From contig JBEKXF010000003.1 in assembly GCA_049512315.1 (NCBI GenBank), positions 124,001-187,569 of the forward strand: 63,569 nt of DNA, in the 5' to 3' direction. Positions 1-63,569 of this stretch are shown in pieces. The position numbers and the translations under genes are program-made. The DNA comes from Candidatus Aminicenantales bacterium (lineage in GTDB: Bacteria > Acidobacteriota > Aminicenantia > Aminicenantales > Saccharicenantaceae). Each line of letters opens with the position of its first letter. Within the stretch, counting starts at the first letter, position 1. The notes under the pieces are model-generated. The model had not been told where the DNA came from and searched no databases. It saw only the letters and a program-made list of their open reading frames with translations.

Positions 1-567
1 GGCGAGGAGCTTCCCGTCCTTGCCGAACCGCGGCCTATGGAACACGATGTCGTAGGTCTGCCACTCCCCCGGAGGCCGGCAGGCATTGACCAGGGGCGGA
101 AATTGGCCGTAGATGGCCGCGGTCTGGCCGTCTGCGTAGGTCTTGTTGTTGTAGCAGTCGAGGACCTGGACCTCATAAAGGTCCATGAGGAAGACGCCGC
201 TGTTGCCTCGGTCCTGGCCATCACCCTTGGCCGGTGACGGCGCCATCCACTCGACGTGGAGCTGGCAGTCGCCGAACCCCTTGACGGTCCGGATCGAGCC
301 GGTCTTGGGCACGACCTCGAAATAGCCGTTCTCGACCTTCCATTGGGCCGGGAGGCCCTTGGCGTCCGACCATTGGTTGAGGCTCTTGCCGCCGAACAGA
401 ACGACGGCGTCCGAGGGCGGCGGGACGGCCGGCCCGGCCGGGCCAGGCGTGACGACGGGGGCCATGGGACGGTCGGGGTCGTGGACCGGCCACTTGTCTT
501 GGGCCCCGGCCTGGGAAAACAAGGCCAGCGCCGCGCATACGATCAGAATCCCGCAGCGGTTTTTCAT
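1..567 (-). CDS. DUF1080 / 3-keto-disaccharide hydrolase-like secreted protein (3' end runs off the window)
   Basis: Absent from the ORF track because no stop lies in the window. Manual translation from ATG 567 (SD GAGGTG) gives MKNRCGILIVCAALALFSQAGAQDKW...PPSDAVVLFGG...FGDCQLHVEW...RGNSGVFLMDLYEVQVLD...GEWQTYDIVF: signal peptide plus typical DUF1080 motifs. Confidence 0.85.
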   Translation of the reverse strand, partial: MKNRCGILIVCAALALFSQAGAQDKWPVHDPDRPMAPVVTPGPAGPAVPPPSDAVVLFGGKSLNQWSDAKGLPAQWKVENGYFEVVPKTGSIRTVKGFGDCQLHVEWMAPSPAKGDGQDRGNSGVFLMDLYEVQVLDCYNNKTYADGQTAAIYGQFPPLVNACRPPGEWQTYDIVFHRPRFGKDGKLLA

Positions 568-640
568 GCTGTCACCTCGATCGATCAGGAGGACAGCCCC
601 CTCCGGGGGGACGGTCGTTCGTTTTCTCTCTTTTCTTGGA

Positions 641-2041
641 TCACAGGCTCCAGCCGGGGCGGTAGTCGAAGTGGAGGAACTGGTTCGCTTCCGGCAGGTT
701 CGTGAATTCCATCTTCTCCCCGTTCCAGAGGAGCTTCATGTTCTTGTCCTTGAGCCGGACGGCGACGTTAGCTAGGAGCATGACCTCGGTGAGCGGGCCC
801 GCATACGAGAAGTCGGTCGTCGACTTCGCCCCTTTTTTGATGGCCTCTATCCACTCTTCCCGGATGCCGGGCGAGCGGGGGATGGTCTTCTCCGGCCGCT
901 TGTACTCCTGCATCCGGGACTCGGGGATAAGCCGGGGGTTTTCACCGTAGGTGCCGCACATCAGGAGGCCCTTGTCGCCGCGGAAGAGGACGCCGCCGCC
1001 CTCATCGCCCATCAGCCGGCCGTCCTCGAGCTCCGCCGGCCGCGGCGGGGTCAACCCGCCGTCCCACCAGGTCAGCTTGACGGGCCCCATGCTGCCGCGC
1101 GCGGGGAACTCGTATGTGACGACCTCGGCCCACGGATAACAATCCTTGGTAAACGGCGTCGAGCTCGCCTGGACGCTCGTCGGGTAGCCGAGCTTCAGCG
1201 CCCAGAACGGCTGGTCAAGCAGGTGGGCGCCCATATCGCCCAGGGCGCCGGTGCCGAAGTCCCAGAAGCCGCGCCAGGCGAAGGGATGGTAGGCGGGGTG
1301 GTAGGGCCGGAACGGAGCTGGCCCGAGCCAGACGTCCCAGTCCAGGGTCGAGGGCACGGAGGGAATCTCTTTCGGGGCATCGATCCCCTGCGGCCAGATG
1401 GGACGATTGGTCCAGACGTGGACTTCATTGACGTTGCCGATCGCCCCGTCCCAAATCCACTCGCAGATCAGGCGCGCGCCTTCCTTGGAGTGTCCCTGGT
1501 TGCCCATCTGGGTGACGACGTTCGCGTCCTTGGCCGCCTTGGCCAGCATCCGGGCTTCCTTGATCGTGTGGGCCAGGGGCTTCTGCACGTAAACGTGCTT
1601 CCCCAGCCTGATGGCGGCCATGGCGATGACCGTGTGGTTGTGGTCCGGCACGGTCACCGTGAGGGCGTCGATCCCTTTTTCCTTCTCCAGCATCCGGCGG
1701 AAATCGCGGTACTTGGTCGCCTTCTCGTACATGGCCTTTTCTTTGGGCTCGAGCTCTTCGGACCGGAGGAGCTTGGCCATCTGCTCGTCGTCCACGTCGC
1801 AGAGGGCGACAATGTTTTCCGAACGGACGCCGCGGGTGTCGGAAAAGCCCATGCCGCCGACGCCGACGCAGGCGATGTTCAGGGTATCGCTCGGGGCCTT
1901 CTTCTTCTGGGTCGCCCCGACGACGTGCCGCGGCACGACCATGATGCCGGCCGCCGCGGCCGCCGAGGAGCTCAGAAACTTGCGACGGGAATAGGTCTTC
2001 CCGTCAGCGGGGAAGGTTTTTGTTTCGTCCATGCTCACCAT
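641..2041 (-). CDS. Tat-exported Gfo/Idh/MocA family oxidoreductase
   Basis: SRRKFL twin-arginine signal; Rossmann motif IACVGVGGMG; HVYVQKPL (EKP-like) motif; GALGDMGAH. Start may be 2032. Confidence 0.9.
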   Translation of the reverse strand: MVSMDETKTFPADGKTYSRRKFLSSSAAAAAGIMVVPRHVVGATQKKKAPSDTLNIACVGVGGMGFSDTRGVRSENIVALCDVDDEQMAKLLRSEELEPKEKAMYEKATKYRDFRRMLEKEKGIDALTVTVPDHNHTVIAMAAIRLGKHVYVQKPLAHTIKEARMLAKAAKDANVVTQMGNQGHSKEGARLICEWIWDGAIGNVNEVHVWTNRPIWPQGIDAPKEIPSVPSTLDWDVWLGPAPFRPYHPAYHPFAWRGFWDFGTGALGDMGAHLLDQPFWALKLGYPTSVQASSTPFTKDCYPWAEVVTYEFPARGSMGPVKLTWWDGGLTPPRPAELEDGRLMGDEGGGVLFRGDKGLLMCGTYGENPRLIPESRMQEYKRPEKTIPRSPGIREEWIEAIKKGAKSTTDFSYAGPLTEVMLLANVAVRLKDKNMKLLWNGEKMEFTNLPEANQFLHFDYRPGWSL

Positions 2042-2201
2042 CCTTATGTCTGAATTTTATGGAGAGAAAAGCCGGGGACTTCCGGAGGGTTGTTTACGGG
2101 GGCACTCGTCGTCTTCATGGAAGACTTATTTTCAGATTCCCGAAAGGTTTATATCACAAGCCGCGGCCCCCGGTCAATTTGCTCATGAGGATGTCTCAGT
2201 G

Positions 2202-2930
2202 TCACTTGTTTTTCTCAATCGGGAACCGGCCGGTCTCCCGGCCGTTTTGGTCGAGGAAACGGACGCCTGGGTTGCCTTCGGGGGCAACTTCCACGATGAG
2301 CCTCTCCCGTCCCTGCTTGTCGTTGAGCCGGAGAGACACAGAACCGTTGTCGCTCTTCCCGAGGAAAACGCGGGGCTGGGCCTGTTCGCGCCCGGAGAAG
2401 AACTTGGCGTACTCCGCCTTCTGCTGCTCCTCGGGCAGGTTTTTTATGCGGTCCTGAAGGGTGAGAAGTTCCCCGGTCGAATAGTCGGGCCTGTCCCATA
2501 TGGACAACCTCGCTTTCCGGTATCCGCCGTCTTCCGAGGCATCGATGGTAAAAATCTGGTCCTGGTCATATTGGTCGAAGCTTAGGTGCCCGTAGGCGTT
2601 GACCTTGCCGTTATTGTCCTTCTCGCCTCCGTAGACCAGGCCGCCGTTCTCGGTCCCTTCATCGTCAAAAAAGAGGATCCCCGCGGTCTTCCGGTTGGGG
2701 TGCGGATACTCCTTTTTCTTGAAGATGATGCCCGGGAAGAGCGCCTTGCTCGAAAGGACCAGCCTGACCGTTCCGTCCGGTTCGACGATGTTGACCCTCT
2801 GGACATCGATCTCCTCAGAGCTCGTTTTCCGGCTTTTCTCCGCTGCCGTGAGCAGGGTCAGCGCCAGGACGAGAGTCAGAACGCCGGAATAGATCACGAG
2901 AAGCCGGTTGCCGCTCACGGTAATTTTCAT
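2202..2930 (-). CDS. Conserved hypothetical membrane-anchored or secreted protein with beta-strand repeats
   Basis: ATG 2930 preceded by GGAG; N-terminal hydrophobic helix; IDVQRVNIVEPDGTVRLVLS and C-terminal LRLNDKQGRERL...VRFLDQNG repeats. Confidence 0.7.
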   Translation of the reverse strand: MKITVSGNRLLVIYSGVLTLVLALTLLTAAEKSRKTSSEEIDVQRVNIVEPDGTVRLVLSSKALFPGIIFKKKEYPHPNRKTAGILFFDDEGTENGGLVYGGEKDNNGKVNAYGHLSFDQYDQDQIFTIDASEDGGYRKARLSIWDRPDYSTGELLTLQDRIKNLPEEQQKAEYAKFFSGREQAQPRVFLGKSDNGSVSLRLNDKQGRERLIVEVAPEGNPGVRFLDQNGRETGRFPIEKNK

Positions 2931-3070
2931 GTTTCGCTCCTTCGGCCTTTTTGCCCCCAAGATTACCGCCGGCGTGGGCTCGCGTCAAACCTTTTTCCGG
3001 ATTGTTCCCCGCCGGCCTGGCCTCCATCGAGATCGTGAAACAGCTTCCGGCCCGGCGAGAAAAGCGGCAA

Positions 3071-3099
3071 TTGACTTACCCTCCCCTGCCGCCGATAAT
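3071..3099 (+). promoter_or_regulatory. sigma70-type promoter upstream of the GT39 gene
   Basis: TTGACT-N17-GATAAT. Confidence 0.55.
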
Positions 3100-3128
3100 G
3101 AAGTCCCATACCGTTCGGAGGGGATCTT

Positions 3129-4685
3129 ATGGCCATGCCGGGGATGGGGCATCGGAGGCGCGTCGGCAACGACGTTTTCCTGATCCTTGGGTTCGCGGCG
3201 GCGGCGCTCGCCTTCCACCTCGTTGTCAACGCTTTCGAGGGTTACGGGATATTCCGCGACGAATATTACTACATCGCCTGCAGCAAGCGCCTGGCCGCGG
3301 GCTACGTGGACCAGCCTCCCCTCGCCATGTTCCTGATGGCCGCCGGCCGGGCCCTCTTCGGCGTCTCCCAGTTCGGAATCCGCGTCCTGCCGGCCCTGGC
3401 GCATGCCGCGACCATCGTCCTGGGCGGGCTCATCGCGCGGAAGCTAGGGGGGCGGAGAACGGCCGTCATCCTGACCTGCACGGCCGTGAGCCTGACCCCT
3501 CTTATCGTCGGGCATACGAACATCTTCCAGATGAACGCCTTCGCCCACCTCCTGTGGGCCCTGGCCGTCTACCTCGTCGTCCTCATCGTGGAGAGGAGCC
3601 GGCCGGGCCTCTGGATCCTCCTCGGGACCGTCATGGGCCTGGGGCTCCTTAACAAGATCGATTTCCTCTGGTTCGGGGCGGGCCTCGCCGCGGGGCTTCT
3701 GCTGACGGAATTGAGGAAGCACCTGCGAACGCCGTGGCCCTACGCGGCCGCAGGCATCGCCCTGCTCGTGTTCAGCCCCTTCATCATCTGGAACATCACC
3801 CATGATTTCGCCCACATCGAATTCATCCGCAACGCGACCGCCGGAAAATATTCGGGACTGACGCGCCTCGATTTCCTGACCGGCCAGGTCAAGGAGATCA
3901 ATCCCGTCAATATGCTCCTATGGCTGCCCGGGCTCTTTTTCCTGCTCTTCATCCGGAAGGGGCGCCCGTATCGGGTCCTCGGCATCATCTACGTCGCGGC
4001 CTTGGCGATCCTGCTTGCCAACCCCCACAGCAAGTCCGAATATCTCGGCCCCGCCTACATGATGCTGTTCGCGGCCGGCGGCGTTGCCGTCGAACGCTGG
4101 GCCGGCCGAGGGAAAAGGAGGTGGGCGGCGCCGGCCATCGCCACGCTGAGCGTCCTGTCCTCTCTCCTGATCCTGCCGTTCGCCGTTCCGGTTCTCCCGG
4201 TCGAAACGTTCATCAAATATTCCGCGGTGGTCGGGGTCAAGCCGTCGACTGCCGAGAGTAAGAGGCTTTCCGAGCTGCCCCAATTCTATGCCGACATGTT
4301 CGGTTGGGAAGGCCTGGCCAAGGACGTCTCGGCGGTTTATCTCGCGCTCCCCGAGCCCGAGCGCGCCTCGGCCGTCGTTTTCGCCATGAACTACGGAGAG
4401 GCCGCGGTCCTGGAATATTACGCGTCGAAATACCCTCTTGCCCGTATCATCTCCACGCACAACAGCTTCTGGTTCTGGGGATATCCGAAGGAAGGCCTCC
4501 GGACGGTCATCGTCCTCCGGGGCAAGGAAGAGGACCACAGGAAAAGCTGCGACGAGGTCACCCTGGCCGCCGTCCACACCTGCCGCTATTGCATGCCCTA
4601 CGAGAACAACATGCCGATCTACGTCTGCCGCGGGCCTCGCGTGTCCCCGGCCGAGATCTGGAAAAACGAGAGATCTTTCAACTGA
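3129..4685 (+). CDS. GT-C fold glycosyltransferase (family 39 / ArnT-PMT_2-like)
   Basis: FRDEYYY and GYVDQPPL motifs in the first loop; many TM helices; GLGLLNK motif; soluble C-terminal domain. Confidence 0.85.
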   Translation: MAMPGMGHRRRVGNDVFLILGFAAAALAFHLVVNAFEGYGIFRDEYYYIACSKRLAAGYVDQPPLAMFLMAAGRALFGVSQFGIRVLPALAHAATIVLGGLIARKLGGRRTAVILTCTAVSLTPLIVGHTNIFQMNAFAHLLWALAVYLVVLIVERSRPGLWILLGTVMGLGLLNKIDFLWFGAGLAAGLLLTELRKHLRTPWPYAAAGIALLVFSPFIIWNITHDFAHIEFIRNATAGKYSGLTRLDFLTGQVKEINPVNMLLWLPGLFFLLFIRKGRPYRVLGIIYVAALAILLANPHSKSEYLGPAYMMLFAAGGVAVERWAGRGKRRWAAPAIATLSVLSSLLILPFAVPVLPVETFIKYSAVVGVKPSTAESKRLSELPQFYADMFGWEGLAKDVSAVYLALPEPERASAVVFAMNYGEAAVLEYYASKYPLARIISTHNSFWFWGYPKEGLRTVIVLRGKEEDHRKSCDEVTLAAVHTCRYCMPYENNMPIYVCRGPRVSPAEIWKNERSFN

Positions 4686-4688
4686 CCC

Positions 4689-5570
4689 ATGATAATCAAC
4701 GTCCAGTCGGAAGTCGCTCCCCTTCGGGTCCTCCTCCTCAAACACCCCCGGCAGGCCTGGGCCGGCCAGGACAACGTCCGAGACCAGTGGAGGTCCCTCC
4801 GCTACGGCGACGAGCCGGATTTCGCCCGGGCCGTCGACGAATACGACCGGTTCGTGGAAATTCTCCGCCGGACCGTCCCCGAGATCCATTTCCTGCCCGG
4901 GGACGCCCGAACAGGGCTTGATTCGATCTACGTCCGGGACGCGGCCCTCGTGACGAAACACGGGATCATCCTCTGCCGGATGGGGAAAGAGGCCCGGAGG
5001 GGAGAGCCGGAAGCGATTAAGGGATTCGCCAAGGCCATGGGCTGGCCCGTCCTCGGAGCGATCCGCGAGCCCGGGACGGTCGAAGGCGGTGACGTCGTCT
5101 GGCTCGACGATCGGACGCTGGCCGTCGGCCACGGCTATCGGACCAATGCCGAGGGGATCCGGCAACTGAGGGAGATGACGGCGAGTTTCGTCCAAGAGAT
5201 GATCGAGGTCCCTCTTCCCCATTGGGACGGCCCCGGCGATGTCCTCCATCTCATGTCGATGGTCAGTCCCGTGGACAGGGGAAAGCTCCTCGTGTATTCC
5301 CGGCTTATGCCCGTGCCGTTCAGGCGATGGCTGCTCGACCGGGGCCTCGAGCTCATCGAGATCCCGGAGTCGGAATACCCGGGCATGGGCTGCAACGTTC
5401 TCGCCGTGGCGCCGGGCAAGTGCGTCGCCCTCGCCGGCAACCCTCGGACCGACGCGGTCCTGGCCAAGGCGGGAGTCGAGGTCTGGACCTATGAAGGCCG
5501 TGAGATCTCAGCCAAGGGCGCGGGCGGCCCGACGTGTCTGACCCGGCCCCTCATCAGGAGCGCCGTCTAG
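4689..5570 (+). CDS. Amidinotransferase / dimethylarginine dimethylaminohydrolase / arginine deiminase superfamily protein
   Basis: SE..LRVLL start; DSIYVRD; EGGD; RTN; LHL; C-terminal GGPTCLTRP with the catalytic Cys. Confidence 0.88.
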   Translation: MIINVQSEVAPLRVLLLKHPRQAWAGQDNVRDQWRSLRYGDEPDFARAVDEYDRFVEILRRTVPEIHFLPGDARTGLDSIYVRDAALVTKHGIILCRMGKEARRGEPEAIKGFAKAMGWPVLGAIREPGTVEGGDVVWLDDRTLAVGHGYRTNAEGIRQLREMTASFVQEMIEVPLPHWDGPGDVLHLMSMVSPVDRGKLLVYSRLMPVPFRRWLLDRGLELIEIPESEYPGMGCNVLAVAPGKCVALAGNPRTDAVLAKAGVEVWTYEGREISAKGAGGPTCLTRPLIRSAV

Positions 5571-5803
5571 CCGCGGGGAACCGGAGCGGCCTCGCCAGGA
5601 CGTCCCGGAGATTGCCTTATCGTGCAGACCGGGGTCAGGATCAACGGCGATGCGCAATTTCGCCCCGGGCTGAAATTGAACGCTCAAATTGCGTATCTCA
5701 TATATAATATTGAGGTTAAGTTGAGGTCAGGGCCGTGAAAAGTGCAAGAATGAAGATTTGACCCCCGATGAATTAACATTATCGGGCAGGCGGCGGTAGA
5801 CAT

Positions 5804-6370
5804 ATGCGGATGAATGAAACGGAGAAGGAGCTCGTAGCGATGGTTCTCTCCGGCCGCAACGACGCATTCGAGCCGCTGGTGACCCCCTATCGACAGCCCT
5901 TGTTGGCCCTCGCCTACAGGCTGACCCGCGACTTCGAAGACGCCAAGGAGATCGCCCAGGAAGCCCTTCTCCGGGCCTTCAAGTACCTCGGCCGCTACGA
6001 CACCTCGTGGAGCTTCCGGAATTGGCTGTTCCAGATCGCCGCCAACGCGGCCCGCGACCGGGCCCGGACGAAGGGGCGGGAAGCGGCCGCTCTCGCCCAT
6101 GCCGGCCGGGAATTGCCGCAGAGCCCGGACCCCTCATCCGACCGCCGCTCCCGGGAATTCCAGTCCGACCTCGATAAGTGCCTGTCCGTTTTGGGCCCGA
6201 GGGAGAAGGAGGTCTTCATCTTGAGGGACATCGAAGAGCTGGACATCAAGGAAACGGCCAGGGCCCTCGCCTGTTCGAGCGTTTCGGTACGCGTGAACCT
6301 CTCCTCGGCCCGCCGCAAGATCCGGGACGCGATCCGGGACAAGTATCCTCATTTGGAGGAAAGACAATGA
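5804..6370 (+). CDS. ECF RNA polymerase sigma factor
   Basis: Region 2 (DAKEIAQEALLRAF, FRNWLFQIAAN) and region 4 HTH (VFILRDIEELDIKETARAL). Start may be 5810. Confidence 0.92.
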   Translation: MRMNETEKELVAMVLSGRNDAFEPLVTPYRQPLLALAYRLTRDFEDAKEIAQEALLRAFKYLGRYDTSWSFRNWLFQIAANAARDRARTKGREAAALAHAGRELPQSPDPSSDRRSREFQSDLDKCLSVLGPREKEVFILRDIEELDIKETARALACSSVSVRVNLSSARRKIRDAIRDKYPHLEERQ

Positions 6371-6843
6371 GCTGCCGCAAAGCGAAAAAGGCCATCCCGC
6401 TCCTGGCCGGAGGGGATCTTGCGCCGCGAAATGAACGGAAAGTCAGGGCCCACATCGACATCTGCCCATCCTGCCGGCAGGAGCTCGAGGAATACCGCTT
6501 CGCCCTCGGCCGGGCCAAGGCCTCGGCCCGGGAAGAAAAGCCTGGGGACTGGAGCGAGTCCGAATGGAAGGCCTTGATGACCCGGATCACTGTAGAAAAA
6601 GGTGAAAAAGGGAACACGGTCCTCGGGCTCCGTGCGCGCTGGGCCCTGGCTTCCGGCATGGCGGCCGTCATCATCCTGGCCATAACGGTCCTCTTCGTCA
6701 AGGACACGGCGTTCGGCCCGCAGGAAACCTCGTCGGTTCCGGGCTCGGACGTCGTCTCGGTCACCATGGTCTCGCAGGAGAGCGGGCTCCAGGTCGTCTG
6801 GTTCTTCAATAAGAATTTCGAATGGAAAGGAGATAAGAATTGA
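6367..6843 (+). CDS. zf-HC2 zinc-binding anti-sigma factor with one TM helix
   Basis: ATGA overlap with the sigma stop; MSC...HIDICPSC (Hx3Cx2C); TM helix WALASGMAAVIILAITVLFV; short periplasmic tail. The upstream extension in the ORF track is spurious. Confidence 0.88.
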   Translation: MSCRKAKKAIPLLAGGDLAPRNERKVRAHIDICPSCRQELEEYRFALGRAKASAREEKPGDWSESEWKALMTRITVEKGEKGNTVLGLRARWALASGMAAVIILAITVLFVKDTAFGPQETSSVPGSDVVSVTMVSQESGLQVVWFFNKNFEWKGDKN

Positions 6844-7592
6844 AAAAAGGAATTCTCTCACTCATCGTGCTGGTGTTCGTGTTCGCCGTGACCGCGCCCG
6901 TCTTCGCCGAGGATGCGGCCCAGGAAACCAAGGCCACGACGAAACCCGCCCTCAAGAACGAGCTGGTCCGGCTCAAATACGCCAATGCCACGCGGATCCA
7001 GGCATTGCTTTATCCCTACCTCAGCCGCGACGGCCACATCTCGATGATGCCCAACGAAAACGTGATCGTCGTCAGCGACGTCCCGGAGAACGTGGAAAAG
7101 GCGCTTCAGGTGATCAGACAGCTGGATGTCAAGCCGGCCGACCTCCAGTTCACGGTCCAGCTCATCCTGGGCTCGGCGGAAGCCGAGAAGGGCGCCGAGG
7201 CCATGCCCAACGACCCCATCATCAAGGAGCTCCGGAATCTTCTGAAGTATAAGTCCTACTCTCTCCTCGACACATGCCTGATCCGGGCCATGGACGATTC
7301 CAATTCTGAGGTCCGGCTCGGCGACCACGCCGATTTCGAGCTCCAGATCAGACCAAAGGTCATCAAGGACGAAAAGGCCTCCTTCATCCAGATGGAGGTC
7401 AGGCTCAGGCAGGTGCGCATCGCCGGAATGCCCCCGAACGCGACCTCCGCCAAGGTCGAGTACATCACGACCGACCTCATCGGGACGACCCTCAACGTCA
7501 AGCCCGGGGACAAGACCGTGGTCGGGGTCTCGAAGCTCGACGGCGGCGACAAGGGATTGATTTTGATCATCTCCGGCAAGATCATCGAATAG
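6840..7592 (+). CDS. Secreted protein with a secretin N (NolW-like) domain and a shortened secretin-like C-terminal domain
   Basis: TTG start overlapping the previous stop, SD GGAG; signal peptide ending VFA; VRLKYANA...NVIVVSDVPENVEKALQVIRQLDVKP matches the secretin N3 pattern; ends TTLNVKPGDKTVVG...LILIISGKIIE like a secretin core terminus. Confidence 0.7.
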   Translation: MKKGILSLIVLVFVFAVTAPVFAEDAAQETKATTKPALKNELVRLKYANATRIQALLYPYLSRDGHISMMPNENVIVVSDVPENVEKALQVIRQLDVKPADLQFTVQLILGSAEAEKGAEAMPNDPIIKELRNLLKYKSYSLLDTCLIRAMDDSNSEVRLGDHADFELQIRPKVIKDEKASFIQMEVRLRQVRIAGMPPNATSAKVEYITTDLIGTTLNVKPGDKTVVGVSKLDGGDKGLILIISGKIIE

Positions 7593-7615
7593 CCGTACTC
7601 CCGCGCAAAACAACC

Positions 7616-7645
7616 AGGGCCGCCCTGCAGGGCGGCCCTTTTTTT
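7616..7645 (+). terminator. Rho-independent terminator of the ECF operon
   Basis: AGGGCCGCCC-TGCA-GGGCGGCCCT perfect stem running into a T tract. Confidence 0.85.
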
Positions 7646-7667
7646 CGGCTGATACAATCCAAAAAAT

Positions 7668-7866
7668 GCGCAGGGGGATTCCCGGAGCTGCCCAAAAGAA
7701 AGGCCCAAGACTCGATTCGGATATTTCCCAGAAGTGCGGCTCCGAGGCGCTCCGCCGCACTTCTGTTGGTCGCTCCTCAGAATTCGCTCCCTGCAGGAGG
7801 GACTCCCCCCGAGTCCGCGACCTCGAGAAAGAACGCGGGCGGAACGGCGTGAAAAACCGCGATCTG
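7668..7866. repeat. Dispersed ~200 bp structured intergenic repeat, copy 1
   Basis: Three collinear sequence blocks shared with 59893-60085; internal hairpin CAGAAGTGCGGC...GCCGCACTTCTG. Confidence 0.6.
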
Positions 7867-7943
7867 GAGTGGAGGCCGTCCCCGAGGACTTGTCAGGCGC
7901 ACGGAATCCCCCGAGCTCAACAGCATTTAATGCAGAAGCCGTG

Positions 7944-10088
7944 TCAGGCGGGTTGGCCGCCGGCCTCGTTCTCGAGGCGGCTGACCTTCAGGGAGATGTT
8001 CCGGTACCCGGGGTTCCAGCTCAGGATCTCCTTGAAGAGCTCCAGGGCCTTGGCCCGGTCGGAGCTCTGCTCGCAAAGCTCCGCCAGGTCGAACTCCAGG
8101 GCGTAATACTGGTCGGTGCCTTCCCTCGCCAGAACGATAGCTTTTTTCAGCCACTTCTCGGCGTCCTGGAAGCTGCGCCGCTGCCTGTGGCAGTAGCTGA
8201 TGAGGCTGAAGCAGTCGAGGGCCAGCTCCTTGTCCTTGGAGGCTTGGGAGAACTCCTCGATGGCCTCGGTGTAGAGCCCCTGCTCCATGAAGGCGATCCC
8301 GAGCTGATAGCGGATCTGGTAGTTTTCCGGGTTGAGCTTGGTCTTGATGTCCCTCTTGAAATCGGCCACGATATTCGACAGGTCCCGCTCGTCCTGGGTC
8401 ATCTCGCCCTGGACCTGCTGGGCGTAAGCCACTCTCAGGAGCCGCAGCTCCTCGGCGACCTGGCCCGAGAGCTCGTAGAACCTCTTCTCGCCCTCCCCGT
8501 TGCTGACGAAGGGGATGATGTCGGTTTCGCCGAAAATATCGGCGGTGCTGATCTTGTCGCCTTCGGCGATGTCGCTTCCGAACGGGGCAGGCACTTTTCT
8601 CCCGTCCTCAGCCCTCTCCTCCGGATGCGGCTTTTCCTTGGCCTGGGACTCTAGGGCGCTGGCTTTCTCGACGCGGCGGCGGAGCTCGTCCTCATCGATG
8701 TGAGTCCGGATCTCATCGAGGACGGCGATCTTCTTCAGGATCTGCGGCTCGTCGGGATAGCGGACCGTCATGTTCTCCAGGAGCCGGCGGGCGATCCGCA
8801 CCAGGCCCTGTTGTATGTAGACATCGGCTTTGGTCAGGGTCTCCTGGATGACCTCCCGGTCCTTGCCGGTCACTTCGGAGAATTCTTCCGGCGGGACCTC
8901 GTCCGGCAATCCCCTCTCCTTCCGGAGGTTCCGGTACTCCAACGTGATCTCCGGGTCGTCGGGACGGAGCTGGTGGAGCTCGGACAGGGCGGCAAGCAGC
9001 TGCTCGCTCCCCCCCTGCTTGCCGACCTCGTCGATGATCGCCCGGAGGACGACCTCGAGCTTCTTGACCTCCTTGTTCGACCGGTAGATCATGGCCAGAC
9101 GCTCGAGGGCGGGAACGTGGGGCTTCTGGCTCTCCAGGATCAGCCCGAGGAGGCCGATGGCTTTGTCGTCCTTGTGCTTTTTGATGAGGTTGCTGATGAG
9201 GGGTTCGAACAGCTCATAGGCCTGGTCGAGCCTGTCCTTGAGGATCTGGATCCGGCCGAGCTTGATCCGGGCGTTGACATTCATGGGATGCCCGGTGACG
9301 ACGGCCGTAAAAACCTCTTCGGCGCGGCCGATGTCCCCGGCCTCGAAATAGAAATTGCCCAGGAGGTTCATGAGCTGAATGTTGTCGGGCTGTTTCCGGA
9401 GGCTCTCTTCGACGAGCGCGATGGCCTGAGGGCTCTTCCCCCAGCGCTTGTAGAGCTCGACGAGGCTGACAAGGGTCTTTTGGTCGGACGGGTTCAGGGA
9501 CCTAGCTTCCTTCAGGTTCTCTTCGGCGGCCTCGAGATTCCCTTGGGCCATCCGGATGTCGGCGATCTCGCCGAGCTGCTCCAGGGCCGCATCGAGGTAA
9601 CCCTGTTGCCGGTAGAGCTCGGCGAGCTCTTTCTTCAGGCCAAGGTCTTCCCGGTCGAGGCGGCAGACCTTTTCATAGACGTGGATCGCCTCCTGGAATT
9701 TCTTATCCTGGACGAACCGGGTGACGATCTTGAGGTATTCGTTCTTCGCGTCGGACTGGAACCCCTGGTGGCTGTAGAGGTCCCCGAGCTTCAGGGAGAT
9801 ATCGGAGTTGGCGGGGTCGATCTTGTAGATCTTCTTGTAGATGGCCAGGGCCTGCGAGAACAGGCCCCTCTTCTCGTATTCCTCGGCGACCTTCGTGAAG
9901 GACCGGACGGCCTTGTCGCTCATGTTGAGGCGCATATAGAGGTCGCCGATGATGTTCAGGGTGCCGACGTCCTGGGGGTCGGTACGGACGAGCCGCTCGT
10001 ACTCGGCGATGGCTTCCTTGATCTTGCCGGCCTTGACGTAGCGCTCCGCCAGTTCAATGGTTTTGATCCGGTCGATTCGGGCGCTCAT
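7944..10088 (-). CDS. Large cytoplasmic tetratricopeptide repeat protein
   Basis: Many TPR units (e.g. GTLNIIGDLYMRLN, IRYQLGIAFMEQGLYTEAIEEF); acidic linker; no signal peptide. Start at 10088 (MSARIDR) or 10100. Confidence 0.85.
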   Translation of the reverse strand: MSARIDRIKTIELAERYVKAGKIKEAIAEYERLVRTDPQDVGTLNIIGDLYMRLNMSDKAVRSFTKVAEEYEKRGLFSQALAIYKKIYKIDPANSDISLKLGDLYSHQGFQSDAKNEYLKIVTRFVQDKKFQEAIHVYEKVCRLDREDLGLKKELAELYRQQGYLDAALEQLGEIADIRMAQGNLEAAEENLKEARSLNPSDQKTLVSLVELYKRWGKSPQAIALVEESLRKQPDNIQLMNLLGNFYFEAGDIGRAEEVFTAVVTGHPMNVNARIKLGRIQILKDRLDQAYELFEPLISNLIKKHKDDKAIGLLGLILESQKPHVPALERLAMIYRSNKEVKKLEVVLRAIIDEVGKQGGSEQLLAALSELHQLRPDDPEITLEYRNLRKERGLPDEVPPEEFSEVTGKDREVIQETLTKADVYIQQGLVRIARRLLENMTVRYPDEPQILKKIAVLDEIRTHIDEDELRRRVEKASALESQAKEKPHPEERAEDGRKVPAPFGSDIAEGDKISTADIFGETDIIPFVSNGEGEKRFYELSGQVAEELRLLRVAYAQQVQGEMTQDERDLSNIVADFKRDIKTKLNPENYQIRYQLGIAFMEQGLYTEAIEEFSQASKDKELALDCFSLISYCHRQRRSFQDAEKWLKKAIVLAREGTDQYYALEFDLAELCEQSSDRAKALELFKEILSWNPGYRNISLKVSRLENEAGGQPA

Positions 10089-10104
10089 GGGGCTTTCCAA
10101 TCCT

Positions 10105-10716
10105 TCATCCCAATTTAAAGGACATCCGGTGCAGGCCGGTCGGGCCCTTGGCCTTCAGGCACCGGAAATGCTCCTCGGTTCCGTAGCCCTTGTTCCTGGC
10201 CAGGCCGTAGCCGCCGTAGACGGCGTCGAACGCATCCATGAGGCCGTCCCGGAAGACTTTGGCCACGATGGAGGCCGCGGCGATGGACATGCACTTCCTG
10301 TCCCCCTGCGGGATGCCCATCTGTTGGTAATGTACATCTTTCAGCGCGAATCCGTCAACCAGGAGGAAATCGACGGGCCCGGTGAGATTCTCGACCGCGC
10401 GTTTCATGGCCATCTGCGACGCCCAGTAGATGTTCCTTTCATCGATCTCGGCGCTGGAGGCCATCCCAATCCCCAGGGCTGCCGCCTCGCAGAGCAGGAG
10501 GACCCCCAGCTCCATCCTTTTAGTCGGCGGAAGGAGCTTGGAGTCGTTAATTTTCCGGGCCCAGGCGGGGGGACGGCGCAAGCACCATTCAGCGGGGAGG
10601 ACGACGGCCGCGGCCACGACGGGGCCGAACAGGGCCCCCCGGCCGACCTCGTCGAGGCCGGCGACGGCCCGACAGCCCTTCCGCAGGAGGTCCCTCTCGA
10701 TCTTGAAGCCGGCCAC
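10105..10716 (-). CDS. rnhB: Ribonuclease HII
   Basis: AGLDEVGRG, DSK, LLVDG, SIAAASIVAKV.RD, NKGYGT..H motifs; follows rplS. Confidence 0.96.
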   Translation of the reverse strand: MAGFKIERDLLRKGCRAVAGLDEVGRGALFGPVVAAAVVLPAEWCLRRPPAWARKINDSKLLPPTKRMELGVLLLCEAAALGIGMASSAEIDERNIYWASQMAMKRAVENLTGPVDFLLVDGFALKDVHYQQMGIPQGDRKCMSIAAASIVAKVFRDGLMDAFDAVYGGYGLARNKGYGTEEHFRCLKAKGPTGLHRMSFKLG

Positions 10717-10726
10717 GGCGTCCCGG

Positions 10727-11086
10727 TCAGGATTGCGGCTGTTGCTGCTGCTGTTCCTTGAGGCGGGCGGCCTTGCCCTTGAGGTTGCGGAGGTAGTAGA
10801 GCTTGGCCCTCTTGACGCTCCCTTTCCGAACGACCTCGATCTTCCGGACCATCTTGGAATGGAGCGGGAAGACCCTCTCGACGCCGACGCCGAACGAGAC
10901 CTTCCGGACCGTGAACGACGCCTTGATCCCGCTCCCGCGCCGGGCGATGACGTCGCCGCGGAAGATCTGGATGCGCTCCTTGTCGCCCTCCTTGATGACG
11001 ACGTGGACCTTGACGGTGTCGCCCACGGCGAAGGGTTCGACGTCCTTCTTCAGGTGTTTATCCTCGATCGAATCAACCACGTTCAT
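10727..11086 (-). CDS. rplS: 50S ribosomal protein L19
   Basis: [38 protein letters not shown]. Confidence 0.98.
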
Positions 11087-11820
11087 GGGTCCTTCCTTTC
11101 GTTCCGAATTTCCTCCAGGAGACGCCTGTCTTCCGGGGTGAGCTCTTGATCCTTCAAGAGATCCGGTCGTCTCTCGAGCGTTTTCGCCAGAGCCTTTTTC
11201 CGCCGCCAGCGCCCGATCTTCTTGTGGTCGCCGGAGAAGAGGACCGAGGGGACGCGCAGGCCCCGAAACTCCCGCGGCCTCGTGTAGTGGGGGAAGTCCA
11301 GGATCCCCTCGGCGAAGGAGTCGTGCCGGACGGAATCCTCCTTGCCCACCACGCCCCCGACGAACCGCGAGGCCGCGTCCACGACGACGACCGCGGCCGG
11401 CTCTCCGCCGGCGAGGACGTAGTCGCCGATCGAGATCTCGCCATCGGCCAGATGCCCAGCGACGCGCTCGTCCACGCCCTCGTAGCGGCCGCAGATCAGG
11501 ATGACCTGCTTGTGGGAAGCCATCTCCTGGGCCATGGCCGAGCTGAAGCGGGCGCCCTGCGGAGAAAGCAGGTAGACCCGGGAATCCTCGTCCCGGCGGA
11601 CGGCCTCCACGGCCGCAAAGATCGGCTCGGGCTTCAAGACCATTCCTTCCAGTCCTCCGTAGGGACGGTCGTCGACCTGCCGGTGCCTGTCCTTCGTATA
11701 GCCCCTCAGGTCGTGGACCACGATCTCCATCAGGCCCTTGTCCAGGGCCCTCCGGATGATCCCCCCTGAAAAGACGCCGGCGAACATTTCAGGGAAGATC
11801 GTGATTATATCAAATCTCAT
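11083..11820 (-). CDS. trmD: tRNA (guanine-N1)-methyltransferase TrmD
   Basis: [39 protein letters not shown]. Confidence 0.98.
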
Positions 11821-12331
11821 TCAACTCCAAAAGGCCGTCCGGAGGGTCGATGACGATTTCCCGTTTCTCCGGATCGACGCGCACGCAGATCGGCTCCGCG
11901 AACGGAACATAATAGTCCTTTTCCCCGCGGGCGACAACGAGGACATCCGGGCCCCCCGCGGAAAGGATGCCCCGGACGGTCCCGACCTCGGTGCCGTCGC
12001 CCGTGATGACGCGGCTCCCGATGACCTGGAAGTCGTAGTAGAGGCCGGCTTTGAGCGGCCGGAAGCTTTCTTCCGGGACAAAAACCTCAAGCCCGGCCAG
12101 TCCGTCCGACTGGGCCAGCGAATCGATGCCTTTGAGCTTCAGGAAGTACGAGCTTCGGTCGAGATCGAAGGACTCGACCTCGTATTCCTCGAACCCCCCG
12201 GACCGTCGCAGGTAAACCTTCGAAAGGGTCGGCCCGGGAAGTCCCTTCTCAAGGAGCCTGACCTTGAGGTGCCCCTCGCGGCCCTGGCTTCTGAGGACCT
12301 TCCCTATCCTGACGAGATCAGCCTTTTTCAA
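11810..12331 (-). CDS. rimM: 16S rRNA processing protein RimM
   Basis: [13 protein letters not shown]-terminus; PRC-barrel C-terminus (YYVPF...[10 protein letters not shown]); synteny with trmD. Confidence 0.93.
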
Positions 12332-12554
12332 TGATCTCCAGGTTGAATCTCCTCTTGAGCTTCATCCCGGCGGCGCCGAGAATGATCCGGATGGCGCGGG
12401 CCGTCCGTCCTTGTTTTCCGATCACTTTTCCCAGGTCTTCCGGGGCCACCTTGAGTTCCAGGATCGTGGTCTGCTCCCCCTCAAGCAGGGAAACGACCAC
12501 CCGTTCCGGGTTGTCCACCAGTGCTTTGGCGATCAATTCCACGAGTTCTTTCAC
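12318..12554 (-). CDS. khpA: KH-domain RNA-binding protein KhpA
   Basis: LVDNPE...[17 protein letters not shown]; lies between rpsP and rimM. Confidence 0.95.
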
Positions 12555-12565
12555 CGTGTCCTCCT

Positions 12566-12832
12566 TTAAGGTTTGGCTTCTTGCGATCGCTTCGTGGATG
12601 CGGAAGCTTTATCCAAGAGAGATTGAACGGTTCTCGACGGCCGGACGCCCTTCGAAAGCCACTGGTTCGCCTTCACGATGTCGATCGTGACCTCCGCCGG
12701 TTCCTTCAGGGGGTTGTAGGAACCGACCGTGTCCAATGCCTGGCTCTGACGCGCTTTTTTGGAATCCATGACAACGATCCGGTAGGAAGGTTTCTTTTTC
12801 GCTCCAAATCTCATCAGTCGCATAGTCATCAT
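12566..12832 (-). CDS. rpsP: 30S ribosomal protein S16
   Basis: [18 protein letters not shown]...VGSYNP...WLSKG.RPS.TV. Confidence 0.96.
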
Positions 12833-12870
12833 TGTGGTATCACTTCCGTGGTGAAGTAAATTGCTGCAAA

Positions 12871-12899
12871 ATCATAGCCGAATTTCGATCGCAAGTCAA
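12871..12899 (-). promoter_or_regulatory. sigma70 promoter of the rpsP operon
   Basis: Minus strand TTGACT-N17-TATGAT. Confidence 0.65.
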
Positions 12900-13080
12900 C
12901 TGCTTTTCGCCTGCTGTCCCCTGAAGAGGACAGCCTGGGCCCGCGATGCCCGGAGGACTCGAAGGACCTCTCCCGCTAACCTCAGATAAAATATCTTGTG
13001 ACCCGTCATCCATCAATGCTATCCTAATTTTCCGGCCGCGTCCGATACGGATGTTAAGGGCCGGGAAGGAGGGCCGGCCG

Positions 13081-13872
13081 ATGGCGAAGATCTATTACGT
13101 CGGGGACTGGGCGGTGCTCACGGGCCCGGTCTTCGCGGAAACCCCTTTCTATTATTCCCACAAGGGCCTCGATATCCTCAATTACGGGAAGTGGCTGAAG
13201 GAAGCCCTGGAATCCACGGGCGTGCACACCGTCCTGTCCGTTCCCGCCTGGGATTTCTATAACAAGCTCGGCCCGGGCGATTACGAAGAGGTCCTGAAGG
13301 AGTATGACGTCTTCATCTTTAGCGATATCGACGCCAAGCTCTTCCAGCTCGCCCCGAGCTTCTTCAACCGGGAGAAGTTCGGGAATGGGGTCCTGACCTT
13401 CCCCGACCGGATCCGCTTGACCATGGAGGCCGTCAAGAAAGGCAAGGGGGCGCTCTTTCTGGGAGGCTGGTATTCCTTCACCGGGGAGCAGGGAAAAGGA
13501 GGCTGGGGTCGGACGCCCCTTCGGGAGCTCCTCCCTGTCCGCTGCCTGGATTACGAGGACCTGGTCGAGAGCACGGAAGGCTTCGACGCGGAGCTCACCC
13601 CCGCGGGGGAAGCCCTATTCAGGAACATCCGCATCCAGACCATGCCCCCCATTCTCGGGTACAACAAGACGCTGCCCATCCCCGAAGGCAAGGTCCTGGT
13701 GAGGGTCAAGGAAACCGGCGACGCCCTCGTCGCCTCCCGGCTCTATGGCCGGGGCCGCGTCCTGGCCTACATGTCCGACCCGGCCCCGCACTGGGGCTGC
13801 AACTTCATTTTCTGGGAAGAGTACGCCGCTTTCTGGCTCGACTGCGTGGACCACGTCACCGGCCGGAAATAG
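13081..13872 (+). CDS. Glutamine amidotransferase-like (DUF1355 / GATase1-like) protein
   Basis: ATG 13081 after GGAGG; YDVFIFSDI, LFLGGWYSF.G..GKGGW..TPL..LLPV, SDPAPHWG motifs. Confidence 0.8.
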   Translation: MAKIYYVGDWAVLTGPVFAETPFYYSHKGLDILNYGKWLKEALESTGVHTVLSVPAWDFYNKLGPGDYEEVLKEYDVFIFSDIDAKLFQLAPSFFNREKFGNGVLTFPDRIRLTMEAVKKGKGALFLGGWYSFTGEQGKGGWGRTPLRELLPVRCLDYEDLVESTEGFDAELTPAGEALFRNIRIQTMPPILGYNKTLPIPEGKVLVRVKETGDALVASRLYGRGRVLAYMSDPAPHWGCNFIFWEEYAAFWLDCVDHVTGRK

Positions 13873-13881
13873 GGCGGGGCT

Positions 13882-15204
13882 TCATTTCAGGCCGGCGAGC
13901 ATTTTCTGGAGCTGAGGCTTCTTCATCATCTTCTGCATTTCCTGGAACTGCTTGACGAGTTGGTTGACCTCGTGCACGGGCCGTCCGCTGCCCCTGGCGA
14001 TCCTCAGGCGGCGGCTGCCGGTGAGGATCCTGGGGTTCTCCCGCTCGGGGGGAGTCATGGAGTTGATGATGGCTTCGAAATGAGCGATCTTCCGGTCGTC
14101 GACCTCGGCCTTGGCCAGGTTCTTGAAGGGGCCCACTTGGGGCAGGTGGCCCAGCACGCCGGATAGGGAGCCCATCTTCTTGAGCTGGACGAGCTGCTTC
14201 TTGAAGTCCTCGAGGGTGAACTCCTTCTTCCGGATCTTGCGGGCCAACTCCTCGGCGTCCTCGGCGTCGGTCTCTTCTTCGGCTTTTTCGATGAGGGTCA
14301 GGATGTCCCCCATCCCCAGGATGCGGGAGGCCATGCGCTCGGGGTGGAAGACCTCGAGCTTGTCCAGCTTCTCGCCGACGCCTGCGAACTTGATGGGCCG
14401 GCCGGTCACGGAAACGATGGACAGGGCCGCGCCGCCCCTGGCGTCGCCGTCGAGCTTAGTCAGGATGACGGAGGTCAGTCCTATTTTCTCTTCGAAAGCC
14501 TGAGCGCTCCGGACCGCGTCCTGTCCGGTCATGGCGTCGCCGACAAAGATCGTCTCGACCGGGTTGAGGATGTCCTTGGCCAGCCGGAGCTCGTCCATGA
14601 GCTCGTCGTCCACATGCAGCCGGCCGGCCGTGTCGACGATCAGCGGGTCAAAGGCTCTGTTCCGCGCGTACGTCATGAGTTCCCTGAGGGCGTCCCGGGG
14701 GACCTTCATCTGGGCCGGGGTCATCTCGTAGAACGGAATGCCCAGGGAGCCGGCGATCGTCTTAAGCTGTTCCTGGGCGGCCAGACGCTTCAGGTCGAAC
14801 GAGACGAGGAGCGGGCTTTTCCGGAGCCCGGTCACCCAGCGGGCCAACTTGCCGCAGGTCGTCGTCTTGCCGCTTCCCTGGAGGCCGACCAGCATGAAGA
14901 TCGAGGGAGGGGCGCCGGCAAAAGCAAGGGGCTTCTGCTGGCCGCCCAGGATGGCCGCGAGCTCGTCCCGGACGATCTTGATGACCTGCTGGGCCGGGGT
15001 CAGGCTGCGAAGGACCTCCTCTCCCAGGGCTTTTTCGCGGATCCGGGCCTCGAATTCCTTGACGACCTTATAGTTGACGTCCGCCTCGAGGAGGGCCAGG
15101 CGCATCATCTTCAGGGCCTCGGCCATGTTTTTTTCCGTGACCTTGCCCTCGCCCCTGAGGAATTTCATCATTTTCTCGAGGCGGCCGCTAAGCTGGTCGA
15201 ACAT
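13882..15204 (-). CDS. ffh: Signal recognition particle protein Ffh
   Basis: [33 protein letters not shown] domain (IINSMT..ER, SRR.RIA.GSG). Confidence 0.98.
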
Positions 15205-15340
15205 CGGATTTCATCCTCCTGAGGAAATCAGCACCCGTCATCTTAGGCCAAGCCTCCGCCGCAGTCAAACCCGGGAAGCCTTGACATTTCCCCCTGATGC
15301 CATTAAGGTAGAATCACTTTTCGGGAGATGGAAGAGGCCC

Positions 15341-15856
15341 ATGAACGACAAAAACAAACGGCCGGATGACCCGGAAGACGTCGTGCCGGGCGGGAAGATC
15401 GATTTTGACGAGATCCGAAAGGTGATCGCCCTCCTCGAGGAGAAGGACCTTTCGGTTCTCGAGCTCGAGGTCGAAGGCTTCAAGATCAAGATCGGCCGGT
15501 CCGCGCCGGTTCCGGCACCCCCACCGTCGTCCGTCCGCGAGGCCGCGGCGCCCGGCCCCGCAGCGGCCGGCGAAGCCTCTCCCCCCGCCCCCGCCCCTGA
15601 GCTGGACAAGACGCTCCAGCTGATCACCTCTCCGATGGTCGGCACCTTCTACCGGGCCCCCGACCCCACGGCCTCGCCGTTCGTGGATATCGGGGACGTG
15701 GTCAAGAAGGGGCAGACCCTCTGCATCGTCGAAGCGATGAAGCTCATGAACGAGATCGAGTCCGACGTGGACGGGACGGTCGTCGAGATCTTCGTCGAGA
15801 ACGCCAAGCCCGTCGAATACGGCCAGAAACTCTTTGCCCTCAAGCCTCTGAGCTGA
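15341..15856 (+). CDS. accB: Acetyl-CoA carboxylase biotin carboxyl carrier protein
   Basis: SPMVGTFYR; biotinylation motif EAMKLMNEI; Pro/Ala linker; ATG 15341. Confidence 0.96.
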
Positions 15857-15862
15857 AGCCGC

Positions 15863-17221
15863 ATGATCTCGAAAATCCTTATCGCCAACCGCGGAGAGAT
15901 CGCCCTCCGCGTCGTCCGGTCCGCCCGGGAGCTGGGGTTCAAGACGGTCGCGGTGTTCTCGGAGGCCGACCGCCAATCCCTCCACGCCCTGCTCGCGGAC
16001 GAGCGGGTCTGCATCGGCCCGGCCAAGGCCTCGGAGAGCTACCTGAACATCGCCAATATCCTGAGCGCCGCCGAGGTCACGGGGGCCGACGCGATCCACC
16101 CCGGATACGGCTTCCTGGCGGAAAACGCCAAATTTGCCGAAATCTGCGAGAACGCCGGGATCACGTTCATCGGCCCTCCGCCGTCCCTCATCCGGCTCAT
16201 GGGGGACAAGAACAAGGCCCGCCAGACCATGAGGAAGGCGGGGCTGCCCGTCCTGCCCGGGAGCGACAAGGGCGTCGAGGACGCAAACGAGGCCAAGAAG
16301 ATCGCCGCGAAGATCGGCTTCCCGGTCATCCTCAAGGCGGCGGCAGGGGGCGGCGGCAGGGGGATGCGGATCTGCCGGTCGTCCGTCCAGCTCGAGGAGC
16401 AATTCCCGATCGCCCAAGGCGAGGCCAAGGCCGCGTTCGGAGACCCTTCGCTCTACCTCGAGAAGTTCTTGTCCGGGGCGCGCCACATCGAGATCCAGGT
16501 CATCGGCGACAAGAAAGGCAAGGTCATCGCCTTCGGCGAACGGGAATGCTCCATTCAGCGGAAATACCAGAAGCTCATCGAAGAAACCCCGTCGCCCTTC
16601 ATCGACGAAAAGACGCGGAGGCGGATGATCAAAGAAGCCGAGGACGCGGCCGCCGAAGTCGGCTACCAGAGCCTGGGGACCTTTGAATTCCTGGTGGATG
16701 AGAAGGAACGGTTTTACTTCATGGAGGCCAACGCGCGCGTCCAGGTCGAGCATCCCATCACCGAGATGGTCTACGGGATCAACTTGATCAAGGCCCAGAT
16801 CAGGATCGCGGCCGGCGAAAAGATGAACTTCCCCTACTCCCTCGAGATGCGGGGGCACGCCATCGAATGCCGGATCAACGCCGAGGACCCCAGGACGTTC
16901 GTTCCTTCGCCGGGAAAGATCGATTTCCTGGTCCTGCCGGGGGGCGAGGGGATCCGGGTGGATTCCGCGGCCTACGGCGGCTGGGTCATTCCCCCGGATT
17001 ACGACTCTCTGGTGGCGAAGATCATCGCCTTCGCTCCGACGCGGGACCTGGCCATCCGCAAAATGCAGGTCGCCCTCGAGACGACGACCATCGTCGGCAT
17101 CAAGACGAACATCCCCCTTCACCTCAACGTCCTCTCCGACTCCGACTTCCGGAAGGGGATCTACAATACCCAGTTCATGGAAGGATTGCTGGACCGGCTG
17201 GCCGCAAAAGAGCGGTCCTGA
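15863..17221 (+). CDS. accC: Acetyl-CoA carboxylase biotin carboxylase
   Basis: KILIANRGEIA, HPGYGFLAEN, KAAAGGGGRGM, RVQVEHP, ECRINAED. Confidence 0.97.
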   Translation: MISKILIANRGEIALRVVRSARELGFKTVAVFSEADRQSLHALLADERVCIGPAKASESYLNIANILSAAEVTGADAIHPGYGFLAENAKFAEICENAGITFIGPPPSLIRLMGDKNKARQTMRKAGLPVLPGSDKGVEDANEAKKIAAKIGFPVILKAAAGGGGRGMRICRSSVQLEEQFPIAQGEAKAAFGDPSLYLEKFLSGARHIEIQVIGDKKGKVIAFGERECSIQRKYQKLIEETPSPFIDEKTRRRMIKEAEDAAAEVGYQSLGTFEFLVDEKERFYFMEANARVQVEHPITEMVYGINLIKAQIRIAAGEKMNFPYSLEMRGHAIECRINAEDPRTFVPSPGKIDFLVLPGGEGIRVDSAAYGGWVIPPDYDSLVAKIIAFAPTRDLAIRKMQVALETTTIVGIKTNIPLHLNVLSDSDFRKGIYNTQFMEGLLDRLAAKERS

Positions 17222-17254
17222 CGAACGGCGGGGAGCGCCGCGTCCAGGCCGGGC

Positions 17255-17767
17255 TCACCCCTTGCGCCGGAAGATGAGGACCGTGAACTCCCCCGCGTTG
17301 TCCTTGAAGACGTTCTCGTTGACGCCGAGGTAAAGGCGTCCCCTGATGGGCGCCGTCACACGTCCTTCCGCCCCGACGAAGAAATATTCCACGATCTCGT
17401 CCCGGATCTCCTCGCCGGTGTCCTCGTCCGTCCTCAGGGAAACGAGCTGGGCCACCTTGCCGATCAGGGCCCCGAGGTTCTGGTTCAGGATCGGTTGCTG
17501 GGTGGTCATAAGGTCGAGCCCCGCGGGTCCGCAGCTGGCCGACGGGTTCCCCTTCTGCAGGGAGATCTCCCCGGTTGCCATGAAAAAGAATTCGTCTCCT
17601 TGGGCGGCGTCCAGTCCTGTGTCCGCCCAGCCGGCATTCCCCGCGACCGTGACCTTCTTGACGAGCTCAAGGCCCGCCTGTTGAGGTCTCGGCACGGCCC
17701 AGAGGACCAAGGCCATGGCTCCGAAGAACGCCCAACCGCGCGCCAGAGCTTTGGCCCGCTTATCCAT
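17255..17767 (-). CDS. Exported LecA/PA-IL-like beta-sandwich protein (putative lectin)
   Basis: N-terminal hydrophobic segment; V.G..GW.DTG, ATGEI, GALIGKV, GRLYLGVNE....DNAGEFTV pattern. Confidence 0.6.
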   Translation of the reverse strand: MDKRAKALARGWAFFGAMALVLWAVPRPQQAGLELVKKVTVAGNAGWADTGLDAAQGDEFFFMATGEISLQKGNPSASCGPAGLDLMTTQQPILNQNLGALIGKVAQLVSLRTDEDTGEEIRDEIVEYFFVGAEGRVTAPIRGRLYLGVNENVFKDNAGEFTVLIFRRKG

Positions 17768-18575
17768 CCGTCCCGTCCTTGCCGGCCTGCACCTTGTCCA
17801 TTTTGAGAACCCCGATCATGGCCTCATGAATGAGACCGTTCGTGGCCAAGGTCTCCGGGATATCCGGCGTGTGTTCGCCCCCGAAAAAGTCGGTGACCTT
17901 CCCGCCAGCCTCAGCGACGATCAGGGCGCCCGCCGCCACATCCCAGGGTTTGAGCTTCAGCTCCCAGAATCCGTCGAAACGGCCGCAGGCCACGTAACAG
18001 AGGTCCAGGGCGGCGGACCCGCATCGCCTGACGGCCTGGGCCCGGAGGAGGAATCGGCCCCAATGGCCGACGTTGTTGACCGGGCTTGTCCGGATGTCGT
18101 AGGGGAAGCCGGTCGCCAGGAGGCTCCTCCCGAGATCGCCGACCTCCGAGACCCGGATCTTCCGGCCGTTGATAGAGGCGCCCCGCCCTTCCCCGGCCGA
18201 GAACAGCTCTTCCCGCATCGGGTCGTAGACAAGCCCCAAGACGACCCGGCCATGGCGTTCCAACGCCGCCGAGACGCAAAAGACCGGGAAAGTATGGGCG
18301 AAGTTCGTCGTCCCGTCGAGGGGGTCAAGGACCCAGCGGTATTCGGAGCGCCCGGGCCTAGCCAAGTTCTCCTCGGCCAGGATGCCGTGCTCCGGAAAGG
18401 CCTTCGAAAGCCGGCCGGCCAGGATCTCCTGGGCGCCCACGTCAAATTCTGTGACGAGGTCCACTTCCCCCTTGTAGTCGGCTTCCGCCCGGCGGTCGAG
18501 ATTGGCCTTCAGGAAATGGCCCGCCTCGCGAACGGCGGCTTCCGCGACCTTGAAGAACTCGGCCAATAATCCCAT
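17760..18575 (-). CDS. suhB: Inositol monophosphatase family protein (SuhB-like)
   Basis: DLVTEFD, WVLDPLDGTTNF, RRCGSAALDL, PWDVAAG; start MGLLAEFF at 18575. Confidence 0.92.
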   Translation of the reverse strand: MGLLAEFFKVAEAAVREAGHFLKANLDRRAEADYKGEVDLVTEFDVGAQEILAGRLSKAFPEHGILAEENLARPGRSEYRWVLDPLDGTTNFAHTFPVFCVSAALERHGRVVLGLVYDPMREELFSAGEGRGASINGRKIRVSEVGDLGRSLLATGFPYDIRTSPVNNVGHWGRFLLRAQAVRRCGSAALDLCYVACGRFDGFWELKLKPWDVAAGALIVAEAGGKVTDFFGGEHTPDIPETLATNGLIHEAMIGVLKMDKVQAGKDGTDG

Positions 18576-18752
18576 GGCGCCCCCTATCTTATCAACTCCC
18601 CGGCCTCCGGGCAACTGGCGAGAACCTCCGGATTCCAAGGGGGACGGCCCCCCCGGGGAAAGCGTCTCTCTTGGGGCAAACCGTTTTTCTTTCCCTCCGT
18701 AGTATAATATACTGATTATTCACGATAATTGAATTTTGGAAGGTTACAACCC

Positions 18753-20000
18753 ATGCCGGAAAAAAAGAGCTTTTTCCAGAGACGAAAAAAGACCCTGATC
18801 TTCATGGCGGTCGTCCTCGTCATCCTGGTCGTCGTCGGCCTCAACCTCCGGTCGCAGCGTGAAAAAACCGTGAAGGTGACCGTCGAGAAGGTCAAGAAGC
18901 AGGACCTGACGTCGATCGTCTCGGCCTCGGGCGAGGTCAAGCCCAAGAAAAACGTCAATATCAGCGCCCAGGTCCCCGGCCGGATCATCAAGATCGGCAT
19001 CGAAGAGGGACAGGAGGTCAAGGCGGGGGATTTCCTGCTCAAGCTGGATTCCACCCAGTACGAGGCCAACGCCGACCGTGACCAGAACTTCATCCAGGCC
19101 TCCAAGGCCGACCTGATCCAGTCCGAGGCCCGCCTCCAGAGGGACAAGGGCGCCTACGACAGGCAGAAGAAGCTGTTCGAGGAGCAATTGATCTCCAAGG
19201 ACCAGCTCGAAAGCGTCAAGGCCCAGTACGACGTGTCCGAGGCCCAGGTCAACGCCATCCGTTTCCAGATCAAGCAGGCCGAGGCCAACCTCAAGAGCAC
19301 CCTGGACAACCTGAACAAGACGGTCTTCAACGCGCCGATCAACGGGATGATCACCAGCCTCAAGGTCGAGGAGGGCGAGACCGCCATCATCGGGACCATG
19401 AACAACCCCGGGACGGTCCTGATGAACATCGCCGACCTGTCGATCATGGAGGTCGAGGTCCAGGTGGACGAAACCGACGTCGTCGGGGTCAGGCTCGGCC
19501 AGGAAGCCAATATCCGGGTCGACGCCTTCCCCGAAACGGTATTCAAGGGGAAGGTGACGGAGATCGGCAGCTCCGCCCTGCAGAAGGTGACCGGCGGCAC
19601 GACAACCCAGGAAGCCAAAGATTTCAAGGTCGTCGTTACTCTGGAGAACCCTTCCCAGAAGCTCAAGCCGGGCCTTTCGGCCTCCGCGGACATCATCACG
19701 GCCCATAAAAAGGGCGTCCTGGCCGTCCCGATATCGTCCCTCGTCCTCCGGGACAGGCCGGCCGCGGCCGGCGACAAGCCCGATGCCAAGAAAGAAGAAG
19801 AGGGTGTCTACACCGTCGACAACGCCCGGGTCAAGTTCCAGACCGTCGAAAAAGGGATCAGCGGGGGCATGAACATCGAGATCACCGCGGGCCTCAAGGA
19901 AAACCAGGAGATCGTCTCGGGGCCTTATGCTTCCCTGCGCGAGCTCAAGGACGGGGCGATGATCAAGACCGAGCCGAAGAAGGAAATCAAGCCCACATGA
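18753..20000 (+). CDS. Periplasmic adaptor / membrane fusion protein (MacA/YknX-like)
   Basis: N-terminal TM; lipoyl halves ([27 protein letters not shown]...VEEGE); alpha-hairpin; VDETD; LKPG. Confidence 0.92.
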
Positions 20001-20698
20001 GCCAGCCGGATTCCGCCCTCATCTTCGTCGAAGACCTCTGGAAGATCTATCAGCTTGACGAGCAGGAGGTCGAAGCCCTCCGGGGTGTTTCCTTCACCAT
20101 CGAGCGCAACGAGTTCGTGGCCATCATGGGGCCGTCCGGCTCCGGGAAGTCCACATTGATGAACCTCCTGGGCTGCCTGGACACGCCCACCCGGGGGACA
20201 TACGAGCTCAACGGCAAGCTGGTCAGCTCCATGTCCGAGGACGAGCTCGCCCACATCCGGAACCGGGAGATCGGCTTCGTCTTCCAGGTGTTCAACCTCC
20301 TGCCGCGGGCCTCGGCGTTCCGGAATGTCGAGCTCCCCCTCATCTACAGCGGCGTCAAGAAGAACGTGCGGGAGGAGAAGGCCCGGCACGCGCTGGAAAT
20401 GGTCGAGATGAAAGCCCGGATGAGCCACAAGCCCGCCGAGCTCTCGGGCGGGGAGCGGCAGCGGGTGGCCATCGCCCGGGCTCTCGTCAACGAGCCGTCC
20501 CTCCTCCTCGCCGACGAACCCACGGGAAACCTGGACAGCCGGACGGGGCGGGAGATCCTCAACCTATTCCACAAGATCCATGGCCAGGGGAATACGATCA
20601 TCATGGTCACCCACGACCAGGAGGTCGCCAACCAGGCCCAGCGGATCATCCACATCCGGGATGGAGAGATCGAGAAAGACGAACGGAAAGGAGCCTAG
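19997..20698 (+). CDS. ABC transporter ATP-binding protein (MacB/LolD/YknY-like)
   Basis: [49 protein letters not shown]. Confidence 0.96.
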
Positions 20699-20701
20699 CC
20701 G

Positions 20702-21409
20702 ATGAATCTCCTCAAACGTCTTGAAGGGGTCTTTTCGAGTCCCAAGCAGACGTTCACGGCCCTCGCCGAAAAGCCCGTCTGGGTCGACGTGCTCATCATC
20801 CTCCTCATCGCCCTGGCCGTTTATTCCCTGATCATCAGCCCTTACGCCAAGCACGATCAGGCCCAGATGATCAAGGAGAGCGTCAAGCTCAAGGAGAGGA
20901 TGGGCGAAGAGCGGTTCAACCAATACGTCCAGAACATGGAAGGGCCCGTGACCACCTGGGGGGTCATCCAGACGGCCGGCGGCGCTCCGGCGATGTTCAT
21001 CATCGCCATGTTGCTTCAAGGCCTGTTTCTCATGATCCTGGGCCGTTTCGCCTCGACGCAGGGGACCTTCAAGCAGCTTTTTTCGTCGCTCGTCCACGCG
21101 AATCTGATCTATGCCCTGCTGGGCAACGGCGTTCGCCTGATCCTGACCTTAACCCGGAAGTCCGCCATGCAGGTTTCGACCGGGCTGGCCATCTTTTTCC
21201 CGAAAATGGAGATCACCTCGACCCCCTATATCGTCCTGAGCCAGTTCGACTTTTTCCAGATCTGGGTATTCGGCGTCCTGGCGTTCGGGCTCGGGGCCAT
21301 CTTCAAGATCAACATCAAGAAGGCCCTCTTCATCTCCTATACCGTCTGGCTCCTGAAGGCCCTGTTCAACATCGGCTTCGCCCTCTTCGGGCTGAGCTTC
21401 GTCAGGTAA
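20702..21409 (+). CDS. Yip1-domain membrane protein (YknW-like)
   Basis: GVFSSPKQTF..L..KP.W N-terminus; about five TM helices; operonic with the MFP and ATPase. Confidence 0.8.
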   Translation: MNLLKRLEGVFSSPKQTFTALAEKPVWVDVLIILLIALAVYSLIISPYAKHDQAQMIKESVKLKERMGEERFNQYVQNMEGPVTTWGVIQTAGGAPAMFIIAMLLQGLFLMILGRFASTQGTFKQLFSSLVHANLIYALLGNGVRLILTLTRKSAMQVSTGLAIFFPKMEITSTPYIVLSQFDFFQIWVFGVLAFGLGAIFKINIKKALFISYTVWLLKALFNIGFALFGLSFVR

Positions 21410-21424
21410 GAATCAAGCTAAGAT

Positions 21425-21500
21425 GGACAGCCCCGTCCGAGGGGACGTTCCCTCTTCATTCTTTAAGAAAAGTGAGATGGGGACGCACCGTGACAGGACC
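21425..21500. repeat. Composite REP-like intergenic element
   Basis: 21425-21447 matches 591-613 at 21/23 nt; 21479-21500 is an exact 22-nt reverse complement of 34511-34532. Confidence 0.65.
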
Positions 21501-21553
21501 CGTTAAGCCTTCATCATAGTCGGATTGACTTATCTCGGCGCGCCTTATAAATT

Positions 21554-22663
21554 ATGTCCATGGATGAAGCTCTCCGTCACGGGAACCTCTCGAAGACCCC
21601 ATTCTTCAGCGTCCTGGCCGGGATCTGGCGGGAGGAGCTCTCGGGGACGCTCACCGTCCCCGGTGTCGGCGGGCCGAAGAGCTTCGTTTTCGAGAACGGA
21701 CAGCTTCTCATCGACCGCGCCTCGCTCGCAGAGAAAGACTTCTTGAAAGCCCTCCTGACCTCGGGAGCGACGGACCTGATCAGTCTGGCGCAGTCCGAGG
21801 AATACGCCGAGCGGAACGGGGTCTCCATCGTCCGCGCCCTCCTCGAGATCCCTCTGGTCGAGCCCGCGCGCCTCTGGGCGCTCCTCGAAGGTTTCGTCAA
21901 AGAGGAGGTCTATTCCCTCTTCGACCGGGAGGAGGGAGAATTCGAGTTCGGGCCCCTGGGAACGGCGCGGGGGCCGGCCCTGATCAGCCTTTTTGTTCCC
22001 AACCTCATTCTGGAGGGGGCCCGGCGGATGACGAACGACAGCGTTATCGCGCGCCTGCTGCCGCCCGAGGGCGAGACCATCCAGAGCCTCGAGCCGTATT
22101 TCCTCGATCTCCTGGACCTCCTCCCGCATGAGAAGTATTTCCTCGGCCTCCTCGAGTCGCCCAGGACGCTCGCGGAAATCGACGGGTCGAGCGATTTGGG
22201 AAAGAGAGAAAGTCGGAGGACCCTGTCCGTCTTTCTCTGTCTGGGGCTGGCGGGGACGCGGCCGGCCCGGCCCAAGACCGGCAGGCTTCCGGCCGAGATG
22301 TCCCTGGCTGATATGGACAAGGTCTTCGGCATTTTCAACGCCAAATGCTCATACATCTTCAGATATATTTCCAAGGAGATCGGTCCGGTGGCTCTCAGCG
22401 TCATCGGGAACTCCCTGGAAGACGTCCGGAGCCGGCTGGACCCGGCTTTCCAGGGCCTCGAGCTCAAGGCGGACGGCCGCATCGAACTCACATCGCTCCT
22501 GAAAACGAGCATGAACCTCATCGGCGACGAGAACAGGCGGGGGCTCCTCCGGAGCATGGACGAGATCCTCGTCGCCGAGGTCCTGGCCGTCAAGCGGACC
22601 CTGGGCTCCGGCCACGAATCGGCCCTGGTCAGGAGCCTGGAGAGGATCGGAGAGACATCCTGA
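21554..22663 (+). CDS. DUF4388 (PATAN-like) domain protein
   Basis: HGNLSKTPFFSVL...SGTLTV...KSFVFENGQL...LFDREEGEFEF...NLILEGARR. Confidence 0.75.
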   Translation: MSMDEALRHGNLSKTPFFSVLAGIWREELSGTLTVPGVGGPKSFVFENGQLLIDRASLAEKDFLKALLTSGATDLISLAQSEEYAERNGVSIVRALLEIPLVEPARLWALLEGFVKEEVYSLFDREEGEFEFGPLGTARGPALISLFVPNLILEGARRMTNDSVIARLLPPEGETIQSLEPYFLDLLDLLPHEKYFLGLLESPRTLAEIDGSSDLGKRESRRTLSVFLCLGLAGTRPARPKTGRLPAEMSLADMDKVFGIFNAKCSYIFRYISKEIGPVALSVIGNSLEDVRSRLDPAFQGLELKADGRIELTSLLKTSMNLIGDENRRGLLRSMDEILVAEVLAVKRTLGSGHESALVRSLERIGETS

Positions 22664-22729
22664 AGAGAAAGCAGCTCCTGGCCGTCCTCGTCCTGGCCAC
22701 ACTCCTCGGCCTCTGGCTTCTGATCAAAA

Positions 22730-23653
22730 TTGGAACCTGAAACCCGGAACTTGGTCATCATCCTCGGCCCCACGGGAGTGGGCAAGAGCCGGACCGCCGT
22801 CGACCTAGCGCTAAGATTCAAGGGGGAGATCATCAGCGGGGATTCCATCCAGGTCTACAGGGGTTTCGATATCGGGACGGACAAACCGTCGGCCGAGGAC
22901 CGGAGGGGTGTTCCGCATTACCTGATCGACACGGTGGAGCCCGGCGTCCAGTTCACGGCTGCGGATTTCGTCCGGGAGGCGCTCCGGGCGGCCGGGGACA
23001 TCACCGGCCGCGGGCGAATTCCATTCGTTGTCGGAGGCACGGGCCTCTATCTCAAGGCCCTCGTCGACGGGCTTTTTTCTGGTCCGGGCCGGGATCCAGC
23101 GCTCCGGGCGGAGCTCGAGGCGGAAGCCCGGGAAAAGGGCCTCGAGGTCCTTTTCCGGAAGCTCGAGGAGGTCGACCTCGCCTACGCCCGGAAAATCCGG
23201 AGCCGGGACCGCATCCGGATCATCCGGGCCCTGGAAGTCTATCGCATCACGGGCCGTCCTTTCTCCAGCCATTTCCCGGAGACGCGGTCCCCGATCGCGG
23301 GCTTCAACGTCCTCAAGATCGGTCTTGGGCTCGAAAGGGAGTCCCTCTTCCGGCGCATCGAAGACCGGGTCGAGCGGATGTTCGCGCGCGGCCTCGTCGA
23401 CGAGGTCCGGGGGCTTCTCCGGGACGGCATCGGCCGGGACGCACCTCCGTTCCGGGCCCTCGGGTACCGGCACGTCCTCAAGTACCTCGGCGGCGAAATC
23501 TCCCTTGAGGAAGCCAAGGCTCTGACCAAGCTTGATACCCGCCATTACGCGAAGAGGCAGGAGACTTGGTTCAGGAAGATGGCCGGGGTTGTCTGGTTTT
23601 CGCCTGATGTCGGCCGGGGGCTTGAGCAATATCTCCAAAAACAATTAAAATAG
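22730..23653 (+). CDS. miaA: tRNA dimethylallyltransferase MiaA
   Basis: GPTGVGKS, DSIQVYRGFDIGTDKP, VGGTGLY, RIIRALEV, TRHYAKRQ.TWF. Confidence 0.97.
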   Translation: MEPETRNLVIILGPTGVGKSRTAVDLALRFKGEIISGDSIQVYRGFDIGTDKPSAEDRRGVPHYLIDTVEPGVQFTAADFVREALRAAGDITGRGRIPFVVGGTGLYLKALVDGLFSGPGRDPALRAELEAEAREKGLEVLFRKLEEVDLAYARKIRSRDRIRIIRALEVYRITGRPFSSHFPETRSPIAGFNVLKIGLGLERESLFRRIEDRVERMFARGLVDEVRGLLRDGIGRDAPPFRALGYRHVLKYLGGEISLEEAKALTKLDTRHYAKRQETWFRKMAGVVWFSPDVGRGLEQYLQKQLK

Positions 23654-23658
23654 GGACG

Positions 23659-24924
23659 ATGGAAAAAGCGCTCCTCATCAACGTCGCCACCACCAGGAAG
23701 GAAAGGGATGAAGCGGAGGAGTCCATGCGGGAGCTCGCCGGTCTGGCCGCGGCCGCCGGCGCCGAGGTCGCCCGCGAGGTGTTCCAGGCCCGGCCCCGGG
23801 TCAGCCCGCGCTATTTCGTCGGCGAGGGGAAGGCGACGGAGATCGCCCGGCTGCGGAGCGAGATGGGGGCCGACCTCGTCATCTTCGACCACAATCTGAC
23901 CGCCACCCAGCAGCGCAACCTAGAGGACAGGATTAAGGCGAAAGTCATCGACCGAACGCAGCTCATCCTGGACATCTTCGCCCAGAGGGCGCGGACCAAC
24001 GAAGGGAAGCTCCAGGTGGAGCTGGCCCAGCTCAGCTATCTCCTCCCCCGCTTGAGAGGGCGGGGGCTCAGCCTGACCCAGCAGGGCGCCGGCATCGGGA
24101 CCCGCGGCCCGGGCGAAAAGAAGCTCGAAGAAGACCGGAGGCGGATCACCGACCGGATCACGAAGATCAAGAAGGACATCTCAGGCCTCGAAAAGAGGCG
24201 GTTGAACCAGCGGGAGAGCCGCCGCAAGAGCCCGGTTCCAACCGTCTCCCTGGTCGGCTACACGAGCGCCGGGAAATCCACCCTGTTCAACCTCCTGACC
24301 GAAGAGCGGCGATACACCTCCCCCAACCTCTTCTCGACGCTGGACCCCCTCCTCCGGCGGGTTTCCTATGCGGACGGCCTTCACTTCTTTCTGTCCGACA
24401 CCGTCGGGTTCATCAAGAAACTTCCCGTTGAGTTGGTGATGTCGTTCCGGGCGACCCTGGAGGAGGTCCGGGAGGGGGACTGCGTCTGCCACATCATCGA
24501 TCTGGCTTCGCCGGATTCCGAGAGCCATCTCGGCGCCGTGGAATCGATCCTGAAGGACATCGGGGCGGCCGGCCTGCCCGTCGTCAGGGTCCTCAACAAG
24601 ATCGACTTCCTGCCTGACGAGGAGCGGGACCTCCTGCTCAAGCGGAACGGGGACGCGAATTCCCGGACGGTGGCGATCTCGGCAAAAACCGGGCAGGGGG
24701 TCGAGGAGCTCCTCCAAAAGCTCCGGAGTGTGCTTTTTCGCGACCACCGTCTCTACTACCTCCAGATCCCGAAAGATCGGCCGGAGATCACCCATTCCCT
24801 CCCGCGCCGGGCCCTGATCCTGAAAAAAAGGGAGAACGAGCGGTTCCTGGAATTCAAGGTCATGGCCGACCCGGCGGTCATCGTCAATTTCCTGCCTTAT
24901 CTCGAACAAGGAGACCCCTGGTGA
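23659..24924 (+). CDS. hflX: Ribosome-splitting GTPase HflX
   Basis: ILDIFAQRA.T.EGKLQVELAQL.Y.LPRL, RGPGE, GYTSAGKST, DTVGF, NKID. Confidence 0.97.
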   Translation: MEKALLINVATTRKERDEAEESMRELAGLAAAAGAEVAREVFQARPRVSPRYFVGEGKATEIARLRSEMGADLVIFDHNLTATQQRNLEDRIKAKVIDRTQLILDIFAQRARTNEGKLQVELAQLSYLLPRLRGRGLSLTQQGAGIGTRGPGEKKLEEDRRRITDRITKIKKDISGLEKRRLNQRESRRKSPVPTVSLVGYTSAGKSTLFNLLTEERRYTSPNLFSTLDPLLRRVSYADGLHFFLSDTVGFIKKLPVELVMSFRATLEEVREGDCVCHIIDLASPDSESHLGAVESILKDIGAAGLPVVRVLNKIDFLPDEERDLLLKRNGDANSRTVAISAKTGQGVEELLQKLRSVLFRDHRLYYLQIPKDRPEITHSLPRRALILKKRENERFLEFKVMADPAVIVNFLPYLEQGDPW

Positions 24925-26240
24925 AAAAAGCCATCTTCGCCGCCGCCGTTTTGCTCGGGACATGGGCCTGCATCACGTTCACACCCGCTCCCCCCTCGTT
25001 TGACATCGAGGACATCCCGCAGGCCGTGTCCACTCGGCTGACCCTGGACCAGCGGATCGCCGCCGACCAGGCCTGGACGGACTTGAAGGCGGGGAGGGTC
25101 GACCAGGCCCGCAAAGAGCTCCTCAAGCTCGGCGAGGATAACCCCCTTTACGCCGCGGGACTGGGCTATGCGGACCTCTATCTCGCGGACCGGGACGGGG
25201 CCGAGGCAAGCTTCAAGGAATCCCTCCGGCGTTTCCCGGACCTAACCTTGGCCAACGCCGGCCTGGCCCAGGTCTACGAGGCCCGAGGCCAAAAGGACCT
25301 CGCGCTCTCCCAATACCGGGAGATCCTCAAGCACGACCCCGAGAACCGCTGGGCCAGGCCCCGCTTCAACAAGCTCCGGGACGATCTCGTCGAGCGGTCG
25401 TTGGCCGACGCCCGGGGGGCCGCGGCCGCCGGGAGCCGGGAGGAGGCAAAGAAGGCCTTCTTGAAGGTCCTCTCCTACGCCCCCGAATCGGCCGAGGCGA
25501 ACCTAGAGCTGGCCCGGACCTACCGAAACGAGAAAAATACTGGCCAGGCGATCGTCCACTACAAGGCGGCCGTCGCCGCCCAGCCGGCGAACAAGGCCGT
25601 CCTCCGGGAGCTCGCCGACCTCCTCTATGAGACGGGGGAGTTCGGGCAGAGCCTGGATCACAACGAGAAACTGGCCGATCTCGATCCTCAGAACAAGGCC
25701 GTCGCCGACCGGATCGAGGAGCTCAAGGGGAAACTCGGCGTCTTCGAGCTCCCCAGTCAGTACGGCCTCATCCCGGCCCAGGAAGCCGTCACCCGGGAGG
25801 ACCTGGCCGCCCTGATCGCGGTCAAGTTCAAGGACTTCCTGAACGTCCCCGAACGGCAAACCCAGATTCTCGTGGACATCTCCACCTCGTGGGCCCAGAA
25901 GTTCATCATCAAGGTCGCCTCCCTGAGCGTGATGAACGTCTTCGACAACCATACCTTCCAACCCCGGAGGATCATCAACCGGGCCGAACTGGCGGACTCG
26001 GTCATCCGGCTCATCGATTTTCTGAAGGAGCGGGGCTCGAGGTTCGTTCCCCTCCTGGACGTCCGGAAGATCCAGATCCCCGACGTCTCGCCGGACAGCT
26101 TCTACTACCAGCCCATCCTCAAGGCCGTCGCCTACCAGGTCATGGACCTCACGCCACAGAGGATGTTCGAGCCCGAAAAGACCGTCCCGGGGCGCGACGC
26201 CGCCAGGGTCCTGGACATCGTGCAGGGGCTCGCCAGATGA
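24921..26240 (+). CDS. Putative lipoprotein with TPR repeats and C-terminal SLH-like domains
   Basis: Signal peptide ending LLGTWA-C; TPRs; TREDLA, DISTSWAQKFI...FQPRRIINRAELA, DVSPDSFYY..I...FEPEKTV SLH-type repeats. Confidence 0.75.
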   Translation: MKKAIFAAAVLLGTWACITFTPAPPSFDIEDIPQAVSTRLTLDQRIAADQAWTDLKAGRVDQARKELLKLGEDNPLYAAGLGYADLYLADRDGAEASFKESLRRFPDLTLANAGLAQVYEARGQKDLALSQYREILKHDPENRWARPRFNKLRDDLVERSLADARGAAAAGSREEAKKAFLKVLSYAPESAEANLELARTYRNEKNTGQAIVHYKAAVAAQPANKAVLRELADLLYETGEFGQSLDHNEKLADLDPQNKAVADRIEELKGKLGVFELPSQYGLIPAQEAVTREDLAALIAVKFKDFLNVPERQTQILVDISTSWAQKFIIKVASLSVMNVFDNHTFQPRRIINRAELADSVIRLIDFLKERGSRFVPLLDVRKIQIPDVSPDSFYYQPILKAVAYQVMDLTPQRMFEPEKTVPGRDAARVLDIVQGLAR

Positions 26241-26287
26241 ATGCTGGTGCGGAAAAGACGGGCCTCGCGGCAAGGCGGGAGGACATC

Positions 26288-26881
26288 GTGACGAACGGAG
26301 ACCGCAGCTCCAAGGTCCTGACGCTGCCGAACATCCTCTCGCTCATGCGGATCCTCCTCACGCCCGTCTTTATCTGGGCGCTCGTCCACCGCAGGCCCTG
26401 GCTGGCTTTCGGCATCTTTCTCCTGGCCGGCGCGACGGACGCCCTGGACGGCTTCACGGCCCGATACTTCCGGCTCAAGACGAACGTCGGCCTTTGGCTC
26501 GACCCGCTGGGAGACAAGATCCTGCTCACGGCCGCGCTTGTCACCCTGACCCTCCCGGTTCTCGCCCAGCCGAACACCCTGCCCTTGTGGTTGACGACGA
26601 TCTGCATCGGCCGGGACGTCCTGATAGCCCTGGGGGCGCTCATCTACGTCTGGATCAGGGGGAGAACCCAGTTCAGACCGTCGCTTCTCGGCAAAGCGAC
26701 CACGATCTGCGAGGTCATGGTCCTCCTCGTTGTCCTCCTGTACAACGGCCTCGGAATATCCCCAGGACCCATGGGTGTTATCTACGTCCTGACGGCCACA
26801 CTCGCGGGCCTGTCCGGGGTCCATTACATCATCCTCGGGATGGCCAGGTTTTTCGCGACGGGGAAGAAGCCCGGAGTTTGA
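26288..26881 (+). CDS. CDP-alcohol phosphatidyltransferase (PgsA-like)
   Basis: TLPNILSLMRI; TDALDGFTAR...G.WLDPLGDK signature. GTG 26288 follows GGAGG; alternative ATG at 26237. Confidence 0.9.
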   Translation: MTNGDRSSKVLTLPNILSLMRILLTPVFIWALVHRRPWLAFGIFLLAGATDALDGFTARYFRLKTNVGLWLDPLGDKILLTAALVTLTLPVLAQPNTLPLWLTTICIGRDVLIALGALIYVWIRGRTQFRPSLLGKATTICEVMVLLVVLLYNGLGISPGPMGVIYVLTATLAGLSGVHYIILGMARFFATGKKPGV

Positions 26882-26964
26882 GCCCGGGCCGCCGTCCGGT
26901 CCCTTGCTTTTTTCCGGGGCCGTGCTAATATCTCCTCCGCACCTTGGATGACAGGAGTGACCTC

Positions 26965-28203
26965 ATGGCAAACGCTACGACCTATGACAAGCTGGCCCGG
27001 AGGATCGAGAATTTCCGCGACGAGATGGTCGACCTCCAGGTCCGCCTCACCGCCATCCCGGCCGTCGCCCCCGGAAGCGGCGGGGAGGGCGAGGCCCAGA
27101 AAGCCGATTTCCTGGCGGGCTGGCTGAAGCAGAACGGCTTTAAGGACGTCACCCTGATCAAGGCCCCGGACCTCGACGCCCCGGCTGGCTACCGGCCCAA
27201 CATCCTGGCCTCTGTCAAGGGACAGAGCTCGGCCCGGACGGTTTGGGTCATGACCCATACGGACGTCGTGCCGCCCGGCGAGCTCTCCCTGTGGACCGGC
27301 CACCCCTACAAGGCGTGGGTCGAGAAGGGACGCGTCTACGGCCGCGGCGTCGAGGACAACCAGCAGGACATGGTCGCTTCGCTCTTCGCGGTCAAGGCCT
27401 TCGAGGCCGAGCGGCTCCTCCCCACCTACGACATCGGCATCGCCCTCGTCGCGGACGAGGAGACCGGAAGCTCCAAGGGGATCGGCTACGTCCTCGGGAA
27501 CCACAAGGTGTTCCGCAAGCAGGACCTGATCATCGTCCCGGACGCCGGCAATGAGAACGGAACGATGATCGAAGTCGCCGAAAAGAGTATCCTCTGGCTC
27601 AAGTTCAAGACCTTTGGAAAGCAGGCCCACGGCTCGACGCCCGAAAGGGGGATCAACAGCTTCAAGGCGGCCGGCTTCTTCATTGCGGCCCTGAACCGGC
27701 TGTACGATTTCTTCCCGGAGAAGGAAAGGCTCTTCGCCCCGCCGATCTCGACGTTCGAGCCGACCAAGAAGGAGGCCAACGTCCCGAACATCAACACGAT
27801 CCCCGGCGAGGACGTCTTCTACATGGACTGCCGGATCCTGCCGGAATACAAGGTCGCGGACGTCGAGCGGTGCATCAAGGCCATCGCCGCCGACATCGCC
27901 AAAAAGTTCAGGGTCAGGATCGAGATCGGTATCGAGCAGAAGGCGCCGGCCGCGCCGCCGACACCGGCCCGGGCCCCCGTCGTCCAGGCCCTCCGGAAAG
28001 CCGTTAAGGCGGTTTACCGGAAGGAAGCCAAAGCCATGGGAATCGGCGGCGGGACGGTCGCGGCTCTATTCCGGCGGGCGGGCTTCGACGCGGCCTGCTG
28101 GTCGAAGCTCGACGACACGGCCCACCAGCCAGACGAGTATTGCATCATCGACAACATGGTGGGCGACGCCAAGGTCTTCGCCCACGTCTTCACGCAGGAT
28201 TGA
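26965..28203 (+). CDS. M20 family metallohydrolase (DapE/ArgE-like)
   Basis: HTDVVPPG, GRGVEDN, ADEETGS, GKQAHGS, NTIP, AHQPDEY. Confidence 0.9.
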   Translation: MANATTYDKLARRIENFRDEMVDLQVRLTAIPAVAPGSGGEGEAQKADFLAGWLKQNGFKDVTLIKAPDLDAPAGYRPNILASVKGQSSARTVWVMTHTDVVPPGELSLWTGHPYKAWVEKGRVYGRGVEDNQQDMVASLFAVKAFEAERLLPTYDIGIALVADEETGSSKGIGYVLGNHKVFRKQDLIIVPDAGNENGTMIEVAEKSILWLKFKTFGKQAHGSTPERGINSFKAAGFFIAALNRLYDFFPEKERLFAPPISTFEPTKKEANVPNINTIPGEDVFYMDCRILPEYKVADVERCIKAIAADIAKKFRVRIEIGIEQKAPAAPPTPARAPVVQALRKAVKAVYRKEAKAMGIGGGTVAALFRRAGFDAACWSKLDDTAHQPDEYCIIDNMVGDAKVFAHVFTQD

Positions 28204-28209
28204 GCCCTT

Positions 28210-29166
28210 CTAGGAATGGACCCTCTGGACGCGCTGGGCGACCCGGATGGTATCGAGGTGGATGCTCACTGTGTCCTCGATCTCCGAGGCATAGCCGCCG
28301 GCCAGGACCACCGCCACCGGGATCCGGAGACGCCGGGCGCCCTCGATGACGACCCGATCCCTCTCTTTGAGCCCAGCTCTGGTCACCCGCAGGCCCCCCA
28401 GCTGGTCCTTTTCGTAGGGGTCGGCCCCCGCTAGATAAAGGACGAGGTCGGGCCTGTACTCTTTGTAGATCCGCGGGATATGGGCCCGGAGCTCGGCCAG
28501 GTATTTCGCGTCCCCGTCGCCGGCCCACAGCCCCACATCGAGGGTCCCGGCCGGTTTCTCGGAGGGATAGATGTCCATCTGGTGGATGGAAAAGGTGAAG
28601 ACGTCCTCCCGCCTGGCGAAAATGGCGGCCGTCCCGTTTCCCTGGTGGAGGTCGCAATCGACGACCATCACCCGCCGAGCCATTTTCTCCGCAATGACCT
28701 TTTCCACGGCCACGGCCACGTCGTTGAGGACGCAGAATCCCTCGCCGTGATCGCGGAAGGCGTGGTGGAATCCCCCTCCGATGTGGAGGGCCAGCCCGTG
28801 TTCCAAGGCCTTCCGCGCGGCCAGGACCGTCCCGCCGACCGAAAGGAGCGCGAACCGGACAAGGTCGGGCGAGAACCGGAGCTCCAGCGCCTGGACTTCG
28901 GCCGGGCTCAGGGTCCCTGTTTTCAGATGCTTGAGATACTTGGCCGTGTGGACCAGGAGGATGTCCTCGTCCGGGGCCGGCCGGGGCCTGAGGAAGTCGT
29001 CTTTGCGGGCCCCCATCGAGAGGAGATTCTCGTAGACGAGGCGGTACTTCTGGAGGGGGAAAACATGCTTCCCCGTGTCGAACATCCAGTATTCGTTGCT
29101 GTAAACAAGCTTGAAGGGGAATCGCTTCCCGACGAGCGACCTCAGGAGATCGATGAACTCACCCAT
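28210..29166 (-). CDS. Histone deacetylase family (Zn-dependent) protein
   Basis: H.FP..KY, GGGFHHA...GEGFC.LND, DCDLHQGNGT, GADP...D.LG, AGGY. True start MGEFIDL at 29166. Confidence 0.92.
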   Translation of the reverse strand: MGEFIDLLRSLVGKRFPFKLVYSNEYWMFDTGKHVFPLQKYRLVYENLLSMGARKDDFLRPRPAPDEDILLVHTAKYLKHLKTGTLSPAEVQALELRFSPDLVRFALLSVGGTVLAARKALEHGLALHIGGGFHHAFRDHGEGFCVLNDVAVAVEKVIAEKMARRVMVVDCDLHQGNGTAAIFARREDVFTFSIHQMDIYPSEKPAGTLDVGLWAGDGDAKYLAELRAHIPRIYKEYRPDLVLYLAGADPYEKDQLGGLRVTRAGLKERDRVVIEGARRLRIPVAVVLAGGYASEIEDTVSIHLDTIRVAQRVQRVHS

Positions 29167-29261
29167 GAAAACCCAACCATACCAAAAAACCGGGCCGAGG
29201 TAAACCTGGCATGAACAGCGCGCCAAGGCCGCCGGACCGGCCGAAGGCCATGGCCGAGCCC

Positions 29262-30374
29262 CTAGATCTTGATGAGGATCTTCCGCCGGTAGAGCCAGTC
29301 GCACATCGACCAGAGCAGGGCCCAGGCCGCGAGGCTGGTGACGATCGCCGCCGGGAGCTCCCCCGTCCAGCCGAAGGCGACCGCCGTGAACGGCTGGATA
29401 AGGTGGGCCAGCCAGGACGTCCCGCCGGTCTCGGTGAAAATGTAGATGAACAGGGAATTCATGCCGACGATGTTGAAAAACTTCGTCCAGTTCCGGACAC
29501 CCTTGACGTCGATGAACCAATAGCAGAACGCCAGCGTCAGGAGGCAGAAGCCGCCGCTCGCGATCACGAACGAGCACGTGCAGATGCGCTTGATCATCGG
29601 CGAGAGAGGCGTGAGGGCGAACCCGGCGGTCACCCCCGCCAGTCCGGCCAGGGCCAGGGTCCGGATCTTCTTCTCCGCCGGGCGGCGGCTCATCAGCAGC
29701 TGCCCGGCCAGGACGCCCCAGATCGTGTGGGCCGCGGTCGGGATGGCGTTGAACGACACCCAGTGGCCGGCCGAGAGCTCACCCGAGATCACCATGTCCA
29801 CCCATGACCCGAAATTGTGGTCGGGCACGAACGGCTGGTTGAAGCCCGGTACCCAGAACACGCGATACAGGACTTCCGTGATGAGGATCAGGCCGAAGCT
29901 CAGGGCGATCTGCTCGCGCGCCGGCCGCCTTATCATGGAATAGGCGATCAGGGTCGTCACGCCGAGCTGGGCCAGGACGTTCTGGAAGCGGAAGGTGATC
30001 CGGCCGGGCTCGATGCAGTAGAGCGCCCAGCCGATGAGCAGGAGAAGAAGGGCCCGGACGACGGCGTGGCGCGTGACCCGGGCCCGGCTGTCGCCGCGCT
30101 TTTCCCGTTTGGCCACCGAAAAGGCCATGGCCGCGCCGACGATGAACATGAAGAAGGGCTGGACGAGGTCCCAGAGCCTCAGCCCGGCCCAGGGGTGATG
30201 GTCGAACTGGGTCCCAATCGCGTGGAGGAGGGTGCCTTGGAGGGAGGGACTGCGCAGATGCTCATAGATGAGCGTGCTCTCCCCGATAAGGAAAAACATC
30301 GTCATGCCGCGGAAGAAGTCGAGGGAAAGGAGACGCTCCTGGATGGCGGCCGTTTTGGGTTCCGCGACGCTCAT
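29262..30374 (-). CDS. DUF5009 / HGSNAT (NagX)-like membrane acyltransferase
   Basis: RLLSLDFFRG, HHPW.G....DLVQPFFMFIVG, NVLAQLG, P.IKRICT.SF, GMNSL.IY. Confidence 0.85.
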   Translation of the reverse strand: MSVAEPKTAAIQERLLSLDFFRGMTMFFLIGESTLIYEHLRSPSLQGTLLHAIGTQFDHHPWAGLRLWDLVQPFFMFIVGAAMAFSVAKREKRGDSRARVTRHAVVRALLLLLIGWALYCIEPGRITFRFQNVLAQLGVTTLIAYSMIRRPAREQIALSFGLILITEVLYRVFWVPGFNQPFVPDHNFGSWVDMVISGELSAGHWVSFNAIPTAAHTIWGVLAGQLLMSRRPAEKKIRTLALAGLAGVTAGFALTPLSPMIKRICTCSFVIASGGFCLLTLAFCYWFIDVKGVRNWTKFFNIVGMNSLFIYIFTETGGTSWLAHLIQPFTAVAFGWTGELPAAIVTSLAAWALLWSMCDWLYRRKILIKI

Positions 30375-30377
30375 ACA

Positions 30378-33149
30378 TCATCTCTTTTTCGCCGTCCCCC
30401 GCGCTTTCAGCCTGGCCGGCCTCTTCGTGGCCGCCTTGGGGGCGTTGAGAAGCGCCGCACGGGCGGCCGCCAGGCGGGCGATGGGCACGCGAAACGGCGA
30501 GCAGCTGACGTAGTTCAGGCCGATGAGGTGGCAGAACTCGATGCTCGACGGCTCGCCGCCGTGCTCGCCGCAGATTCCGAGCTTAATCCCCGGCCGCGTC
30601 TTGCGGCCCCTCTCCACGGCCATCTGCATGAGCTGGCCCACGCCGTCCCGGTCGAGGACCTCGAACGGGTCCTTGGCGTAGATCCCTTTCTCGACGTAGG
30701 GCACGAGGAATCGGGCGGCGTCGTCGCGGCTGACGCCGAGCGTCGTCTGGGTCAGGTCGTTCGTGCCGAAGCTGAAGAACTCGGCCACGGTCGCGATCTC
30801 GTCGGCGGTGATGGCGCCCCGCGGGATCTCGATCATCGTCCCGACGAGGTACTTGAACCTGATGCCCTGCTCTTTCATGACCGCCTCGGCCGTCTCGCGG
30901 ACGAGCTTCTCCTGGTTGGCGAGCTCCTTGACGTGTCCGACGAGCGGGATCATGACTTCGGGTTCGACCTCGATCCCCTTCTTCTTGGTGGCGGCGGCGG
31001 CCTCGAAGATGGCCCGGGCCTGCATCTCCGTGATCTCGGGGTAGATGATGCCCAGGCGGCAACCGCGGAAGCCGAGCATCGGGTTGAATTCGTGGAGGGA
31101 TTCGACGCGCTCCCTCACTTTCTCGTAGGAAATGCCCATTTGGGCGGCGACCTCGTGCTGCCCACTTTCCTCGTGGGGGAGGAACTCGTGGAGCGGCGGG
31201 TCGATCGTCCGGATGGTCACCGGCCGGCCGTCCATGACCTCGAAAATGCCGGCGAAATCCTTCCGCTGAAGGGGCAGGAGCTTGGCCAGGGCGGCCCGAC
31301 GCTGCTCGAGTGTATCGGCCAGGATCATCTCCCGCATGGGGCCGATCTTGCCCTCGCCGAAGAACATGTGCTCAGTCCGGCAGAGGCCGATGCCCTCGGC
31401 CCCGAAGGCCACGGCGTTGGCCGACTGATCGGGCTGGTCGGCGTTGGTCCGGATCTTGAGCGTCCGGTATTTATCGGCCCACGCCATGACCTTGGCGAAG
31501 GTCTGGTAGACGGGGGCCTCCGACGGGTCGAGCGTCTTTTCGATCAGGACCTGGAGAACCTCCGACGGCTTGGTGTGGATCTTGCCTTCGATGACTTGGC
31601 CGGTCGTCCCGTCGATCGAGAGCCAGTCGCCCTCCTTGAGCGTCCGCCCCTTGGCCGTCATCGTGTGGTTGGCATAATCGATGACCAACTCGCCGCAGCC
31701 CGCGACACAGACCCGGCCCATCTGTCGGGCGACCAGGGCGGCGTGCGACGTCATTCCGCCCCGGGCCGTCAGGATCCCCTCGGCCGCGTTCATGCCCTTG
31801 ATGTCCTCGGGCGAGGTCTCGATGCGGGCCAGGACGACCTTCTCCCCGCGCCTGGCCCACGCTTCCGCGTCGACGGAGTTGAAGACGATCCGGCCGGTGG
31901 CTGCGCCCGGGCCCGCGTTCAGGCCTTTGGCCAGGAGCCTCCCGCTTCTGATGGCCGCTTCTTTCTCGGCGTAGTCGAAGACCGGCCGGAGGAGCTGATT
32001 GAGCTGGTCGGGCTCGATCCGGGTCAGGGCTTCCCTCTCGCCGATGAGCTTTTCGCCGACCATGTCGACGGCGATCTTGATGGCGGCGAAGGCGGTCCGC
32101 TTGCCGACCCGGCACTGGAGCATATAGAGGCGCCTTTGCTGGATGGTGAACTCGATGTCCATCATGTCGGTGTAATGCTTTTCAAGGATGTGGCGGATCT
32201 TCTCGAGCTCCGCGTAGGACTTGGGGTCGTCGTTCTTCAATTCGGCGATGGGGAGGGGCGTCCGCGTCCCGGCCACCACGTCCTCGCCCTGGGCGTTCAT
32301 CAAGTACTCGCCGTAGAAGGTGTTCTCGCCCGTGGCCGCGTCGCGGGTGAAGGCGACGCCGGTGCCGGAGTCGTTCCCCATGTTGCCGAAGACCATCAGC
32401 TGGACGTTGACGGCCGTCCCCCAGGACTCGGGGATGTCGTACATCTTGCGGTAGGCGATGGCCCGCTCGTTATTCCAGGAGCCGAAGACCGCCCCGATGG
32501 CCCCCCAGAGCTGTTTCCTGGGGTCCTCGGGGAACTCGTGCCCGGTGGTCTCCTTGATGGCGGCTTTGAACCCGGCCACGAGGTCCTTCAGGTCGTCGGC
32601 CGTGAGGTCGGTATCGTTCCTGGCGCCGCGCTCGCGCTTTTTCGCGTCGATGATGACTTCAAAGGGGTCGATCTCATCCTTGTGGACCGGTTTCAGACCG
32701 AGGACGACGTCGCCGTACATCTGGACGAACCGCCGGTACGAGTCGTAGGCGAACCGGGGGTTCCCCGTCTTGGCGATGAGGGCCGCGACCGTCTTCTCGT
32801 TCAGGCCGAGGTTGAGAATGGTGTCCATCATGCCGGGCATGGAGGCCCGCGCCCCGGACCGGATCGAGACGAGAAGTGGATCCTTGGGATCGCCCATCCT
32901 CTGCCCGACGGCGGTCTCGAGCCTTTTCAGGTTCTTTTCGATCTCGCCCTTCACGGCCTCAGGGATCCTCTTTTTGTTCTTATAAAACAGGCTGCAGACG
33001 TCGGTGGAAACGGTGAATCCAGGGGGGACCGGGAGCCCGATCCCGGCCATCTCGGCCAGGTTGGCGCCCTTGCCGCCCAAGGTGTCGTTCATCCTCATGT
33101 TGCCTTCGGCCTTGCCGGCGCCGAAAAAGTACACGAACTTCTTTGCCAT
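30378..33149 (-). CDS. ppdK: Pyruvate, phosphate dikinase
   Basis: [27 protein letters not shown] (phospho-His), [26 protein letters not shown]. Confidence 0.98.
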
Positions 33150-33237
33150 CTGATGACTCCTCAGGAAATATTCAGAGCACTATACATGGAAAAGCGCCAT
33201 AATTCAACCCGAGGCCCGGCCGGACGTCGGCCGGTTT

Positions 33238-34434
33238 TCAGGGGAATAGCGTCTGGTACCTGGCCAGGCCGGCCTTGAAAACGCGGATGGCTTCCCGGAG
33301 GTCGGTTTGATTGATGACGTAGGCGATCCGGACCTCGTCGGTCCCCAGGTCGGGTGTCGAATAGAAGCCGGGGGCCGGGGCCAGCATGACCGTCTTCCCG
33401 TCCAGCGAGAACTCGGACAGCATCCAGACCGTGAAGTGCTCGGCGTCCTTGACCGGCAGCCGGACGATGACATAGAAGGCGCCCTGGGGCTTGCGGATGA
33501 CGAGACCGGGGATATCTTTCAGACCCCCGTAAAGGACGTCCCGGCGCCTCTGCCACTCTTCCCGGACCGGCTTGAAGTAGTCCATGGGCATGTTGTAAGC
33601 GGCGAGGGCCGCCATCTGTTCGACCGAGGGAGGGCAGAGCCGGGCCTGGGCGAACTTGAGGGCCGACTGATAAAGCTCGGCGTTCCGGGTGATGATCATC
33701 CCGATCCGGGCCCCGCAGCAGCTGTAGCGCTTGGAGATGCTGTCGACCACGACCACCCGGTCCTTGATGTCCTCGTATTCGAGGATGCTCTTGTGCTTGA
33801 GGCCGTCGTAGATGAATTCCTTATAGACCTCGTCGCCGATCAGGAAGAGGTCGTGCTTTTTAACCACCCGGATGACCCGCTCAAGTTCCTCGGGCGTGTA
33901 AACAGTGCCCGTGGGATTGTTCGGCGAGCAGACCAGGATGGCCCGGGTCTTCGGAGTGATCTTCGATTCGATGGCCTCGAGCGGAGGCAGCCGGAAGCCG
34001 TCCTCCACCCGGAGCGGCAGAGGAACGATCTTGAGGCCGGCGAATGAGGCATAACCGTTGTAATTCGTATAGTAGGGTTCCGGGATGACGATCTCATCGC
34101 CGACATCGCCGACCACGGAAAACGAGAAATGGATGGCTTCGGAACCACCCGTAGTGATGAGGATGTCGTCCGCCTCGAGAGGGATCCGGTAATGGCCGAA
34201 ATAGCGGGCGACGGCCTGCCGGAGCTCGAGGAAGCCCTGGGCCGGGCCGTAGCCCAGGACGGGCTCCCGATATTGATGAAAGGCGTCGAGGACGGGCTGG
34301 GGCGTCGGGATGTCCGGGTCGCCGATGTTCAGGTGGAAGACCTTGATCCCCTTGGCTTTGGCTGCGTCGGCGTACGGCTTGAACTTCCGGATGGGAGACG
34401 CCTGGATGTCGTGGCCTCTCTTCGATATCTGCAT
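33238..34434 (-). CDS. Class I/II PLP-dependent aminotransferase (aspartate aminotransferase-like)
   Basis: LNIGDPD, SPNNPTG, DEVY, DSISKRYS.CG.RIG (PLP Lys). Confidence 0.92.
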   Translation of the reverse strand: MQISKRGHDIQASPIRKFKPYADAAKAKGIKVFHLNIGDPDIPTPQPVLDAFHQYREPVLGYGPAQGFLELRQAVARYFGHYRIPLEADDILITTGGSEAIHFSFSVVGDVGDEIVIPEPYYTNYNGYASFAGLKIVPLPLRVEDGFRLPPLEAIESKITPKTRAILVCSPNNPTGTVYTPEELERVIRVVKKHDLFLIGDEVYKEFIYDGLKHKSILEYEDIKDRVVVVDSISKRYSCCGARIGMIITRNAELYQSALKFAQARLCPPSVEQMAALAAYNMPMDYFKPVREEWQRRRDVLYGGLKDIPGLVIRKPQGAFYVIVRLPVKDAEHFTVWMLSEFSLDGKTVMLAPAPGFYSTPDLGTDEVRIAYVINQTDLREAIRVFKAGLARYQTLFP

Positions 34435-34510
34435 GGATGATACCTCCCTCGATAATTACGCCTCATTATAGGTTAACTCCCGCGGCCATAGCAATATGAA
34501 TGGTCGGACT

Positions 34511-34544
34511 GGTCCTGTCACGGTGCGTCCCCGTCCGCTTTTCT
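34511..34544. repeat. Short dispersed repeat (inverted copy of 21466-21500)
   Basis: GGTCCTGTCACGGTGCGTCCCC is the exact reverse complement of 21479-21500; flanking CTTTTCT also matches AGAAAAG at 21466-21472. Confidence 0.7.
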
Positions 34545-34605
34545 AATAGACAAAGACCCAGGTTTTTGGTATTTTTGACGAACAATAGGAGCATATCGCA
34601 CGGCT

Positions 34606-35394
34606 ATGACGATCGACAGGAACGCGCGGATCAGGGACGTCAAGAGCTGGGGCGATTACTTTCTGCTGACGATCGACTCTCCGGCCGTCGGCCGGGAAGC
34701 CCAGCCCGGCCAGTTCGTCATGGTCAAGGTGGCCGACACCCCGTTCCCGCTCCTCCGGCGTCCCTTAAGCATCCACGACGCCGGGGAGTCGGGAATCGAG
34801 CTCTTCTTCAAGATCGCCGGGCTCGGGACGGGGATCTTGGCCGCAAAAAGGCCGGGCGATCCCCTGGATGTCCTCGGCCCGCTCGGCAAGGGCTTCACCG
34901 TGTCCGAGGGCGCCAGGGGGAAAAACGCCTTCTTAGTCGGGGGAGGCCGGGGCATCGCCCCCCTCTATTTCCTGGGGAAGGAATTGTTAGCGCTGGGGGC
35001 CCGCGTCACCGTGTTTTACGGCGGTCGCCGTCATCTGGACATCCCGATGAAGGACAAGCTCGAAGCGGCAGGGCTTCGTCTCCTCTGTTCGACGGACGAC
35101 GGAAGCTTCGGGTTCAGGGGTCTCGTCACCGAGCTGCTGTGTCCCGAGCTCGATCGGACCCCCGCCGATATCCTTTTCGCCTGCGGGCCGGACCCCATGA
35201 TGAAGGCCGCGGCCGGGATGGCCCGCGACAGGCGTATCCCGGCGGAATTCTCCCTGGAATCCTTGATGGGCTGCGGGATCGGCGCCTGCTGGGGCTGCGT
35301 CCGCCGGATCAGGGACGCAGGCGGCGAAGGCTGGGTCAAGATCTGCGAGGAGGGCCCGGTCTTTCCCGGCGACCGGATCGTGTGGACGGATTGA
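34606..35394 (+). CDS. pyrK: Dihydroorotate dehydrogenase electron transfer subunit
   Basis: PGQFVM, LRRPLSI, GPLGKGF, GGG.GIAP, CGP, MGCGIGACWGC...C.EGPVF [2Fe-2S] motif. Confidence 0.95.
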   Translation: MTIDRNARIRDVKSWGDYFLLTIDSPAVGREAQPGQFVMVKVADTPFPLLRRPLSIHDAGESGIELFFKIAGLGTGILAAKRPGDPLDVLGPLGKGFTVSEGARGKNAFLVGGGRGIAPLYFLGKELLALGARVTVFYGGRRHLDIPMKDKLEAAGLRLLCSTDDGSFGFRGLVTELLCPELDRTPADILFACGPDPMMKAAAGMARDRRIPAEFSLESLMGCGIGACWGCVRRIRDAGGEGWVKICEEGPVFPGDRIVWTD

Positions 35395-35399
35395 CGATC

Positions 35400-36314
35400 A
35401 TGACGGACCTGACGATAGACCTGGGGTTCTTGAAACTCAAGAACCCCGTCCTCACGGCGAGCGGAACCTTCGGCTACGGCCTGGAGTTCGAGCCCTACCT
35501 CGGCCTCCGGAAGCTCGGCGGGTTCGTGGTCAAGGGTCTTTACCTCGAACCCCGCGAAGGGAACCCGCCGCCGCGCCTCGTCGAGACACCGAGCGGCCTG
35601 ATCAACGCCATCGGGCTCCAGGGCGTCGGGGTCAAGGCGTTCGCCGAAAAAATCCTGCCCAAGCTCAAGGACCTCCAGACCGCGATCGTCGTCAACGTCT
35701 GCGGCGGTGACGACGACGAGTACGTCGCGGTCGTCGAATTCCTCGAGCGGCAGGAAGGGATCGCGGCCTACGAGCTCAATATCTCCTGCCCGAACGTCAA
35801 GAAGGAAGGGATGTGCCCGGCGCTTTTCCCCGAGCCCACTTTTCACCTCATCCAGCGCATCAAGGCCGTGTCGCGACGGCCGGTCATCACCAAGCTCTCG
35901 CCGAACGTCACGAACGTCGTCGAGATCGCCAAGGCGGCCGAGGCGGCCGGCACGGACGCGATCTCGCTCGTCAACACGTTCCTGGCCATGGCCATCGACA
36001 TCGAAACGCGGCGGCCCCGGCTGGCCAACACCTTCGGCGGCCTCAGCGGCCCGGCCATCCGGCCCTTGGCCGTGCGTATGGTTTACCAAGTGGCCTCCCG
36101 GGTCAAGGTCCCGGTCATCGGGATGGGCGGGATCATGACGGGGGCCGACGCCTTGGAGTTCCTCATCGCGGGGGCGTCGGCGGTCGAGGTAGGGACGGCG
36201 AACTTCGTGGAGCCGGACGCGGCCGTCCGCATCATAGGCGAGATCGAGGCCTGGTGCGAGGCGCACGGCATCGGCCGCATCCGGGACATCGTGGGAACGG
36301 TCAAGGCCTGGTGA
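35400..36314 (+). CDS. pyrD: Dihydroorotate dehydrogenase, catalytic subunit (class 1B)
   Basis: KNPV.TASGTFG, GNPPPR, NAIGL, ELNISCPN, KLSPN, GGLSG; ATG 35400. Confidence 0.96.
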   Translation: MTDLTIDLGFLKLKNPVLTASGTFGYGLEFEPYLGLRKLGGFVVKGLYLEPREGNPPPRLVETPSGLINAIGLQGVGVKAFAEKILPKLKDLQTAIVVNVCGGDDDEYVAVVEFLERQEGIAAYELNISCPNVKKEGMCPALFPEPTFHLIQRIKAVSRRPVITKLSPNVTNVVEIAKAAEAAGTDAISLVNTFLAMAIDIETRRPRLANTFGGLSGPAIRPLAVRMVYQVASRVKVPVIGMGGIMTGADALEFLIAGASAVEVGTANFVEPDAAVRIIGEIEAWCEAHGIGRIRDIVGTVKAW

Positions 36315-36363
36315 AAGGCCGGGGCGGGACCCGCGCCCCCCCAGCCGAAAGAAGGACGGCGCT

Positions 36364-37086
36364 ATGAAAAAAGAGAATCGCGACAGGATCATCATCGCCC
36401 TGGACGTCCAGACCAAGGAGGAGGGGATCGCCCTCGTCAGCAAGCTCAAGGACGCCCGGACCTTCAAGGTCGGCCTCGAGCTCTTCATCGCGGAGGGTCC
36501 GGCTCTTTTCAAGAAGCTCAAGGCCCTCCGGAAAGACGTCTTTCTCGACCTCAAGATCCACGATATCCCGAACACGGTGGCCGGGGCGGTCCGGTCGGCT
36601 TTCCGCCACGGCGTCCAAATGATGACCGTCCACGCCTCGGGGGGCCGGGAGATGATGGCCAGGGCCGCGGAGACGGCCCGGCAGGTCTCGGAAGAGCTCG
36701 GGCGTCCGAAGCCCATCCTCCTCGGCGTGACCGTCCTCACCAGCCTCAAGGGGGCCGATCTCGAGGAGATCGGGATGGGCCCGGATGTCGCCCGTCAGGT
36801 CGTGCGGCTGGCCGGCCTGGCCAAGGCCGCCGGCATGGACGGCGTCGTCTGCTCGCCCCAGGAGATCGAGGTCCTGCGGAAGGAATTCGGCCGGGACCTC
36901 GTCATCGTGACGCCGGGGATCCGGCCCCTCTGGGCGGCGGCCCAGGACCAGAAAAGGATCATGACTCCCGCCGAGGCGGTGGCGAAAGGCGCGGATTATC
37001 TGGTCATCGGGCGGCCGGTCACCGGCGCGCCTTCGCCTCAGGAAGCGTTCCTCAAAATCGTCGAGGAGCTCGACCAGCACACGTGA
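36364..37086 (+). CDS. pyrF: Orotidine 5'-phosphate decarboxylase
   Basis: IIALD, KVG, FLDLKIHDIPNT, VTPGIR, DQKR, LVIGR. Confidence 0.97.
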   Translation: MKKENRDRIIIALDVQTKEEGIALVSKLKDARTFKVGLELFIAEGPALFKKLKALRKDVFLDLKIHDIPNTVAGAVRSAFRHGVQMMTVHASGGREMMARAAETARQVSEELGRPKPILLGVTVLTSLKGADLEEIGMGPDVARQVVRLAGLAKAAGMDGVVCSPQEIEVLRKEFGRDLVIVTPGIRPLWAAAQDQKRIMTPAEAVAKGADYLVIGRPVTGAPSPQEAFLKIVEELDQHT

Positions 37087-37113
37087 AAGCGGATCTCGAG
37101 GATGCTGCCCCCG

Positions 37114-37698
37114 TTATATCATCCGGCCGGCGTAAATCCCCCCGACGATCAATCCAAAGATCACGGTCAGGACGATCACCACGATAATGCTGATGACCAA
37201 GTAGCCCAAGACCTTATCCTTGGGCGTCTCCATCATGGGGCAATCGAATCCAAGGTAGAGAATATAAAGTCCATACAGGCTGGCAAGCATAACCAAAATC
37301 GAGAGCGCCGGGAAGATGTACAGGATTCCGGCCACCCAGGCCGGCGTCATGCTGTAGACGGCAAGCTTGAGAGCATTGGGCAAGCTCTGGACGGATGAGA
37401 AATTCGGCGCCAGGGCGTTGATGATCAACGCGAAGAGATAGACAATGACCAGGGAAAACACGTAGGAGAGGATGGCACTGCTGAGAGCACGGCCGAAGCT
37501 CCAGACGTACACCCGGGCGAACGGGATTTGGGCGCGGAAGACCAGATGCCCGATGAACTGGGCCACGGCCGGGATCGCCGCCAGGATCATGGCATAAGAC
37601 GTGAACAGCCCGGAAACCGTCGCGGGCTCCGCCTTGATCTTGACCCACTCGTCTTTGGGCTTCAATAAAATCGCCTGAACCCTAGGGACCAAATCCAT
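37114..37698 (-). CDS. Yip1 family membrane protein
   Basis: RVQAILLKPKDEW..IK.E; about five TM helices; AVYSMTPAWV; SD GGAGG. Confidence 0.85.
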   Translation of the reverse strand: MDLVPRVQAILLKPKDEWVKIKAEPATVSGLFTSYAMILAAIPAVAQFIGHLVFRAQIPFARVYVWSFGRALSSAILSYVFSLVIVYLFALIINALAPNFSSVQSLPNALKLAVYSMTPAWVAGILYIFPALSILVMLASLYGLYILYLGFDCPMMETPKDKVLGYLVISIIVVIVLTVIFGLIVGGIYAGRMI

Positions 37699-37876
37699 GG
37701 AGGCCTCCTTGCTGAGCTGAAATTATCTCAACTATATTATGTTCGAACCAACCTGTCAATGCCCGAGGACGCTCGATGGCAGCCGCCGGGGAGGAGGTAA
37801 AACTCTCTGATAGGAAAAAGACCGCCTGGAGGACAGGGAACCGGCCGGCCGGGGCTTTGGATATCGGAGGGGACGT

Positions 37877-37952
37877 TGGAGGCGCGGGTCGGACTCGAAC
37901 CGACGAATAAAGGTTTTGCAGACCTCTCCCTTAGCCGCTTGGGTACCGCGCC
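37877..37952 (-). tRNA. tRNA-Cys (GCA)
   Basis: Minus strand GGCGCGGTACCCAAGCGGCTAAGGGAGAGGTCTGCAAAACCTTTATTCGTCGGTTCGAGTCCGACCCGCGCCTCCA folds as a cloverleaf; anticodon GCA; encoded CCA. Confidence 0.97.
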
Positions 37953-37983
37953 CGGGATCTGATGTCCATGGAATTCGGATGAC

Positions 37984-38058
37984 TGGAGCGGGCGATGGGA
38001 CTTGAACCCACGACCTTCTGCATGGCAAGCAGACGTTCTACCACTGAACTACGCCCGC
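37984..38058 (-). tRNA. tRNA-Gly (GCC)
   Basis: Minus strand GCGGGCGTAGTTCAGTGGTAGAACGTCTGCTTGCCATGCAGAAGGTCGTGGGTTCAAGTCCCATCGCCCGCTCCA; anticodon GCC; encoded CCA. Confidence 0.97.
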
Positions 38059-38089
38059 CCGCTCGTTTTCTTCAAAAATGGCACGCCCT

Positions 38090-38118
38090 AAACTAGCAGA
38101 AATCCCCCGGCCTGTCAA
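38090..38118 (-). promoter_or_regulatory. sigma70 promoter for tRNA-Gly-Cys
   Basis: Minus strand TTGACA-N17-TAGTTT with extended -10 TG. Confidence 0.6.
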
Positions 38119-38280
38119 CCGACCCCATGCCGGCCGCGAGGCGCTTGAAAAGCGATGCGCTGCCTGGAAAATGAGCGGGAAAGCCACGGGCGCAAAGCAC
38201 CCCCCGGCCCTCTGACGAGGGCTGACAGGGACGGTCGGGCGGAGTTTTCAGGCTTCCCGGAACGGACGTCCCGGAAGGCC

Positions 38281-39075
38281 TTAACGGGACGCGTTCAGCT
38301 GGACCTCGTCCCCCGGTTCGACGGCCTCCCGGCAGGTGAGGACCTTGACGGTCGAGGTCGCGCCGCGGACGTCGATGATGATCATGCTCCCGATGGCCTC
38401 CCGCGGGAGGTCGGGCTTGGCGCGATGGAAAACCGTGAGCTGGTCGCCGATCTGGACACACTGCTGCCGGCCCATGTTGATCAAGACCCACTGCCCCGCG
38501 CCGGCGAGACGGAGGGCCTGATCGACATAAACGACCTGGCCCTTCTTGCTGGCGTTCGGGTCCATCACATCGTAGCCCTTGTCTTTCCCGACCTCTCCCT
38601 CCCCTTCCTCGAACGGCAGGAGGTAATCGCCCACCCGCGCGGCCCAGAAGCTTCTCTCGATCCTGGCCACGGCCACTTTCTCCTCGAGGCGGACGACGCG
38701 CGCCCTGGCCCGGCGCCGGGCCACCGTCCCGTAAGGGGGGACCTTGTCTTCAAGCCCGATGATCTGGAAGAGCTGGCCGATCTCGAGGCCGCCGGCCTGC
38801 CCCTTGCTGAGGTAGATCAGGTCGAAGTCGATGAGTTGATCTTTCTCGTTCATCCGCTCGGAGCCGATGATCCGGAGGTCGGGAAGCGGCTTCCCCTCCT
38901 CCAGCATGAAGAACGACCCGTAGAGGTCTGTATCGTTGATCAGTTGATAAGTGTCTTCGAAGATCTTGGCCTTCTGGATCTGGTCCTGAGCAAAGGGGCG
39001 GCCCGCGACGAGCAGGCACAGGGAGACGAGGGCAAGAGAAAGACGGCTTAGGGAACATCCTTTAAGGTTTTTCAT
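38281..39075 (-). CDS. Secreted hypothetical protein with two small beta-barrel domains (FlgT-C / TsaP C-terminal-like, no LysM)
   Basis: Signal peptide ending PFA; repeated D.IYLSKG..GGLE.GQ and WVLINMGRQQCVQIGDQLTVFH...IG...IIDV...TST.KV..C...VE.GD pattern. Confidence 0.55.
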   Translation of the reverse strand: MKNLKGCSLSRLSLALVSLCLLVAGRPFAQDQIQKAKIFEDTYQLINDTDLYGSFFMLEEGKPLPDLRIIGSERMNEKDQLIDFDLIYLSKGQAGGLEIGQLFQIIGLEDKVPPYGTVARRRARARVVRLEEKVAVARIERSFWAARVGDYLLPFEEGEGEVGKDKGYDVMDPNASKKGQVVYVDQALRLAGAGQWVLINMGRQQCVQIGDQLTVFHRAKPDLPREAIGSMIIIDVRGATSTVKVLTCREAVEPGDEVQLNASR

Positions 39076-39113
39076 GGTCACACCTCTCGGCCGATGGAGT
39101 CGCACTTGGCGCT

Positions 39114-39143
39114 ATTATAAAGAGCAATTGTCGCCGCTGTCAA
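39114..39143 (-). promoter_or_regulatory. Consensus sigma70 promoter
   Basis: Minus strand TTGACA-N18-TATAAT upstream of the gene starting at 39075. Confidence 0.65.
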
Positions 39144-39291
39144 TACCATCTTCAGCCTCCGCCAGGAAGCGGCCCGCGTCGTTCCCGCCTGGTCCCGGAC
39201 GGGGGGACTTCCGGTCCGCCGCCATTAGACAAAAACCGTCACTTATATTAAAATGGGCCGTCCGTTAGCTTTAGTCGCGACGAGGGACCCG

Positions 39292-40356
39292 ATGTCCAAA
39301 AAAATTGTGGTCGCCCTGATTTTCGGAGGCCGCTCGGCCGAACACGAGATCTCCCTGATCTCCGCCGGGGCGATCCATAGGAACCTGGACAAGGCTAAAT
39401 TCGAGGTCCTTTCGATCTACATCACCAGGGACGGCCTCTGGAAGACCGTCGAGGCGCCGTCCACCGACCTGGAAGCCTTGGCCAGGGGCGACGCCTTCTC
39501 CTTTCTTCCCTGGGAGGTCAGGGGAGCCGTGTCGAAGATCCCTGCCGACATCTATTTCCCCGTCCTCCACGGGCCGTACGGAGAGGACGGGACGATCCAG
39601 GGGTTGCTCGAGATGGCCGGCGTCCCCTATGTCGGAGCCGGGGTCCTGGGGTCGGCCCTGGGCATGGACAAAGCGGCGGCCAAATCCCGTTTCCGTGAGA
39701 GAGGGCTGCCCGTCGTTCCCTGGCGGGTCATCCGCGAGGAAGAGTGGCGCGGCGGGGGGGAGGGGATCCTCCGCCGGATCCGCAGGGATTTCGCCATCCC
39801 TTTTTTCGTCAAGCCGGCCAACCTCGGGTCGAGCATCGGGATCACCAAGGTCAAGGACCGCGGCCAGACCGGGCCGGCCGTGGAAACGGCCTTCCGCTAT
39901 GACGGGAAGATCCTCGTCGAAAAGGGCATCCTGGGCCGGGAGATCGAGTGCAGCGTTCTCGGCAACGAGTCCCCGGAAGCCTCGCTGCCCGGAGAGGTCA
40001 TCCCCTCCAGGGAGTTTTACGATTACAGCGATAAGTACATCGACGGAAAGACGGGCTTCGTCATTCCCGCCCGGCTGCCCCGCCCGATGACCGAAAGGGT
40101 CCGGCGCCTGGCCGTCGAGGCCTTCAGGGCCGTGGAATGCTCGGGAATGGCCCGGGTCGACTTCTTCATCGACGGCCGGACGAAGCGCCTGTACGTCAAC
40201 GAGGTCAACACGATCCCCGGCTTCACCGAGATCAGCATGTACCCGAAGCTCTGGGAAGCTTCCGGACTGCCGTTCCCCCGGCTCGTGGAGCGGTTGGTCG
40301 CCCTCGGCCTCGAACGGCACAAGGTCCGAAAAGCCTGCGTCGATCGGGGCCTTTGA
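39292..40356 (+). CDS. ddl: D-alanine--D-alanine ligase
   Basis: FGGRSAEHEISL.S, LHGPYGEDG, MDK, VKPANLGSSIG, FYDY..KY, NEVNTIPGFT..SMYP. Confidence 0.96.
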   Translation: MSKKIVVALIFGGRSAEHEISLISAGAIHRNLDKAKFEVLSIYITRDGLWKTVEAPSTDLEALARGDAFSFLPWEVRGAVSKIPADIYFPVLHGPYGEDGTIQGLLEMAGVPYVGAGVLGSALGMDKAAAKSRFRERGLPVVPWRVIREEEWRGGGEGILRRIRRDFAIPFFVKPANLGSSIGITKVKDRGQTGPAVETAFRYDGKILVEKGILGREIECSVLGNESPEASLPGEVIPSREFYDYSDKYIDGKTGFVIPARLPRPMTERVRRLAVEAFRAVECSGMARVDFFIDGRTKRLYVNEVNTIPGFTEISMYPKLWEASGLPFPRLVERLVALGLERHKVRKACVDRGL

Positions 40357-40796
40357 TGAGGGTTCTGGGCATCGACTACGGGGACCGCCACGTCGGCCTC
40401 GCCCTGAGCGACCCCCTCCTGATCACGGCCCAGCCGTTCGGCACCTACAAGCTCACCGGGCGGGAGGAGGAGGACCGGAAGTTTTTCCAGGACCTGGTCG
40501 CCCGCCACGACGTCCAGAAGATCGTCATCGGCGACCCGCTCCGGATGGACGGCAGCTCCGGGACCAGGACCGAGAAGACGCGGCAGTTTTCCGCCTGGCT
40601 GGAAAAGGCCGTCGGGAAGCCCATCGTCTTCATCGACGAGCGCCTGACGACCCGCGAGGCCCTCCAGCTCCTCCGGGAAGGGAACGTCAGAGGCCGGGAA
40701 AAAAAGGACCGCGAGGACCAGATCGCGGCCGTCATCATCCTCTCAACATACCTGGAGCGCAAGCGCGGTGGCCCGGATGGTCGTCAGGGCAGCTAA
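40356..40796 (+). CDS. ruvX: YqgF/RuvX family nuclease (pre-16S rRNA processing)
   Basis: TGATG overlap; LGIDYG...VGLALSD, IVIG.P..MDG, DERLTT, D..AA.IIL..YL. Confidence 0.93.
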   Translation: MRVLGIDYGDRHVGLALSDPLLITAQPFGTYKLTGREEEDRKFFQDLVARHDVQKIVIGDPLRMDGSSGTRTEKTRQFSAWLEKAVGKPIVFIDERLTTREALQLLREGNVRGREKKDREDQIAAVIILSTYLERKRGGPDGRQGS

Positions 40797-41787
40797 AGCC
40801 GCGCTCCTCGGGGCGCTCGTCCTGCTCCCGGCGCTCATCGGCTGGCTAACCAGGGAGTGCACGGCGCCGTCTCCCGGGCCGGGAGCGAGCGCTTTCTTCG
40901 AGGTCCAAAAGGGACGAAGCGTCCGGGCCGTCGCCGGAAGCCTCCGGAAGCAGAAGATCATCCGGAGCTCCCTGGCCCTGACCCTTTCTTATGATCTCTA
41001 TTATTCCCGGGAACGGCTCAAGGCGGGCGAATACGAATTCACGTTCCCGGCGAGCGCCAGAGAGGTCCTCTTCAAGATCTTCCGCGGCCGGATCTATCTC
41101 CAGCCGATCACGATCCCGGAGGGCCTGACGGGGAACGAGATCGCCGGGCTCGTCAGCGCCCGCGGCGCGGCGGACCCGAGCTCATTCCGGACGGCTTTCC
41201 ACGAGACCGCCCGCGTGGCCGAGTGGGACCCCAAGGCCCCGGACCTTGATGGGTATCTCTTCCCGGACACCTATTTCCTGCCGCGGAAAGCGACGGCCGG
41301 CGACTATATTGGAGCCATGACCGGGCAGTTCCGGAGGGTCTTCCATGAAGGGTGGCGGAGGCGGGCCGTGGAGCTCGGTCTGAGCGTCCGGGAGGTCGTC
41401 ATCCTGGCCTCGCTCATCGAAAAAGAAACGGCCCTCCCCGAGGAGCGGCCGCTCGTGTCGGCCGTTTTCCACAACCGTCTCCGGATCGGGATGAAGCTCG
41501 ACTGCGACCCGACGGTCATCTACGGGCTCAAGCTCGAGGATAAATATTCCGGTCGTCTCCTGAGCCGCGACCTCAAGTTCCCCTCCCCGTATAACACGTA
41601 CATCCATGCCGGCCTGCCGCCGGGACCCATTTGCAATCCGGGAAAGCCATCCTTGGAAGCAGCGCTCTATCCCGCGCCCGAAAATTATCTCTATTTCGTC
41701 GCCCGGGGCGACGGCAGCCATAGCTTCAGTCGCACGCTCGGGGAGCACCTCCGGGCGGTCGAAAAATATCGTTTGAAAAAAAATTGA
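40768..41787 (+). CDS. mltG: Endolytic transglycosylase MltG
   Basis: N-terminal TM; LKAGEY, TIPEG, GYLFPDTY, LASLIEKET, SPYNTY...GLPPGPI.NPG, YLYFV. Confidence 0.95.
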   Translation: MARMVVRAAKAALLGALVLLPALIGWLTRECTAPSPGPGASAFFEVQKGRSVRAVAGSLRKQKIIRSSLALTLSYDLYYSRERLKAGEYEFTFPASAREVLFKIFRGRIYLQPITIPEGLTGNEIAGLVSARGAADPSSFRTAFHETARVAEWDPKAPDLDGYLFPDTYFLPRKATAGDYIGAMTGQFRRVFHEGWRRRAVELGLSVREVVILASLIEKETALPEERPLVSAVFHNRLRIGMKLDCDPTVIYGLKLEDKYSGRLLSRDLKFPSPYNTYIHAGLPPGPICNPGKPSLEAALYPAPENYLYFVARGDGSHSFSRTLGEHLRAVEKYRLKKN

Positions 41788-41912
41788 AATCTGATATATT
41801 GATTCGTTCTTTGAGCCGAAACGCTCGCGTGAGGGTCAAAGGAAGGCTGTAAAAAACCTTTACAGATCCCACGGGGTTTTCTCGAAGGACGGAGGATTCC
41901 AGCCAGAGTGGT

Positions 41913-41928
41913 TGGCATGAGAATTGCT
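41913..41928 (+). promoter_or_regulatory. sigma54 (-24/-12) promoter
   Basis: TGGCAT-GAGAA-TTGCT, 45 nt upstream of ATG 41974, in an AT-rich intergenic region. Confidence 0.75.
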
Positions 41929-41973
41929 CTAAAAGAATATGGAATGGACAATGGCGTTTTTTAAGGAGGAAAA

Positions 41974-43125
41974 ATGAAAGCCTCAAGAATCGTTGTTCTC
42001 GGCCTCATCCTTATTTTCTCTCTGAGTTTGTTCAACGTCTTCGCCCAGGCGACGTCCGGGCAAAAACAAGAGCCCAAGAAGCAGGAAGCGAAGCCGCCGC
42101 AAAAATCCCTCATCCCCAAAGAGATCAAGGCGATCATCCAGGAAGGCCTGGCGCCCCGGCAGGGGCGTCAGGACATCCCCTTCACGATCTTCAAATATAT
42201 GGCTTTCCCAGCCAAGGATGGGATGTATACGGTCATCTTCTTCAAGGCCAAGAACGCGGACTTCGGCTACGCGGCCCCGGTTCCCGCCGCGCCTCAAGGT
42301 AAGCAAGCCCAGCCCGCCGCTCCGCCCGCCGGGACGCTCGAGGCCCGCTTTGCGCTGGTTCTCGAGTTCTTCCAGGCCGACGAAGCCGGAGCCCTGAAGG
42401 CAACCGGCGAAAGGAGCATTCCCGTGACCCTTCAGGCGGACAGCGCCGGCTATGATCCCGCCAAGGAAGAGTGGTACGCTCTGACTGTCGGACTGCCCTA
42501 TGGGAAATATACGATCGCCATGCTCCTCGCGCCCATCGATCCGAAGAAGGGGACCGCCGACATTAAAAGAGTCGGTGTCGGCTATTACGACATCACCCTC
42601 CCGGGGGTCGAGACCTACCAGAGCGCCATCGACACGACTCCCGTCTTCTACGCCAAGGACATTCAGCAGATGAATTCGTACGAGGCCAAGCCGACCGTCC
42701 ACCGGGGTCTCTTCACCTATTCCGTTCTCCAGATCGTTCCCAATATCGACAACGTCGTCACGGCCGAGGACAAGTCCCAGATCGAGGTCTTCTGCATCGT
42801 CCTCGGGGCCAAGGCCAAGGTGGAATCTTCCACTCAGCCGGCCTCCCAGCCCCAGCAGCAGACATACGACCTCGAGGTCAATTACGAGATCCAGAAAGGG
42901 GACGGCGCGGCGGTCATCAAGTGGCAGACCCAGACCTACGCCAGTCCGCTCATCGACCAGCCCCTGCCCCTGAAGCAGACCAAGGTGACGACCGACCAGG
43001 CCACGGGGAAACAGTCGACCTCACAGTCGGACCTGGCTTCCGGCAAGTATCAGCTGGTCGTCAAGGTCAAGGACAAGGTTTCCGGGTTCACCGTCGAAAA
43101 GAAAGTCCCGTTGGAAGTCAAATAA
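41974..43125 (+). CDS. Secreted hypothetical protein with two beta-sandwich domains resembling the C-terminal part of GWxTD-type proteins
   Basis: SD AAGGAGG; signal peptide ending VFA; LPYGKYTIAML and DLASGKYQLVVKVKDKVSG Ig-like strand motifs. Confidence 0.7.
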   Translation: MKASRIVVLGLILIFSLSLFNVFAQATSGQKQEPKKQEAKPPQKSLIPKEIKAIIQEGLAPRQGRQDIPFTIFKYMAFPAKDGMYTVIFFKAKNADFGYAAPVPAAPQGKQAQPAAPPAGTLEARFALVLEFFQADEAGALKATGERSIPVTLQADSAGYDPAKEEWYALTVGLPYGKYTIAMLLAPIDPKKGTADIKRVGVGYYDITLPGVETYQSAIDTTPVFYAKDIQQMNSYEAKPTVHRGLFTYSVLQIVPNIDNVVTAEDKSQIEVFCIVLGAKAKVESSTQPASQPQQQTYDLEVNYEIQKGDGAAVIKWQTQTYASPLIDQPLPLKQTKVTTDQATGKQSTSQSDLASGKYQLVVKVKDKVSGFTVEKKVPLEVK

Positions 43126-43170
43126 GAACGGGGACAACGGCCCGGGGGGCCCTCGCCGCGGGGCATGGCC

Positions 43171-44094
43171 TCAAGGGCCGCCCTTGATCTCGAAGATCTT
43201 CCGGACCTTCCCTTTGGACCCTTCCTTGCCCTTGATGATCACGTCGACGAAGTTCTTTCCGGGCTTCAGGGGGTAGGTGAACCTGAACGTGACATCCCCC
43301 GATTTTTCGTAGACTTGGTCCCTCGTGACAAAAGACTTGCTCTCCGTGGAGATGTCCCTTTTCGCGCCTTCGTTCTCATAGATGTAGAACTTGAAATCAA
43401 GGTCCACCTGGAGCTTGCCCTCGGCGTTCTCCTTGAGCAAGAGGAACTTGGCCGGGATGAGGACGACGAGCTCCTTCTTCGGCGGATCATACCTCAGCTT
43501 GAAGTCGACGGACCTTTTCTTGAAGACCGAATCCGGCCCGACCCATTGCCCGAGCTTGAAGAGATCCATGGCCCCGAAGAGATCCCCGGAATAGTTGCGG
43601 ATCTTGTACTGACCGTTGTTCCGCTCGTCGACGAACTCGACGCCGAAATCGTCGCTGTAATAGATCCACTGGATGATGGATCCCCGGACCGTCGAGTCCC
43701 CGTGGTTAAAGAATTCCTCGACCTTCTCGGGAGGGCCCATGAAGATAAAGATCCGGCCCCGGTCCGTGTTCATGCCCAGCCCCCCTTCGCGGAAATGCTT
43801 GTTGGCATAGGCGACCCGGCTCTCGTACTCCCTCTTGAAGACGTTGGTCCCGGAATCCGGGTCGGGGTCCCGCTTGTCCCAGAAGTCCTTGATGAACTCC
43901 TTCCGGGCGTCGGCGTCCGGCAGGAGCTTGAAGATCTTGCTCTCTTCGGCCGTCATGATGATCCGAGCCATCTGATAGAACTTCTCGCTCTCCGCGTCCA
44001 TCTTGGCCCCGGCCGGCCCCCGGCCGCCGCCTCGGGCCGCGGAGCTCAGGGCCGCCATCATCCACAGGATAAGAAGCGCCCTTTTCGCGTTCAT
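43171..44094 (-). CDS. GWxTD domain-containing exported protein
   Basis: IIMT.EE.K.F..L...R..FI.DFW.KRDPDP....N.FK.EY..RVAYAN..F...GMNTDRGRIFI.MGPP; N-terminal signal peptide. Confidence 0.88.
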   Translation of the reverse strand: MNAKRALLILWMMAALSSAARGGGRGPAGAKMDAESEKFYQMARIIMTAEESKIFKLLPDADARKEFIKDFWDKRDPDPDSGTNVFKREYESRVAYANKHFREGGLGMNTDRGRIFIFMGPPEKVEEFFNHGDSTVRGSIIQWIYYSDDFGVEFVDERNNGQYKIRNYSGDLFGAMDLFKLGQWVGPDSVFKKRSVDFKLRYDPPKKELVVLIPAKFLLLKENAEGKLQVDLDFKFYIYENEGAKRDISTESKSFVTRDQVYEKSGDVTFRFTYPLKPGKNFVDVIIKGKEGSKGKVRKIFEIKGGP

Positions 44095-44124
44095 GACAGC
44101 CTCCCCGCCGGCGCGTTCCCGGCC

Positions 44125-45039
44125 CTATTTTTTTAAATATTGAAGGAGCTGCTTGGCCACAGGGGCCTTCTCGTGGTCGGGGGCCAGCTGGAGGAACTTT
44201 TCCAGGTTGGCGATGGCTTCCGGGACCCTGTTCTGGCCGATCATGAGCGTTCCGATCTGGTAGTAGGCATCGGCGTAGTCCGGCTTGAGCTCGACAGTCT
44301 TCTGGAACTGGGCCAGGGCGGCTTCGGGCTCTCCCGTAGTGCTCAGGCAGAGGCCCAGGTTATAGCGGGCATCGGCGTTGTCGGGACTGAGGCTGACGGC
44401 CTTTTCGTAATAGGGCTTGGCATCGGCGAGGGTTCCCGCCCGGGCCAGGGCTTCCCCGATCTCCTTGTTGGCACTGGGGCTCGCCGGATTGAGCTCAGCC
44501 GCCTTTTTGAAAGCGGCCAGGGAATCTTCGAGCTTGTTCAGCTTCTTCCTGGACAGGCCGAGGTTGAGGTAGTACTGCCAACTCCCCGGGTCGAGCTTGA
44601 TGGCCTCCTCATAGACGGCGGCCGCGTCGGCAAAATTCCCGCCGGCGTAGAGCTTGTTTCCTTTGAGGAACAGCCGGTCGGCCTCCGACAGGGTTTTCTG
44701 GGCCGCGACGTCCGCAGGCTTCAGACGGGCTTCGAACGGCGTCGTCTCGTCGATGCTCACGCGGACTTCGTTCGAGCTCGGGGCGAAGCCTTCTTTCTTG
44801 AGGTTGATCAAGTAATTGCCGGGGGTCAGCCCGACCTGGATGAACTTGCCGTTCTTGTCGGTCGTGAGCTCGTAATGGACGCTCACCGTCCGCTGGGAGA
44901 CGATGCTGACGGCGACTTTTTCCAGGGGATTTCCGGCGGAGTCCAGGACGCTGCCCTGGATGCGACCCTGCGTCTGGGCCCAGGCCGCCGAAAGGGTCAG
45001 GGCCAGGAGGACGGCAACGAATCCGCTTTTTCTGATCAT
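44125..45039 (-). CDS. Secreted carboxypeptidase-regulatory-like domain plus TPR protein
   Basis: Signal peptide ending AWA-Q; GRIQGSVLD..G.PL...TTD.NGKF...GL.PG.Y...KEGF; about five TPRs; ATG 45039. Confidence 0.85.
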   Translation of the reverse strand: MIRKSGFVAVLLALTLSAAWAQTQGRIQGSVLDSAGNPLEKVAVSIVSQRTVSVHYELTTDKNGKFIQVGLTPGNYLINLKKEGFAPSSNEVRVSIDETTPFEARLKPADVAAQKTLSEADRLFLKGNKLYAGGNFADAAAVYEEAIKLDPGSWQYYLNLGLSRKKLNKLEDSLAAFKKAAELNPASPSANKEIGEALARAGTLADAKPYYEKAVSLSPDNADARYNLGLCLSTTGEPEAALAQFQKTVELKPDYADAYYQIGTLMIGQNRVPEAIANLEKFLQLAPDHEKAPVAKQLLQYLKK

Positions 45040-45049
45040 GGAGACTCTC

Positions 45050-47119
45050 CTATCTCTGTCCCAGGCTTTTTTTCGCCCTCTCCGCGAGCTCCCTGATCGA
45101 AGGCTGGTCCGGGACAAGTGACAGCGATTTTTGGAGGAGGGGCAGGGCCTTTTCCGGATGGCCGAGGTTCAGATGGCATTCGGCCGCCAGGTTCAGGACG
45201 CTGACCTCCGTGGCCTCGGCCTGGAGCTTTTCGAGATAGACCAGGGAGGAGTTCCAATCCTTCAAACCCGCGTAGTCGAGAGCGATGACCTTGGCTGCCT
45301 CCCGGTCCGGGGCGCGTTCATAGAAGGGGAGAGATTGCTTGAGGGAGTCTTCGAACCGGCCGAGCCCGTAAAGGGTCTTGGCCAGAAGAAGGCGGGCGGC
45401 CGGGTCGTCCCGGGCCTGCAACGCCCGCTCCAAAATGCCCCGGGCGCGCTCGTAATCTCCGGCCAGAAAATACTGGGAACCTATCGTCCTCAGGTGTTCG
45501 AGGCCGGGGAACGGGGCCCGGAGCCTGGAGTAGACCCAGGGCAAGACGGGGAATGGCTGGGCAAGGACGATGAAATTCTCTTTTTCGGAAAGAACTTTCT
45601 GCCCGGACGGCGCCAGGGCCGAAACCTCGGCCGTGTAGTATCCGGGTTTGACGTCGGCCAGGGAAAATGTCCCCGTCACGGACAGAGTCGCGGGGTCGTT
45701 TCCGGCGCCGGAGACATCGGAAAGCTGAAGGTGGCTCAGGCTCCTGCCGGTTTCGAGGGCGAAGACTTCCAGGACAAATGTGGGCGGCCCGGAGAGCTTC
45801 AGCCGGTCGAGATTCCAGGCCTGGAAGAAAATACCCATTTTCTCGGCCGGAAGGAACTCGTTCCGGGCGCCGACGAGATACTGGAACCCGTCGAACGCGA
45901 AGGCCTTGAGGCTGGCTTTCTGGGCGTCGGCGACGGCGTCCCGGCCGTGGGTGAGGAGCGGAACGCTGAGCCCGGCCTTCCCTTCCCCGGGGACCGAGAT
46001 CATGGTTTCGAAGGACGAGAAATCCTTGGCGGTTTTGTTTTTCAGGAGAAAGAGGGCCTTGTGCTCGCCGGGGATGACGGGTAGGAGGTCCTGGAAAGCA
46101 AAGCGCTGGCGTTCGTGGGTCTTGTACTGTTCGGCCGTCAGCTTCAGCGGGATCTCCTCGGTCCTCTCGAAGACCGGGAGCCCCTGGCCGTTCTCGAGCC
46201 GCAGGACGAGCTCGAAGCTGGCGTAGATCGAGCTTCCCTGGGTCGCGAAATTCATTTTCTCCGGCTCGATGGTCCAGGCAAGGAAAGGCTGCCCGGCCGC
46301 CTTGAGGACCTTCACCTGGAAGGCGCTCGCAAGGTAGCGATCGGAATATTCTGTTTCGACGAGATCCTTGTAGGAAAGATAGGAGCGGGCGTAGCCGTCG
46401 GAATACTTCTTTTCCGGGAACTGTTTGATGGCAGCGATGATGTTGTCCGAGGAGAAGCTGCCCATCCCTCCGGGCCTGTCCCCCGGGAGGTAGCTCTGGG
46501 CGGCTGAGGCCAGCTCGGAGTTGACCTTCTTGACGACCTGGAGGGCGGTCGAGCGCTGGGAGGTGTCGATCGACATCTGGGGGATGGTGAGCTTCTCCGG
46601 ACCCTCGATCCCCGGATAATAAAGCCGGTAATCCCCGATGCCCTCGGGCTGGTAGAAGATGAGGTAGAAATAGGCAGGCAGGCCGAACTCCTCCTCGCCC
46701 TTGTAGAACCAGAGCTCGCACGGCCAGATCTCGGAGTTGGTCGTGAAATAGCGGCGCTCGAGAGGCGGCCCGAGCAGAAGATAGTAAAAGCCGCGTTCCG
46801 TCTGACTGCCCCGCTTCGGGGAATAGTGGCCGAAGTACTGGTCGGCGAACCGGACTCGTTCCATGTACTCCTTCTTGAACTCGTTTTCCGAGGTGTCCGG
46901 GGTCGGGTCGCGGACCCGCCAGAAAAACACGACAAATTTGGCCCGCTCGGCGGCGGTCCGGAGCTTGAGGAAGACATCCTTCTCGGTCTTGGTGATGATT
47001 GGCGCAACGTCCTCGAGCCAGAGCCGCTCTTCGGGCGTCAGCTTCTCCTGGGCGGAGAGTGCGGCCGAGGCGAGGGCGACGGCCAAAACCAGCAACGGAG
47101 CATATTTCTTCATGCGCAT
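45050..47119 (-). CDS. GWxTD domain protein with beta-sandwich domains and C-terminal TPRs
   Basis: Signal peptide; WLEDVAPIIT..EK.VFL.L....ER..F...FW..RDPTPDT.ENEFK.EY..RV.FAD...GSQTERG..Y.LLGPP; C-terminal TPRs. Confidence 0.9.
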   Translation of the reverse strand: MRMKKYAPLLVLAVALASAALSAQEKLTPEERLWLEDVAPIITKTEKDVFLKLRTAAERAKFVVFFWRVRDPTPDTSENEFKKEYMERVRFADQYFGHYSPKRGSQTERGFYYLLLGPPLERRYFTTNSEIWPCELWFYKGEEEFGLPAYFYLIFYQPEGIGDYRLYYPGIEGPEKLTIPQMSIDTSQRSTALQVVKKVNSELASAAQSYLPGDRPGGMGSFSSDNIIAAIKQFPEKKYSDGYARSYLSYKDLVETEYSDRYLASAFQVKVLKAAGQPFLAWTIEPEKMNFATQGSSIYASFELVLRLENGQGLPVFERTEEIPLKLTAEQYKTHERQRFAFQDLLPVIPGEHKALFLLKNKTAKDFSSFETMISVPGEGKAGLSVPLLTHGRDAVADAQKASLKAFAFDGFQYLVGARNEFLPAEKMGIFFQAWNLDRLKLSGPPTFVLEVFALETGRSLSHLQLSDVSGAGNDPATLSVTGTFSLADVKPGYYTAEVSALAPSGQKVLSEKENFIVLAQPFPVLPWVYSRLRAPFPGLEHLRTIGSQYFLAGDYERARGILERALQARDDPAARLLLAKTLYGLGRFEDSLKQSLPFYERAPDREAAKVIALDYAGLKDWNSSLVYLEKLQAEATEVSVLNLAAECHLNLGHPEKALPLLQKSLSLVPDQPSIRELAERAKKSLGQR

Positions 47120-47300
47120 GGGGTCTCTTTCACTAAGATATCATACGCCCTACGGGTATTCAAATTCGGACCGGGCGGAAAGGGCGCTCCGGCGTGAATG
47201 AGCGTCCGACGTTCAGCCCTGCCGCGCCCTTCTCATCTCTATAATAATCGCTTGAATTGCGACCCTCGCTTGAATAGATTAATGACAGAGGGAGAGAATC

Positions 47301-50081
47301 ATGACCAAGAAATGCTTTCTGATCCTGGCCACCATCTTGATTCTCGGGACCACGCTCTTCCCCCAGTCCCGGGAGACAGGCGCCATCCGAGGCGTCGTCA
47401 CGGACGAGCAGGGGACGCTCCTGCCCGGCGTCAACATGACGCTTTCGGGCGGAAACCTCATGGGGGTGCGCACCTTCGTCACCGACTCCAGCGGAGAGTT
47501 CAGGTTCCCGGCCCTGCCTCCCGGCGTCTACCAGGTCAAGGCCGAGCTCCAGGGCTTTGGGACGGTTGTCCAAGAGAAGATACGATTGACGACGACGACC
47601 ACGCTGGCCGTTGAGATCAAGCTGAAGGCGTCGACCATCGCCGAGCAGGTTACGGTCATCGCCCAGTCTCCGACCGTCGACGTCAAATCGACGGAGACGG
47701 CCTCCGTGACCCTCACCAACGAGGTCCTGCGCAACATCCCCTATTCCCAGTTCACGGCCGACATCGTCAACATGGCTCCGGGAGTCAACAATAACGTCGC
47801 CTACGGCGGTTCGTCGGACACCGGCATCGCTTATTCGATGGACGGGGTCAACGTCGCCGACCCGGAAGCCGGCTCCGCCTGGGTCTTTCTCGATCACAAC
47901 ATCATCGAGGAAGCCAAGGTCATGGGCATCGGTCTGCCGGCCGAATACGGCAACTTCACGGGCGTCATCTTCAACCTCGTGACCAAGTCCGGCGGCAACC
48001 AGTTCGCGGGTCACGTCGAATTCGATTTCCAAGGCAAGAAGGGCGACTGGCCGAAGGGGCTCTGGCAGACCAATAATAACCAGGCCTACACGACGGATTT
48101 CCCCGATCTGACGTCTCCTCTCTCGAAACTCCTCGACATGAACGCCCACCTGGGCGGACCTATCATCCGGGACAAGCTCTGGTTCTATGCAGGAATCCAA
48201 TACTACCACTCACAGGACTACCCCACGGGCTTCCCCGAGGCGGTGGCCTACAAGCAGCCCCGGGGCTTCCTCAAGCTGACGGCCCAGCTGACCCGGACCC
48301 TGAACGCCAGCGCTTCGATCGAGATCGATAACTACAAAGGCGTCAACCGCGACGGCGGGGCCACGGTATCGCCCGAGGCGACGGTGACCCAGGATTCGCC
48401 CGAGATCGTCGCCAACTTCAATTTGACCAAAATTCTCAGCCCCAAGACGTTCTTTGACATCAAGGGTGCTTACTTCTCCGGCTATTACTACCTCGACCCG
48501 GCGGTCGGCCGGACGCCCTACATGCATTTCGATTACGCCGACAACATGCAGAGAGACAGCTCCGGATATTTTTTCTACGCCGACCGGAGCCGGTTCCAGG
48601 CCAACGCCAGCCTGACCCACTACGTCGAGAACTTCATCAAGGGCAGCCATGACTTCAAGTTCGGCGTCGAGGTCGAGCGCTCGGACGTCCGCGACCGCTA
48701 CGGCTACACTGGAGTGGGCGGGGCCCTGGGCGACCACGTCAAGTATTTTAACTACTCCGGCCAGCCGTACCTGGCGTACCAGTTCGAAGGCTACGACACG
48801 GACACGCACTATACGAGGGTCGAGGGCTTCCTTCAGGATTCCTGGCAGATCACGAAGCGCCTGAACCTGAGCGCCGGCGCCCGCCTCAGCCATTTCTGGG
48901 GCCAGGTCAAGAACGTGAGCGGCAACCTCTACAACGCCGGCCGGATCGTCCCCCGGCTGGGCTTTACCTTCGACCTCTTCGGCGACAAGAAGACCGTCCT
49001 CAAGGGGCACTTCGGCCAGTTCACGGAAGCCATGCTGTCCCAGTTTCTCGACAGGATGAACCCGGCCTCCGCCTATCATGACTATGTCGGATATATCTAT
49101 GGAGAAGGCGGATGGAGCGAATTCGAGAGAATCTCCCACGAGGACCTCTACCACATGGACCCGAACATCAAGCATCCGTACATGCAGCAATTCACGCTCG
49201 GCCTCGAGCGGGAGCTCTTCAAGGACTCGTCACTCAGTGTGACCTATATCAACCGGCAATGGAAGAGCCTCGTCGGGGCGATCGACCGGGCGGCGGACTA
49301 CAACCTCATCGACTACACAGTCCCCTATGCCTGGAACTCCTCGACGAAACAATGGGAAGCGGGCTCGACGGTCTATCCAATCTATGAACGGACCCCTGAC
49401 ACGACGAGCTCGTTCGATTACCTGATCACCAATTACTCCACGGCCGACAGTCCCTGGGTCCTCGACAATCCTGTCCGCAAGTACCAAGGAGTGGAGTTCC
49501 TCTTCAACAAACGTTTCTCGAACCGCTGGCAGCTTCTGGCCTCCTACGTCCTTTCGCGGGCGACGGGGACCCTCGACAACGTCATGGCCAGCGATCTCGG
49601 GAGGGCGACCGGCATCAACATCTCGGACCCCAACACCTGGATCAACGCCCGGGGCCATCTGACCAACGACCCGACCCACATGATCAAGGTCCAGGGCACC
49701 TACCTTATTCCCTGGGCCGAGGTCAACTTCAACGTCTACTTCCGGGCCATCACCGGCGACGCCTGGACGACCCGCTACCAGACGGACTTCCTGAACCAGG
49801 GCCGGGTCACCTTCTTCCTCGAGCCGCGCGGGACGAGCCACTATCCGATGCACAAGCTCCTGGACCTTCGGCTCGAAAAGATCGTCACCCTGGCCAGGAG
49901 GTACCGGCTCGGACTCATCGTCGACGTTTTCAACGTCTTCAATGCCCGGATGATCAACTCGTGGGGCACCCGCCTCGGCTACGACTGGAACCTGGGAGAT
50001 TGGCCGTCGACGAGCGGCCACGAGCTCTACGACATCGTTCTTCCGCGACAGGCCAGGGTCGGGATCCGGGTCATTTTCTGA
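47301..50081 (+). CDS. Oar-type TonB-dependent receptor with N-terminal carboxypeptidase-regulatory-like domain (paralog 1)
   Basis: Signal peptide; GAIRGVVTDEQG..LPGV; plug (APGV...DGV...IEE.KV...PAEYG..TG.I.NLVTKSGGN.F.G); HDFKFG, QDSWQI, PRLGF.FD, C-terminal RVGIRVIF. Confidence 0.93.
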   Translation: MTKKCFLILATILILGTTLFPQSRETGAIRGVVTDEQGTLLPGVNMTLSGGNLMGVRTFVTDSSGEFRFPALPPGVYQVKAELQGFGTVVQEKIRLTTTTTLAVEIKLKASTIAEQVTVIAQSPTVDVKSTETASVTLTNEVLRNIPYSQFTADIVNMAPGVNNNVAYGGSSDTGIAYSMDGVNVADPEAGSAWVFLDHNIIEEAKVMGIGLPAEYGNFTGVIFNLVTKSGGNQFAGHVEFDFQGKKGDWPKGLWQTNNNQAYTTDFPDLTSPLSKLLDMNAHLGGPIIRDKLWFYAGIQYYHSQDYPTGFPEAVAYKQPRGFLKLTAQLTRTLNASASIEIDNYKGVNRDGGATVSPEATVTQDSPEIVANFNLTKILSPKTFFDIKGAYFSGYYYLDPAVGRTPYMHFDYADNMQRDSSGYFFYADRSRFQANASLTHYVENFIKGSHDFKFGVEVERSDVRDRYGYTGVGGALGDHVKYFNYSGQPYLAYQFEGYDTDTHYTRVEGFLQDSWQITKRLNLSAGARLSHFWGQVKNVSGNLYNAGRIVPRLGFTFDLFGDKKTVLKGHFGQFTEAMLSQFLDRMNPASAYHDYVGYIYGEGGWSEFERISHEDLYHMDPNIKHPYMQQFTLGLERELFKDSSLSVTYINRQWKSLVGAIDRAADYNLIDYTVPYAWNSSTKQWEAGSTVYPIYERTPDTTSSFDYLITNYSTADSPWVLDNPVRKYQGVEFLFNKRFSNRWQLLASYVLSRATGTLDNVMASDLGRATGINISDPNTWINARGHLTNDPTHMIKVQGTYLIPWAEVNFNVYFRAITGDAWTTRYQTDFLNQGRVTFFLEPRGTSHYPMHKLLDLRLEKIVTLARRYRLGLIVDVFNVFNARMINSWGTRLGYDWNLGDWPSTSGHELYDIVLPRQARVGIRVIF

Positions 50082-50105
50082 TCCCGGCTCGGAACGCGTC
50101 CCAAC

Positions 50106-50134
50106 GGCGGCGGGCCCTCCCGCCGCCTTTTTTT
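50106..50134 (+). terminator. Rho-independent terminator after receptor 1
   Basis: GGCGGCGGG-CCCT-CCCGCCGCC followed by T7. Confidence 0.85.
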
Positions 50135-50245
50135 ATCCAAAAATATGCATCGGATCTGCTTCGGATCCAATTTTTTATGCGTGCCGGGCGCCGACTAGAA
50201 GCCGATCTTGCTGATCGTTAATAAGTTACGGGACGACGATGCTGT

Positions 50246-50261
50246 TGGCACCGATTTTGCT
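50246..50261 (+). promoter_or_regulatory. sigma54 (-24/-12) promoter upstream of receptor 2
   Basis: TGGCAC-CGATT-TTGCT, a full match to the consensus. Confidence 0.78.
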
Positions 50262-50327
50262 GCGATGAAGGCGGACCGGGAAGTGTCCGATTCTGGGAAA
50301 AAGGCCAGGGCGAAGAATTCAAATTTC

Positions 50328-50357
50328 TTGACACGGACGCTTTCTTTTTATGATAAT
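50328..50357 (+). promoter_or_regulatory. sigma70-type promoter upstream of receptor 2
   Basis: TTGACA-N18-GATAAT. Confidence 0.55.
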
Positions 50358-50577
50358 GTGGTCGAAATTATGAGGATCCTGAAAGCCAGAGACCTTCACC
50401 GGCTGACCTCGCGCCTAGCCTACGTTCTCAACCCCGGACTCTAACGGCCCTGAATCCCGGCATGAAAACCAGGGGGTTTCCTGTTATATCCTTAATTCAG
50501 AGGAGGTGACGCACGAGAAACGATCCGATCGAACAGGCACTCGTCATAACGTTTGGAAATCTGGAATGGAGGGAAAT

Positions 50578-53451
50578 ATGAAAAAACCTACCCTCTTCGT
50601 ACTAGCACTCCTCCTCCTCACCGCGTTCACGTTCTCCCAGTCCCGCGAGACCGGGGCCATCACGGGCAGGGTGGCCGACGAGCAGGGAACCTCCCTGCCC
50701 GGCGTCAACCTGACACTGAGCAGCCAGAAACTGATGGGCATCCGGACGACCGTCAGCGACTCGAACGGGGATTTTCGCTTCCCGGCTCTTCCGCCCGGCG
50801 TTTACAGCTTGAAGGCCGAGCTCCAGGGCTTCGGGACGGTCGTCCAGGAGAATATCCGCTTGACGACCACGGTTACCCTGAGCCTGAGCCTCACCCTGAA
50901 GCCCTCGACCGTCGAGGAAAAGGTCACGGTCATCGCTAAATCGCCGACGGTCGACATCAAGTCCACAGAGACGGCCTCGGTCACCCTCGGCGAAGAAGTC
51001 CTGTCGAATATTCCGAACAGCCACTTCACGGCCGACATCGTGAACCAGGCGCCGGGCGTTACCGACCGCGTCGCCTACGGCTCCGCCGTCAGCCGCGGCG
51101 TGTCCTGGCAGATGGACGGCGTGGGCGTCGGCGACCCGGAGGGCGGCACGGCCTGGGTCTTCCTCAACTACAACATCATCGAGGAAGCCAAGGTCATGGG
51201 CGTGGCCCTGCCGGCCGAATACGGGAATTTCACCGGCGTCATTTTTAACCTGGTCACGAAGCAAGGGGGAAACCAGTTCTCCGGGACTTTCGAGGTCGAC
51301 GCCCAGGGCCACGAGGCCCGGGAAGGCCTCAAAGGCACCTTCCCCGGCGGCTCCCTCTGGGGCACGGAAAATAACAGTGCCTATCGCGCCGATTGGCCGG
51401 ACATCACCTCTCCCCTGTCGGCCCAGCTTGACGCCAACGCCCAGCTCGGCGGTCCGATCATCAAAGACAAGCTCTGGTTCTTCGGCGGGGCCCAGTGGTA
51501 CCGGACCCAGAACTTCGCCACGGGCTTCCCATTTGCCCAGGACTATAAGCAGCCCCGACTCTTCTTTAAGCTGAACAACCAGACTACGCCGACCCTGAAC
51601 ATCGGGGCGTCCTTCGAATGGGACAACTACAACGGCACCTACCGCGGGGCAAGCGCCACGGTCTCTCCGGAGGCGACCGTCAACCAGATCGATCCCAATG
51701 TCATCGGGAACTTTACCCTGACGAAGATCTTCAGTCCCAAGACGTTCTTCGACATCAAGGCCGCCTTCTTCAGCGGTTACTACAACCTCGAGCCGCGGAC
51801 GGGCCGGGACATCGCCGGGCACTATCTGGACAATACCAACCCCGACCTCCCGCCTGGAGATCCCAACGGCATCGGGCACATGCGGCACTTCAACTCGGGC
51901 TACTTCGGGGAAAACGACCGGAGCCGGTATCAGCTCAACGCCAGCCTGACCCACTACGCCGAAGACTTCATCAAAGGCAGCCACGATTTCAAGTTCGGCG
52001 TCGAGCTCGAGCGATCCATCTCCCGGACCCATTACGGCTACACCGGTCCGGGGGCCTTTTATTATGAAGACTATTGGGGTCCGGCCTACTATTTCCCCGG
52101 ATATAAGCCCGGCTATTATTACACGGGGAACTACCTCCGCACGCAGTACGTCGGCTACAATTACAAAGCCCGGCTCACCCGCCTCGAAGGGTTCGCCCAG
52201 GATGCCTGGCAGATCACCAAGCGCTTGAACCTCAGCCTGGGCTTGCGCTTCAGCCAGAACTGGGGGTCGCTCGCGGGGACGCCCAGCATACAATACAAGG
52301 CGTCTCGCCTCGCCCCGCGGCTGGGCCTGACGTTCGACCTCTTCGGCGACAAAACGACGGTCCTCAAGGCCCACTACGGGCAATACACCGACGGGATGTA
52401 CGCCGCCATCTTTGACCTCGCCGACTCGAGTTATTCGGATAAGGTCTACGAGAAATGGAACCCGCTGACGCAGGCCTGGTATGAAACCAGCCGGGCCGTC
52501 CACGGGACCTATGTCATAGACCCCGGCATCCGGCACCCTTACATGATCCAGTTCACGGCCGGTATCGAACGCGAGCTCTTCAAGGACGCGTCGTTCTCCG
52601 TGACCTACATCAACCGGAGCTTCAAGAACTTCATCGCCGCCATCAACGAGAATGCCGTGTACACGCCCCGCACGGTCAATGTCCCTGATCCCATCGGCAA
52701 GTCGTACACTGTTTTCGACAACACAGGAGGGGCCGACACACCCGCCTGGCACATCACGAACGTCGATAATTTCGCACCGTTCTTCGATCCCTTGCTGAGC
52801 CCCGGGGGCTTCGCGGTCAACCCCTACCGGAAATACTGGGGCCTCGAGTTCCTGTTCAACAAACGCTTCTCCAACCGCTGGCAGCTCCTTGCTTCCTACG
52901 TCTACTCCGTGACCAAGGGCACCATGGACAACAACTCGGCCTACGAGGACATCGGCTTCGGCCGGGGGACCTACGATCCGAATTTCTGGATCAACGCCGA
53001 CGGGCATGTCACGGTCGACCTGCCTCACCAGATCAAGGTCCAGGGGACCTACGCCATACCATACGTGGGCGTCAACTTCAGCCTCTATTACCAGGGCATC
53101 TCCGGCTACACCTGGACGACACGGTATCGGACGCAGTCCTTCAGCCAGGGGCGGATCACCTTCTTTGCCGAGCCGCGCGGCACGGGGCGCTACCCGTTCT
53201 GGAACAACGTGGACGTCCGGCTGGAAAAAACGTTCAACCTGGCGCAGAGATACAAACTCGGGCTGATCTTCGACATTTTCAACCTCTTCAACGCCAATAC
53301 GATCACCAGCTGGGGCACGCGCCTCACGAGGTCCACCGGCTATGACTATTTCCCCATGGACCCGACGTATTCCGTCTCGACGGACCATCACGACCTCTTG
53401 GGTCTGACCTTGCCCAGGCGGGCCAGGCTCGGCATCCGGTTCACGTTCTAG
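50578..53451 (+). CDS. Oar-type TonB-dependent receptor (paralog 2)
   Basis: ATG 50578 after GGAGG; same architecture as paralog 1 with long identical stretches; C-terminal RLGIRFTF. Confidence 0.93.
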   Translation: MKKPTLFVLALLLLTAFTFSQSRETGAITGRVADEQGTSLPGVNLTLSSQKLMGIRTTVSDSNGDFRFPALPPGVYSLKAELQGFGTVVQENIRLTTTVTLSLSLTLKPSTVEEKVTVIAKSPTVDIKSTETASVTLGEEVLSNIPNSHFTADIVNQAPGVTDRVAYGSAVSRGVSWQMDGVGVGDPEGGTAWVFLNYNIIEEAKVMGVALPAEYGNFTGVIFNLVTKQGGNQFSGTFEVDAQGHEAREGLKGTFPGGSLWGTENNSAYRADWPDITSPLSAQLDANAQLGGPIIKDKLWFFGGAQWYRTQNFATGFPFAQDYKQPRLFFKLNNQTTPTLNIGASFEWDNYNGTYRGASATVSPEATVNQIDPNVIGNFTLTKIFSPKTFFDIKAAFFSGYYNLEPRTGRDIAGHYLDNTNPDLPPGDPNGIGHMRHFNSGYFGENDRSRYQLNASLTHYAEDFIKGSHDFKFGVELERSISRTHYGYTGPGAFYYEDYWGPAYYFPGYKPGYYYTGNYLRTQYVGYNYKARLTRLEGFAQDAWQITKRLNLSLGLRFSQNWGSLAGTPSIQYKASRLAPRLGLTFDLFGDKTTVLKAHYGQYTDGMYAAIFDLADSSYSDKVYEKWNPLTQAWYETSRAVHGTYVIDPGIRHPYMIQFTAGIERELFKDASFSVTYINRSFKNFIAAINENAVYTPRTVNVPDPIGKSYTVFDNTGGADTPAWHITNVDNFAPFFDPLLSPGGFAVNPYRKYWGLEFLFNKRFSNRWQLLASYVYSVTKGTMDNNSAYEDIGFGRGTYDPNFWINADGHVTVDLPHQIKVQGTYAIPYVGVNFSLYYQGISGYTWTTRYRTQSFSQGRITFFAEPRGTGRYPFWNNVDVRLEKTFNLAQRYKLGLIFDIFNLFNANTITSWGTRLTRSTGYDYFPMDPTYSVSTDHHDLLGLTLPRRARLGIRFTF

Positions 53452-53475
53452 CTCTTTCCCTGCAGACGCTCGAAG

Positions 53476-53507
53476 GGGCGGCGGGCCGGCCCGCCGCCCT
53501 TTTTTTT
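53476..53507 (+). terminator. Rho-independent terminator after receptor 2
   Basis: GGGCGGCGGG-CCGG-CCCGCCGCCC followed by T8; homologous to the receptor 1 terminator. Confidence 0.88.
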
Positions 53508-53616
53508 CCTCAAAAGGCGCTCAAAATCAACTTGACGGGGCCCTCCGGACGGCTGCCCGGGCGGATCGCTGCGACAGGAAATCCAGACGGATTTATGCTA
53601 GAATTCGTTCTTCATC

Positions 53617-55944
53617 ATGAATGCCAAGAAGCGGCTGATCTCCGGCGCGGTTGTCCTGGCCGTGCTCCTGCTCTGCGCGACGGCCTATCTTTTCCTATGG
53701 CCGGGGAGGCCGGATTTCGCCCGCCTCCGAGGCCGGAAAGACTTCAACGTCATCCTGATCACTCTCGACACGACCCGCGCCGACCGCCTCGGCTGCTATG
53801 GCTTCAAGAACATCGAAACCCCGACGATCGACATGTTCGCGGGGAAGGGGATCCGGTTCGAAGATTGTATTTCCACGACGCCATTGACCCTGCCCGCCCA
53901 TACGTCGATCATGACGGGGACGCTGCCGCCCTTTCACGGCGTCCGGGACAACGGCGGGTTCCTCGTCCCGGCCGGGATCAAGACCCTGGCCAAAATCTTC
54001 AAGGGCAAGGGCTATGCCACGAGCGCGTTTGTCGCCGCCTATGTCCTCGATTCCCACTGGGGGCTCAATAAGGGCTTCGATTTCTATTATGACCGGTTCG
54101 ACTTGAGCAAGTTCGAGAAGATATCCCTCGGCGACGTTCAACGCCCTGGAAACGAGGTCATCGATAAGGTCTTGCCCTGGCTCGAGCAGAACAAAGGCCG
54201 GAAATTCTTCACCTGGGTCCATCTGTATGACCCCCATACGCCTTACGATCCCCCCGCACCCTACGACAAGCTCTACGCCGAACACCCTTATCTCGGCGAG
54301 ATCGCCTTCGCCGATTCCCAGATCGGGCGGCTCTGGCATTACCTCGAGGCCCAGGGCCTTACGGATAACTTGTTCCTCGTGTTTGCCGCCGACCACGGCG
54401 AAAGCCTGGGCGAGCACCAGGAAGCCTCCCACGGCTTTTTCGTTTATCAGGCCGCCGTCCATGTGCCCCTGATCTTCGTCACGCCCTTCACGAAGATTCA
54501 GGGCGTCGTTTCGCCGGGAGTCGTCTCGATCGCCGACATCATGCCCACGGTCTGCGAGATGACCGGCACGCCCATCCCTCCCCAGGTCCAGGGGAAGAGC
54601 CTGGTGTCCGCGTTCTTCAACCCGAAACGCACGCCGGAAAGCTACGCTTATTCCGAGACGTTCTATCCGCGGTTCCACTACGGCTGGTCCGAACTCGAGG
54701 CCATCCAGGACGCCCGGTACAAGCTCATCCTGTCGCCCGTGCCGGAACTCTATGACCTGGTCAAGGATCCCCAGGAAGAAAAGAACCTCGTCTACCTGGA
54801 AAAGAAGGTGTTCGAGGACATGAGCGCCGCGGCCCAAAAGTTCATCGCCAAGTCGAGCCAAAACGCCTACGAATTCGACGTGCGGAAGATCGACGAAGAC
54901 ACCCGCGAGAAGCTGGCCGCCCTGGGCTACATCGGCTCCTTCACCGACCCGGCCAAGCTCAAGGGCCAGAAACTCGGAAACCCCAGGGAGAAAATCGGCA
55001 TCTTCAACGAGCTCAACCGGGCCCGCGAGATCGGCATGTCCGACCAGGCCGAGGAGGCGATCAAGATCGTCAAGGGGATTATCGCGACCGACCCTGAGGT
55101 GACCGACGCCTATTTCACGCTCGGCAACATCTATTTCAAGGAGCGGCGGTTCAAGGAGGCCATCGCCCCGTTCCTTGCGGCCTTCGAAAAAAAGCCCGAC
55201 GATGCGTTCACGGTCATCAACGTCGCCAATTCCTACATCGCGATGAGGAAGTTCGACGAGGCCGAGGCCTTCGTCCTGGATTATTTCAAGAAAGGGTTCT
55301 CCGACGCCCAGCTCTATTACCTCCTCGGCAACATGAACTTCGTCCAGAAGAAATACGACAAGGCCATTCCCTATTTCGAGAAGTGCCTGTCCCTCAATGA
55401 CCAATCCGTCTCCTCGCATAACGCCCTGGCCGCCATTGACATCGACCAAGGCAACCTGGCCGGAGCCGACGAGCACATCCAGGCGGCGCTGAAGATCAAT
55501 CCCGAGCAGACCAACGTCCACTATAATCTGGCCCAGCTCCTCGAAAAGCAGGGCAAGATGCGCGAAGCCGCCGACGCTTACCTTCAAGAGATCCAGATTT
55601 CCCCGAGCCACCTCAAGGCCCTGTTCAACCTCTCGAGACTCTACCGGCTGGCGGGGGATGAGGAGAAGGAACTCGAATATCTGAAGAAAGCCGTCGAAGC
55701 CAACCCTCGATTCCCCATGAGCTACTTATATATCGCCAGGATTTATCTCAACCGCGGGGCGAATTATCAAGAAGCCATCACCATGGCCAGGAAGGGTGTT
55801 GATCTCGGGCCCGACAAAAGCGACCTGGCGCTCGGCTACTTTCTGCTGGCCGATCTTTATAACCGCGTCGGGGACGACGCCCGGTCGCGGGAATTCGCCC
55901 AAAAAGGCCAGGCCCTCGCCTCGGCGCTTAAGGGGAAGAATTAG
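53617..55944 (+). CDS. Membrane-anchored sulfatase-like (alkaline phosphatase superfamily) hydrolase/transferase with C-terminal TPRs (paralog 1)
   Basis: N-terminal TM; NVILITLDTTRAD, PLTLPAHTSIMTG, HLYDPH.PY, ADHGE, ELYDL..DP.E..N, LAALGY; then TPRs. Confidence 0.9.
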   Translation: MNAKKRLISGAVVLAVLLLCATAYLFLWPGRPDFARLRGRKDFNVILITLDTTRADRLGCYGFKNIETPTIDMFAGKGIRFEDCISTTPLTLPAHTSIMTGTLPPFHGVRDNGGFLVPAGIKTLAKIFKGKGYATSAFVAAYVLDSHWGLNKGFDFYYDRFDLSKFEKISLGDVQRPGNEVIDKVLPWLEQNKGRKFFTWVHLYDPHTPYDPPAPYDKLYAEHPYLGEIAFADSQIGRLWHYLEAQGLTDNLFLVFAADHGESLGEHQEASHGFFVYQAAVHVPLIFVTPFTKIQGVVSPGVVSIADIMPTVCEMTGTPIPPQVQGKSLVSAFFNPKRTPESYAYSETFYPRFHYGWSELEAIQDARYKLILSPVPELYDLVKDPQEEKNLVYLEKKVFEDMSAAAQKFIAKSSQNAYEFDVRKIDEDTREKLAALGYIGSFTDPAKLKGQKLGNPREKIGIFNELNRAREIGMSDQAEEAIKIVKGIIATDPEVTDAYFTLGNIYFKERRFKEAIAPFLAAFEKKPDDAFTVINVANSYIAMRKFDEAEAFVLDYFKKGFSDAQLYYLLGNMNFVQKKYDKAIPYFEKCLSLNDQSVSSHNALAAIDIDQGNLAGADEHIQAALKINPEQTNVHYNLAQLLEKQGKMREAADAYLQEIQISPSHLKALFNLSRLYRLAGDEEKELEYLKKAVEANPRFPMSYLYIARIYLNRGANYQEAITMARKGVDLGPDKSDLALGYFLLADLYNRVGDDARSREFAQKGQALASALKGKN

Positions 55945-56100
55945 GCTGGCGCGCCGTCCGTCAGTCCTTGAATTTCCGCTGGATCTCGGCCCGGCCCCCG
56001 TCAAGGGTGTTCATCCGGCCCGTCCTCCTCTTCTTTCAAGGGAAGGGCAGAGCCGGCAGGGGAAATCGGGCCTGTTTTATGGTAGAATTTTGACTTCCAG

Positions 56101-58425
56101 ATGAAATCCCATAAATTCCTGTTCTTGGCCGCGGCCGGGATCGTCATCGCCGGAGCCGCCGCGGCCTACTTTTTGTTTTTCCCCAGGGGGGCGGACTTCG
56201 CCTCGCTCAGGAAGGGCCGGGATCTCAACGTTATCCTCATCACCCTGGACACGGCCCGTGCCGACGGACTGGCCTGCTACGGATGCAAGGACGTCCAGAC
56301 GCCGACGATCGACGGGTTTGCCGCCCGGGGCGTCAGGTTCGAGAGGTGCTACGCCCAGACACCGCTGACGCTTCCCTCCCACACGACTCTCATGACCGGA
56401 ACCCTGCCCCTTTTTCACGGGGTCAGGGACAACGGCGGGTTCCTCGTTCCGCAGAAGCTGGTCACGATGGCCGAGCTTTTCAAGGATAAGGGCTATGAAA
56501 CCGGGGCCTTCATCGCGGCCTACGTCCTGGATTCCAAGTGGGGCCTGAACCAGGGATTCGACACCTACTTTGACAAGTTCGACCTGAACAAGTTCCAGAG
56601 GGTTTCGTTGGAGACGGTCCAGAGGCCGGCCAACGAGGTCATGGACGAGGCCCTACCCTGGCTGGAGAAAAAGAAGGACAAGAAGTTCTTCGCCTGGATC
56701 CATCTCTACGACCCGCATTCCCCTTATGAGCCCCCGCCGCCTTACGACAAGCAGTACGCCGCCCATCCTTATCTCGGGGAGATCGCCTTCGCCGACTCTC
56801 AGCTCCACCGGCTCTGGCAGTTTCTCGAAACGAACAACCTCCTCGGGAATTCCCTCATCGTTTTCGCCGGCGACCACGGCGAGAGCCTCGGCGAGCACGA
56901 GGAGAAAACTCACGGCTTCTTCGTCTATCAGGCGGACATCCATGTCCCGCTCATTATCGTCACGCCTTTCCCGAAGCTCCAGGGGATCGTCTCTCCCGAG
57001 GTCGGGGGCCTGGTCGACGTCCTGCCGACGGTCTGCGAAATGGCCGGGCTTCCCATCCCGGGCGAGGTCCAGGGAAAAAGCCTGGTACCGGCCTTCTATG
57101 GCCGCCGCCGCACAGGGCCCTCCCTGGTCTACAGCGAAACCTACTACCCCCGGTTCCACTTCGGCTGGTCGGACCTCAAAAGCGTCCAGAACGCACGTTA
57201 TAAGCTGATCCTGGCCCCGGTGCCCGAGCTTTATGACATCGCCACCGACCCCCGCGAAGAAAAAAACCTCGTCAATCTCCAAAAAAAGGTCTATGAGGAC
57301 TTGAACGCCGAGGCCGAGGCCTTCATCCAGAAGTCGAGCCGGAACGCCTACGAGATGGATACTTCAAGGGTCGACCAGGAGACTCGGGAGAAGCTGTCCG
57401 CTCTCGGCTACGTCGGTTCGTTCACGGACCCGGCCAAGCTCAGGGGAAAGACACTGGCCAACCCCAAAGAGAAGATCGCCGTTTTCAACGAGCTCTCCCG
57501 GGCCCGGGAAATTGGCATAAACGGGAAACCCGACGAGGCGATCAAGGTCATCCAGGGGATCATCGCCACCGACCCGGACATCACCGACGCCTACTTCTCG
57601 ATCGGGAGCCTCTACGTCCAGGAGCGGAAATACGGGGAGGCCATCGATTATTTCAAGCAGGTCCTGGACCGGAAGCCGGACGAGACCTTCGCGGCCCTCA
57701 ATATCACGCGTTCCTACGAGAGGATGGGAAAGCTCGAGGAGGCGGAACATTTCGCCCTGGATTATCTGCAGAAGGGCTTCGAGGAGCCCCAGCTTTATTT
57801 CATGCTCGGGAACATGAATTTTCTCCAGAAAAAGTACGACCAGGCCATCCCCTATTACGAAAAGTGCCTCTCGCTCAACACCGAATCCGCCGGCTCGTGC
57901 GACACCCTCGCCGCGATCTACATCGTCAAGGGCGACCTGACCCGGGCCGAGGAGTATCTCCGGAAAGCGCTCGAGCTCGATCCCCGGCTCGCAAACGTCC
58001 ATTACAGGATCGGTTGGATCGCCGAAAAGCAGGGCCGGCTCCAGGAGGCGGAAGCCGAATACGTGAATGAACTCCAAATCTCTCCCCAGCACTTCAAGGC
58101 CCTATACAACCTGGCCCGGGTTTACCAGACGACCGGAAACATCGAAAAGGAGCTGGAGACCCTGAAGAGGTGCCTGGAGGCCGACCCGAAATTCTCCCTG
58201 ACCTACTTCTACCTCGCCCGGCTCTACCTCATCCGGGGCGAACGCACCCAGGAGGCCATCGACTTCGTCAAGAAGGGCATCGACCTCAACCCCGAGGCAT
58301 CCGAGTTGCCCCTCGGCTACTTCCTTCTGGCCGACCTCTACAAGCGCGTCGGAGACAACGTCCGGTCACGGGAATGCGCGGAGAAGGGCCAGGCCCTGGC
58401 CGCGGCGCTCAAAAAGGGCAAGTAA
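56101..58425 (+). CDS. Membrane-anchored sulfatase-like hydrolase/transferase with C-terminal TPRs (paralog 2)
   Basis: NVILITLDTARAD, PLTLPSHTTLMTG, HLYDPHSPY, GDHGE, LSALGY; collinear with paralog 1 (774 vs 775 aa). Confidence 0.9.
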   Translation: MKSHKFLFLAAAGIVIAGAAAAYFLFFPRGADFASLRKGRDLNVILITLDTARADGLACYGCKDVQTPTIDGFAARGVRFERCYAQTPLTLPSHTTLMTGTLPLFHGVRDNGGFLVPQKLVTMAELFKDKGYETGAFIAAYVLDSKWGLNQGFDTYFDKFDLNKFQRVSLETVQRPANEVMDEALPWLEKKKDKKFFAWIHLYDPHSPYEPPPPYDKQYAAHPYLGEIAFADSQLHRLWQFLETNNLLGNSLIVFAGDHGESLGEHEEKTHGFFVYQADIHVPLIIVTPFPKLQGIVSPEVGGLVDVLPTVCEMAGLPIPGEVQGKSLVPAFYGRRRTGPSLVYSETYYPRFHFGWSDLKSVQNARYKLILAPVPELYDIATDPREEKNLVNLQKKVYEDLNAEAEAFIQKSSRNAYEMDTSRVDQETREKLSALGYVGSFTDPAKLRGKTLANPKEKIAVFNELSRAREIGINGKPDEAIKVIQGIIATDPDITDAYFSIGSLYVQERKYGEAIDYFKQVLDRKPDETFAALNITRSYERMGKLEEAEHFALDYLQKGFEEPQLYFMLGNMNFLQKKYDQAIPYYEKCLSLNTESAGSCDTLAAIYIVKGDLTRAEEYLRKALELDPRLANVHYRIGWIAEKQGRLQEAEAEYVNELQISPQHFKALYNLARVYQTTGNIEKELETLKRCLEADPKFSLTYFYLARLYLIRGERTQEAIDFVKKGIDLNPEASELPLGYFLLADLYKRVGDNVRSRECAEKGQALAAALKKGK

Positions 58426-58532
58426 TTCCCGCCCCGCGGCGCCGCGGAGCGCCTCCCGCTGCTCTTTTTCGCCGCTTGTCAAGAAAAAAAATTTCCGCGA
58501 ACGGATCATCAAAAAAATCAGGCCGAAAGCGC

Positions 58533-58561
58533 TTGCATTCGCCGCCGGCTCGTTCTAAACT
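58533..58561 (+). promoter_or_regulatory. sigma70-type promoter for the endoQ gene
   Basis: TTGCAT-N17-TAAACT. Confidence 0.5.
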
Positions 58562-58574
58562 GAAAATCCCGGTC

Positions 58575-59870
58575 ATGAGATTCACCGCTGACCTGCATAT
58601 ACACTCAAAATTTTCGAGGGCCACGTCGCGCGACATGGTCCTCGACACCCTCGCGTATTGGGCTAAGGCCAAGGGTATCCGGCTCCTCGCCACCGGCGAC
58701 TTCACCCACCCGGAATGGCTCTTCCTGATGAAGGCCAAGCTCAAGCCCTCGGGGAACGGCTTCTTCGAGTTCAAGAACGGCGTGCAGGCGCCCGAGGACC
58801 CGTATCTCAAGGGCCTCTCCTTCTCGCCCAAAGACGTCTCCTTCATCCTCTCGACGGAGCTGAGCTTCATCTACTCGAAGGCGGGCAAGGTCCGGAAGAT
58901 CCACGTCATGCTCCTCGCCCCGGACTTCGAATCGGTCGAGCGGATCAACGGCCGGCTGTCCGCGATCGGCAACCTGAGGTCTGACGGCCGGCCCATCCTC
59001 GGCCTCGACGTCCGGCTCTTCAGCCGGATGGTCGCCGAAACCTGCCCGCGATGCGTCATCATCCCCTCCCACATCTGGACGCCCTGGTTCTCCCTCTTCG
59101 GCGCCAACTCGGGCTTCGACTCGATCGAAGAGTGCTTCGAGGAGATGACGCCCACGATCTTCGCCCTGGAGACCGGGTTGTCCTCCGACCCCCCCATGAA
59201 CTGGCGGCTGTCCGCCCTCGACCGGTTTGCCCTCGTCTCCAACTCCGACGCCCACTCTCCGAGCAAGATCGGGCGGGAAGCCAACGTCTTCGACACGGAA
59301 TTCAGTTACCGCGGCCTCCTGGATGCGCTCCGCAGCAAGGACCCCGCGAAGTTCCTCCACACCTTGGAATTCTTCCCGGAAGAGGGGAAATACCATTACG
59401 ACGGCCACCGGAAATGCGGCGTCGTCCTCTCGCCGCGGGAGAGCCTGACGACGAACGACCTCTGTCCGAAGTGCGGCAAGCGCCTGACCATCGGCGTCCT
59501 CCACCGCGTCGAGGAGCTCGCCGACCGGGAGAGCGGCGAGGAGCTTCCGGGCCGGATCCCTTTCAAGAGCCTCATCCCTCTCAACGAGGTCATCGCCGAG
59601 GCCCTCGGAAAGACGTCCGAATCCCAGGGGGTCTGGGACCTCTACTTCAAGCTTGTCCGCGAGTTCGGGAGCGAGCTCAAGGTCCTCGTCGATGTCCCCG
59701 TGTCCGACCTCGCTCGGTCCGGCCCGGAAAGGGTCGCCGCCGCCATCGACCGGATGAGGCAGGGCCGGGTCAAGATCGTCCCGGGACACGACGGCGAGTA
59801 CGGCGTCATCAGCCTCTTCGGCGAAGAGCAGGCCGAAGAGCAGGCCGCCGGCCAGCTGACCCTATTCTGA
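58575..59870 (+). CDS. Endonuclease Q family protein (PHP domain plus zinc finger; YqxK-like)
   Basis: ADLHIHSKFSRATS, TGDFTHP.W, PSHIWTPW, ETGLSSD, SNSDAHS...IGRE, GKYH.DGHR.C...CPKCG....GV..RV; ATG 58575. Confidence 0.9.
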   Translation: MRFTADLHIHSKFSRATSRDMVLDTLAYWAKAKGIRLLATGDFTHPEWLFLMKAKLKPSGNGFFEFKNGVQAPEDPYLKGLSFSPKDVSFILSTELSFIYSKAGKVRKIHVMLLAPDFESVERINGRLSAIGNLRSDGRPILGLDVRLFSRMVAETCPRCVIIPSHIWTPWFSLFGANSGFDSIEECFEEMTPTIFALETGLSSDPPMNWRLSALDRFALVSNSDAHSPSKIGREANVFDTEFSYRGLLDALRSKDPAKFLHTLEFFPEEGKYHYDGHRKCGVVLSPRESLTTNDLCPKCGKRLTIGVLHRVEELADRESGEELPGRIPFKSLIPLNEVIAEALGKTSESQGVWDLYFKLVREFGSELKVLVDVPVSDLARSGPERVAAAIDRMRQGRVKIVPGHDGEYGVISLFGEEQAEEQAAGQLTLF

Positions 59871-59892
59871 GCGTTTCTTCTGAGAGCGCGGA

Positions 59893-60085
59893 CGCAGGGG
59901 GGATGTCCCGGAGAAAACATTGAGCGCGACGCGGGCACGGTTCCCCGAGCGCAGCGAGAGGAGAGCGGAGCGATCACAGAGTGGGATTCCTCGCTGGGGA
60001 ATCCCGCGCTTTTCGGAGGGGCTCCCTCCGAGTCCGCAACCTTAAAAAGAAGAGACGTGAGAGATGGACGAAAAACCGTGATCTG
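59893..60085. repeat. Dispersed ~200 bp structured intergenic repeat, copy 2
   Basis: Three collinear blocks shared with 7668-7866; flanked by the GCGGAC...GTCCGC inverted repeat. Confidence 0.6.
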
Positions 60086-60121
60086 CGCGCAGGACTCCCG
60101 CCGGAAGCCGCTCGCCTTTTC

Positions 60122-60150
60122 TTGACAACCCCTGCCCCGCCCCCTATATT
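60122..60150 (+). promoter_or_regulatory. sigma70 promoter for the DUF151 gene
   Basis: TTGACA-N17-TATATT. Confidence 0.7.
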
Positions 60151-60170
60151 AATAGGGAGCAGAGAGTTTC

Positions 60171-60656
60171 ATGGAAATCGAAATGAAGGTCAAGGGTCTC
60201 GTCGTGGACCCGATCTCCAAGATGCCCATCGTCGTCCTGGAGGACCCTCACAATGAGCAGATCCTCCCCATCTGGATCGGCGTCTTCGAGGCCAATGCCA
60301 TCGCCCTGACCATCGAGAACGTCCCGACGCCCCGCCCCATGACCCACGACCTCCTCAAGAGTTTCCTGGAGAAGCTCGGCATCGCCATCGAAAAGATCGT
60401 CGTCAACGACGTCCGCAACAACACGTTCTACGCCCTCATCCACTGCCGCCAGGAAGAGCGGGCCATCATTATCGATTCCCGGCCCTCCGACGCCATCGCC
60501 CTGGCCCTCCGCATGAGCTCGCCGATCTTCGTCGAGGACGACGTCGTCCGCAAGGCCCACAACCTGAAGTTCGAGGATAACCTGGACGCGTCGGAAAAGC
60601 TCAGGAGATGGCTCGAAGGCCTCGGCCCCGAGGACTTCGGCAAGTACAAGATGTGA
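60171..60656 (+). CDS. Bifunctional nuclease family (DUF151) protein
   Basis: PIVVL...LPIWIG..EA.AI, RPMTHDLL, FYA.I, DSRPSDAIALALR. Confidence 0.93.
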   Translation: MEIEMKVKGLVVDPISKMPIVVLEDPHNEQILPIWIGVFEANAIALTIENVPTPRPMTHDLLKSFLEKLGIAIEKIVVNDVRNNTFYALIHCRQEERAIIIDSRPSDAIALALRMSSPIFVEDDVVRKAHNLKFEDNLDASEKLRRWLEGLGPEDFGKYKM

Positions 60657-60677
60657 CAAGGTCCCGAGCCCGAGGGA

Positions 60678-63041
60678 TCAGGTCCTGAGCCTGAAGAGAA
60701 GGAAAAGCCCCGCCAGCCCGAAGATGAGGTTCGCCCCCCACGCCGCGAGAAAGGGCGACAGGACACCCGTGTAGCCGAGGCTCCTCGACACGGCAAACGC
60801 TCCCCAATAGGCGGCGGCGAGAACGACGCCCAGGCCCATCCCCGCGAGGGCCCCTTTTTTCCCCATGGAAAAGGCGAAGGGGATGGCCAGGACCGTCATG
60901 ACCAGGCTGACCAGGGGGAAGGCAATTTTGGCCCTCAGGTCCACCGTGAGGCGGGTCGCCTCGAATCCCGTGGCCCGGACTTCCGAAGCGTATTCCCGGA
61001 GCTCCTCATACGTCATCTGCTGGGGCTCCTTCCATTCCCGGACGAAGGCGGCCCGTCCTTCAGAGGCCGGGAGCTTCCAGCTTTCCATCACGGCGAACGG
61101 GACGGCCGCCGCGCCCGTGAAATCCCTGAGCCAGCCGTTGCGGAGCTCGAAGCCGCCCGCCCCGAGCGAAGCTTTTTCCGCGTAGACCCTCCTGGCGAGG
61201 GTCCAGCGCCCCGTGTCGATATCGAAAACCGACAGCCGGATGAAACCCGAGGAGGCGGGTTCGAAATATTCATAGTGGTAGATCCGGTCTTTTTCCCGAC
61301 CCAAGACCCAGTGCCGGCCGAACGAGCTGTATCTCCGGGCCGGCACCTCGTTGATCCTGTTCCATATCTCTTCGGCCCTGATCCCCGCCGCGGGCGCCAA
61401 CCGCTCCTGAACCAGGAAGGCCGCCCCGCTCACGGCGGCAGACAGGACGAGAACCGGCACGATGGTCCGGTAGAGGCTGATCCCCGAGGCCTTCATGGCC
61501 GTGATCTCATTCGTCCTGACCAGGAGGCCGAGGGCGAGGAGGGTCGTGGTCAGGGCCGCGGCCGGGAGGACGGCGGCCAGGAATTCGGGGATCCTGAACC
61601 AGACGTGCTGGAGGAGCAGCCCGATCGGCTTGGCGTGCCGGTGAACGGCATCGAGCCGCTCGAAGAAGGCGACGATGACTGACGCTCCCAGAAGCCCCGT
61701 CAGCGCGAACCCCATGATCGCGAGGTACTTGCGGGCGATATAGCGGTCGAGGAGGTTGGGAAACCGGAAGGGCAGCCGTGGCAGGCGCCTCGCTTTCGGC
61801 CCCGGGCGGGGACCGGGGAGAGACGCGAGCTTTTTCCGGAGGGCGCCGGACAGGCGGGCCAGGGCGTCCGTGTCCCTCTCGAACCGGACGAACAGGAGCA
61901 GGCCGGCCGCGGCCAGGAGGATGTCGGGCCCCCACATGCCGAGGAAGGGGGTGATCTTGCCGTCAATGGCCAGCTTCTCGCCGGCCGTGATCAGGACGTA
62001 ATAAAGGAGGATAATTGCCATGCTCAGGGACAGCCCGCCCGTCCGGCCGCCGCGTCCAGTCATGAGGCCCAGGGGAAGCCCCAGGAGGACGAAAATAAAG
62101 CAAACAAGAGGGAGCGAGAACTTCTTGTGGATCTCGACCCAGTGGGCCCGGAGATCCCGGCGTTTCTGGGCGACGCGGAATGATCCGGCCCCGGGCGCGG
62201 CGCCCTCACGGCCTTCTTTTTCCAGCGCGGCGAGCTCGCCTCCGATCGCCCTCGCGTCCCGGACAAGCTCACCGATGTCCTTCTCACGGACCCTCTTCTC
62301 ACTCGACAACGTGGGGAACAGCCTCTCGACGTCGATCTCTTCCTCGAAGCGGGCGAAGGAGGTGACGCTGTAGGTCTGGGGCTCCGCGAGGGGGCCGGAA
62401 TGAAGGACGCCGTCCGTGAGCTCCAGCGTCGCCCGCTTGCTCCCGGGGAAAAGATTGATCCGCCCCTTACGGGCCATGACCACCCGGGGGGCGCGGGGGT
62501 CCTTGTTCAGGTAGGCGAAAACGTTCTCCCATTGCTTGTCCGGGCCGGTCCCCTCAACGAAGAGGACCGCGTTCGGAACGGACTCGCTGAACTCGAGCGG
62601 GTTGACCCGGAGCGTCGCCCGGGCCAGGACGGAGCTTGTCATGTCCTGGACCCACCGAAAGTTGGCCCGGGGAGCCAGGACGAGCGTCAGGGCTGACGTG
62701 ACCAGCCAGCCGCCCAGAGCAAAGAAAAGGAGCGGCCGGATGAGCCTCCGCGACCCGATCCCGAGCGTCCGGAAGGCGACGATCTCGGAGTCGGCAGACA
62801 GGCGGGCCAGGCCGCCCATGATGCCCGCCAAAACGGCCATGGGGACGGCGAAGGCAAGAAGCGACGGGACGAGGAACACGAACATCCGGGCCGCGACGCC
62901 GGCCGGTACCCCCCTGTCAATGAAAAGCTCGGCCAGAACGAGGACCTGGTTCATGAGGAGGACGAAGGCCGTGACGAGGAGGCCGATGAGGAAGGGGGGG
63001 AAGACCTCTCTGAGGATGTACCGGTCGAAGATCTTCAGCAT
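60678..63041 (-). CDS. Fused LptF-LptG lipopolysaccharide export permease
   Basis: Two YjgP/YjgQ repeats: FDRYI...RLSADSEIVAFRTLGI and LDRYI...RTNEITAMKASGISL; ends LAAWGANLIF. Confidence 0.9.
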   Translation of the reverse strand: MLKIFDRYILREVFPPFLIGLLVTAFVLLMNQVLVLAELFIDRGVPAGVAARMFVFLVPSLLAFAVPMAVLAGIMGGLARLSADSEIVAFRTLGIGSRRLIRPLLFFALGGWLVTSALTLVLAPRANFRWVQDMTSSVLARATLRVNPLEFSESVPNAVLFVEGTGPDKQWENVFAYLNKDPRAPRVVMARKGRINLFPGSKRATLELTDGVLHSGPLAEPQTYSVTSFARFEEEIDVERLFPTLSSEKRVREKDIGELVRDARAIGGELAALEKEGREGAAPGAGSFRVAQKRRDLRAHWVEIHKKFSLPLVCFIFVLLGLPLGLMTGRGGRTGGLSLSMAIILLYYVLITAGEKLAIDGKITPFLGMWGPDILLAAAGLLLFVRFERDTDALARLSGALRKKLASLPGPRPGPKARRLPRLPFRFPNLLDRYIARKYLAIMGFALTGLLGASVIVAFFERLDAVHRHAKPIGLLLQHVWFRIPEFLAAVLPAAALTTTLLALGLLVRTNEITAMKASGISLYRTIVPVLVLSAAVSGAAFLVQERLAPAAGIRAEEIWNRINEVPARRYSSFGRHWVLGREKDRIYHYEYFEPASSGFIRLSVFDIDTGRWTLARRVYAEKASLGAGGFELRNGWLRDFTGAAAVPFAVMESWKLPASEGRAAFVREWKEPQQMTYEELREYASEVRATGFEATRLTVDLRAKIAFPLVSLVMTVLAIPFAFSMGKKGALAGMGLGVVLAAAYWGAFAVSRSLGYTGVLSPFLAAWGANLIFGLAGLFLLFRLRT

Positions 63042-63085
63042 GGACCGCCGCGCCTCAATATATCATAAGAAGGGCTCAAACCCAT

Positions 63086-63119
63086 AAAAAAAGCCCCGGG
63101 CGGGGGGCCGCCCGGGGCT
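63086..63119 (-). terminator. Rho-independent terminator of groEL
   Basis: GCCCCGGGCGG / CCGCCCGGGGC stem with A7 on the plus strand (U tract on minus). Confidence 0.88.
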
Positions 63120-63143
63120 CGGGTGCGTTCGCTCGGGGAGCGA

Positions 63144-63569
63144 TCAGTACATATCGCCGGGAGGTGTCGGGTACTTGGAGTGCTTATCTTCTTCGGGGAT
63201 CTCGGCGATCATGGCTTCGGTGGTCAGGAGCAGGCCGGCGATGGAGGTCGCGTTCTGGAGGGCGATCCGGACGACCTTCGTCGGGTCGAGGATGCCCGCC
63301 TTGACCATGTCCTCGTACTTCTCGGACAGGGCGTTGAAGCCGAATTCCGGCTTCATCTCCTTGACCTTCTCGACGACCACGGAGCCTTCGAAGCCGGCGT
63401 TGGTCGCGATCTGGCGCAAGGGCTCTTCGATGGCCCTCTTGACGATATTGACGCCGATCTGCATGTCGCCTTCGAGCTGGAGCTTTTCGAGCACTTTCTG
63501 GGCGCGGAGCAGGGCCACGCCGCCGCCGGGGACGATGCCCTCCTCGACGGCCGCCTTGGTGGCGTGCAT
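63144..63569 (-). CDS. groL: Chaperonin GroEL, C-terminal part (5' end outside the window)
   Basis: [54 protein letters not shown]. Confidence 0.97.

Follow-up and report, generated by a model that had tools for sequence, protein, structure and literature searches.

TonB-dependent transporters are established as importers by default, and in SusC/SusD loci such a transporter, carrying a PF13620/PF13715 extension, sits among cognate partner genes in many paralogous cassettes. Among enzymes of the alkaline phosphatase superfamily, the NPP family consists of phosphodiesterases with a Thr nucleophile; LtaS and EptA, phosphotransferases with a multi-pass lipid-donor domain, are further examples of enzymes with a Thr nucleophile. 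The PglZ domain of PorX is another Thr-nucleophile phosphodiesterase of this superfamily, with the ligands, in order, D239, T272, D361/H365, D415/H416 and H500 (PMC9757075). The Oar transporter of Myxococcus xanthus secretes the protease PopC, and its N-terminal extension is dispensable for this secretion; the Oar architecture makes up 28% of all TonB-dependent transporters and is dominant in Bacteroidetes (PMC6434023).

The locus that we compare with these systems lies in a window of 63,569 nucleotides from a Candidatus Aminicenantales bacterium (contig JBEKXF010000003.1). As first annotated, eight intact open reading frames lie between mltG and an endoQ-like gene (TIGR00375 below cut-off, PHP_C domain present), with minus-strand gaps of 10 and 30 bp, TPRs in g3, g4, g7 and g8, and PF13620 in g3, g5 and g6 (Table 1). 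The most likely start of g6 is the ATG at 50578, with GGAGG at 50568, rather than the GTG at 50506. The surroundings are housekeeping genes; catabolic genes and an inner-membrane transporter are absent at this locus, no regulator gene lies within it, and an Rfam scan of the window returned two tRNAs only, with no match in the g6 leader. The block is several transcription units; its reading as one operon was rejected on account of the terminator-like hairpins after g5 and g6.

Table 1. Features of the locus (positions in the window)
Feature	Position	Strand	Description
mltG (YceG)	40768-41787		upstream flank
Candidate activator site, g1	41848-41864	+	palindrome TGTAAA-N5-TTTACA, upstream of g1 sigma-54 promoter
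Sigma-54 (-24/-12) motif, g1	41913-41928	+	motif search; kept before 40/42 g1 orthologues
g1	41974-43125	+	383 aa; no family above cut-off
g2	43171-44094	-	small GWxTD: GWxTD and one Ig-like domain
g3	44125-45039	-	Carb-TPR: CarboxypepD_reg (PF13620) and TPR; signal peptide; type A (tree)
g4	45050-47119	-	long GWxTD: GWxTD and helical region, two Ig-like domains, C-terminal TPR; type A
g5	47301-50081	+	TonB-dependent receptor 1: PF13620 extension, PF25183 barrel; type A
Terminator-like hairpin after g5	50106-50127	+	intrinsic type; 9 G-C pairs, T run
Candidate activator site, g6	50150-50170	+	TGGA..TCCAA type, upstream of g6 sigma-54 promoter
Sigma-54 motif, g6	50246-50261	+	motif search; before 26/40 single type-A receptors
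g6	50578-53451	+	TonB-dependent receptor 2: PF13620, PF25183 barrel; type A
Terminator-like hairpin after g6	53472-53503	+	intrinsic type; 14 pairs
g7	53617-55944	+	PF00884 and TPR, N-terminal membrane anchor, Thr91; type A
g8	56101-58425	+	PF00884 and TPR; g7 paralogue, Thr90

Judged by their sequences, four families make up the cassette: the receptor, the long GWxTD-Ig-Ig-TPR protein, the Carb-TPR protein, and a putative Thr-type phosphoesterase fused to TPRs. In five near-complete relatives, 49 of 62 GWxTD genes lie within 10 kb of a receptor (5.5 expected), 32/34 Carb-TPR genes near a GWxTD gene (1.8 expected), and 38/45 Thr-type enzymes near a receptor (3.9 expected), against 0/19 for a control of weaker sulfatase-like matches. 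Of the 86 receptors, only 40 lie close to a GWxTD gene, so either some receptors do without the partners or these act in trans. In 80 type-A loci, the Carb-TPR partner comes next after the long GWxTD gene in 63/70 cases, and the long GWxTD gene faces the TonB receptor in 63/71; the remaining gene-order figure is 44/53. Clades match across the four families and define cassette types A-D, and 63 of 71 adjacent pairs are clade-concordant (shuffle mean 20.6, maximum 36). In another order, five families form a single operon (L224), and in three genomes (L181, L187, L197) the only GWxTD gene adjoins a PF13620 protein of 565-584 residues. Among GWxTD loci in other classes, 6/20 have no partner within 10 kb; distant Carb-TPR matches, mostly on short contigs, showed no partners.

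The window holds a type-A cassette between mltG and endoQ together with an orphan type-B small GWxTD gene, and both the pair of receptors and the pair of enzymes are duplications at the level of the lineage. The first-pass annotation had proposed an undescribed envelope system, to be abandoned if its families proved a chance cluster. It passed this test: the families co-occur, keep their order in many genomes and have co-diversified into matching clades, which supports a real system. A single eight-protein machine, on the other hand, is not supported, because g2 falls in the type-B clade, apart from g3-g8, and is present in only 10/57 type-A loci, because of the duplications, and because the enhancer motif of g1 is not that of the receptor.

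Compared with SusC/SusD loci, the absence of SusD was upheld on a wider scale: the SusD_RagB model (PF07980), positive in the control B. thetaiotaomicron, has 0 matches in the whole source genome (96.6% complete). The locus is, as first noted, not a conventional polysaccharide utilisation locus, since a susD-like lipoprotein, glycoside hydrolases and a sensor-regulator are absent from it. Also unlike SusC/SusD loci, the type-A partners are without a lipobox (1/37 and 1/61 by a rough test), the control is by sigma-54 with a common enhancer, and the cassette enzyme is neither a glycoside hydrolase nor a true sulfatase. The N-terminus of the window's g2 copy lacks a lipobox as well. A likeness is that some copies adjoin glycoside hydrolases, which make up 8/80 neighbours of paralogous copies vs 1/83 random genes (p 0.017); counted by locus, the enrichment is weak (5/18 paralogous loci vs 1/20, p 0.083), and peptidases beside the paralogous copies showed no enrichment.

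The window has only two sigma-54 motifs, vs 0.05 expected, both missed in the first annotation, and rpoN is present in the genome. By patterns defined post hoc, after viewing the sequences, a TGTAAA-N5-TTTACA-like motif precedes 33/40 g1 promoters and 0/35 receptor promoters, while a TGGA..TCCAA-like motif precedes 23/35 type-A receptor promoters and 0/40 g1 promoters. The latter motif also precedes two further receptors of the same genome (C8 and C20); a single enhancer motif is common to receptors of different clades, unlike in substrate-specific utilisation loci. Genome-wide, sigma-54 motifs stand mostly before envelope genes, and the inclusion of a pilin and a ComEA-like gene points to surface functions.

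The two receptors are 56% identical. Each has the PF13620 extension (61.6 and 66.2 bits for g5 and g6, cut-off 32.3) and the PF25183 barrel (116 and 138 bits, cut-off 30); PF00593 falls just below its cut-off of 27 (23.9 and 23.5 bits), and PF07715 (Plug) has no match on either, with four paralogues matching weakly. A search by sequence found no solved relative of g5. With the TonB box consensus used for motif calls, g5 has a TonB-box-like EQVTVIA at 115 and a C-terminal Phe; such a motif is found in 27/33 receptors and the Phe in 32/33. TonB_C and ExbB genes are present in the genome. The PF13620 extension, the large barrel and the E-x-x-x-aliphatic spacing of the TonB-box-like motif, as in E118/I122 of Oar, are shared with the Myxococcus protein (PMC6434023). 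Unlike Oar, however, the locus has no Ton system or PopC-like protease, and the architecture by itself is common to importers. The first reading had leaned on secretion by Oar; with this architecture so common, and the extension dispensable for PopC secretion, the term “Oar-type” does not imply secretion.

Against the GWxTD model (TIGR04514/PF20094, cut-off 28 bits), g2 scores 95.5 and g4 86.3 bits, and the g2 family aligns to the g4 family with hhalign. The GWxTD and helical region of g4 spans about residues 24-255; structure searches with an AlphaFold model of residues 24-525 (502 residues, pLDDT 87.2) matched Ig domains only. A complex prediction of g4 with g3 scored 0.00 in two runs, which is evidence neither way. 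The family is large, with 12,997 clusters at 50% identity (E 0.001), matches in 66 of the 81 Acidobacteriota genomes searched, 15 matches in the source genome and 4-16 in each of 30 relatives. Literature searches on GWxTD and on this system found no paper, and no solved relative was seen by sequence below E 0.5. A suspected likeness of the C-terminal half of GWxTD to BamE/OmlA was unsupported by structures and Pfam (ESM Atlas hits 0.81, unnamed). In 12 of 26 hand-picked matches, GWxTD stands after the last membrane segment of BlaR1-like M56 fusions, one of them also with TonB_C; TonB_C, Plug and CarbopepD_reg_2 domains occupy that slot in other M56 proteins (bioRxiv 10.64898/2026.04.08.717257). 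Because it also fills this sensor slot, GWxTD is probably a binding module.

The product of g1, rightly first described as a secreted beta-sandwich protein, has two Ig-like beta-sandwiches (AlphaFold pLDDT 92.5). Its fold searches gave generic Ig/FnIII matches only (best Z 9.5, rmsd 3.1, 97 aligned). With hhalign it aligns to the g4 family (probability 80, E 1.4e-5, 215 columns), a relationship visible only with profiles, as direct BLASTP gave no match; the g1 profile also matches GWxTD proteins from other classes, with E values as low as 1e-22. By profile comparison, g1 is homologous to the twin-Ig part of the long GWxTD proteins and encodes it as a separate protein. It was found in 28/31 genomes, mostly as a single copy across the order.

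The enzymes g7 and g8 are 62% identical and share the fold family of the formylglycine-dependent sulfatases (PF00884), which include their nearest relatives of solved structure, such as choline-sulfatase 7oz8 (E 5e-33). However, both lack the [CS]xPxR motif and have Thr at the nucleophile position, in TLPAH/TLPSH; the sulfatase annotation was rejected on this absence, and all NCBIfam sulfatase models score far below cut-off. In 26/26 enzymes, the T, P and H of TLP[AS]H are invariant, as are D51, T91, H95, H202, H207, D259, H260 and H272, while D205 is kept in at least 90%. These include the second-metal set of the Thr nucleophile with Asp and Asp-His (D51, T91, D259, H260) and residues that may form the Asp/His/His site of the first metal (D205, H207, H272), all in the ligand order of PorX; this is a motif-order comparison only, and the D-P-H spacing differs from the D-x3-H of PorX D361/H365. 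Also unlike the PorX type, g7 and g8 are overall closer to formylglycine sulfatases, have His for the sulfatase Arg, and carry a membrane anchor and a TPR fusion. They keep a Thr-based, phosphodiesterase-like residue set, and the activity is a predicted one.

We favor, with moderate confidence, the reading that the block is a vertically inherited copy of a repeatedly duplicated four-family Aminicenantia cassette for SusD-independent import and periplasmic processing; the most likely cargo is a phosphate-linked nutrient, handled with unstudied periplasmic partner proteins. The conserved genes, the matching of their clades, the sigma-54 motifs and the sets of residues are described above; beyond them, we infer a substrate and a physical coupling of the proteins as follows. 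A sigma-54 activator common to several receptor genes would switch on the receptor, and TonB-ExbBD, encoded elsewhere, would power the uptake of a bulky solute, for which the best candidate is a phosphodiester-linked oligomer such as an oligonucleotide, or a fragment of a phosphorylated glycan or wall polymer. At the inner face of their cognate receptor, the GWxTD and Carb-TPR proteins, soluble in the periplasm, would bind the solute and pass it on, replacing the surface lid of SusC/SusD systems, and the inner-membrane-anchored enzyme would cleave the phosphoester via a phospho-Thr intermediate. On this view, g1 would encode a twin-Ig accessory protein under its own regulation, and g2 would be what remains of another cassette, of type B. 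Counting against import are the lack of catabolic and inner-membrane transporter genes at the locus, the many receptors with no GWxTD gene close by, the one enhancer motif common to receptors of several clades, and the pilin and ComEA-like gene of the sigma-54 set. A wider proposal, which we offer tentatively, is that, in a phylum-wide, SusD-independent TonB-dependent machine, GWxTD acts as the periplasmic docking or ligand-binding module cognate to the receptor and links it via Carb-TPR adaptors to an inner-membrane-anchored, uncharacterised Thr-type enzyme; BlaR1-like switches would have taken up the same domain as their sensor.

The same parts could be arranged for export or surface modification, with the receptor secreting a periplasmic protein or modified polymer, the Thr enzyme transferring a phospho-substituent, and the GWxTD and TPR proteins acting as chaperones. 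PopC secretion by Oar, the envelope genes of the sigma-54 set and the Thr nucleophiles of LtaS and EptA fit this arrangement, as does the position of the locus, which stays next to mltG throughout most of the order, with mltG adjacent also in another class (L188). The sole local candidate for a secretion substrate is g1. Yet the commonness of the Oar architecture and the dispensable extension weaken the parallel, the g1 enhancer differs from the receptor's and one g1 faces about 13 receptors, the best Foldseek match of g1, RbmA, has a TM-score of only 0.21, and the enzymes have one N-terminal anchor instead of a multi-pass lipid-donor domain; we consider export unlikely. It is quite unlikely, too, that GWxTD and Carb-TPR proteins handle no substrate and instead help their cognate large barrels to fold, keep them stable, monitor them or signal that the receptor is occupied. 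Such a role would suit the strict clade matching, the M56 sensor slot and the lone GWxTD genes beside a PF13620 protein, but 46/86 receptors are without a GWxTD neighbor, the locus has no regulator, and the co-diversified catalytic enzyme is left unexplained. A chance cluster of lineage-expanded families, which would agree with the expansion of all four families and with the shuffling of gene content at the mltG-endoQ site between genomes, is rejected as highly improbable by the roughly tenfold excess of co-location with a clean control, the conserved order, the matched clades, the conserved promoters and the single operon of the other order.

The import cassette that we favor puts the large GWxTD family, on which no paper was found, into a defined setting: a receptor, an adaptor and an enzyme that are cognate to it, together with two promoters, each with a candidate activator site. 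If true, it would give an account of TonB-dependent uptake without SusD in an abundant soil and sediment phylum, and it would provide a new enzyme family that can be assayed.

The eight open reading frames that the first-pass annotation had placed between mltG and endoQ were borne out, with their strands, gaps and domains, when genes and domains were called again. They encode a twin-Ig protein (g1), a small GWxTD protein (g2), a CarboxypepD_reg (PF13620) and TPR protein (Carb-TPR, g3), a long GWxTD protein (g4), twin TonB receptors with a PF13620 extension (g5, g6) and twin Thr-type AP-superfamily enzyme-TPR proteins (g7, g8). Close homologues carry the label Candidatus Aminicenantales in their sources. 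The window spans positions 124001-187569 of contig C3 in genome G000; the block has a G+C content of 0.59-0.63, the window overall 0.59-0.66. This cassette is a real, conserved and undescribed variant of the TonB-dependent cassettes.

In the same genome (G000), a genome-wide search with our own gene caller, a few genes being added by hand, counted about 16 GWxTD proteins, 13 receptors with the extension, 8 enzyme-TPR and 8 Carb-TPR proteins. Of these, 10/16, 8/13, 8/8 and 7/8, respectively, have a member of one of the other families no more than 5 kb away, compared with about 5% of all genes, and contigs C8 and C31 each hold all four families on a single strand. GWxTD was matched in all 31 genomes of the order, 4-16 times per genome (controls 0/14), and in 66/81 genomes across the phylum, a tally that includes one unpublished genome (G053) used nowhere else. 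The co-location with receptors and enzymes that the first-pass annotation had proposed as a test in Acidobacteriota lies well above expectation in five near-complete relatives, which are kin and not independent: GWxTD near a receptor in 49/62 (5.5 expected), Carb-TPR near GWxTD in 32/34 (1.8) and enzyme near a receptor in 38/45 (3.9), while weaker sulfatase-like control matches, separated from the enzymes by score and not motif by motif, gave 0/19 (2.0), and receptors lay near GWxTD in only 40/86. In these counts one underlying search supplied 150 of 161 matches, and frame length together with a further search decided whether a PF13620 match counted as receptor or as Carb-TPR, about 30 that fitted neither being excluded.

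Gene order is kept as well. A search with the g4 domain gave 115 loci; in the best 80 of these, counting those with enough flank, the long GWxTD gene is followed directly by a g3-type gene in 63/70 and preceded directly by a g5/g6-type receptor in 63/71, with a g7/g8-type enzyme upstream in 44/53; g1 is present in 41/57 and a g2-type gene in 10/57. In 20 genomes of other classes, sampled with one strong GWxTD match apiece, a receptor, PF13620 protein or enzyme lies within 10 kb in 14/20 loci (no background control), and one locus (L196) has the whole set. No partners were seen for distant metagenomic Carb-TPR matches (29/32 loci; many are short or carry TPR only). The link to mltG predates this order, since locus L188, where it recurs, belongs to another class.

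Separate trees of receptor, long GWxTD, Carb-TPR, enzyme and small GWxTD gave well-supported clades that travel together as cassette types A-D. Adjacent genes are of the same type in 63/71 pairs (shuffle mean 20.6, maximum 36), a concordance that is overstated because we matched clade letters across families by hand. By tree, g3-g8 are type A and g2 is type B. At loci L041 and L044 both complete cassettes sit between mltG-g1 and the distal end, and L034 is intermediate; type B has been lost from the window apart from g2, and the twin receptors and enzymes are duplications inside type A, missing in many relatives.

No family model matched g1 above cut-off. It occurs in 28/31 genomes, mostly in one copy, and its predicted fold is two Ig-like sandwiches. 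Its profile matches the middle part of g4-family proteins (probability 80, E 1.4e-5) and also GWxTD proteins from other classes, in which GWxTD is fused with a g1-like domain (L225, L226). In another order, L224 carries long GWxTD, small GWxTD, g1, Carb-TPR and receptor in one co-oriented run; three genomes of another family (L218-L220) have full-length g1 with no partner within the fetched stretch.

Terminator-like hairpins lie 3' of g5 and g6. Consensus matches to sigma-54 motifs stand upstream of g1 and g6, and are kept at 40/42 g1 genes and 26/40 single type-A receptors, against a background of 22/2732 genes; none precedes long GWxTD (0/76), enzymes (0/52) or mltG (0/46). The genome has rpoN and about 10 activators. 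Two candidate enhancer motifs, both defined post hoc with the sequences already viewed, are TGTAAA-N5-TTTACA in 33/40 g1 promoters and TGGA..TCCAA in 23/35 receptor promoters, with no cross-over between the two sets; the latter is common to type-B and type-C receptors of G000. Judged by promoter sequence, the response regulator of the L055 operon is a candidate activator of g1. G000 has 19 intergenic sigma-54 motifs, including those at g1 and five receptors; the others stand in front of genes for a pilin-like protein, a HhH protein resembling ComEA, two proteins with DUF6600, a BBP2 porin, M16 peptidases and a number of unnamed exported proteins.

Features by location (L, fetched loci; P, GWxTD profile-matched proteins; C, contigs of G000)
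Feature	Location	Observation
Genes upstream of ddl-ruvX-mltG	window 37114-39075	Yip1-family membrane gene, two tRNAs (37880-38058), exported protein (weak FlgT_C match)
g6 leader	window 50262-50577	~315 bases; sigma-70-like site 50328-50357 (11 of 12); no match in Rfam search
Small GWxTD paralogue	C20:41267-42133	internal TAG; decay or assembly error
Carb-TPR paralogue	C7:74450-75415	broken into two parts; decayed gene or assembly error
L055 operon	C7:29820-34337	family-5 solute-binding protein, histidine kinase, sigma-54 response regulator; own sigma-54 promoter with TGTAAA-N5-TTTACA palindrome, as at g1
Acidobacterial VWA-domain genes	L004:4568-5788; L009:2509-3474	TIGR03436, one below cut-off; adjoin type-B and type-C cassettes of G000; GWxTD-VWA fusions exist too
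mltG run	L188:8239-13712	mltG, enzyme-TPR, long GWxTD co-oriented
PF13620 proteins	L181:6907-8604; L187:6926-8680; L197:11383-13086	565-584 residues, PF13620 N-terminal, remainder unassigned; immediately downstream of sole GWxTD gene in three genomes
Propeller genes	L190, L191, L193	one other family; GWxTD genes cluster with FG-GAP / ASPIC-UnbV
GWxTD-M56 (BlaR1-type) proteases	P0361-P0364, P0368, P0370-P0372, P0374, P0375, P0378, P0436	GWxTD mostly two, extracytoplasmic part
M56-GWxTD fusion	P0362	ends in TonB_C

The enzymes have TLP[AS]H in place of the sulfatase motif. Their conserved residues (D51, T91, D205, H207, D259, H260, H272) come in the same order as the residues that bind metal in the PorX phosphodiesterase (PMC9757075), a likeness of motif order and not of structure. 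Since the N-terminus is a hydrophobic anchor (median hydropathy 2.7) with a lipobox-like motif in just 1/26, the enzymes are probably held in the inner membrane with a periplasmic catalytic domain. The GWxTD profile matches 12,997 clusters, and a search found no relative of solved structure. Among 26 top matches, hand-picked for unusual length or domain repeats, there are 12 M56 fusions of the BlaR1 type, of which one carries TonB_C as well, and 3 proteins with VWA domains; GWxTD sits after the last membrane segment in all five M56 fusions checked. According to a bioRxiv survey, common domains of M56 proteins include TonB_C, Plug and CarbopepD_reg_2 (10.64898/2026.04.08.717257). GWxTD may well be a periplasmic binding module.

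As to function, we lean modestly towards import with periplasmic processing. Glycoside hydrolases are modestly enriched near the paralogous copies, at 8/80 vs 1/83 (p 0.017 when counted by gene and 0.083 when counted by locus). The first count covers the 80 nearest among 141 neighbours, the second 83 of 91 random-region genes, screened at a slightly stricter E cut-off; the type-A locus itself has none. Export or surface modification seems unlikely: the first-pass annotation had leaned on Oar, which does secrete PopC, but the same paper gives the Oar architecture as 28% of all such transporters and its extension as dispensable for that secretion (PMC6434023). Assembly or sensing roles are slightly less probable still.

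Our literature searches, with subscription journals mostly beyond reach, found no relevant paper on GWxTD or its accessions and nothing on the cassette system itself. This analysis adds the cassette types and the history of the locus, identifies g1, and newly describes two candidate enhancer motifs and the fusions of GWxTD with M56 proteins.
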